Assembly: GCA_003056265.1 (NCBI GenBank) | Contig: NBVN01000002.1 | Coordinates: 210,001-242,000, forward strand | Reading direction: 5' to 3' | Origin: Zestosphaera tikiterensis | GTDB taxonomy: Archaea > Thermoproteota > Thermoprotei_A > Sulfolobales > NBVN01 | Length of the DNA: 32,000 bases | Part shown: positions 1 to 32,000 of the stretch, one piece after another | How the letters are laid out: each line of letters starts with the position of its first letter | Position numbering within the stretch: position 1 is the first letter of the stretch | The notes under the pieces: model-generated | Told to the model about the DNA's origin: nothing | Seen by the model: only the letters and a program-made list of their open reading frames with translations | Database searches by the model: none | Translations under genes and position numbers: made by a program

Positions 1-550
1 AAGGGATGCTGGCTACGAGTTAGAGTTTATAGGTACTGGATCCACACCAACTTTTAGATTTGACGTTAACGAACCTATATACACTCACTTATTCCCAGGT
101 AATTACGTATATTACGATAGAATCCAAGCGTTAGTTTTCGGTTCCGCTGAACTCAACGATTGCGCCTTAACGGTTTTAGCTACTGTTATATCCATCCCAG
201 AACATTCCGAAGGTAGGTTAGCTGTAATTAACGCGGGAAGCAAAACGTTAAGCGTTGATAGGGGAGCTCACGGCATAGAATCTATTAAAGGGTACGGCCA
301 TATAGTCGAACATCCTAAAACCACAATAGTAAGCCTATCGGAGGAAATAGGCGTGGTTGACATAAGTACAGACCCCACAGTTAAAGTCGGGGAGAAGGTA
401 AACATAATACCTAACCACTCATGTATAGTTAGCAACGCAACAAGTTATTTAATCGCACATAGAAACGCACGAGTTATGAAACTAATCAAAGTAGATATGA
501 GGAATAACGTAAAAACCCCTGAAATCATTTCCTCACTACAATTCCTTTAG
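1..550 (+). CDS. 3' fragment of a PLP-dependent alanine-racemase-fold enzyme (D-serine dehydratase / D-threonine aldolase-like); the 5' end lies outside the window
   Basis: Frame 2 is open from the window edge to TAG 548-550, so the 65-aa track ORF is only its tail. My translation reads ...INAGSKTLSVDRGAHG...GYGHIV...GEKVNIIPNHSCIVSN..., which resembles the C-terminal 'IPNHxCxxxN' signature of the D-serine dehydratase-like domain. Confidence 0.55.
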   Translation, partial: RDAGYELEFIGTGSTPTFRFDVNEPIYTHLFPGNYVYYDRIQALVFGSAELNDCALTVLATVISIPEHSEGRLAVINAGSKTLSVDRGAHGIESIKGYGHIVEHPKTTIVSLSEEIGVVDISTDPTVKVGEKVNIIPNHSCIVSNATSYLIAHRNARVMKLIKVDMRNNVKTPEIISSLQFL

Positions 551-979
551 ATGCATACACCAGCATACTATCATTTATCAACTTGAAAGAATGAAGAATG
601 TTTTATAAATCATCTAGCTTATGAACCTATAATAGTTACATCGTAAGTTAAACCTTAAAGATCCAAGCTAAGGAGTGACCTCAACAGGTATTAACCTATG
701 ATGTAGCCTAAATATAACTCAGTCTTCTTTAAGTAAGCTACGACACCAACTTTAAACCTTCATCTATATCAAGAACCTCAGTTACGGTCTTGGAACACTA
801 TAGTTCTTTTCTTAGTGACACATGAGTTCATAGTCAGATCAGCATACAACATCAATTAGAACCCTTAAACATTTTAACGGATACCCTCTTTAACATCGAA
901 AGAAGAAATTGGAAACCTTTTAGTCGTCTATCATATTAAGAACTAAGAACTAAGGTTAGGGATGAATTAAGAACTTTTA

Positions 980-1056
<77 letters not shown>

Positions 1057-1126
1057 TCTAATGCTTTATTGAATTAAGGTTAATTAATTTTTCTGCTGAC
1101 GTAAGGTGTTTAAGCAAGTTAAAAAA

Positions 1127-1540
1127 TCATAATGTTGTTTGGGATCTATCAACGTAACCTACTCTATATTTCCTCGGTTTAAGTATGTTTAAAACTGCTT
1201 CAAACCCCCTCCAAGGTTCTGTGTGTTGACCGCATGTGTATATGTCTACGGTTGCGTATTCGTATTCTACCCACGTATGTATCGCTATGTGTGACTCAGT
1301 AACTAAAGCTATCGCTGAAACCCCTCCTTTCCTACCTCCGAATCTCCAAGACTTAACCTCTACTAACGTAGCTCCGGAAGCTTTAACTGCCTCAAGGACT
1401 GTATTACGTATTAATTCCTCATCGTTTAGAAGTTCTTTTTTAACGCCGTAGAGGTTTGCGTATAGATGCTTACCGATAATTAACTCATCGTTTATATTTA
1501 ACCTATCCTTACTGCCGCCCTCCCTCACTTCCCACGTCAC
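1127..1540 (-). CDS. Pyruvoyl-dependent decarboxylase of the AdoMetDC (SpeH) family. It could be either S-adenosylmethionine decarboxylase or the crenarchaeal arginine decarboxylase paralogue
   Basis: 137 aa with a GTG start. The self-cleavage motif LVTE|SHIAIHTWVE is present, and GKHLYANLYG plus VDIYTCG are typical of small archaeal/bacterial AdoMetDC proenzymes. Confidence 0.85.
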   Translation of the reverse strand: MTWEVREGGSKDRLNINDELIIGKHLYANLYGVKKELLNDEELIRNTVLEAVKASGATLVEVKSWRFGGRKGGVSAIALVTESHIAIHTWVEYEYATVDIYTCGQHTEPWRGFEAVLNILKPRKYRVGYVDRSQTTL

Positions 1541-1640
1541 GCCTCTCTACATCATGATTTTCATCGCAGGAGAGTTTATAAACTTATCCCCACATACGCT
1601 GAAGGCAATTAATTTATTCCCACACGCGGATATTAAGTAG

Positions 1641-2003
1641 GTGGATATAGTGAGTGATGTGAAAGTGGAGAAAGGTGGGCAGGCATACTTCATAAGGTTT
1701 CCAGACGGTAGTAAGGCTTGGCTAGCTTTTAAGGAGGAAGGTGGTAAGCTACACCTTATAGAGACTTACACACCAGAACAGCATAGGGGTAAGGGATATG
1801 CTGCGAAACTTGTTGAAGCTGCTGTGGAAGACGCTGAAAAACGAAATCTAAAGATAGTCCCTATCTGCAGCTACTCAGTTCATTACTTCATAAGAAATAA
1901 AGAGAAAAGACACTTACTGGACGAGCCTTACGCCTCAATGAGTGAGGAAGAACTTCAGAACTACTATAAAGAAAGACTAAACGCTGAGAAAAGCAAGCAT
2001 TAA
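1641..2003 (+). CDS. Small GNAT-like N-acetyltransferase (YjdJ-type single domain)
   Basis: 120 aa. HRGKGYAAKLVEAAVEDAEKRNLKIVPICSYSVHYF matches the acetyl-CoA binding R/Q-x-x-G-x-G/A core of minimal GNAT proteins. Its stop overlaps the convergent stop of the next gene (2000-2003). Confidence 0.6.
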   Translation: MDIVSDVKVEKGGQAYFIRFPDGSKAWLAFKEEGGKLHLIETYTPEQHRGKGYAAKLVEAAVEDAEKRNLKIVPICSYSVHYFIRNKEKRHLLDEPYASMSEEELQNYYKERLNAEKSKH

Positions 2004-3277
2004 CTTAGTATAACGCCCCTTAAGTCGTAGAACGTATAGCTTGAGATACTTACGTAGTTTTTAAAACCTAAAGACCCCCCATCGTTTAAAATCACCACAG
2101 GCTTGTAATTAATTAACCTACCGATTAAAGAACCCTTAAAAGACACCCCAGATATTAAAGCCAACGCTATCGAACCTACGTATTGCGAGTTGACTAAAGC
2201 TCCAACCTCCTCAACAACTTTATTTAATTCTAAACTCCTTCTTTTCTTAACGGGATCCGGAACTTGCTTCATACCTGCGGCTTCTGTTCTAGGTCTTAAC
2301 GTATATTGCGCTATATGAACTTTATCGAACATCAGCTCCTTAACTGAGTTGAGCGTTTCTTTAAAGTCTTCCTCGTCTTCTCCGGGATGCCCAACTATTA
2401 TGTCTGTAGCTATTTGAACTTCAGGTATTTTACGTCTAATCTCAGTAACTAAAGATTTAAACTCTTCGTAAGTGTATCTACGCTTCATAATCTTAAGTAC
2501 TTTATCGCTAGCTGACTGTAGAGGTATGTGAACATATTTGAAAACTTTAGGATGTTTTAGAACCTCTATGAACTCGTCTAGAAAGCTGTAGAGAGTGTCT
2601 GGATTAGCCATACCGACTCTAACCATATAATCTCCTTCTACCTTGCTCACCACGTCAAGAACTAAAGCCGGTAACCTAACGTTACCTAAGTCAACGCCGT
2701 AGGCTGCCGCATCCTGAGCTGTTAAGTCTATCTCAACCGCACCTAATTTAACGGCTTCGTTAACGGCCTCCACGACCTTCTCAGGCTTGTAGGATTTCAA
2801 CCTACGTCTAGCAATCTTAGTGATGCAGAAAGCGCAGTCGCCTAAACACCCCTCAGCTATCGGTATGCTTGCCACAACCCCTTCAACAGTTGGCTTCAGT
2901 AAACTAACATCTCTAACCCCGTCTAGAAGTAAAACCCTTTGAGTAGATTCTACAGCCTCCCAAACACGCGTTACGTTCTGAGGTGAGACTAAAGAAGCTG
3001 TTGGTACTACCTTACTCACCGTGTAGGGTTGTGCCGATACCATACAACCGGTAATAACGAGCTTCTTACCTTCGCTAACGACGTTCTTAAGCTGTGTAAG
3101 TCTCTTAAGGATTTTCTGCTCTGTATCAAGCCTTACCGTACAGGTATTTATAAGTAGGACGTCCGCCTCATTTAAGTCCTCAACTATTACATGACCTCTA
3201 CTAACTAGTATAGACTTCATTAAAGCTGTGTCTGCTTTATTCAACGCACAGCCGTAGGTTTCTATATACACCTTCAT
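2000..3277 (-). CDS. Radical-SAM methylthiotransferase, archaeal MiaB-like / CDKAL1-type (tRNA ms2t6A37 family)
   Basis: 425 aa. It has an N-terminal UPF0004 domain (YIETYGCALNKADT ... NTCTV ... TGCM), a radical SAM cluster motif CLGDCAFC, and a C-terminal TRAM-like beta segment. Confidence 0.9.
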   Translation of the reverse strand: MKVYIETYGCALNKADTALMKSILVSRGHVIVEDLNEADVLLINTCTVRLDTEQKILKRLTQLKNVVSEGKKLVITGCMVSAQPYTVSKVVPTASLVSPQNVTRVWEAVESTQRVLLLDGVRDVSLLKPTVEGVVASIPIAEGCLGDCAFCITKIARRRLKSYKPEKVVEAVNEAVKLGAVEIDLTAQDAAAYGVDLGNVRLPALVLDVVSKVEGDYMVRVGMANPDTLYSFLDEFIEVLKHPKVFKYVHIPLQSASDKVLKIMKRRYTYEEFKSLVTEIRRKIPEVQIATDIIVGHPGEDEEDFKETLNSVKELMFDKVHIAQYTLRPRTEAAGMKQVPDPVKKRRSLELNKVVEEVGALVNSQYVGSIALALISGVSFKGSLIGRLINYKPVVILNDGGSLGFKNYVSISSYTFYDLRGVILS

Positions 3278-3345
3278 CTTAATTCAAACCAACTATGACT
3301 AAGAAACTTAAAAGTTTCGTTATGAAGTATTAGGGGTAATTAAAG

Positions 3346-3762
3346 TTGAGCGATGATATAACGTATGAAGAGATGTTGAAGAGAGTGTATGAAAACCTGC
3401 CTGAGAGGAGGACAGCACCTACGTTGGATATCCCGCCTTTAGAGATAGCATACGTAGGCAATCAAACTCAAATTAAAAACTTCAAGCAGGTTTGCGACGT
3501 AATTCTTAGAGAACCTAAAGTATGTGCTAGGTATATCCTTAAGGAATTAGCTGCGAGAGGAACTATAGATGACTCAGGCGTTTTCACAATATATTTGAAA
3601 GTAACCGCTCAAACGATAAACGCTTTATTTAAGAAGTTCTTAGATATTTACGTGATATGCAAGACCTGCGGTTCTTACCAAACAGAACTGAGGAAGCAGG
3701 GTAAGGTATGGATAATTAGATGTTTAGCTTGCGGTGCTGAAACACCTACGAAGCCTGTGTAG
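3346..3762 (+). CDS. eif2b: Translation initiation factor aIF2 beta subunit
   Basis: 138 aa with a TTG start. The N-terminus YEEMLKRVYENLPE and the C-terminal zinc ribbon CKTCGS...CLACGA are typical of aIF2-beta. Confidence 0.9.
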   Translation: MSDDITYEEMLKRVYENLPERRTAPTLDIPPLEIAYVGNQTQIKNFKQVCDVILREPKVCARYILKELAARGTIDDSGVFTIYLKVTAQTINALFKKFLDIYVICKTCGSYQTELRKQGKVWIIRCLACGAETPTKPV

Positions 3763-4092
3763 GTGATCCATCTGACTGAAGATTTGGTTTACGTTAAGGT
3801 GCATAAAACGGAGGAAGACGAGAGCGGGTTTGGAAGTGTAGTTGCTGTATGCGATAAAGACTTGCTGGGTAGGACATTCAGAGAGAACGAAGTTATCCTC
3901 ACGATAAATGCTGAGTTCTTCGAGGGTTTCTTAACCACCTTAGATGAGGCTTTAGAGTATATTCGGAGGGCTGCTATAGCAGTACTCGTTGGTGAGAAAG
4001 CCGTAAGCAAAGCCGTCTCTGAAGGGTTAGTACACCCTGAAGCTGTTTTAACGGTTGAGGGAATACCACATGCTCAGATCGTGAAAGTATGA
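3763..4092 (+). CDS. DUF424-family protein, which is commonly found directly downstream of aIF2-beta in archaea
   Basis: 109 aa. The GTG start directly follows the aIF2-beta stop. The sequence VAVCDKDLLGRTF...INAEFF...G resembles DUF424. The stop overlaps the next start by 4 nt. Confidence 0.55.
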   Translation: MIHLTEDLVYVKVHKTEEDESGFGSVVAVCDKDLLGRTFRENEVILTINAEFFEGFLTTLDEALEYIRRAAIAVLVGEKAVSKAVSEGLVHPEAVLTVEGIPHAQIVKV

Positions 4093-5135
4093 AGTCCTTA
4101 ACGTCTAAATTTTGCTTAAGGTGTGGTTCGCCGGAAGGCCCGGATAACCCGCTGATTGAAGGCCTATGTTTAAATTGCTTTGTTAAGGAAAGGCAGATCG
4201 TTAAACTACCCTCTAAGGTAGTAGTTGTTAGGTGTTCTTCCTGCGGTTCAATATTCGTTGGGGGTACGTGGACGCAGTTTCTAGGTGATGACCGTCAAGC
4301 CCTAGAGGAAGTCATTAATAAAACATTCGTTAAGAAGCAAAACATCAACCCCAACATAAAAGACGTATACGTTGAAGTCGTAGGTCTTTATTCAGGGATG
4401 GCCGACTTAAAGATAACAGCCAGGTATGGGAATGCCGTCATCACGCAGAGTTCTGTAATCCATTACGAAATACTTAAGAGGATGTGCCCCTCATGTCTTA
4501 GCATTAAAGTAAAAAGCTATGAAGCGATACTTCAGGTTAGATTCGTTAGGAAGCAGAAATCTAGAGGGTTAGAGGTTATTAGAGTGAAGACATTCTTAAA
4601 TAACTTAAAGAACTTACGTAATAACGTAACAGACTATGAAGAATTGGTTGAGGGGATAGATATAAAACTTAACGATGTATCTATCGCTAGGCGCATAGCA
4701 AACACTTTAAAACGTGAGTTCGGTGGTGTTGTCAAAGAGTCTTGGAAGCTGCATACGGTCGTTCGAGGTAAGAGACACAGTAAGTTAACAATTTCCGTTA
4801 GGGTAGTTGGGGTTAAACCCGATGATTACTTAATAGTGGGGGATGAAGTCCTTAAAGTTCTTAACGTTGAGGGAAGTGAGTTAAGGGTTAAGCACTTAAG
4901 TAAGGACCTCGTTAAGTATGTAAAAATTGACGATTTAATGAAGGAAGACTTCGAGATAGTGCCGCCGGATGAAGCGAAAATAGTTTCATGTACTGTCGCA
5001 GGTTATGAAAGTGGGGGGCTTAAGCTCTCATGTGATGACGGCAGCTTTAGAATTGTTAGAAAGGTCCTGGAAACTTCCGTATCTTCGAAGGTGAAGATAT
5101 TAATTTATAAGGATAGTCATTATCTCATTTTATAG
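4089..5135 (+). CDS. nmd3: NMD3-family protein (archaeal homologue of the 60S export/biogenesis factor)
   Basis: 348 aa. N-terminal Cys clusters CLRCGS...CLNCF...CSSCGS and a later CPSC, with size and layout typical of archaeal NMD3. Confidence 0.75.
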   Translation: MKSLTSKFCLRCGSPEGPDNPLIEGLCLNCFVKERQIVKLPSKVVVVRCSSCGSIFVGGTWTQFLGDDRQALEEVINKTFVKKQNINPNIKDVYVEVVGLYSGMADLKITARYGNAVITQSSVIHYEILKRMCPSCLSIKVKSYEAILQVRFVRKQKSRGLEVIRVKTFLNNLKNLRNNVTDYEELVEGIDIKLNDVSIARRIANTLKREFGGVVKESWKLHTVVRGKRHSKLTISVRVVGVKPDDYLIVGDEVLKVLNVEGSELRVKHLSKDLVKYVKIDDLMKEDFEIVPPDEAKIVSCTVAGYESGGLKLSCDDGSFRIVRKVLETSVSSKVKILIYKDSHYLIL

Positions 5136-5137
5136 GT

Positions 5138-5470
5138 GTGAGATTGGGTAAAAAGAAAGTTGAGGAGAAGGTTGAGGAGACCCCCCTCCCTAACCCTGAC
5201 GAAGGGACTGTCGTATGCGTAGTTTCTGAATTCATAGGAGCTAATTACTTAAAGGTTGTTTGCATGGACGGCAAGGAGAGATCTGTTAGAATACCTGGTA
5301 AATTAAGACATAAGGTTTGGATCAACATTAAAGACGTAGTGTTAGTTGGTAAGTGGGAGTTTGACGAAAGTAAGGGTGATGTCCTCTATAGGTATAGCAG
5401 AGATGAAAAGAAGAAGTTAATTGACGGTGGGTATCTAGACCCTACGTTAATTGAAAGCTTAGGTGAGTAA
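5138..5470 (+). CDS. eif1a: Translation initiation factor aIF1A
   Basis: 110 aa with a GTG start. The S1/OB core reads VVCVVSEFIGANYLKVVCMDGKERSVRIPGKLRHKVWINIKDVVLV. Confidence 0.9.
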   Translation: MRLGKKKVEEKVEETPLPNPDEGTVVCVVSEFIGANYLKVVCMDGKERSVRIPGKLRHKVWINIKDVVLVGKWEFDESKGDVLYRYSRDEKKKLIDGGYLDPTLIESLGE

Positions 5471-6305
5471 CATAAGCGATGAAGACTTTGAGAAGAACAT
5501 AGATAAAGTATTCATTACGAAGTTAAAGGAACGTAGGCTTTTGGATGAGGACCTTTTCGAAACGGTTGAAGAGGTTTTTGATAGGGCTACGGTTCAGGCA
5601 GTCCTTCAGTTAATGAGGCGTAAGACTCTTGCTGAGCTTAAAGGCGTTGTAAGTACTGGTAAGGAATCCAGAGTTTATTGGGGTAAAAGCTTTAAAGGTG
5701 AGGATTTAGCGGTTAAGATCTACTTAACCTCCTCATCAGAGTTTAGGAAGGGTATGGTTAAGTATATTAAAGGAGATCCTAGATTCGGCGATAACATACC
5801 TAAATCCACTAGGAAGCTTGTCATCATGTGGGCTAAAAAAGAGTTTAAAAACTATAAGGCTTTATTCGACGCAGGCGTCTCAGTACCTAAGCCTATAGAT
5901 CAATACGAAAATGTTTTGGTTATGGAGTTTATAGGTAGGGAGGGGGTTCGAGCCCCGCTCCTTAAAGAGATTACGTTAACATACGAAGAGTACGTTAAGT
6001 TATTCGTAAATTTAATCGAAGACGTTAAGAAAGCTTACGTTAAAGCAAATCTAGTTCACGGCGATTTAAGTGAGTTCAACGTTATGATCTTCGAGGATAG
6101 ACATTACATAATCGATGTAAGCCAAGCCGTACCTTTAACTCATCCTAATAGTCATGAGTTACTCATTAGAGATTTGAGGAATATCCATAGATACTTTAGT
6201 AAGGAGGTAGGTTTGAAAATACCTTCGGTGGACGTACTTTATAAATACGTAACTAACGAATTAAGCGAGTTACCGGGGCTTCCGCAACCTCTTAACCATT
6301 CTTAA
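5463..6305 (+). CDS. rio1: RIO1-type atypical serine protein kinase
   Basis: 280 aa. It overlaps aIF1A by 8 nt. Motifs: STGKESRVY nucleotide loop, VHGDLSEFN catalytic loop, IDVSQAV metal-binding loop. Confidence 0.9.
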   Translation: MSNISDEDFEKNIDKVFITKLKERRLLDEDLFETVEEVFDRATVQAVLQLMRRKTLAELKGVVSTGKESRVYWGKSFKGEDLAVKIYLTSSSEFRKGMVKYIKGDPRFGDNIPKSTRKLVIMWAKKEFKNYKALFDAGVSVPKPIDQYENVLVMEFIGREGVRAPLLKEITLTYEEYVKLFVNLIEDVKKAYVKANLVHGDLSEFNVMIFEDRHYIIDVSQAVPLTHPNSHELLIRDLRNIHRYFSKEVGLKIPSVDVLYKYVTNELSELPGLPQPLNHS

Positions 6306-6365
6306 ATAACCTCCGGATATATTGATTAATTGTGAAAGTAAACGTTAAGTGAGTAGTGGTTTAAA

Positions 6366-6968
6366 ATGGATATGAATGAGTTGAACTCCCGAAGTCAAAG
6401 CACGACTAAAGTATATCTTAAAGTACGTCCGGAGAGGTTAGGCGTTCTTATAGGTGAGGGTGGTAAGACCCTTAAACAGCTGGAGTTGAGGACGCGAACC
6501 AGAATAACTGTTGATAGCGTTAACTGCTCTTTAGTTATCGAGCCGGCAACGCCTGAAGTCACAGCAGATATGTTGCTTAAAGCTTCAGACTTCGTTAAAG
6601 CTATTGACGCCGGGTTCTCGCCGGATAAAGCAGAGAGAGTTCTCGAAGAGGATCAGATTCTAGTGATCATCGACTTAAAGGAAATCGTCGGTAACTCACC
6701 AAACCATCTCCAACGCGTTAAAGGTAGAATCATAGGTGAGGAGGGTAGAGTTAAGACAAACATTGAACAAGCTACGGATACTTACATAAGCATTTACGAC
6801 GATATAGTAGCTATAATAGGTGATTACGACAACGCATACCTAGCGAGGGAGGCTATAGAAATGATAATCATGGGGAGGGAGCACTCAACGGTATATAAAT
6901 ATTTAGATAAGAGGGTTCGTGAGTTAAAGAGAAGGAAAGCAACAGAGTTTTGGATTAGAAAACCTTAA
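6366..6968 (+). CDS. Two-KH-domain RNA-binding protein (Dim2/Pno1-like)
   Basis: 200 aa with two GxxG KH motifs (IGEGGKT, IGEEGRV). The position downstream of aIF1A-Rio1 matches the conserved archaeal arrangement. Confidence 0.75.
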   Translation: MDMNELNSRSQSTTKVYLKVRPERLGVLIGEGGKTLKQLELRTRTRITVDSVNCSLVIEPATPEVTADMLLKASDFVKAIDAGFSPDKAERVLEEDQILVIIDLKEIVGNSPNHLQRVKGRIIGEEGRVKTNIEQATDTYISIYDDIVAIIGDYDNAYLAREAIEMIIMGREHSTVYKYLDKRVRELKRRKATEFWIRKP

Positions 6969-7212
6969 GCAATCATGATTAACTCTTATCAATAGTTACT
7001 ATCAACCTTTAATATAATCCGTAGCTTCATCCTTTAGGACGGGGAGAAAGTCGGATCTAAAGCCCTACCCTACTCTTTAAGATGGGGAACAGTTGATTCT
7101 TGACTAAGACTTTAACATCTGAAGTGAGGAAGTTTGAAGTAATGCGATAATTAAGTTAAGCGGTTTTTAAGTGTGTTGATAGAGGCTTAGGAGCCCTTCC
7201 ACCCTTTCGGTG

Positions 7213-7358
7213 TGGTGGGCCCGGGGGGACTTGAACCCCCGACCTACGGGTCTCTTCCAACGGGGGTTTTACTATCATCCCATACGGTCATCAGACCCGT
7301 TTGGACTGGAGCTTCGGCCTCACGAGTCCGCCGCTCTGCCTGGCTGAGCTACGGGCCC
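7213..7358 (-). tRNA. Intron-containing tRNA, 146 nt, with about 69 nt of intervening sequence at non-canonical position(s). The candidate anticodon is GAU (Ile) but the isotype is not secure. CCA is encoded
   Basis: The reverse complement starts GGGCCCG-TA-GCTC-AGCCAGGCA-GAGC-G. It ends AGGTC-GGGGG-TTCAAGT-CCCCC-CGGGCCC-A-CCA. The acceptor, D and T arms are perfect. The 86 nt between them (7246-7331) must supply a 17-nt anticodon arm. Two candidate loops both read GAU: CGGGT-CTGATGA and ATGGG-ATGATAG...CCCGT. Confidence 0.8.
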
Positions 7359-7538
7359 ACCTTAGGTCATCAATTAATTCTTCATTCTGGAGTTTTTAAA
7401 TTCTTTTTGCCTTTACTTTTAATTAACCTTATGTGAGTTATTGATGTTCTGCTGAAGTTTTAAGACGTTATTTCGTGTTGGAAGACTCCATAATCGTTTA
7501 TTATAGTTACTTTAGTAGAAATGTAAGGGATTGAGTTA

Positions 7539-8387
7539 ATGTCAACGCAGGTTTTAAGGGCTTTGCTTGAGGCTGTAGACCTAGCTGTCTACTCCTATAT
7601 AAAGCCGGCTGCGCCACATAGGTATTCCTTAAAGTTTAAAGATCTCCACAGTATAGTAGCCTCTATAACAACTTCGTTGAGGACTTACTTAAAAGCTATG
7701 GATGAAGGGTATGAAGTTGCTTCAGGTAGGTATGGATTTACTGAGGTAAGCATAGGGACTTTAATAAAGGACGCAATTCAAGAAAACGCTTACGCTATGA
7801 GAGGACAGTCAAACCCACTCATGCACATGGTTTTAATACCGGCAAGCATGGCTGCTTCATATACTTTAAAGCTTAAAAACTTCTTAGCCACTGACGCGTA
7901 TTTAAACGCTTTCAAATCCATTATAATGAATGCTAACCCGCAAGAAACCCATAAGGTTTACGACGCTTTAAGAAACTCGCCAAACGACTTAAGAAGAGCT
8001 GTAGAATTAAGTGGTTTAACCCCAGGTAGGATAGTTGTGGAAAACATAACTTTAGATGAGTTCATACGCATATTAAGCAAGCATCACAAGCACTTAGAGT
8101 TAATCAGCTTAAAACATAATTTAATTGTTGAAGCCTCAAACACGTTCCTAAAGAAATATACGGACACAGGTGATTTAAACCTAGCCACGGTAGTCACGTA
8201 TAAATACATAGCTGAAGCCTTCCACGACATTAAATTCACGCCAGAGCTAAGAAGTAGGGAAGACTTTAAGAAGTTACTTGAACTAGATTCTGAACTACAT
8301 AGTAAAGGCGTGGATTTATCTTTCGTAATACCTTACTTAACTGAGGCTGTATTCATAAGTCTTCTCTCACTGTATAGCAAGCGTTAA
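7539..8387 (+). CDS. Conserved hypothetical protein, tentatively of the CitG / triphosphoribosyl-dephospho-CoA synthase-like family
   Basis: 282 aa, helical. The N-terminal YIKPAAPHRYSLKF resembles the KPGxVxR motif of CitG-like proteins, and NPLMHMVLIPASMAA resembles their TNxGxxLLxxPL segment. This is recognition by eye only. Confidence 0.4.
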   Translation: MSTQVLRALLEAVDLAVYSYIKPAAPHRYSLKFKDLHSIVASITTSLRTYLKAMDEGYEVASGRYGFTEVSIGTLIKDAIQENAYAMRGQSNPLMHMVLIPASMAASYTLKLKNFLATDAYLNAFKSIIMNANPQETHKVYDALRNSPNDLRRAVELSGLTPGRIVVENITLDEFIRILSKHHKHLELISLKHNLIVEASNTFLKKYTDTGDLNLATVVTYKYIAEAFHDIKFTPELRSREDFKKLLELDSELHSKGVDLSFVIPYLTEAVFISLLSLYSKR

Positions 8388-8406
8388 ATTAAATTTGAGA
8401 TTGTTG

Positions 8407-8497
8407 TGGTAGCCGGGCGGGGATTCGAACCCCGGTCACGGGGGTTCTCCCCCAAAGGACCAGAGCCCCGCATCCTTGGCCGCTAGACGACCCGGCT
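8407..8497 (-). tRNA. tRNA-Gln (anticodon CUG) with a 15-nt intron at the canonical 37/38 position, CCA encoded
   Basis: Reverse complement: AGCCGGG-TC-GTCT-AGCGGCCAA-GGAT-G-CGGGG-CTCTGG[TCCTTTGGGGGAGAA]C-CCCCG-TGAC-CGGGG-TTCGAAT-CCCCG-CCCGGCT-A-CCA. It is 91 nt in total and 76 nt when mature. Confidence 0.85.
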
Positions 8498-8499
8498 AC

Positions 8500-8591
8500 T
8501 GGTGCCGCCGCGGGGATTCGAACCCCGGACCTCCGGATGTCCCAGGACGGGCCGTATGAGTCCGGCGCTCTGCCCGCTAAGCTACGGCGGC
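8500..8591 (-). tRNA. tRNA with anticodon CAU (elongator Met or Ile2) and a 16-nt intron at 37/38, CCA encoded
   Basis: Reverse complement: GCCGCCG-TA-GCTT-AGCGGGCA-GAGC-G-CCGGA-CTCATA[CGGCCCGTCCTGGGAC]A-TCCGG-AGGTC-CGGGG-TTCGAAT-CCCCG-CGGCGGC-A-CCA. The G1:C72 pair argues against an initiator tRNA. Confidence 0.85.
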
Positions 8592-8630
8592 ACCATAACT
8601 TAATAGCTTACCAGAATTAAAAGTTTTACT

Positions 8631-9107
8631 TTAGTAATCCCTTAGGAATTCCTCGATATGGGGTGTTTCTTTAACAACTCGGAAAGCTATGCTTGTAGTG
8701 GATCTCTTTACGTATGGTATCTTAAGAAGTCTTTTCACAAACTTGTCCAGGTCTTCCACGCTTTTAAAGCTAGCTATTACAGCAACATCGTATTCCCCAG
8801 TTATGTCATATACGGCTTTAACGTTGGGTTCTTTAGCTAGTAGGTTTTCAACCTCCTCTATATGAGCACCATTCACTTGAAGTAAGGTTAACGCATTTAT
8901 TTGATAACCTAACTTTCTATAGTCGATTATAGCCGTGTATTTCCTTATGTAACCCTCCCGCTCTAACTTCTTAACCCTATATACTAAAGCACTTGGAGTC
9001 AATCCTAACTCCCTAGCAACCTCCCTAACCTTAACCTTACCTTTAACAACTAATTCCTTCAGCAAGTAAAGATCTTTAGCATCTATATCTGAAGACCCTC
9101 CAAACAT
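8631..9107 (-). CDS. Lrp/AsnC-family transcriptional regulator
   Basis: 158 aa. It has an N-terminal HTH (KDLYLLKELVVKGKVKVREVARELGLTPSALVYRVKKLEREGYI) and a C-terminal RAM/AsnC_trans_reg domain. It is divergent from glnA. Confidence 0.9.
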   Translation of the reverse strand: MFGGSSDIDAKDLYLLKELVVKGKVKVREVARELGLTPSALVYRVKKLEREGYIRKYTAIIDYRKLGYQINALTLLQVNGAHIEEVENLLAKEPNVKAVYDITGEYDVAVIASFKSVEDLDKFVKRLLKIPYVKRSTTSIAFRVVKETPHIEEFLRDY

Positions 9108-9203
9108 TTAACACACCATTACATACTACGCAGCATATATTTAATATTTTCTGTTTTCATTGATTAAAACTTATAATCTGTTCAAATTAATTAACTATAC
9201 TGT

Positions 9204-10541
9204 GTGAACAAAGTGAATGCGTTTAAAAACACTGACAGCTTGGCTTGGGTGAATCTACATTACGTAGATCTAGTAGGAGCACTTCACGAACTTACAGTAT
9301 CTAAAGAAGAATATGAGAATAGTGAGTTCTTCGGAATTGACGGTTCTTCAGTTAACATATCTGAAGTTAACGAGAGCGACTTAACGATAGTTCCGGATAA
9401 AACAACATTTAAAGTCTTGCCTTGGAACCCAGCTTTCGGAAGGGTCTTTTGCAATGTTAGAGACAACTCAAGAAGTTTTTGGGGTGATACGCGTGGCCTA
9501 CCATTTAAACTGATGGAGTACTTAAGAGACTACGGCGTTGAAGAAGTTGTTGGAGTTGAGTTGGAGTTCTTCATTATGAAGGTTAAGGCACGGGTATCAC
9601 CTACAGCAAGTTACGTAAGGGTTAACTTAAGTGAAAGACCGCCTAAAGGTCGTTTAAACGTTAGGAACGCATATCAAATATGCGGCGATCGCTTATTAAG
9701 TAAGTTAGTACGTCATATAGTAACGTACTCACGTTACTTAGGCATCCCAATATCTAAAGTACATCATGAAGTAGCGCCAAACCAGTTTGAATTAGTTATA
9801 CCTTCGAGTAACGTCTTATCAATCTCCGACGCAGTTATAGATGTTAAATACGTGAGTAGATATGTAACCTCCAAAACAGGTTTTATAGCTAACTTCATGC
9901 CTAAACCCCTACCGGACGATAACGGCTCAGGCATGCACGTGCATGTGAGTTTAAAGAAAGACGGTATTAACTTATTCTACGACCCTGAAGATCCCTTTAA
10001 AATCAGTCAATACTGTCGTTACTTCATTGGAGGACTTTTACAGCATGGAAGATCTTTATCAGCTTTAGTGTCCCCAACGGTAAACTCCTATAAGAGGTTA
10101 ACCCCGGGTTATGAAGCACCTATATACCTAGCCTGGGGATTTAGCAACAGATCCGCAGCTGTTAGAGTGCCTAAAGCTCTTAAGCCAGGTGAGGTTAGAG
10201 TAGAGTATAGGCCTCCAGACCCTTCAAGTAATCCGTACGTGGCATTAACAGCTGTGATATTAGCGGGGTTAGATGGAATTAAAAGAAAAATAGATCCGGG
10301 AGATCCAGTTAGGGATAATCTCTACAAACTTGATGAACGAAAAGCTAAAGAGATGGGTTTTGAGGTCCTTCCTAGGTCATTAGAGGAAGCACTTGATGAG
10401 TTAGAAAGTGATAACGCCTACTTGAAACCAGTATTCTCAAATGAATTCATAGGTAAATACGTAGATGTTAAAAAACGTGAAATACGTGAAGTAACTAAAT
10501 ATCCAACACCGTCGGAATACATTAATTACTTAAGCGTTTAA
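9204..10541 (+). CDS. glnA: Glutamine synthetase, type I
   Basis: 445 aa. Motifs: MPKPLPDDNGSGMHVHVSL (ATP/Glu site signature), NSYKRLTPGYEAP, RVEYRPPDPSSNPY. Confidence 0.95.
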   Translation: MNKVNAFKNTDSLAWVNLHYVDLVGALHELTVSKEEYENSEFFGIDGSSVNISEVNESDLTIVPDKTTFKVLPWNPAFGRVFCNVRDNSRSFWGDTRGLPFKLMEYLRDYGVEEVVGVELEFFIMKVKARVSPTASYVRVNLSERPPKGRLNVRNAYQICGDRLLSKLVRHIVTYSRYLGIPISKVHHEVAPNQFELVIPSSNVLSISDAVIDVKYVSRYVTSKTGFIANFMPKPLPDDNGSGMHVHVSLKKDGINLFYDPEDPFKISQYCRYFIGGLLQHGRSLSALVSPTVNSYKRLTPGYEAPIYLAWGFSNRSAAVRVPKALKPGEVRVEYRPPDPSSNPYVALTAVILAGLDGIKRKIDPGDPVRDNLYKLDERKAKEMGFEVLPRSLEEALDELESDNAYLKPVFSNEFIGKYVDVKKREIREVTKYPTPSEYINYLSV

Positions 10542-10647
10542 TCCACATATATAAAATCACCGTCGAAGAACTAACTCGAGGTTGAGCTTACCTTAAGTTT
10601 AGGTCTGCCTCCTCCCATCATAAATGGGGGGACTTTCGTTGAAAAGC

Positions 10648-10654
10648 TTAAAAA
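10648..10654 (+). promoter_or_regulatory. Candidate TATA box for the 5S rRNA gene
   Basis: TTAAAAA is preceded by the purine-rich GAAAAG (BRE-like). It is centred about 27 nt upstream of the 5S 5' end at 10678, the canonical archaeal spacing. Confidence 0.4.
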
Positions 10655-10677
10655 CCTTAGTTTACAATATCTACTAT

Positions 10678-10803
10678 GGCGGTCCCGACCATAGTGGCCA
10701 GGAAACACCCGGACTCGTCAGATCCCGGAAGTTAAGCTGGCCACGTTGAGTAGGGCAGTGGGGTCCGCGAGGCCCCGCAGCCCTACTCAAGTTGGGATCC
10801 GCC
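10678..10803 (+). rRNA. rrf: 5S ribosomal RNA, stand-alone (no 16S/23S in the window)
   Basis: A GC-rich island in AT-rich surroundings. Helix I forms between GGCGGTCCC and GGGATCCGCC. The internal CCCGGAAGTTAAGC and GGCCACGTTGAGTAGGGCAGTGGGG segments are typical of archaeal 5S. Confidence 0.9.
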
Positions 10804-10822
10804 GCTAATAACTCAACTCTAG

Positions 10823-11155
10823 CTACTTAAAGTTAGTTGATTTTGAGATTTTCTCCCTTAGTTCCTGTAGTATTAAAGTCTTCATTTCGTATTTATGCAT
10901 TCTCATTAAATGTAGGTAAGCTCCTCTTTTAGTGAAGGGTCCTTTACCGCAGAGGTTGCAGAAAAGCAAACCGTTTTTGGATTTAATTAACTCCTTAGAT
11001 AACACAGCTAATGTTTCCTGAGTGATTTTAAGCAATGATAAACCAGTGACTACTTGAAGTTCTTCGGAACTTACGTGCATGCCTACGGAAATGCGGGCTA
11101 GATACTCAAGAAGCCTTTCTGATAGGGTTTCAATCCTTAAGGAATTTATCCCCAT
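10823..11155 (-). CDS. Small putative DNA-binding protein with a C-terminal classical C2H2 zinc finger
   Basis: 110 aa. FCNLCGKGPFTKRGAYLHLMRMH fits C-x2-C-x12-H-x4-H exactly. The N-terminal half looks helix-turn-helix-like. A GGTGGG Shine-Dalgarno lies 4 nt upstream of the ATG. The start overlaps the upstream ORF by 26 nt. Confidence 0.6.
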   Translation of the reverse strand: MGINSLRIETLSERLLEYLARISVGMHVSSEELQVVTGLSLLKITQETLAVLSKELIKSKNGLLFCNLCGKGPFTKRGAYLHLMRMHKYEMKTLILQELREKISKSTNFK

Positions 11156-11657
11156 CTAACCCACCAACGCTAACTACAAAAGCTGTAGCGGCGAACTGCA
11201 GTACTAGTTCTGGTCGCGGATTATTAAATATCCCCTTAATTACGTTAGTTTTCTCGACATCTATGCCAAGCAGGCTAACCAACTTAGAAAGTAAGTTTTT
11301 AGAAGTTTCCATATCCGCTTCGTTTAATTCAACTTTCTTCTTGAGGTCTAGCAAATCGTATATTAGCTGAAGTAATTCATAATCGTCGAAATCCACCTCC
11401 CAAAGTTTCTTAGCATATTTACTTAATTCTGTCGCAAGGCCGTTTATGTATTTATTCGTAGTTAGGTATATAGCTAGATCACCAGCTAAAAGCTTAACTA
11501 TTTGAAGCACTTCTTTAAAATAATCGCCATAACCTAAAGACTTAAGTACAATAGACGAAGATAAAGTGAAAACAAAGCTTGACGCTGTTTCATACATTAA
11601 ATCCTCGTTAATCCGCGTTAACTCGCTATTTAAAGATTCTATGGCATCCCAAGACAT
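11130..11657 (-). CDS. Hypothetical all-helical acidic protein, no family recognised
   Basis: 175 aa. The ATG is preceded by a GGTGAGGT Shine-Dalgarno and an upstream TATATATTAAA box. Codon use resembles the neighbouring genes. Confidence 0.55.
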   Translation of the reverse strand: MSWDAIESLNSELTRINEDLMYETASSFVFTLSSSIVLKSLGYGDYFKEVLQIVKLLAGDLAIYLTTNKYINGLATELSKYAKKLWEVDFDDYELLQLIYDLLDLKKKVELNEADMETSKNLLSKLVSLLGIDVEKTNVIKGIFNNPRPELVLQFAATAFVVSVGGLDGDKFLKD

Positions 11658-11820
11658 TTAAAACCTCACCACATATTAGCTTAACGTAGTTAATGCGATT
11701 TAATATATAGCACTTATAAGACTAGAGCTGAAGTTCTTAAACTTCAACATTTCGTATTATTTAACTTGGATTTAAAGATAGGTCGTATTATTAACTCACA
11801 CTCCCTTAAACTTTATGGGG

Positions 11821-11842
11821 CTGTAGCTACTTTTAGCTACGG
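11821..11842. terminator. Perfect hairpin just downstream of the prepilin peptidase stop. A role in 3'-end formation or processing is possible but unproven
   Basis: CTGTAGCTA-CTTT-TAGCTACGG forms a 7 bp perfect stem plus 2 further pairs (one G:U) with a 4-nt loop. It lies 24 nt beyond the stop at 11866. Confidence 0.3.
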
Positions 11843-11865
11843 CTATAGGTAAGTAAACTTGCTGC

Positions 11866-12591
11866 TTACGACGTAAGGAGTTTAGCTATTAAGTCAGTAG
11901 GTGTTAGAAGTGACGCTATATACCCCACCAAGTAGAAGACTATGTGTGGCAATCCCGGCGTCACCCAAACTATAAAATCATCACTCACTCTTTCCGCGTT
12001 AACTAACTCTCTAACTACGTTCTTAAGGCTTTCTTCGTAATTATCATCTAAAGTAAATGAAGCTCTACATCTGAAAGCATATCTCTCCATATCTTCAGGT
12101 ATTGTTAAAAGATATGTAAACTTACTTTTAAGAAATTGAGAAGCTTTAACAGCTTTTCCAAATACGTAAACCCCTACCTTACTTCCTTCTATACACGTGA
12201 GCCTTTTATACTGCTTTAAAAACCTTAAGTTATGAAGTAGGTTGTAGATTATTAACGCTAAAGGTGGTATTAAGGAGTAGATTAAAGTCATGAAGGTAAT
12301 TGGTTTAGGGTATATCCTAGGATGAGCTAATAACACGAAAGCCAACGCTAGGAAGTCAGCACCACCCATTAAGTCAAAAACAGAAAGAATTAAAACCATA
12401 AACACCGGCAATGCCGATATAATCAACTCAAGTAAGTTATAAGAGCCTTGAATTAAATTTAAAACAATAACCACAGCAAAGCCGGGCACCCAAGTAAGTT
12501 CTGGAACCTCCCTTGATCTGTAGTCTCTATAGGAAGCATACACCAACGTAGCTAAAACAGTAGCTATGATTAGAAAGTCCCATAAACCCAA
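11866..12591 (-). CDS. pibD: Archaeal type IV prepilin / preflagellin peptidase (A24 family, PibD/FlaK-like)
   Basis: 241 aa and polytopic. The first catalytic Asp context is ASYRDYRSREVP and the second is MGGADFLALAF. TTG start with a GGAGGA Shine-Dalgarno 7 nt upstream, inside the 18-nt gap after radA. Confidence 0.8.
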   Translation of the reverse strand: MGLWDFLIIATVLATLVYASYRDYRSREVPELTWVPGFAVVIVLNLIQGSYNLLELIISALPVFMVLILSVFDLMGGADFLALAFVLLAHPRIYPKPITFMTLIYSLIPPLALIIYNLLHNLRFLKQYKRLTCIEGSKVGVYVFGKAVKASQFLKSKFTYLLTIPEDMERYAFRCRASFTLDDNYEESLKNVVRELVNAERVSDDFIVWVTPGLPHIVFYLVGYIASLLTPTDLIAKLLTS

Positions 12592-12609
12592 AGTAAATGT
12601 CCTCCGGAT

Positions 12610-13578
12610 CTACTCTTCAGAGTCTCTAATGCCTTCGTCAGTTATTATAAAAACAGCCTCCCCTTCAGGTAGGTGCGGCGCGTCTACAACTCTAGCGATT
12701 CTTTTATTACCTCTGCCTTTCCTTAACTGTACTCTAACGCCTGGGGCATGCGCTAATACATGACCACCCACAGCTTGCGTAGGATCACCATAGTACATGT
12801 CCGGCCTAGCCATAACTTGATTCGTAACCACTACAGCTATGTCGAAGGCTTCAGCTATTCGAGCTAAGTCATGCAGGTGTTTATTAAGTTTTTGCTGCCT
12901 TAAAGCTAAGGTTTCCCTTCCTGTGTATTCAGCTCTGAAGTGACTCACTACAGAATCTATGATAATCACTTTAATGTTTTCTTTAGGTAGTAGTTCGTTA
13001 GCTGCCTCCTCTATTAAGGATATTTGATGATCGCTGTTTATAGCTCTAGCCCATATGATGTTTCTCATAGCTTCCTCAGGGTCTAAACCAACCCCCCTAG
13101 CCATAGACTCGATCCTTTCCCATCTAAACGTGCCTTCAGTATCTATATATAGAGCCTTACCCATTAGACCACCCCTCTCTTCAGGCAGCTGCACGTTAAC
13201 AGCTATTTGATGGCAGAGGTTTGTCTTTCCAGTACCGTACTCGCCGAAAAACTCCGTTATTATCTTCGTTTCAACGCCTCCGCCAAGTAACTCATCCAGC
13301 CTCTTCGAGCCTGTAGTTATCCTACCTACTTTAGCCCTCTCGTTTTTCAACTCTAAAGCCGTCTTGAATTTAAGCCCTAAAAGATCACGCGCCTTTATAA
13401 TTATCCTTTGGGCTGTGGGCGTAGGTATACCAGCTATACTAGCCAATTCAGTCACGTTAGCAGCCGCTATAGACTCCAACGTTTTATATCCTGCCTCAGC
13501 AAGTTTCGTTATTATCGTTGGACTTAAGCCTAAGTCCTCCAACGAAGCTAACTTCTTACTAGGTGGTGAGGCACTCAT
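12610..13578 (-). CDS. radA: DNA repair and recombination protein RadA
   Basis: 322 aa. It has an N-terminal HhH domain, Walker A GEYGTGKT, Walker B VIIIDS, and the full-length RecA/Rad51 core. There is no intein. Confidence 0.95.
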
Positions 13579-13719
13579 CAGTATTACCTAATAGATAAGT
13601 TTTAAGACGGTTATTAAACTTACCTAACATCTCACGTACTGAAGTCCACGTAATTCAGTAATTCAAACTAAAGTAAAGTTAAATATAGATTACAATCAGT
13701 ATTACTTTGAGGGAGATAT

Positions 13720-15522
13720 GTGAAAGTTTTACTAATTCACGCGGAGCATTTTGAATTTAAAGCATTAAGTAAAGCCGTTAACGAGGCGGAGGAGCCAATC
13801 CTTAAGGAGTTTAACGGTAATAACGCATTAGTAATGTTTACCTCAGTAGAGTCTGGAGACCTTAACTCCTTAAGTAAGTTACTAAGCATGTTAATTGAGG
13901 ATATCGCAAACCTCCTGCAAACGTTAAAACCGGAATATCTCGTGATATATCCTTACGCGCATCTCTCCAAAGACTTAGCAAACCCTGCTGAAGCTTTGAA
14001 AGTCCTTAAGGGGATTGAAGAAGCAGTTAAATCTTCAGTTAAGGGGGTAAACGTCGTAAGAGCGCCTTTTGGGTGGTATAAGTCATTCACCATTAAATGT
14101 TTAGGCCATCCCTTATCGGAACTTTCACGTGAGTATAGAGTAGCTTTAGAGGCTAAAGAAGAAGTTAAACCAACTATCTTTAAATGCTTCATTATGAACG
14201 TTCAAGGAGATTTAATTGAAGTAACCGATGAGGAGTTTAAGGGACTTACCGAAGAGCCTATCCTAACCACTTACTGCCTTGAGAAGACATCGCTTAGTAA
14301 ATGGGTTTTAAAGCCTAGGCTTGAGGAGCTTTTCAAGAAGTTTGGCTATGTTTTAATACGTGATAAGTTAGGCGTTAGATTAGGTAAGGTTGGTCAAGCA
14401 TTACATGTGGATAGGTTATTAAGCAGTTTAAATGACGTGATTATTGAACGCCTTACTAAGGACAGTAACTTCACTAAAGTTGAAGTATCTTCATTAGGAT
14501 ATTCATTAAACATCGACAACGTAAGCGAGCCTTTAATCTTAACCGACGAAAAAGGTTTAAAATATGAGGTTTCAAACGACTCAATCCCTATCCACGCCCA
14601 TATATTGAAAGAATTACTGGGCGTCAAGCAAGTAAAACCGCCGCTTTTCATGTATGAGATAAAGCCTGTACTTAAGAAATCCAGCGAATTAAACTTTAGG
14701 GACTACCTAACAGCTTTAACTAAACCTCAATTTACGGCCGTCGTAGACGACTTAAGAAGTGGTTTGGATATAGTTAAAAACTTAGTTTTAGATTTAACTA
14801 CAGCTTTCAAAGATTTAAATCTCCTAGAAGATATGGTGGTCATTGCGGAAGTTTCAGACTTGAGTTTTAAAGAAGGTTTGCTAGAGCCTATACTACAAAC
14901 ATTGAGAAATCACAACGTTAAAGCTTTAATTAAAGTATCGCTTAAGGAAGGTTCGCTATGGGATTTCATAATCAGGTATGTCTACATAGACAGTAGTAAA
15001 TCGCCGACTGAGTTAAGTAAAACAGCGTTAACTTCCTCAATGAGTAGAGCGTTTAGGATTTCCTACTTTGATAAAGACAATAATCAAAGATATCCAGTAA
15101 TAATAACTTCAGACTTAATAGGGGCGCCGGAAGTATTGTTTTACGCCCTCTTAGATAAAGCACTTAAGTTTGAAGAGGAAGGTAAAACACCCTGTCTTCC
15201 TACGTGGTTAATGCCTACTCAAGTCATGGTGATACCTGTAACCGTTGAGAATCAAGAACTCGTTAACTACGCTAGCCTCATAGTAAGTAAGTTACGTGAA
15301 AATAGCGTTAGATCTGAGGTAGATTTAAGGAACGTAGGTTTAGGGAGGAAGATAAGGGATGCTGGTAAGGAATGGATACCGTTTATCGTAGTTGTTGGTG
15401 AAAGGGAAGTTAATACGACCACACTTAACGTAAGGGTAAGGTGTGAAGGAATTCAACATACTTTAACTTTAAATTCATTTATTGAGTTACTTAAAAAAGA
15501 AGTGAAAACACCATTTACTTAG
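13720..15522 (+). CDS. thrS: Threonyl-tRNA synthetase paralogue of the 'ThrRS-ed' type: archaeal editing domain + degenerate class II core + anticodon-binding domain
   Basis: 600 aa. The N-terminus MKVLLIHAEHFEF... is the archaeal ThrRS editing domain. The C-terminus PTWLMPTQVMVIPV...GRKIRDAGKEWIPFIVVVGEREV is the class IIa anticodon-binding domain. The middle lacks motif 2 (no FRxE / RVRGFxQDDxH) and has PVIITSDLIGAPEVL where PVMIHRAxxGSxERF is expected. Confidence 0.8.
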   Translation: MKVLLIHAEHFEFKALSKAVNEAEEPILKEFNGNNALVMFTSVESGDLNSLSKLLSMLIEDIANLLQTLKPEYLVIYPYAHLSKDLANPAEALKVLKGIEEAVKSSVKGVNVVRAPFGWYKSFTIKCLGHPLSELSREYRVALEAKEEVKPTIFKCFIMNVQGDLIEVTDEEFKGLTEEPILTTYCLEKTSLSKWVLKPRLEELFKKFGYVLIRDKLGVRLGKVGQALHVDRLLSSLNDVIIERLTKDSNFTKVEVSSLGYSLNIDNVSEPLILTDEKGLKYEVSNDSIPIHAHILKELLGVKQVKPPLFMYEIKPVLKKSSELNFRDYLTALTKPQFTAVVDDLRSGLDIVKNLVLDLTTAFKDLNLLEDMVVIAEVSDLSFKEGLLEPILQTLRNHNVKALIKVSLKEGSLWDFIIRYVYIDSSKSPTELSKTALTSSMSRAFRISYFDKDNNQRYPVIITSDLIGAPEVLFYALLDKALKFEEEGKTPCLPTWLMPTQVMVIPVTVENQELVNYASLIVSKLRENSVRSEVDLRNVGLGRKIRDAGKEWIPFIVVVGEREVNTTTLNVRVRCEGIQHTLTLNSFIELLKKEVKTPFT

Positions 15523-15534
15523 TAGGATAAGTAA

Positions 15535-15582
15535 GTGATGAATGTCGCCCAACTGATTAATGATGTGATGAACCTCCTCTGA
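15535..15582 (+). ncRNA. Candidate C/D box sRNA (2'-O-methylation guide)
   Basis: Reading 5' to 3': C box GTGATGA (15535-15541), an 11-nt guide ATGTCGCCCAA, D' box CTGA (15553-15556), a 3-nt spacer TTA, C' box ATGATGT (15560-15566), a 12-nt guide GATGAACCTCCT, and D box CTGA (15579-15582). The spacing matches the canonical archaeal architecture. It begins 13 nt after the thrS stop. Confidence 0.55.
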
Positions 15583-15605
15583 AAACTCGAGGACTACGTT
15601 TGTTT

Positions 15606-15755
15606 TCAAGCAGTTTTCCCTAGTATTTCATGGTAGGTGTTCCTACCGCAGACTCTACAGTAATGATAGAGTTGTTTAAAGTTTTTAAGATCGTAACTAA
15701 CGTTTAAAACCCATTCAGACCCGCATTCCCTACATTTAAGCTTCCAAGGACTCAT
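15606..15755 (-). CDS. Untracked small four-Cys zinc-ribbon protein (49 aa)
   Basis: My translation of the minus strand is MSPWKLKCRECGSEWVLNVSYDLKNFKQLYHYCRVCGRNTYHEILGKTA*. It has two CxxCG knuckles 24 residues apart. An AT-rich TATA-like stretch and GTGGGG lie upstream of the ATG. It is below the 60-aa cutoff of the track. Confidence 0.5.
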   Translation of the reverse strand: MSPWKLKCRECGSEWVLNVSYDLKNFKQLYHYCRVCGRNTYHEILGKTA

Positions 15756-15863
15756 GATACCCCACTAACATACAATATGGTGGGTTAGTTAATTAAGTTA
15801 AAAGTTATTTAGCCGGAAGTCTTAAAAAGTTAGTCTTACGTAAGATGAGATTCGGGCGTTGGG

Positions 15864-16568
15864 TTGGGGGATATAGTGTATGTTATAGCTTTAATAGCGT
15901 TTTTCCATGAGCTATTTTTAAGCCTTGAAGTTAAGGAACTCACATCGTTTTACATGGCGTTGTCGTTTATGCTACTTATGTATTGGGTTTCACCATGGAA
16001 TGTTTTCCTATTTAGTAGGACATTTACAGAGGATGTGATTAAGTTCGTTGATGTTGGTTTATGGAACGTAAAGATACTTCAAAAAGTAAGGTTTAAAGTT
16101 AGGTATACACCTCAAGTCTATTTTAATGTAGCGGGTTTCGCTATACCGACTTCCATCGCTGTTTACTTAACATACGTAGCACTTAAGGAAGGTCTTATAA
16201 CCACCACTCTTTATATGACAACGCTAGCTTTTCTTACATTAACGTATAATAGACTTTCGAAGATAGCCAAGGGGAATGGAATCTTCATACCTATAATCTC
16301 AAGTATATCTATAACCACGGCTTTAATGATAATGTTAAGCACTCACTTAAGCTTGTCTGTGAGTAAAGCCTTTATACTCACATATTCGTTAAGTTGTTTA
16401 GCTTCAACGTTAGGGATAGACATTCTTAACTTAAGATCTATTGCAGTGTATAAATCTAAGTACGTCGTAATAGGCGGTTATAACTTAAAAGACGCGTTAA
16501 TAGTAATACCGGCTCTATCCTCTTTAACGGTTAAAGCCGTATTAAGCGCTATAGCCTACGGGATTTAA
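15864..16568 (+). CDS. Polytopic integral membrane protein (possibly DUF1614-like)
   Basis: 234 aa with about 6 hydrophobic segments. FNVAGFAIPTSIAVYL resembles the N-x-GGAxIP segment of DUF1614. The TTG start is uncertain. Confidence 0.55.
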   Translation: MGDIVYVIALIAFFHELFLSLEVKELTSFYMALSFMLLMYWVSPWNVFLFSRTFTEDVIKFVDVGLWNVKILQKVRFKVRYTPQVYFNVAGFAIPTSIAVYLTYVALKEGLITTTLYMTTLAFLTLTYNRLSKIAKGNGIFIPIISSISITTALMIMLSTHLSLSVSKAFILTYSLSCLASTLGIDILNLRSIAVYKSKYVVIGGYNLKDALIVIPALSSLTVKAVLSAIAYGI

Positions 16569-16617
16569 ATGTTAGGTTAGGTCAGGTAATGAAGGTCGTT
16601 CCGTTAAAACGACAAAA

Positions 16618-16950
16618 TCATTCACTACGTCTTACTCTAAGCCCGAACTTCTTAAACGTGGTGGCTACCTCATTACTTACTGCTACTAAAGAGCGTGGAT
16701 TTACAGATTCTATCTCGACCTTTATTGAAGGCGGTATTTGAGTCGCTACAGCAAGACGTTCGAGGCTTTGCTGAAGCGGTAGAACCTTAATTAAAGTATC
16801 GTCGGAAGCACATACATACATATGCTCCTCATCGCTACACACCCTCCCCTCCTTAACGTTTAATTCTTTGAAATACGTTAACGCTTCAAAAAGTTGTTGA
16901 AACGCTTCAACACGCGCTTCGATTATTAACGCCGTCTTGAAGTGATTCAT
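16618..16950 (-). CDS. Hypothetical 110-aa protein translationally coupled to threonine dehydratase
   Basis: Its ATG overlaps the ilvA stop (TAATG at 16948-16952). No family recognised. Confidence 0.5.
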   Translation of the reverse strand: MNHFKTALIIEARVEAFQQLFEALTYFKELNVKEGRVCSDEEHMYVCASDDTLIKVLPLQQSLERLAVATQIPPSIKVEIESVNPRSLVAVSNEVATTFKKFGLRVRRSE

Positions 16951-18167
16951 TACGTAATCACCTTAATCCCTGACTCAAGCAGTTTTTTAACTAGTTCTTG
17001 ATATACGTTTCTATCCGGTAACTCCATTAATACCTTAACGCGTGCGTACCCAGGCTCCACATCTAAGTCCAGCCTTTCATGCATGACATCCAGTATGTTA
17101 CATCTAAACTCCGCTATGATTTTTAAAGCTCTTTCTAAACTACCTGGCACATCACGTAAGTTCATAACAACCTTAGCTATTCTTCCATCGATCATAAGAC
17201 CTCTTAATATAACTCTGTAAAGCACGGTTAAATCGGCGTTTCCACCGCTTAACACCGCAACTACGTTCTTACCTGGTATCTCGTCTTTATATCTTAGCAA
17301 AGCCGCTATAGGTAGAGCTCCAGCACCTTCAACAAGCAATTTAGTTCTTTCAAGCAATAAATACATAGCCCTAGCTATGGAGTCTTCATCCACCTCTAAA
17401 ACATCATCCACGAAATCTCTTATTACTTTAAAGGTTATGGATCCCAACCCCTTAGTTAATACGCCGTCTGCTATAGAAGTATTTGGAGATATTCTTACAG
17501 GGCTTCCTTTAATTAAGGATTCCTTAGTTTTGCTGGCGGTTTTAGGCTCAACCCCCACAACCTTAACCTTGTTGCCTAACCTCTTCTTAAGTGCTAACGC
17601 TATACCCGATATTAAACCTCCACCGCCTATAGGCACCAACACAGTATCCACTTCAGGCAGTTGCTCGGAGATTTCCAACCCTATAGTTCCCTGACCAGCT
17701 ATCACGTAAGGATCGTCAAAAGGATGTATTAAGTAAGCGCCTGTAGATTCGCTTATCTCTAATGCTTTCACGTAAGCGTCGTCATAAACACGTCCGTATA
17801 AGATAACTTCACTACCGTATGATTTAACTGCGTTGACTTTATATGGTGGGGCTGTTTCAGGCATAACTATAGTTGATTTAATACCTAACTCCCTAGCTGA
17901 GTAAGCAACTCCTTGCGCATGATTACCTGAAGAGGCCGTCACAACACCTTTAACCTTCACGTCAGGAAGTAAGGAATATATTTTAAAGTACGCCCCTCTA
18001 ACTTTAAATGATCCGGTCTTCTGTAGATTTTCAAGCTTTAGGTAAACGGTCTTACCTGTTATGTTGGAAAAGAACGTTGAATGAGTTAATGGAGTCTCAT
18101 GAGCCACTGATTTAATTACGTCCCTTGCTTTTAACATTAGATTATACATCATCTCGTATTCTGACAT
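16950..18167 (-). CDS. ilvA: Threonine ammonia-lyase (threonine dehydratase) with a C-terminal ACT-like regulatory domain
   Basis: 405 aa. Motifs: PLP lysine motif GSFKVRGA, SSGNHAQG, glycine loop PIGGGGLISG. The C-terminal ~75 aa are ACT-like (VMNLRDVPGSLERALKIIAEFRCNILDV). Confidence 0.9.
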   Translation of the reverse strand: MSEYEMMYNLMLKARDVIKSVAHETPLTHSTFFSNITGKTVYLKLENLQKTGSFKVRGAYFKIYSLLPDVKVKGVVTASSGNHAQGVAYSARELGIKSTIVMPETAPPYKVNAVKSYGSEVILYGRVYDDAYVKALEISESTGAYLIHPFDDPYVIAGQGTIGLEISEQLPEVDTVLVPIGGGGLISGIALALKKRLGNKVKVVGVEPKTASKTKESLIKGSPVRISPNTSIADGVLTKGLGSITFKVIRDFVDDVLEVDEDSIARAMYLLLERTKLLVEGAGALPIAALLRYKDEIPGKNVVAVLSGGNADLTVLYRVILRGLMIDGRIAKVVMNLRDVPGSLERALKIIAEFRCNILDVMHERLDLDVEPGYARVKVLMELPDRNVYQELVKKLLESGIKVIT

Positions 18168-18253
18168 GGCGCAACCACTAATAAAACGTTCTTAAGAGTT
18201 AAAACCTTTAATTAAGTCAATTTATTAAACAGAAACCTTAACTCACAGGTGAT

Positions 18254-18727
18254 CTAATCAGTGGAGGAAATTACTTCAAACTCTTTACTGATTCCCTTCT
18301 TTATATATGATTTAAAGACATACCTAACGTTTAAATCTAAGATGTCCCCTAACGAGGATATTTTATCTATAACCGCAGAGAGTTCTTCGTTATTCCTAGC
18401 TATTACCTTAACAAGCAGTGAGTAGTTACCGCTTACTTCATAAAGCTCCAACACGTTAGGTATTTTAATTAACTCATTAACTACATATTTAACACTTCTA
18501 GGTATTGGTTTAAGCTCAATAAAAACTTCAGCACCAAAGCCTAGCATGTTGTAATCAACATCTACGGTAAACCCTTTAAGAACGCCTTGATCGAAAAGCT
18601 TCTTAACACGTAAGTAAACCGTGGATTCACCAACACCTAACTCCCTCGCTATCTGAGCAAACGACTTCCTCGAATTTTCAGAAAGTTTAAGTAATATCTT
18701 AAGATCCAGCAAATCCAAACTACCCAC
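18254..18727 (-). CDS. Lrp/AsnC-family transcriptional regulator
   Basis: 157 aa. HTH LDLKILLKLSENSRKSFAQIARELGVGESTVYLRVKKL plus a RAM domain. Confidence 0.9.
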   Translation of the reverse strand: MGSLDLLDLKILLKLSENSRKSFAQIARELGVGESTVYLRVKKLFDQGVLKGFTVDVDYNMLGFGAEVFIELKPIPRSVKYVVNELIKIPNVLELYEVSGNYSLLVKVIARNNEELSAVIDKISSLGDILDLNVRYVFKSYIKKGISKEFEVISSTD

Positions 18728-18829
18728 CTTTTAAAACTACTTAAATTGAAAATTAAACATGGAGTTTTATGAATGTAATGATAAGATAGAGTTCGTATTT
18801 AAGCCATTACTTCGTTAAACATTTATGAA

Positions 18830-19717
18830 CTACTTCTTCAATTTCTTGATTAAGTGATCAACTATCTTAGGAGCTGGGTTAAGCCCCGTCCCAGCTAGAA
18901 AGCCTTGCCAGTTAGGCATAGCATTGACTTCGTAAACTACATACCCATCAGCAGACTCCCCAACATCAACGCCGGCGTAGTCTAGGTTTAAAGCTTTAGT
19001 TGCTTTAAGTGAGAGCTCCTCTAGCTCACTATCTACGTGAGCTTTTTCAACTTTCCCACCTTGGGATACGTTAGTTTTCCAGGTATGTTGGGGTCTATAC
19101 CTGTATATAGCGCCTAAAACCTCATCACCTACGACGAAAACTCTTATGTCTCTGTCGTAGCTTCTAACATACCTCTGAACTAGGAGGGGTTGACCATGTT
19201 CTAACCATGTTTTCCCTATGATATACGCTATATCGGGGTCTGTAACTAATAAGGATCCGTACCCCATACTACCTATGATCGGTTTGATGACGGCTTTCCC
19301 CCAACTCCTCACAATCTCTGACAGTGTGTAAACATCCTCTGTTAAGAGTGATTCGGGAACCCTAACTCCAACTTTAGTTAAGAGCTGTATAGCTCTAAAC
19401 TTATCTCTAGCATTCATTAAGCCTTGAGTTGAGTTAACTAACAACACGTTGTTTAATTCGAGCTGAACTAACGTGTTAAGACGTTTAAGTAAGGTCTCCA
19501 TAGAGGTTACGTTGCCTATGCCTCTTAATAGGGCACCGTCCAACTCCAGAACGTTTTCACGGCCGTAGAGAATCTTCGAAGCTCCATTAACAATCTTCGA
19601 GTTTAGTCTGGAGATCCTGATGTAAGAGGTTGTAATGCCTCTCCTAAGAAGCTCTACTAACAAATCCTTAGCTGTTTGAGGTGGTATTGGAGCGTCATGA
19701 ATTACCGCTACCTTCAT
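18830..19717 (-). CDS. RimK/LysX-family ATP-grasp ligase
   Basis: 295 aa. ATP-grasp features: NARDKFRAIQLL, VIKPIIGSMGYG, RDIRVFVVGDEV, YAGVDV...VYEVNAMP. Confidence 0.85.
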   Translation of the reverse strand: MKVAVIHDAPIPPQTAKDLLVELLRRGITTSYIRISRLNSKIVNGASKILYGRENVLELDGALLRGIGNVTSMETLLKRLNTLVQLELNNVLLVNSTQGLMNARDKFRAIQLLTKVGVRVPESLLTEDVYTLSEIVRSWGKAVIKPIIGSMGYGSLLVTDPDIAYIIGKTWLEHGQPLLVQRYVRSYDRDIRVFVVGDEVLGAIYRYRPQHTWKTNVSQGGKVEKAHVDSELEELSLKATKALNLDYAGVDVGESADGYVVYEVNAMPNWQGFLAGTGLNPAPKIVDHLIKKLKK

Positions 19718-19795
19718 ATTATTCTTCCTCTCAGTCTTTTAGTGTTATCCATAAATTTAAGTTACTTTATAGCTTTGATATTGAGTGAGTTCACG

Positions 19796-20782
19796 ATGAT
19801 GGAGGTTTGGGTATGGGCAGCGTTTTGTGGATTGCTAACTCCCCTCGCTACTTACGCTTTAATTAAGCTTGAACGTAAGGTTGGATTCCTCGCACCAGAC
19901 GTTCATAAACCCAACAAGCCTTTAATTCCTAGAACTTCAGGACCCGCTTTCTTAATTTCGACTTCCCTACTATTATTAACTGGTTATTTCTTCAATAATC
20001 CATACATAGTTATGCATTCACTAGCTTCTATAACAGCTGGTTTATTAGGACTTTACGACGACTTAAGAGGCTTAAACGCGTTTATGAAGGTTGCTTTATT
20101 TACTGTTCCAGGCTTAATAATCGCTTTAGGCGGTGTTTTCGACCCACATCCCTACATACCAGTAGTGGGTGGGGTTAGAATAACCATACTCTACCCTTTA
20201 CTGTTAATAGTTGCCTACACAGTAATCACGAACGCGTATAACATGATCGACACACATAACGGCATAACGCCGTTCGTAGCTTTAATAACCGCTATAGCTT
20301 TGCTAATATCTACGAATATGAACGGACCTTCGCCGTTACCGGGCGGGTTATCAATAACAGCTTTCGTAATCATTGCGTTACTTACATACCTACCTTTCAA
20401 TTTATATCCAGCTAAGATATTCAATGGAAATACTATGTCATTCATGATCGGCTCTTTAATAGCTTCCCAAGCTATACTTCTAAGGAGGGAATTCCTACTT
20501 ATAATGCTATCAGCACCGTTAATACTTAATGGATTCGGCATAATCTCAAGCATTAAAGGATTTAAAAATAAGGAAGCCATCCCTAGGCCTGTAACTTTAA
20601 CAAGCGAATTTAAGTTAAAGCCTTCAAAGAACGTTAACGCACCAATCACTCTTGTTCAGCTCCTAACCCTTAGTAAACCGTTAAGTGAGAAAGAACTCAT
20701 CATAGCCTACTACGCCTTAATTGTTATTAATGCCGTAACTTCTTTAGCGTTGTATCAGGTCTTAAGTTCACTACATATATGA
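19796..20782 (+). CDS. Glycosyltransferase family 4 polyprenyl-phosphate HexNAc-1-phosphate transferase (AglH/WecA-like)
   Basis: About 10 TM segments and the motif NAYNMIDTHNGI (NxxNxxDGxDG-like). The track ORF starts at TTG 19676, but that overlaps the divergent RimK gene by 42 nt. I prefer the in-frame ATG-ATG at 19796/19799. Confidence 0.8.
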   Translation: MMEVWVWAAFCGLLTPLATYALIKLERKVGFLAPDVHKPNKPLIPRTSGPAFLISTSLLLLTGYFFNNPYIVMHSLASITAGLLGLYDDLRGLNAFMKVALFTVPGLIIALGGVFDPHPYIPVVGGVRITILYPLLLIVAYTVITNAYNMIDTHNGITPFVALITAIALLISTNMNGPSPLPGGLSITAFVIIALLTYLPFNLYPAKIFNGNTMSFMIGSLIASQAILLRREFLLIMLSAPLILNGFGIISSIKGFKNKEAIPRPVTLTSEFKLKPSKNVNAPITLVQLLTLSKPLSEKELIIAYYALIVINAVTSLALYQVLSSLHI

Positions 20783-20816
20783 TGAGATATGGCTACCAAG
20801 CAGTGATTTCAACCCG

Positions 20817-21689
20817 TTAAAGATTAACTTCAATTAATAGTTCATCGACAATGTCCCTATATCTGTTTCTTAGAGTTACTTCGGTTACCTCAAGCTTTTC
20901 TGAGATTTCCGTTTGCGTTTTCTTTATGTTGAGTAAAACCGAAGCCACATATAATGAGGCGGCGGCAACCCCCTTAGGCCCCTTACCTGATGTAATGCCT
21001 TCCTTCTTAGCCGTTAAAGCTAGTTTAAAGGCTAGCATTTTAGCTGGTGGCGGCGTGTTTATTTTATGAGCGAATTGCTCTACATACTTTAAGGGATCTA
21101 CTACACCCGTTTTTATTTGTTCCCCCGAATCTCTACTTATCTTAAGGCGTGCTTTCCATACGTCTTGAGCCGTTACTTGACAATGTTCGAGTACGACCCT
21201 ACTGTCTACAGGCATGTTTAAATTCTTTAACGTTGTTATAAGAACAGCGGCAACCATCGCCCTTAAGTTCTTCCTTTTTATCACACCTCTCTTATATAGC
21301 CTACGGATAATATTACCAGCTACATTCTTCAAATCGTCTTTATTAGGTACGTCAAGTTTATTAACGGTTTCATTCATAAGCTTTAAAGCTTGAACAACCC
21401 TCTTCTCTTTAGAGCCTATTCTAAGCTTTTGATTGAGGCTCTTCAACTTACGTCCGTACACGGATCTAGCCTCTATCTCCGTGTGAAGTCCTAAGTCATG
21501 AACCTTACTAGTTATTGGTGTGCCTCCCCTAACCCTACTTTCGATGTCGTTAACTTCAGGAAAACGCCATTCAGGTGTTAAAACAGGCTCCCTCTCCTCT
21601 AGGACTTCCCCTGTCTCTACACATATGTACTCACCGCGAAACTCGTCGTATATGATGGACTCCGCTGGGCATTCAACCACGACAATCAC
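20817..21689 (-). CDS. tfb: Transcription initiation factor TFB
   Basis: 290 aa. The N-terminus reads ECPAESIIYDEFRGEYICVETGEVLEE...TPEWRF (ribbon/B-reader region), followed by two cyclin-fold repeats. Confidence 0.9.
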   Translation of the reverse strand: MIVVVECPAESIIYDEFRGEYICVETGEVLEEREPVLTPEWRFPEVNDIESRVRGGTPITSKVHDLGLHTEIEARSVYGRKLKSLNQKLRIGSKEKRVVQALKLMNETVNKLDVPNKDDLKNVAGNIIRRLYKRGVIKRKNLRAMVAAVLITTLKNLNMPVDSRVVLEHCQVTAQDVWKARLKISRDSGEQIKTGVVDPLKYVEQFAHKINTPPPAKMLAFKLALTAKKEGITSGKGPKGVAAASLYVASVLLNIKKTQTEISEKLEVTEVTLRNRYRDIVDELLIEVNL

Positions 21690-21916
21690 CTTCTCAGGAA
21701 TACCTCCTCATATTGATTTACTTGAACTTCCGCACCTACAGGTTTAACCACAGCAAAAGGCGACCTTACAGGACCTATGATATCACATACAAACCCTATT
21801 ACCTCACCTTTACTATTTAACACTTTACTCCCTAACCTAGGTATGTTAGTAGTGCTTAACTTAACGAGTAACTTACCTGAAGGAACTCTATGAAGGAAGT
21901 ACCCTATCTTAATCAA
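21686..21916 (-). CDS. gar1: H/ACA RNP component Gar1
   Basis: 76 aa. GKLLVKL...IPRLGSKVLNSKGEVIGFVCDIIGPVRSPFAVVKP is the Gar1 beta-barrel. It overlaps tfb by 4 nt, a gene pair conserved in archaea. Confidence 0.8.
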   Translation of the reverse strand: MIKIGYFLHRVPSGKLLVKLSTTNIPRLGSKVLNSKGEVIGFVCDIIGPVRSPFAVVKPVGAEVQVNQYEEVFLRR

Positions 21917-22020
21917 GATTAACGCACCATTTCTATAATTAACTCTATTCCCGATTTTATAAAGTGGAATCCATATACTACGTTACCAAACGATCTTAGG
22001 ATACGGCACTGTATTTAATA

Positions 22021-22341
22021 CTACAACGTATGTACGTCTACGTTATTACCACGACTTAATTCTTTAAGCTTTAGAGCTAACTTCTTCAACACACGGTTTT
22101 TACCTTCACTTTCATTATTAACCTCAACGATTACTTTAAAGCCGTAACCCATAAACCACGTCCTAGGGTATTTAGACTCCTCAACTCGACAAACCCATCC
22201 AAGCTCTCTACAAGCTTTTTCAAACATCTCAGGAGTTACCTTCGCAACGCTTAAATTTTTAGGAACCCTTCTGCCTTTCCTCCTAGTTAATTCACCAGCG
22301 AAGTACTCAGGCCATATGACGTATGTAGGCATACACACCAC
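22021..22341 (-). CDS. srp19: Signal recognition particle protein SRP19
   Basis: 106 aa. Motifs: VIWPEYFAGELTRRKGRRVPKNL and KYPRTWF. Confidence 0.85.
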   Translation of the reverse strand: MVCMPTYVIWPEYFAGELTRRKGRRVPKNLSVAKVTPEMFEKACRELGWVCRVEESKYPRTWFMGYGFKVIVEVNNESEGKNRVLKKLALKLKELSRGNNVDVHTL

Positions 22342-22481
22342 ATCCGCGAAGGCTACTACATCGTACCTATTAAATAAAACATCAAAGCTTTAAAACAAGT
22401 ATTCACTCACAACAATATAATCGCTTGAAACAGTACATGATTAACATTTTATTTACCTTCGTTGAATTAGGGTAAGCATAA

Positions 22482-22856
22482 ATGCGTGTGTTTAAAGTCA
22501 AAGGAATTAGTGAGTTAACTATCGACTTACTCTTTATGATGTTAATGCTATCTATCTCCAGCGTAGTTTTCTACTCCTTAACTTACATCTACGGTAAAGA
22601 ACTTCAAGAAGACACGCCTGAATACTTCCGCATAAGCACAGAAGTTCGGGTGGTTAAGCTAATTGGGAAAGAATTTAAATTAGCTGTGATTTGGTCTACT
22701 GACGACAAGTTACATACTGTAGAAATTATTTGTGGAGGCGTAACCCGTGTAGTTCAATTAAGACCTTATGACGTCGTCATAGAAAGGATCGGTGACGACA
22801 TAACCCTCTTTTTTGCTGACGGTACGTTAGTACCTATTGAGGAGGTGTTTCTATGA
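22482..22856 (+). CDS. Small protein with an archaeal class III (type IV pilin-like) signal peptide; a candidate pilin
   Basis: 124 aa. MRVFKVKG|ISELTIDLLFMMLMLSISSVVFY has a basic N-terminus and a K-G cleavage context, then a hydrophobic helix followed by ~90 aa of beta-rich sequence. Confidence 0.55.
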   Translation: MRVFKVKGISELTIDLLFMMLMLSISSVVFYSLTYIYGKELQEDTPEYFRISTEVRVVKLIGKEFKLAVIWSTDDKLHTVEIICGGVTRVVQLRPYDVVIERIGDDITLFFADGTLVPIEEVFL

Positions 22857-24925
22857 ATAACAAAGCTTCAGGATCAACAATCTTAGGCGTGATACTCTTC
22901 GCATTAATATTACTTACGTCTTTTTCATATATAGCAATATACTCACGAACGTCAACCCAGGAAAGTAGGGAGGCGTTGATGGATGAATATAAGCTGTTGA
23001 AGAAATCGTTAAATACCATCGTGTTTTTTACGTTAAGTGAGGAAGGGCTTTACATAAACGTGAATAAACCACCTCTAAAGTTAGTTGAAGTCGTCGCCTT
23101 AAAAAACGATGGAACCACAACGTATTTGAATAAGAGGGCTTTAATCAACACTACTAGATATCTCTTAATAGACGATACGTCTTTAAAGAACATATTAGCG
23201 TCTTTTGATAAACTCCTTATTTTAACTGATGTGGATTCGTATATGTTGAGTAAAGAATACATAGAGTCTTTAAACAAACCTTCAAACGTTAAGGGAATGG
23301 AATTTAATGAGATAACTTCATATTCGGCGTTGAGACCTTATGTAATCATCGGTGCTTTAAAAACACAACGAGAAACTTTCCTCGTAAATCCAGTCCCCGG
23401 CTCTTTATCAGATACGGAAGCTACTTACGTACCTATAGCTGTAGTTGAGCTTAATAAGAGCGTAGTAAACGTAATTAAGTCTTCTACTAATGGATGGTTT
23501 ATAGGTTATTACGGGAGGGGAGATCCCTCACCAGGTACGGGAGTTGGGGATCCTACATATGTTATGGGATGGCTTAAATATGAGTATCAACCAGCGTTTA
23601 AAATTAACGCAACCCATTGGATTGAACAACGTTATTCATCAGGTCTTTACCCTGTAAACTACTACTACTGGTATGTCGGGACTGCCGGAATTTACTTAGT
23701 TCCTGTTATAATCAGCCCTAACACTACCTCCTTAATAAACTTTTATTTCTCCATTAGCAGGTTGTCAGGCCCTACACTCTACGTTAAACCAGTAGTCTTT
23801 ACGATCACTCTGGAGTCTTTCTTAAGGTCTAAAATCCCAGTTAAAATCTCTGATGTTATGACAGAGCCTACGTTAAGTTATAATGTAGCGTTGGCATATT
23901 ACACATGGTTTGGCTCAACATACGTTATAGATACGCGATCACAATCAACAACGTTTACAGTTACAGCAAACCCGCAAACAATCTATACGCACTTCCCAAG
24001 CTATAAAGGTTTTTTAGCGATTTTAATAGGTTTTACCTTTGTTTGCGGTAATGTAAACGCTTATAATCACGTAGGCGATCCAACAATATTTAGCGTGCTT
24101 AACATACCATTAGGTATTACGGTAGATTTAAATGAGGCAAATCTAGATTTAATTCTAGGTTTGACTTCTACTAACATATATCCGTCAATTCAAGGACTAT
24201 CGACTTATAAACTATTTAATCTAAACAACAACCCGAGATATTTAGGCGTTATTAACGTCTCAGGCATGAACTCATTTAAAATAACTTACACCTTAGGCAC
24301 CACGACATCATTATCGAATTATACGTTAACAACTCTATACGATAGCAATCCCGTCAACTCATATAAAACACAAAACGTTCGAGAAGTTAGTTCTTTCAAC
24401 GGTACGTACGCGTTATATGACGCGCAGAATCTACGTATATATAGTAAAAACTTCTACGTTAACGCGTGGGCTAGTTACGGCGGTGGTAGTAATAATCCAA
24501 ATCAATGGTGGTCAGTCGAATTAACTTCACTAGATCCAGATACAAGCATATATCTATATGTAGAACTTAGGGACAGTGCGGGTTTCCTTATGACTACCAA
24601 GGCTTACGTCCTAGACGGTGGTGGATCTATTAGCGATACCTACGTATACTCAGGTTTAAACTTTGCCTATTACTACTACATTCAGTTGAGTTTTGACTCA
24701 ACAAACAAGAAACTTATTCTTAGAGGTGGTGTTTACACATCATCGGGTTATGCTTACGGCGATTTTCGATACTACGTATACTTAGGTAAGAAATTCACTA
24801 AGCTTTCAGACAACGGTTTATTCATAACTTATTCCTATATCGCTAAAAACTTTAAAGTTGCTATCATAGATTTAAACGTTGTTAATGTAGCATCAGTTAA
24901 ACCCAATTCTTTTGTTATAACTTAA
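22853..24925 (+). CDS. Large secreted or surface-anchored Tyr/Asn/Thr-rich protein with an N-terminal pilin-like or signal-anchor helix; no domain recognised
   Basis: 690 aa. Its ATG overlaps the upstream stop (ATGA), and a GAGGAGGTG Shine-Dalgarno sits at 22839-22847. The N-terminus is MNNKASGSTILGVILFALILLTSFSYIAIY. There are at least 7 N-x-S/T sequons and aromatic runs (NYYYWY, AYYYYIQ). Confidence 0.7.
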   Translation: MNNKASGSTILGVILFALILLTSFSYIAIYSRTSTQESREALMDEYKLLKKSLNTIVFFTLSEEGLYINVNKPPLKLVEVVALKNDGTTTYLNKRALINTTRYLLIDDTSLKNILASFDKLLILTDVDSYMLSKEYIESLNKPSNVKGMEFNEITSYSALRPYVIIGALKTQRETFLVNPVPGSLSDTEATYVPIAVVELNKSVVNVIKSSTNGWFIGYYGRGDPSPGTGVGDPTYVMGWLKYEYQPAFKINATHWIEQRYSSGLYPVNYYYWYVGTAGIYLVPVIISPNTTSLINFYFSISRLSGPTLYVKPVVFTITLESFLRSKIPVKISDVMTEPTLSYNVALAYYTWFGSTYVIDTRSQSTTFTVTANPQTIYTHFPSYKGFLAILIGFTFVCGNVNAYNHVGDPTIFSVLNIPLGITVDLNEANLDLILGLTSTNIYPSIQGLSTYKLFNLNNNPRYLGVINVSGMNSFKITYTLGTTTSLSNYTLTTLYDSNPVNSYKTQNVREVSSFNGTYALYDAQNLRIYSKNFYVNAWASYGGGSNNPNQWWSVELTSLDPDTSIYLYVELRDSAGFLMTTKAYVLDGGGSISDTYVYSGLNFAYYYYIQLSFDSTNKKLILRGGVYTSSGYAYGDFRYYVYLGKKFTKLSDNGLFITYSYIAKNFKVAIIDLNVVNVASVKPNSFVIT

Positions 24926-25151
24926 GGGATTATCAAGGAACTCCTCTAACGTTTATAAGTCATTATTTAAAAGAATAATTAGTGATGTAGCTTTGCGTGA
25001 AATAATATTCAAACAGTTACGGCTTGCTGACACGCCCAGACATTCAACCCAGACCTCAACCTTAAGAGACTTTATCAACTTATACACTTTACTTACATAC
25101 GAAGAAACTCTTACCTGCTTTACATCATTATGGAAACGTAGGTGTTGTTAA

Positions 25152-25718
25152 ATGTCTGTAAAAAAACGATTTATACCTGTCTCAGAAGACATCGTTTTTG
25201 AATTGGGTAGGATCGCTGAACGTGTAGGCATACCTATACCTGAACTTACTGAAAGAATCTTGAAAGAGATAACGAGAGCCTTCAAATATAGAGGTGATAT
25301 ACTGAAGATGTTAGTTAACGTTGACGCTGTGGAGGATTTACGGCGTTTAGGGTGTGTTGTACTTCCGTCAAATGTAACGTTTGAAGTTGTTGACAACTTA
25401 GATGAAAACGCTTTCAACCGCGTTGTTGAAGAGCTTAAGAGATCTGCTGCTTGGTATGGTGAGTTAGCTAAGGTGAAAAGAGGTAAGGATGTAGATGAGT
25501 TCGTTAGGGTTTTAAGTTTATGGTTGCCAATAGCTAACATCGACGTTGTTGAGTTAGGTGACGGTAGGTTTAAAGTAGTGGTTTCGATATTTAGCCGATC
25601 TAATAGACTATCTAAAATAGCTGAGGTTATCGTGCGTGAATTGCTTAAAGCGTTAGAATATAACGTAATAGATTTTGAGTCTAGAGATGGGGTAATAGTC
25701 ACAACGTTGGAGGAATAA
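25152..25718 (+). CDS. Ribbon-helix-helix (CopG/Arc-like) N-terminal domain protein with a ~140-aa C-terminal domain, paralogue A
   Basis: 188 aa. RFIPVSEDIVFELGRIAERVGIPIPELTERILKEI fits beta-strand / helix / G-x-x turn / helix. A TAGGTG Shine-Dalgarno is present. The long antisense ORF on the minus strand is Ser/Thr/Leu-rich and looks spurious. Confidence 0.6.
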   Translation: MSVKKRFIPVSEDIVFELGRIAERVGIPIPELTERILKEITRAFKYRGDILKMLVNVDAVEDLRRLGCVVLPSNVTFEVVDNLDENAFNRVVEELKRSAAWYGELAKVKRGKDVDEFVRVLSLWLPIANIDVVELGDGRFKVVVSIFSRSNRLSKIAEVIVRELLKALEYNVIDFESRDGVIVTTLEE

Positions 25719-25722
25719 AGTC

Positions 25723-26274
25723 ATGACTGGCCGGCGGAACGTAGCTATAGATGTAAGCATAGTCAGCGAGTTAAAGAATATAGTCGCTAAAAAAGGTATG
25801 AGTTTAACTTCATATCTAAGGTCTTTACTTACCGAAGCTTTAAGACTTGAAGCTAAAGGTTTACACGCTCCTAAAGCACTTAAGGATGCTGAGTTAGTGT
25901 ATGTTCTCAGGAACTTTAAGTTTATCTTAATCCCTTTAGAAGTTGTCGAAAATAACATACGTATAGATGAGGAACTGCTTAAGAACTCAAGGGAATACGG
26001 CATACGCATCGGGAAAGTCTTAAAGGAATTAGGCATAGACATCTCTGAAACTATAGACTACCTACTGCATGATGTGCCCACCACACCTTTAGGTAAAGAT
26101 AAAATAATAATACTACCGACGCAAGGAACGAGTAGAGTCCTTATAGAGTTAGCTAAAGGTATAGCTGAAGGGGGAGGCTTAAAAGTAAGTGAAACCCCGC
26201 ACACCGCCGTAATAGAGTTTAATAAATCTTTAGAACAAACACAGCAACGTAAAACGTCGGGAAGGTCGTTCTAA
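25723..26274 (+). CDS. Ribbon-helix-helix N-terminal domain protein, paralogue B
   Basis: 183 aa. NVAIDVSIVSELKNIVAKKGMSLTSYLRSLLTEAL is a textbook RHH with a G-x-S turn. A GGAGGA Shine-Dalgarno is present. The start lies 4 nt after the stop of paralogue A. Length and domain order match paralogue A. Confidence 0.6.
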   Translation: MTGRRNVAIDVSIVSELKNIVAKKGMSLTSYLRSLLTEALRLEAKGLHAPKALKDAELVYVLRNFKFILIPLEVVENNIRIDEELLKNSREYGIRIGKVLKELGIDISETIDYLLHDVPTTPLGKDKIIILPTQGTSRVLIELAKGIAEGGGLKVSETPHTAVIEFNKSLEQTQQRKTSGRSF

Positions 26275-26386
26275 CCTTAAATGATCTCATACCTTAATGA
26301 TGAATGTTAAACATATACACTAAATGTTAAATATCTCTATGTGTGTAGTGAGTGACTTAAGGATTTGCCCTTGAAGGGATGTGAGG

Positions 26387-27106
26387 TTATTTAATTGGAG
26401 TGCGTATTGAAGTTTTGTCTTTTAAGTACCCGTCTATTAAGTTTAAGGATCTATCCATAAAGTCCATCAACCGTGGATCGTGAGTAACTAGAATGATCGT
26501 TGTTTTAAAGTCTTTCTTGATACTCTTAAAGAGCTCTAAAACTTTAAGAGCGGTATCCCAATCTAGGTTTGCTGTAGGTTCATCCGCGAGAAGTACTGAT
26601 GGAGTCATCACCAACGCTCTAGCTATGGCTACCCTCTGCCTCTCACCACCACTTAATCTTTTAGGGTAGGAACTCGCTTTATTAAGCATGCCTATATACT
26701 CGAGAACTTCCTTCACCTTCCTCTCTCTTTCTTCCTTACCTACGCCAGCTATTAAAAGAGGTAACTCAACGTTCTCAAATACTGTAAGCTCATCTATCAC
26801 TCCGTAGTCTTGAGGGATATAACTCACTACGGTGTTTCTTATCATGGCTAAACCTAAGTCGTCAAGCATGTTTAGATTATACCCATCTACGATTACCTCA
26901 CCTCTATCAGGCCTTACAAAACCAGCTATGATTTTTAAGAGCGTGGTTTTTCCGGAACCGCTAGGTCCATGAATACCTACTACCTCACCTCTGAAGAAGT
27001 TCACGTTTATATTCCTTAACACCACTACCTTATAATTACCTTCGTCATACGTCTTCCACACATCCCTTAAAGCAACCACAACATCGCCCGGGATCAGCAT
27101 CACCAA
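26387..27106 (-). CDS. ABC transporter ATP-binding protein (MacB/LolD-like subfamily)
   Basis: 239 aa. Motifs: Walker A GPSGSGKTT, signature LSGGERQRVAIARAL, Walker B LLADEPT, H-loop VTHD. The ATG at 27100 (preceded by GGTG) may be the true start rather than TTG 27106. Confidence 0.9.
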   Translation of the reverse strand: MVMLIPGDVVVALRDVWKTYDEGNYKVVVLRNINVNFFRGEVVGIHGPSGSGKTTLLKIIAGFVRPDRGEVIVDGYNLNMLDDLGLAMIRNTVVSYIPQDYGVIDELTVFENVELPLLIAGVGKEERERKVKEVLEYIGMLNKASSYPKRLSGGERQRVAIARALVMTPSVLLADEPTANLDWDTALKVLELFKSIKKDFKTTIILVTHDPRLMDFMDRSLNLIDGYLKDKTSIRTPIK

Positions 27107-27128
27107 CTTAAACTAAGTTTCAAAGGGG

Positions 27129-27548
27129 TTAAATCTGCGGTATGGACGCACTGCTTCGAATTCTAATGTAAATATGGTTTAAAGACGTGAAAAAAGTTGT
27201 TAAAGCGATTAAGAACGCTATAGGGCTGTATGCATCTAAGAAGATCACATAAGGTATTGAAAGAAGTGTTGAGTTTACAAATGAGATTAATAACAGAAGT
27301 AGTCTTATGTCTTTAGGTTTTGAACCACACATGTAGAGTACGTATATAGTTGATGCGTGAAGTTTAAAATCGATAAACACGGAAGCTAGGGAAGCTACAG
27401 ATATAAGCGCTAACGTAAGGAAGGCTATAAAAAGAGAATTAGATACCAACAGAAGCAAAGCTAGATTTACCGCTACAGCTAAACATGTTTTAGCACCTAC
27501 GCTTCTAGCTATTAACTTCTTAACTAACGTCAGTACGTAGATTCCCAA
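27129..27548 (-). CDS. Small 4-TM membrane protein, possibly a minimal FtsX-like subunit
   Basis: 139 aa with a TTG start preceded by AGGTGGTG. It overlaps the upstream gene by 19 nt. The loop CGSKPKDIRLLLLLI resembles the G-x-x-xx-I/L loop between FtsX-type helices. Confidence 0.5.
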   Translation of the reverse strand: MGIYVLTLVKKLIARSVGAKTCLAVAVNLALLLLVSNSLFIAFLTLALISVASLASVFIDFKLHASTIYVLYMCGSKPKDIRLLLLLISFVNSTLLSIPYVIFLDAYSPIAFLIALTTFFTSLNHIYIRIRSSASIPQI

Positions 27549-29125
27549 ACCTTAACACCACCTACGATTTTAGATATGACTAGCGAGTTAATGCTTAAGC
27601 TCATAGACTCTGAGATCTCCTCCACCCCAAACACGGAAGTGTTTATGTTGATGTGTGCGAACCCCTCTTCAACGTTAATGAATACCGTTAAGTCCACACC
27701 AGAACCCCAAGAATCTACGTAAAGCATCTTAGCATGTATTACAGCCTCCTTATTAGAGTCGATCTTATACTCTACCTCCTCCACGTCGAAGAATTCATTA
27801 CTTTTTATTAAGTGAACTATCGCGTCAACTAACCTACTTATATCCTCACACTTAATTATCACGGTATACCTAGTGGTTGGCGGTATGTAAGACTCACTAG
27901 CTAAGCTTTCGGGCCTTGCCTTCAAATTCACGTAGATTGTTGATGCTAACCAAACTACAACTAAAGTTAATAAGGAGTTAAATGCTGCGGTACCGCCGTA
28001 GATTAAGTAAACGTAAATTAAAGTAATTACGCCAGGGAAAAACATGGAAGTAGCTGTATAGCTAGTTAACACTATCGATATTGCCCAAGGCGGAAAGCCT
28101 AAATAACTTATCTTATCTCTTAAATCCCTTACATAAGGTATCGCTGAAGAGAAAACCGATAACGTTATTAACGACGCCGTCGCTGACGTAATTAAAGCTA
28201 CAACCACAGACTTAAGCGATGGGATCTTAGTGTTGGACACTATAACTACTCTACCATACTCTATGAGCCTAACTTCAAATATGTCGTAATCCGCGCTTAA
28301 CCCCTCATAAAAATCTAAAACGTTAAGTTGATCTGACTCTACGCCTCTAATAAGTACATCAGTAACTAACTCTTCATGTGTTTCGAAAAGCTTCATTAAA
28401 TTCTCTGTGGTTGTGATTAAAACGTACCTAGTGGGTATCGTCACAGGTTCTGTTCCTATGAAAGCTTGAATAGGTATTAAAGGGACTTTATACGTTATAT
28501 ACGTTGCTGAAAGTTTTGCGGGATCTACGTAAACTAAGTTGATTTGCGTTCTATGGTTGTCGTATATTAACGTATCACGCATTGTCGCCGTATTTAAATC
28601 CGCGTAGGCATACACGTCTTCATGAAAGTCAACATTCAGTAATGAACTTAAGAAACGCTTATCTGAGGATATTAAGCAATAGATGTTTTTATTTATGCTT
28701 AACAGCTTATACGGCGTTTCTAAGGTTATCCTATAAAACCTTAAGCATTCGTTAAAAGATCCTATAGATTGCTTTATACGCGAGCAAATATCCGCAGTTA
28801 CCGGCTTGTTGAACTTAACGTATATCTCACGCGTTTTAGATGTTAAAGTAGGGTCTTTCAATTCAACGTAACTACTTTCAGCACTTGATGAAAAACCAGC
28901 TATTGTTACAGCTAAAACTAAAGTCGCTATTATGACATAGGTGAAAGGTTTACTAAAGAGCAATATGCTAATTCTATACATACCGACAAACCTTGAAAGC
29001 CTGGCTTTCACCTTAACTTTAAATTCCCTGCTTCTTTCAGTTTCTACTATCGTATAACGTATAGCTACGTAAGCTAATGCTAAAGCGATAGCGACGCTTA
29101 CGACTAGGAAGTATAAGTAAATCAT
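27530..29125 (-). CDS. FtsX-like ABC permease with a large extracytoplasmic domain and an extra ~125-aa soluble C-terminal domain
   Basis: 531 aa. It has two N-terminal TM helices, then ~230 aa of non-hydrophobic sequence. Three TM helices follow around VRDLRDKISYLGFPPWAISIVL (FtsX-like loop). After them comes a soluble tail, TRYTVIIKCEDISRLVDAIVHLIKS...GVKVWESTY. Confidence 0.55.
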   Translation of the reverse strand: MIYLYFLVVSVAIALALAYVAIRYTIVETERSREFKVKVKARLSRFVGMYRISILLFSKPFTYVIIATLVLAVTIAGFSSSAESSYVELKDPTLTSKTREIYVKFNKPVTADICSRIKQSIGSFNECLRFYRITLETPYKLLSINKNIYCLISSDKRFLSSLLNVDFHEDVYAYADLNTATMRDTLIYDNHRTQINLVYVDPAKLSATYITYKVPLIPIQAFIGTEPVTIPTRYVLITTTENLMKLFETHEELVTDVLIRGVESDQLNVLDFYEGLSADYDIFEVRLIEYGRVVIVSNTKIPSLKSVVVALITSATASLITLSVFSSAIPYVRDLRDKISYLGFPPWAISIVLTSYTATSMFFPGVITLIYVYLIYGGTAAFNSLLTLVVVWLASTIYVNLKARPESLASESYIPPTTRYTVIIKCEDISRLVDAIVHLIKSNEFFDVEEVEYKIDSNKEAVIHAKMLYVDSWGSGVDLTVFINVEEGFAHININTSVFGVEEISESMSLSINSLVISKIVGGVKVWESTY

Positions 29126-30834
29126 TAAGCAACACCTATCAATGAAAGCGTCACAGATAATGCGACGCCTAACCCAGCACCGGCTAACGCTAACGAAGCG
29201 TAGGTTATTAAGGATTCGTAAACGTCTACACCTATGCGGTACGCGACATATTTGATCAGTGAAGCAACTATGAAAAGTAACCCTAAATCTGGGGTTAACG
29301 TAGCCCCTATTAGTATGCCGAAGAATGACACACCTGAAAGACCGAGGAACTTCATCAAGAATATGAATGCTATAGCGAATAAAGCCCCTATTAAGACTGT
29401 ATATGTGTTAAACGCTGAGATATCCCCCTTATAGAGGTTGTTCATCCACGTCACTACTGGAACCCAACGAAGTAAGTTAAGCTTAGGTGAGTTTAAACCG
29501 AAGACTGAAATTAGTATGTAACCGTAGATGAGCGTTATTGGCGCACCTAAAACCGCGAATAAAGCAGGTATAAACGTTGAAACCTCAGCCCTAACATCTA
29601 ATACCTTACCTGCCTTAACATAGTTGAGGGTGTTAGCAGCGAAAAACTGCGGCATGGGGACTCCCGTGTAAGGATCTAGAAATATATAGGGTATAGCTCC
29701 TCTAGCGCCGCTTGCGAAAAGCGTTAAGGTCGCTACCGGCAACGTAGCTTGTGAAACCGTGCCAACCTCACCGGCAACTCTAGCTGTTAATATAGTTAGA
29801 AAGAACTGAAGCAAAATTATCAAAGGTATGGCTAATAAAGCTGTTAAAGGTAGGTCTGTAAGCAGTAAAACCGGAACGACGGCTGTAATCATTAAAGCTA
29901 ACGCCATTAAAACGTAGCGGAGGAGATATTTACTTATGTATACATACCTAAAAGTAGATATCAAGTATCTCCTACTGACGATTATGTAGTAGCTGGAGAA
30001 CACGATTAAGAACCCACTTATTAATGAGGATATTAAAGGTGAGGCCGCCGTAGCTAAAGCTTTAGAATCCATCGTAGGTAATGAAATCATCAACCCAAGA
30101 GTGGTTAATATAGGTGTTATTACGAAATACGTCACCACATTGCCTATACCAACACCTACGGATGTGTTTAAAGGTATCAGTAGAGCTAGAAGTAAGACGA
30201 AGATATCCATGGATAAAGCAATTGAAGAACCTGGAAGTATTGTCTGCAACTGAGGCGTTGGATCTACGGAGAAACCTCCAGTTAGCGATGAAATCAGCTG
30301 TATTGCAGCACCCCCTAAAACCGTTATTAAAACATACTCGCGTTTTAACGCCTTACCCAACTGTATAACCCTAGCTATTGAAGAGCCTATAGGGTACGCT
30401 AACTTCTCCTTCTCAACAAAGTGTTTATAAAAGACGTAAGCAATGATAGAGCCTGAAACTGAAATGGAGGTCGCGTACGTGAAGAACGCAATAGTTTCTA
30501 TGCTTAAGTAGCTGTTGTGATACGCCCATGAAGGAATTCTTAAAGAACTCACGTCCCCTAACTCGTGAAGCATCGTATAAGTTATATACATGCCGGCCGT
30601 TATAGTTGTGGATATAGCTATTCCTGAAGCGATTAAAGAACCTATGAAATGCTCTACAGGCGTGGGGGACTTTCTAAATATTAGCTTATACAGGATTAAA
30701 TACATAATAGCAGCAACAACCCCAGCTATCTCAGCTGTCGTATAGCCAGTTACGGCATATCCATATGTATCGATAAACCCTTGAAGTAAGCCCGTTAAGA
30801 AGCCTAAGATTAAAGCATTTACTAACTTACTCAT
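29125..30834 (-). CDS. OPT-superfamily (oligopeptide transporter-like) polytopic membrane transporter
   Basis: 569 aa with about 15 TM segments. The N-terminal LILGFLTGLLQGFIDTYGYAVTGYTTAEIAGVVAAIM and the mid-protein ARVAGEVGTVSQATLPVATLTLF resemble OPT family blocks. The stop overlaps the next start (TAATG). Confidence 0.6.
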   Translation of the reverse strand: MSKLVNALILGFLTGLLQGFIDTYGYAVTGYTTAEIAGVVAAIMYLILYKLIFRKSPTPVEHFIGSLIASGIAISTTITAGMYITYTMLHELGDVSSLRIPSWAYHNSYLSIETIAFFTYATSISVSGSIIAYVFYKHFVEKEKLAYPIGSSIARVIQLGKALKREYVLITVLGGAAIQLISSLTGGFSVDPTPQLQTILPGSSIALSMDIFVLLLALLIPLNTSVGVGIGNVVTYFVITPILTTLGLMISLPTMDSKALATAASPLISSLISGFLIVFSSYYIIVSRRYLISTFRYVYISKYLLRYVLMALALMITAVVPVLLLTDLPLTALLAIPLIILLQFFLTILTARVAGEVGTVSQATLPVATLTLFASGARGAIPYIFLDPYTGVPMPQFFAANTLNYVKAGKVLDVRAEVSTFIPALFAVLGAPITLIYGYILISVFGLNSPKLNLLRWVPVVTWMNNLYKGDISAFNTYTVLIGALFAIAFIFLMKFLGLSGVSFFGILIGATLTPDLGLLFIVASLIKYVAYRIGVDVYESLITYASLALAGAGLGVALSVTLSLIGVA

Positions 30835-31444
30835 GAAGGCTCAACTCACGTAACTTATCCTCTATATAGATAGCCATCCCCTTAAGCTCTTCATCTCCTA
30901 ATTTCTTTACGAGGCTTAAATTTAACTTCAACAGTTTTAAACTCTCCAGATATTCCTGAGTATTTTCTCTAAATTTAGGATCTTTAACCTTAGTATAATA
31001 TACTAAAGCCTCTAAAAGTGCGTTGTTAGCTCTACTTAATGCTAACTTACTTCCACAACCTTCGTAAGCGTTTAAAACCTCTAACTTAAACGTAGGTCTT
31101 AAAGGGTCTTCCTTATAAAGCGTTAATATACCCTCTATGTAAAGATCGAAATCCCCATCAACTATAGGGGCTTTAACCTTCTTCGCCGGTTTGAGAAGTA
31201 ACTCCCAAGGCTTAAATATAGATTTAAAGAAATACTTCGATTCTTGAGTTAAGTTTAAGGTTACTTCAGGATTAAAGCTAATGTTGAGGAAAGTCTTCGT
31301 ATGTTTATAAGGCTTTATAAACAGCATCCCCTCCAAAAACTCAACCCCCATGGGAGCTACGTTAAAACCGTTTTCACCTATCGTAACTATTAAAGCTTCG
31401 TGAAGGCGTAACCTTAGATACTTGCTGAGCAGCTGCTCTATCAT
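30827..31444 (-). CDS. Soluble protein, tentatively DUF447-like (FMN-binding split-barrel fold family)
   Basis: 205 aa. EALIVTIGENGFNVAPMGVEF...LFIKPYKHTKTFLNI resembles the N-terminal barrel of DUF447 proteins. It is the first gene of the overlapping operon, with an 8-nt overlap with OPT. Confidence 0.4.
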   Translation of the reverse strand: MIEQLLSKYLRLRLHEALIVTIGENGFNVAPMGVEFLEGMLFIKPYKHTKTFLNISFNPEVTLNLTQESKYFFKSIFKPWELLLKPAKKVKAPIVDGDFDLYIEGILTLYKEDPLRPTFKLEVLNAYEGCGSKLALSRANNALLEALVYYTKVKDPKFRENTQEYLESLKLLKLNLSLVKKLGDEELKGMAIYIEDKLRELSLHE

Positions 31445-31591
31445 CCCATTACCGAATATTTAATTAAATCCAAGGATAAAAAATGAGGTTTATTTAATCA
31501 ACCATCAATCAAGGATTTAAAGCTTTATTTAACACGTCAACGTTAAACTCATGACGTAATAGATGATGTTTAAGCTAGTGAGGAGCTGAGT

Positions 31592-32000
31592 ATGTCGGCT
31601 TCGGAGTTAAGGAATAGCCTGCTTTGGTGTATGATTTATAAACGAATTACAGATGAGTTAGGTTTTTGCGATGATAGGGATTACGTAGCTGGTAAGACCC
31701 TAGATGTAATTCTTCAAAGCTTTAAGCCAGATCCCCACACAACTCTTCAAGAATTGAAGAACATGTTTATTAATAGGAAGGTTTTAGTTATAGGTGCTGG
31801 TCCATCCTGTGTTCATACAGATTTAAAAAGCGTGTCAGCTTCTTACGATGTTTTAGTTGGTGCTGATGGAGGGTATAGATGCGCTTTAAGCAAAGGAGTT
31901 GAAACTCACGTTATAGTAACGGATCTCGACGGAGTTACATTAAACGATTTAATGAATTTTAACGGGTTTATAGTCATACATGCTCACGGAGATAACATCT
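31592..32000 (+). CDS. mptE: 5' fragment of a 6-hydroxymethyl-7,8-dihydropterin diphosphokinase, archaeal MptE type (DUF115); it runs off the window
   Basis: It is not in the track because there is no stop in the window. The ATG at 31592 is preceded by GTGAGGAG. My translation is MSASELRNSLLWCMIYKRITDELGF...RKVLVIGAGPSCVHTDLKS...VIVTDLDGVTLNDLMNFNGFIVIHAHGDNI. The GAGPS, TDLDG and HAHGDN blocks are characteristic of MptE. Confidence 0.6.
   Translation, partial: MSASELRNSLLWCMIYKRITDELGFCDDRDYVAGKTLDVILQSFKPDPHTTLQELKNMFINRKVLVIGAGPSCVHTDLKSVSASYDVLVGADGGYRCALSKGVETHVIVTDLDGVTLNDLMNFNGFIVIHAHGDNI

Follow-up and report, generated by a model that had tools for sequence, protein, structure and literature searches.

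A translationally coupled gene pair of Zestosphaera tikiterensis encoding candidate prepilin-like surface proteins in a conserved cell-envelope island

Two adjacent genes of Zestosphaera tikiterensis, encoding proteins of 124 and 690 aa, represent two unclassified families that are coupled, lineage-restricted and part of no described family. The interpretation we favor, and to which we give about an even chance, is that the pair constitutes a new family of prepilin-like surface proteins, encoded in a cell-envelope island and expressed as one co-translated unit with its own promoter. Besides the pair, this island contains a LolD/FtsE-type ABC operon and two putative regulators of RHH-like type, joined in relatives by S-layer and glycosylation genes. 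All positions given below refer to the window, the whole 32,000-nucleotide stretch of DNA that was analyzed.

The small gene (22482-22856, + strand; PUA33286.1, B7O98_02315) and the large gene (22853-24925, + strand; PUA33287.1, B7O98_02320) both begin with ATG, and the product of each is hypothetical in the existing annotation. The genes are real and translationally coupled: the stop codon of the small gene overlaps the start codon of the large gene in an ATGA at 22853-22856, and the Shine-Dalgarno sequence of the large gene, GAGGAGGTG (22839-22847, + strand), read directly from the sequence, sits within the final codons (IEEV) of the small gene and ends 5 nt before the large-gene ATG. The original prediction had described the lengths of the two reading frames, the overlap and GAGGAGGTG in the same way. 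Recurrence among lineages marks two elements upstream of the small gene, a putative TATA box, TTTTATTTA (22447-22455, + strand), and a GGG Shine-Dalgarno-like element (22470-22472, + strand). In every lineage inspected, TTTTTAA or TTTTATTTA stands 25-35 nt ahead of the small gene with GGG(G) after it, also in those lineages where the ABC ATPase gene immediately precedes the small gene; the TATA-like element is probably the promoter of the pair.

The pair was recovered in 17 distinct lineages, always in the order small then large, and in all 17 the two genes overlap or are spaced by up to 4 nt. Values of dN/dS for the pair in relatives (0.15-0.35; small gene 0.17-0.35, large gene 0.15-0.34) indicate purifying selection. 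Conservation and synteny of the pair had been proposed as a check among related Thermoproteales; both were found, in these 17 lineages, and the host group was wrong, Z. tikiterensis being a member of the Desulfurococcales.

By their sequences, the N-termini of both proteins resemble class III (prepilin) signals rather than cleavable Sec signals. Each protein contains exactly one hydrophobic segment, N-terminal and 22 residues long (Kyte-Doolittle). The small protein begins MRVFKVKG followed by ISELTIDLLFMMLMLSISSVVFY, with the candidate site at K7-G8 before I9; the large protein begins MNNKA followed by SGSTILGVILFALILLTSFSY, with the candidate site at K4-A5 before S6. Under the archaeal class III rule, position -1 is G, A or S and position -2 is charged (PMC4371748). 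The large family satisfies this rule in all of its orthologues, at least 13: [KR] at -2 and [GA] at -1 lie right before the H-domain, within a leader of 3-8 residues (often just M-K/R-G), and [STAM]-x-S-[TAV]-[LMI] follows in every one. These orthologues are 17-25 % identical, and the position of the motif is nonetheless fixed. Of 14 small-family sequences, 13 have G at -1; about 10 carry a charged residue at -2 and about 4 an uncharged one (S, T or L), so PibD cleavage of the small protein is doubtful. The small-family motif, G-[IV]-S-E-[LI]-x-[VI]-D, includes an invariant S-E-x-x-x-D at the start of the H-domain (S10, E11 and D15 in the window protein), and by analogy these early acidic residues recall E5 of bacterial pilins, also an acidic residue early in the helix (PMC4371748). 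Among genuine window genes, a simple class III pattern ([KR][GA] in the first 30 residues, then 20 hydrophobic residues) was found only in the two proteins of the pair; because the families of two polytopic proteins encoded nearby, of 139 and 569 aa, share it, the simple pattern is nonspecific alone. Motif conservation bears out the prepilin-like N-termini originally predicted, most clearly for the large protein. The pattern of a PibD-type site, originally claimed for the small protein, holds throughout the large family and fails at -2 in part of the small one.

The ectodomain of the large protein is about 640 aa long, with a conserved motif NP[VI]PG..EA[NT]Y[VE]P at residues 179-194. L, S, T, Y and N are abundant in the protein, which carries exactly seven N-X-S/T sequons, where at least seven had been claimed; the small protein carries none. 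The AlphaFold (AF2) model of the small protein (pLDDT 66) predicts a helix at residues 11-42 and then seven strands at 55-123 (pLDDT 72-83) forming an Ig-like beta-sandwich. That of the large protein is of low confidence (pLDDT 51) and predicts a helix of 45 residues at 9-53, followed entirely by strands. A helix and then a beta domain appear in both models, the helices themselves having low pLDDT. The two window proteins had no match in Pfam, NCBIfam or PHROGs, nor did 14 small and 13 large family members in Pfam, and profile searches of PDB sequences with both families were empty. Foldseek returned no significant match; the best archaeal pilus candidate was 8fk7_A (E = 0.2), and the list for the low-confidence large model included an archaeal S-layer protein (E = 0.08). 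Profile and fold searches linked neither protein to solved pilins or archaellins. Three identities were considered for the large protein and rejected. As an S-layer protein it lacks a SlaA-like or other S-layer Pfam match and has its anchor at the N-terminus; in SlaB a transmembrane helix at the C-terminus is the anchor. No solute-binding protein family was found in Pfam or NCBIfam for the window protein or in Pfam for the 13 family members, and no described family was matched that would make it a glycosidase. The large protein had been called unrecognizable, and so it proved across Pfam, NCBIfam, PHROGs, PDB and Foldseek. Two outcomes had been named as counting against the original prediction, plain Sec or transmembrane N-termini and a known family for the 690-aa protein; neither was obtained, because the N-termini are class III-like and the large protein falls in no described family.

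A Pfam scan of every window ORF of at least 90 aa detected no T2SSE/FlaI-type (PilB) ATPase and no FlaJ/TadC-type platform in the 32 kb, as had been predicted, and, for the four relatives with precomputed Pfam annotation (L008-L011), no pilus ATPase or platform was found at distances up to 10 kb from the pair. A PibD/FlaK-type prepilin peptidase, the presumed processing enzyme, is encoded at 11866-12591 on the - strand (Pfam: Peptidase_A24, E = 1e-9; Arc_PepC_II, E = 5e-13), which confirms that an A24 prepilin peptidase is present in the genome. Stand-alone pilin genes have been described for archaea, whose type IV pilus systems also include an established category of large proteins with signal peptides that are interpreted as minor pilins or adhesins (PMC4858521). 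Of the 28 FlaFind positives of S. solfataricus, 20 lack a known role (PMC4371748). Stand-alone pilin-like genes are common, and indeed the rule, in archaea. To call the pair an orphan is accurate with regard to type IV pilus machinery and inaccurate with regard to isolation: an ABC-type operon lies 1.5 kb downstream, and the pair is not truly isolated because it falls within a conserved cell-envelope gene neighborhood.

In the window, the RHH-like paralogues and the ABC operon of this neighborhood occupy 25152-30834, and S-layer genes are absent there. Two soluble proteins with weakly RHH-like N-termini, paralogous to one another (hhalign E = 6.7e-6), are encoded first, one of 188 aa (25152-25718, + strand), whose orthologues adjoin the pair in relatives (L007, L010, L029, L030, L041, L056), and one of 183 aa (25723-26274, + strand), a putative regulator and conserved neighbor of the pair. 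The N-terminal 45 residues of the latter show weak likeness to NikR (E = 0.09), AvtR (E = 0.18) and Arc (E = 0.78), and the protein has weak CopG and RelB matches. The four-gene operon, on the - strand, opens with a 569-aa polytopic membrane protein (29125-30834) that has a highly conserved motif, GFIDTYGYAVTGYTTAE, and no Pfam or PDB match. Hydropathy and orthology define the next two products, a 531-aa membrane protein of FtsX/MacB-like topology (27530-29125) and, from the third gene, a 139-aa protein with about four transmembrane segments (27129-27548) and no Pfam match. The ABC ATPase (26387-27106; PF00005, E = 1.7e-35) supplies the locus with a nucleotide-binding subunit of the LolD/FtsE/MacB/MJ0796 subfamily. 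Among NCBIfam models it scores best with LolD (E = 1.4e-62) and FtsE (E = 1.5e-59), in each case below the equivalog cut-off; its best PDB matches include 5xu1 (a pneumococcal MacAB-like transporter ATPase), YtrE, MJ0796, LolD and FtsE, and also oligopeptide/dipeptide-type ATPases (Rv1281c, DppD). The 531-aa protein begins with two transmembrane segments, continues with an ectodomain of roughly 220 aa and three further transmembrane segments, and ends in a soluble tail of roughly 130 aa; relative to the FtsX permease (four transmembrane segments, large ectodomain between the first two), it has one extra N-terminal segment and a C-terminal domain. It had no sequence match in Pfam, NCBIfam or PDB, and Pfam FtsX was detected in 0 of 14 family members. 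An hhalign alignment of the 139-aa protein with the 531-aa family, on the loop between hydrophobic segments three and four, was not significant (E = 0.023). The operon is invariant and uncharacterized, and was found in 43 Desulfurococcales and Ignisphaera species genomes.

The pair lies less than 7 kb from this operon in 12 of the 13 lineages whose contigs suffice in length. It is directly downstream of the operon in L009, L010, L021, L029 and L057-L059 and divergent from it in L030 and L041; AFOR genes are inserted between the two in L032, L033, L044, L053 and L055, and in the window the operon is inverted relative to the pair. The pair usually adjoins the two RHH-like paralogues as well. The association of pair, RHH-like paralogues and ABC operon persists across at least three arrangements, and a search seeded with the small-protein motif alone led to loci with the operon alongside in five of six new cases. 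No pair lies nearby at 12 or more operon loci that have 5-10 kb of flanking sequence on each side, those of the window's sister clade (L012-L017) among them, and in L056, which has the pair, no operon appears in the 4.2 kb upstream or the 7.8 kb downstream of it. S-layer-like genes (a weak SlaA-like Pfam match plus a SlaB-like partner) adjoin the pair in L010, L029 and L030, and in other genomes S-layer genes occupy the same slot as the pair. The wider region (DUF1614, AsnC, RimK, GT4) is collinear between the window and L010. Synteny of the neighborhood may reflect common descent; a functional link between pair and operon is possible, gene order being the evidence for it.

We infer cleavage, complex formation, surface exposure and function of the pair along the following lines. 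Both proteins would enter the membrane via Sec, with the N-terminus inside, and the PibD-type peptidase encoded 10 kb upstream would trim the short basic leaders. The remaining hydrophobic helices would then anchor the pair, either in the membrane itself or within a short, pilin-like stalk, with the small and large proteins in a roughly 1:1 complex. The 124-aa helix-plus-Ig-domain protein would serve as a minor-pilin-like base or adaptor, and the 690-aa N-glycosylated, all-beta protein would form the exposed, fast-evolving part, of an adhesin or envelope-protein type. The original suggestion of a minor pilin plus tip adhesin gains from the prepilin-like N-termini and the lack of a known family, and loses from the missing profile or fold link to pilins; the other suggestion, a previously undescribed surface filament, we now judge to be pure speculation.

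The most probable alternative involves the neighboring genes. The pair could serve the adjacent ABC system as an extracytoplasmic partner, or be its substrate, without any PilB/PilC-type machine; its anchored proteins would work with, or be extracted or positioned by, a mechanotransmitting ABC machine, by analogy with MacA and MacB, EnvC and FtsEX, or the class III solute-binding proteins of ABC importers. We regard this as a tentative possibility. The proximity of pair and operon in all but one informative lineage argues for it, as does the recovery of the operon by the small-protein motif; the ATPase subfamily drives MacB/FtsX/LolCE-type permeases, the topology of the 531-aa protein matches, and class III-signal proteins beside ABC transporters are known from the bindosome (bioRxiv 10.64898/2026.04.22.720090). 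However, the pair keeps its own promoter even directly after the ATPase gene, operon and pair each occur apart from the other within the flanks covered (the operon at loci that include the sister clade, the pair in L056), and neither the 531-aa nor the 139-aa protein matches FtsX or MacB in Pfam or PDB, the alignment between the two being insignificant. Since S-layer genes fill the same slot in other genomes, the neighborhood may be a mere cell-envelope island. A bolder version, in which the LolD/FtsE-type ABC machine and not a PilB/PilC-type one extracts, positions or assembles the prepilin-like pair into a surface structure, we consider quite improbable. There, the small protein's invariant Glu and Asp would have as their partner either the permease or the amine newly exposed at the N-terminus of the large protein. 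If true, it would be an ABC-driven route to pilin-like surface structures, so far undescribed, in the host of a nanoarchaeal ectosymbiont.

It is also conceivable, if unlikely, that both proteins are bitopic type II membrane proteins of an ordinary kind, with signal anchors that stay uncleaved, unrelated to pilins or PibD, in which K/R-G/A at the helix start would merely reflect the positive-inside rule and helix capping. The lack of sequence or fold similarity to any pilin, the variable -2 position of the small protein, the same simple pattern in polytopic proteins of the neighboring operon and the failure to find pilus machinery nearby are all consistent with such anchors. Against them stand the fixed [KR][GA] before the H-domain in 100 % of large orthologues while the rest has diverged to about 20 % identity, the near-invariant Gly at -1 and invariant early acidic residues of the small protein, and the predicted helices, which at 32-45 residues far exceed the length of a membrane span. 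We consider it highly improbable that the large protein belongs to the S-layer or anchors it, or that it forms a subunit, tip or anchor of a fiber other than type IV (thread, bundling pilus, AbpX/TasA-like). S-layer-like genes do adjoin the pair in three relatives, the Foldseek list does name an archaeal S-layer protein, and an AbpX (TasA-like) fiber locus with minor and tip subunits has been reported in Z. tikiterensis itself (bioRxiv 10.64898/2026.01.04.697558). However, S-layer Pfam matches are lacking in the large family, and the anchor is N-terminal, with no cleavable Sec or Tat signal. The AbpX locus, moreover, is composed of A0A2R7Y7T0, A0A2R7Y9R0 and A0A2R7Y7S4, whereas the pair is A0A2R7Y727 and A0A2R7Y7B5, and the AbpX locus needs SPase I and DUF5305 genes, neither of which was found in the window. 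Donor-strand fibers of the TasA, AbpX and bundling-pilus kinds typically have a signal cut by SPase I and, in their locus, a dedicated SPase I gene, often accompanied by DUF5305.

Most predicted archaeal class III-signal proteins have no known role. As an obligate, coupled pair with sharp motifs, absent from Pfam and NCBIfam, the two families offer a clean test case for PibD substrate rules. Nanoclepta minutus is an ectosymbiont of the cultured host Z. tikiterensis (St John et al. 2019, as cited in PMC10117864); because it would be a fast-evolving, glycosylated, exposed protein of that host, the large protein is a reasonable candidate for a role in cell-cell contact or virus attachment. The four-gene ABC operon is possibly a more valuable by-product than the pair and points to an unknown cell-envelope function, because the slot beside it variably holds S-layer genes and the pair.

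Among known systems, the FlaF/FlaG stator proteins of the archaellum are built from an N-terminal hydrophobic helix and a small beta-sandwich, about 120 aa in total. The predicted small protein is alike in overall build, but has no archaellin or FlaF/FlaG profile match and no archaellum genes nearby. Type VII ABC systems (MacAB, FtsEX-EnvC, LolCDE) resemble the locus in the ATPase subfamily, in a permease-like subunit with a large ectodomain between transmembrane helices and in neighboring genes for N-terminally anchored extracytoplasmic proteins; here, however, an FtsX/MacB domain was not detected (Pfam, PDB), an extra 569-aa polytopic protein is present, and the pair, linked by gene order only, has no fusion-protein or coiled-coil features. 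With the bindosome substrates of Sulfolobales (GlcS, AraS, TreS), the large protein shares a class III-type N-terminus on a large non-filament ectodomain and an adjoining ABC system far from BasEF-type machinery, but it has no solute-binding domain, and the ATPase is of LolD/FtsE/MacB rather than importer type, with no importer permease pair. Compared with archaeal class III-signal minor pilins and adhesins (Szabo 2007; Makarova 2016, PMC4858521), the pair differs in having no profile match to pilin or archaellin families, in the S-E-x-x-x-D and often uncharged -2 position of the small protein, in being obligate and translationally coupled, and in its neighbors, an ABC-type operon and RHH-like proteins. 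It is nonetheless like them in its short, basic leader, which ends in K/R (-2) and G/A (-1), its helix of about 20 residues, its beta-rich ectodomain with sequons, its fast evolution, and its genes far from a pilus ATPase or platform in a genome that encodes a PibD-type peptidase.

Two overlapping genes, a small one of 124 aa (22482-22856, +) and a large one of 690 aa (22853-24925, +), were present as originally predicted. The ATGA stop/start overlap on which their coupling had been proposed was read in the sequence, the Shine-Dalgarno sequence GAGGAGGTG lies 5 nt upstream of the large-gene ATG, and hydropathy gave one N-terminal hydrophobic segment in each protein. The large protein, in which L, S, T, Y, and N are abundant, carries seven N-X-S/T sequons, in line with the earlier count of at least seven; the small protein carries none. 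The small protein is 100% identical to PUA33286.1 (B7O98_02315) of Zestosphaera tikiterensis, and the large protein has D108, as does PUA33287.1 (B7O98_02320) of the same organism; both database entries are annotated as hypothetical. A Logan assembly variant of the large protein (P0001) has N108, a single change (D108N; codon 108, 23174-23176) relative to the window and the NCBI protein, which adds an extra N-T-S sequon.

Neither protein had a match in Pfam, NCBIfam, PHROGs, or PDB sequences, and sequence and profile searches of the PDB with the small and large families were likewise negative. Word-index searches for homologues, queried with the 690-aa protein and then with a 6-sequence profile, returned only that protein itself, and a GTDB genome scan based on the large protein alone gave no match. 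Close relatives of the small protein were found at 94, 77, and 60% identity, each with a large-protein homologue overlapping its 3' end. With the large protein as query, a full HMMER search across 1.8 billion representative proteins yielded only four distant full-length relatives (667-687 aa, 20-28% identity), each with an ORF of 124-131 aa before it. Two further scans, one of genomes starting from a neighbouring gene and one of metagenomes starting from the motif of the small protein, raised the count to 17 distinct lineages. The small gene precedes the large gene in all 17, with an overlap or a gap of at most 4 nt, and dN/dS against relatives was 0.15-0.35 for both genes. Based on this recurrent order and spacing and on the substitution ratios, the pair is therefore a real, conserved, and narrowly distributed unit, known only from Desulfurococcaceae-type genomes. 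The proposed check for a conserved pair in related genomes thus came out positive, with neighbours conserved as well; that proposal had named the Thermoproteales, but the organism is a member of the Desulfurococcales. The codons for the conserved I-E-E-V at the C-terminus of the small protein coincide with the large gene's Shine-Dalgarno sequence (22839-22852), so part of this conservation may reflect constraint on the nucleotides themselves.

In all large orthologues a leader of 3-8 residues ending in [KR][GA] precedes [STAM]-x-S-[TAV]-[LMI] and then a hydrophobic stretch (for example MKG|SLSTLT, MRG|TLSTLTAAL, and MKA|SLSTMS; MNNKA|SGSTIL in the window), and this motif persists where the remainder of the protein has fallen to 17-25% identity. 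The large-family motif conforms to the published rule for archaeal class III signals, the kind cleaved by PibD-type peptidases, which calls for G, A, or S at position -1 and a charge at -2 (PMC4371748). In the small family Gly at -1 is near-invariant and the helix opens with an invariant S-E-x-x-x-D (G-[IV]-S-E-[LI]-x-[VI]-D), but only about 10 of 14 sequences have a charged residue at -2. Judged by these motifs, the large protein therefore has good support for class III processing, and the small one is an uncertain case. Among the genuine genes of the window, only these two match the simple class III pattern.

The AlphaFold2 model of the small protein, built from 4 close sequences, has a helix (residues 11-42) and a seven-stranded sandwich (55-123; pLDDT 72-83). 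That of the large protein, built from 5 sequences, begins with a helix of 45 residues, continues as beta domains, and is poor (mean pLDDT 51). As modelled, the architecture of the pair fits a pilin-like build. The structural comparison that the original prediction had proposed did not place the proteins: Foldseek searches of the PDB with both models gave no match at E ≤ 0.001; the weaker matches were generic sandwiches of the CBM, Ig, and jelly-roll kinds, and among archaeal pili none scored better than E = 0.2. By neither profile nor fold does the pair fall within a pilin family. By profile-profile comparison, the small protein showed no detectable relationship with the large protein's N-terminal domain. 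An F5/8 type C domain in the large protein was considered and dropped; the database protein P0011, which has eight such domains, matches only 36 residues (NNPNQWWSVEL...), and since this stretch is not conserved in orthologues the resemblance is a weak lead and not a domain assignment.

Every window ORF of at least 90 aa was scanned against Pfam. No FlaI/PilB-type ATPase or FlaJ/TadC-type platform protein was detected in the window, as had been claimed, and the PibD-type prepilin peptidase was recovered at 11866-12591 (-; Peptidase_A24 and Arc_PepC_II). The surrounding genes are housekeeping in nature (aIF2-beta, aIF1A, NMD3, RIO kinase, GlnA, RadA, ThrRS-like, TFB, Gar1, SRP19). The 600-aa product of 13720-15522 (+) combines the editing domain of archaeal ThrRS with an anticodon-binding domain and has no catalytic-core Pfam match at E ≤ 0.01; it appears to be the half that does the editing in a split ThrRS of the crenarchaeal kind. 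The TFB-like gene (20817-21689, -), two genes upstream of the pair, encodes a Zn ribbon and one TFIIB repeat only. Homologues of TFIIB have been listed among possible type IV pilus-linked regulators (Makarova et al. 2016; PMC4858521). An AglH-type GT4 ORF (19676-20782, +) shares about 40 nt with the 5' end of a RimK-like ATP-grasp gene (18830-19717, -), and GT4 and RimK-like genes also adjoin the ABC operon in two loci from relatives, L009 and L010. In L009 (1-4759) the GT4 and RimK_N-like genes form an inverted duplication (466-1467, - and 2832-3833, +; 1611-2171, + and 2128-2688, -), possibly an assembly palindrome.

Directly after the pair in the window are two genes for soluble proteins of 188 aa (25152-25718, +) and 183 aa (25723-26274, +), each with a weakly RHH-like N-terminus and a C-terminal domain of no known type. 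The two are adjacent paralogues (hhalign E = 6.7e-6) and in most lineages lie beside the pair, oriented either way; PDB searches gave no match for the 188-aa family and only weak RHH hints for the 183-aa family. Beyond them lies a minus-strand operon encoding a 569-aa polytopic membrane protein with the motif GFIDTYGYAVTGYTTAE (29125-30834, -), a 531-aa membrane protein of FtsX/MacB-like topology (27530-29125, -), a 139-aa protein with four transmembrane segments (27129-27548, -), and an ABC ATPase nearest to LolD, FtsE, MacB, and MJ0796 (26387-27106, -). None of the three membrane proteins had a Pfam or PDB match, and an origin of the 139-aa protein as a truncated paralogue of the 531-aa one was dropped, the comparison not being significant. 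The operon is invariant over loci recovered from 43 Desulfurococcales/Ignisphaera species genomes, and all eight genes (pair, RHH-like paralogues, and operon) are orthologous between the window and L009/L010. The pair had been described as isolated; this holds for type IV pilus machinery within the window, but not for its companions, the RHH-like genes and the ABC operon, which are conserved across relatives.

The pair was located near the operon in 12 of 13 informative lineages, and a direct functional link between the two is a serious but unproven explanation. The proximity takes at least three arrangements: directly downstream of the operon (L009, L010, L021, L029, L057-L059), divergently upstream (L030, L041), about 6 kb downstream with inserted AFOR genes between (L032, L033, L044, L053, L055), and, in the window, inverted at a distance of 1.5 kb. 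Four points oppose a strict functional unit. Each small gene has a TATA-like box and a GGG(G) element of its own; at least 12 amply flanked operon loci, including those of the window's sister clade, have no pair nearby; collinearity between the window and L010 extends more widely (DUF1614, AsnC, RimK, GT4); and S-layer-like genes fill the post-operon slot in other genomes. We therefore read the region as a cell-envelope island with the pair as one variable occupant. That an ABC machine handles pilin-like proteins is considered improbable. In relatives, SlaA-like and SlaB-like S-layer genes occupy the slot that separates the operon from an NTP-transferase gene, whether or not the pair is there too (L010, 13401-18070; L029, 18200-21702; L030, 3-1139; directly after the ABC gene in L027, L028, and L052), and this slot behaves as a variable cell-envelope island.

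The original interpretation, a minor pilin with an adhesin or a novel filament, thus stands in part: the N-termini are class III-like and the proteins belong to no described family, but pilin profiles and folds were not matched and the pair is not isolated. We give roughly even chances to a new family pair of prepilin-like surface proteins, with presumed surface exposure as the only functional assignment. The pair merits a targeted experiment, given that the motifs are sharply conserved, the ABC operon is uncharacterised, and the organism serves as host to a nanoarchaeon.

Several known systems were weighed against the pair. A viral origin was rejected, there being no PHROG match, as was identity with Tafi. 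An S-layer identity of the large protein was rejected on account of its N-terminal anchor and the lack of a SlaA- or SlaB-like match. An AbpX (TasA-like) fibre locus has been reported for Z. tikiterensis, but it comprises other proteins and an SPase I (bioRxiv 10.64898/2026.01.04.697558), and the window has no SPase I or DUF5305 gene; that identity was likewise rejected. Bindosome substrates are class III-signal proteins encoded beside ABC transporters (bioRxiv 10.64898/2026.04.22.720090); the window differs in that its ATPase is of another type and the large protein has no solute-binding domain, so it is not a solute-binding protein. An orphan pilin-like pair would in itself not surprise a specialist. 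The majority of FlaFind positives are without known function (PMC4371748), and both stand-alone pilin genes and large signal-peptide proteins interpreted as minor pilins or adhesins are standard in crenarchaeal type IV pilus systems (PMC4858521).
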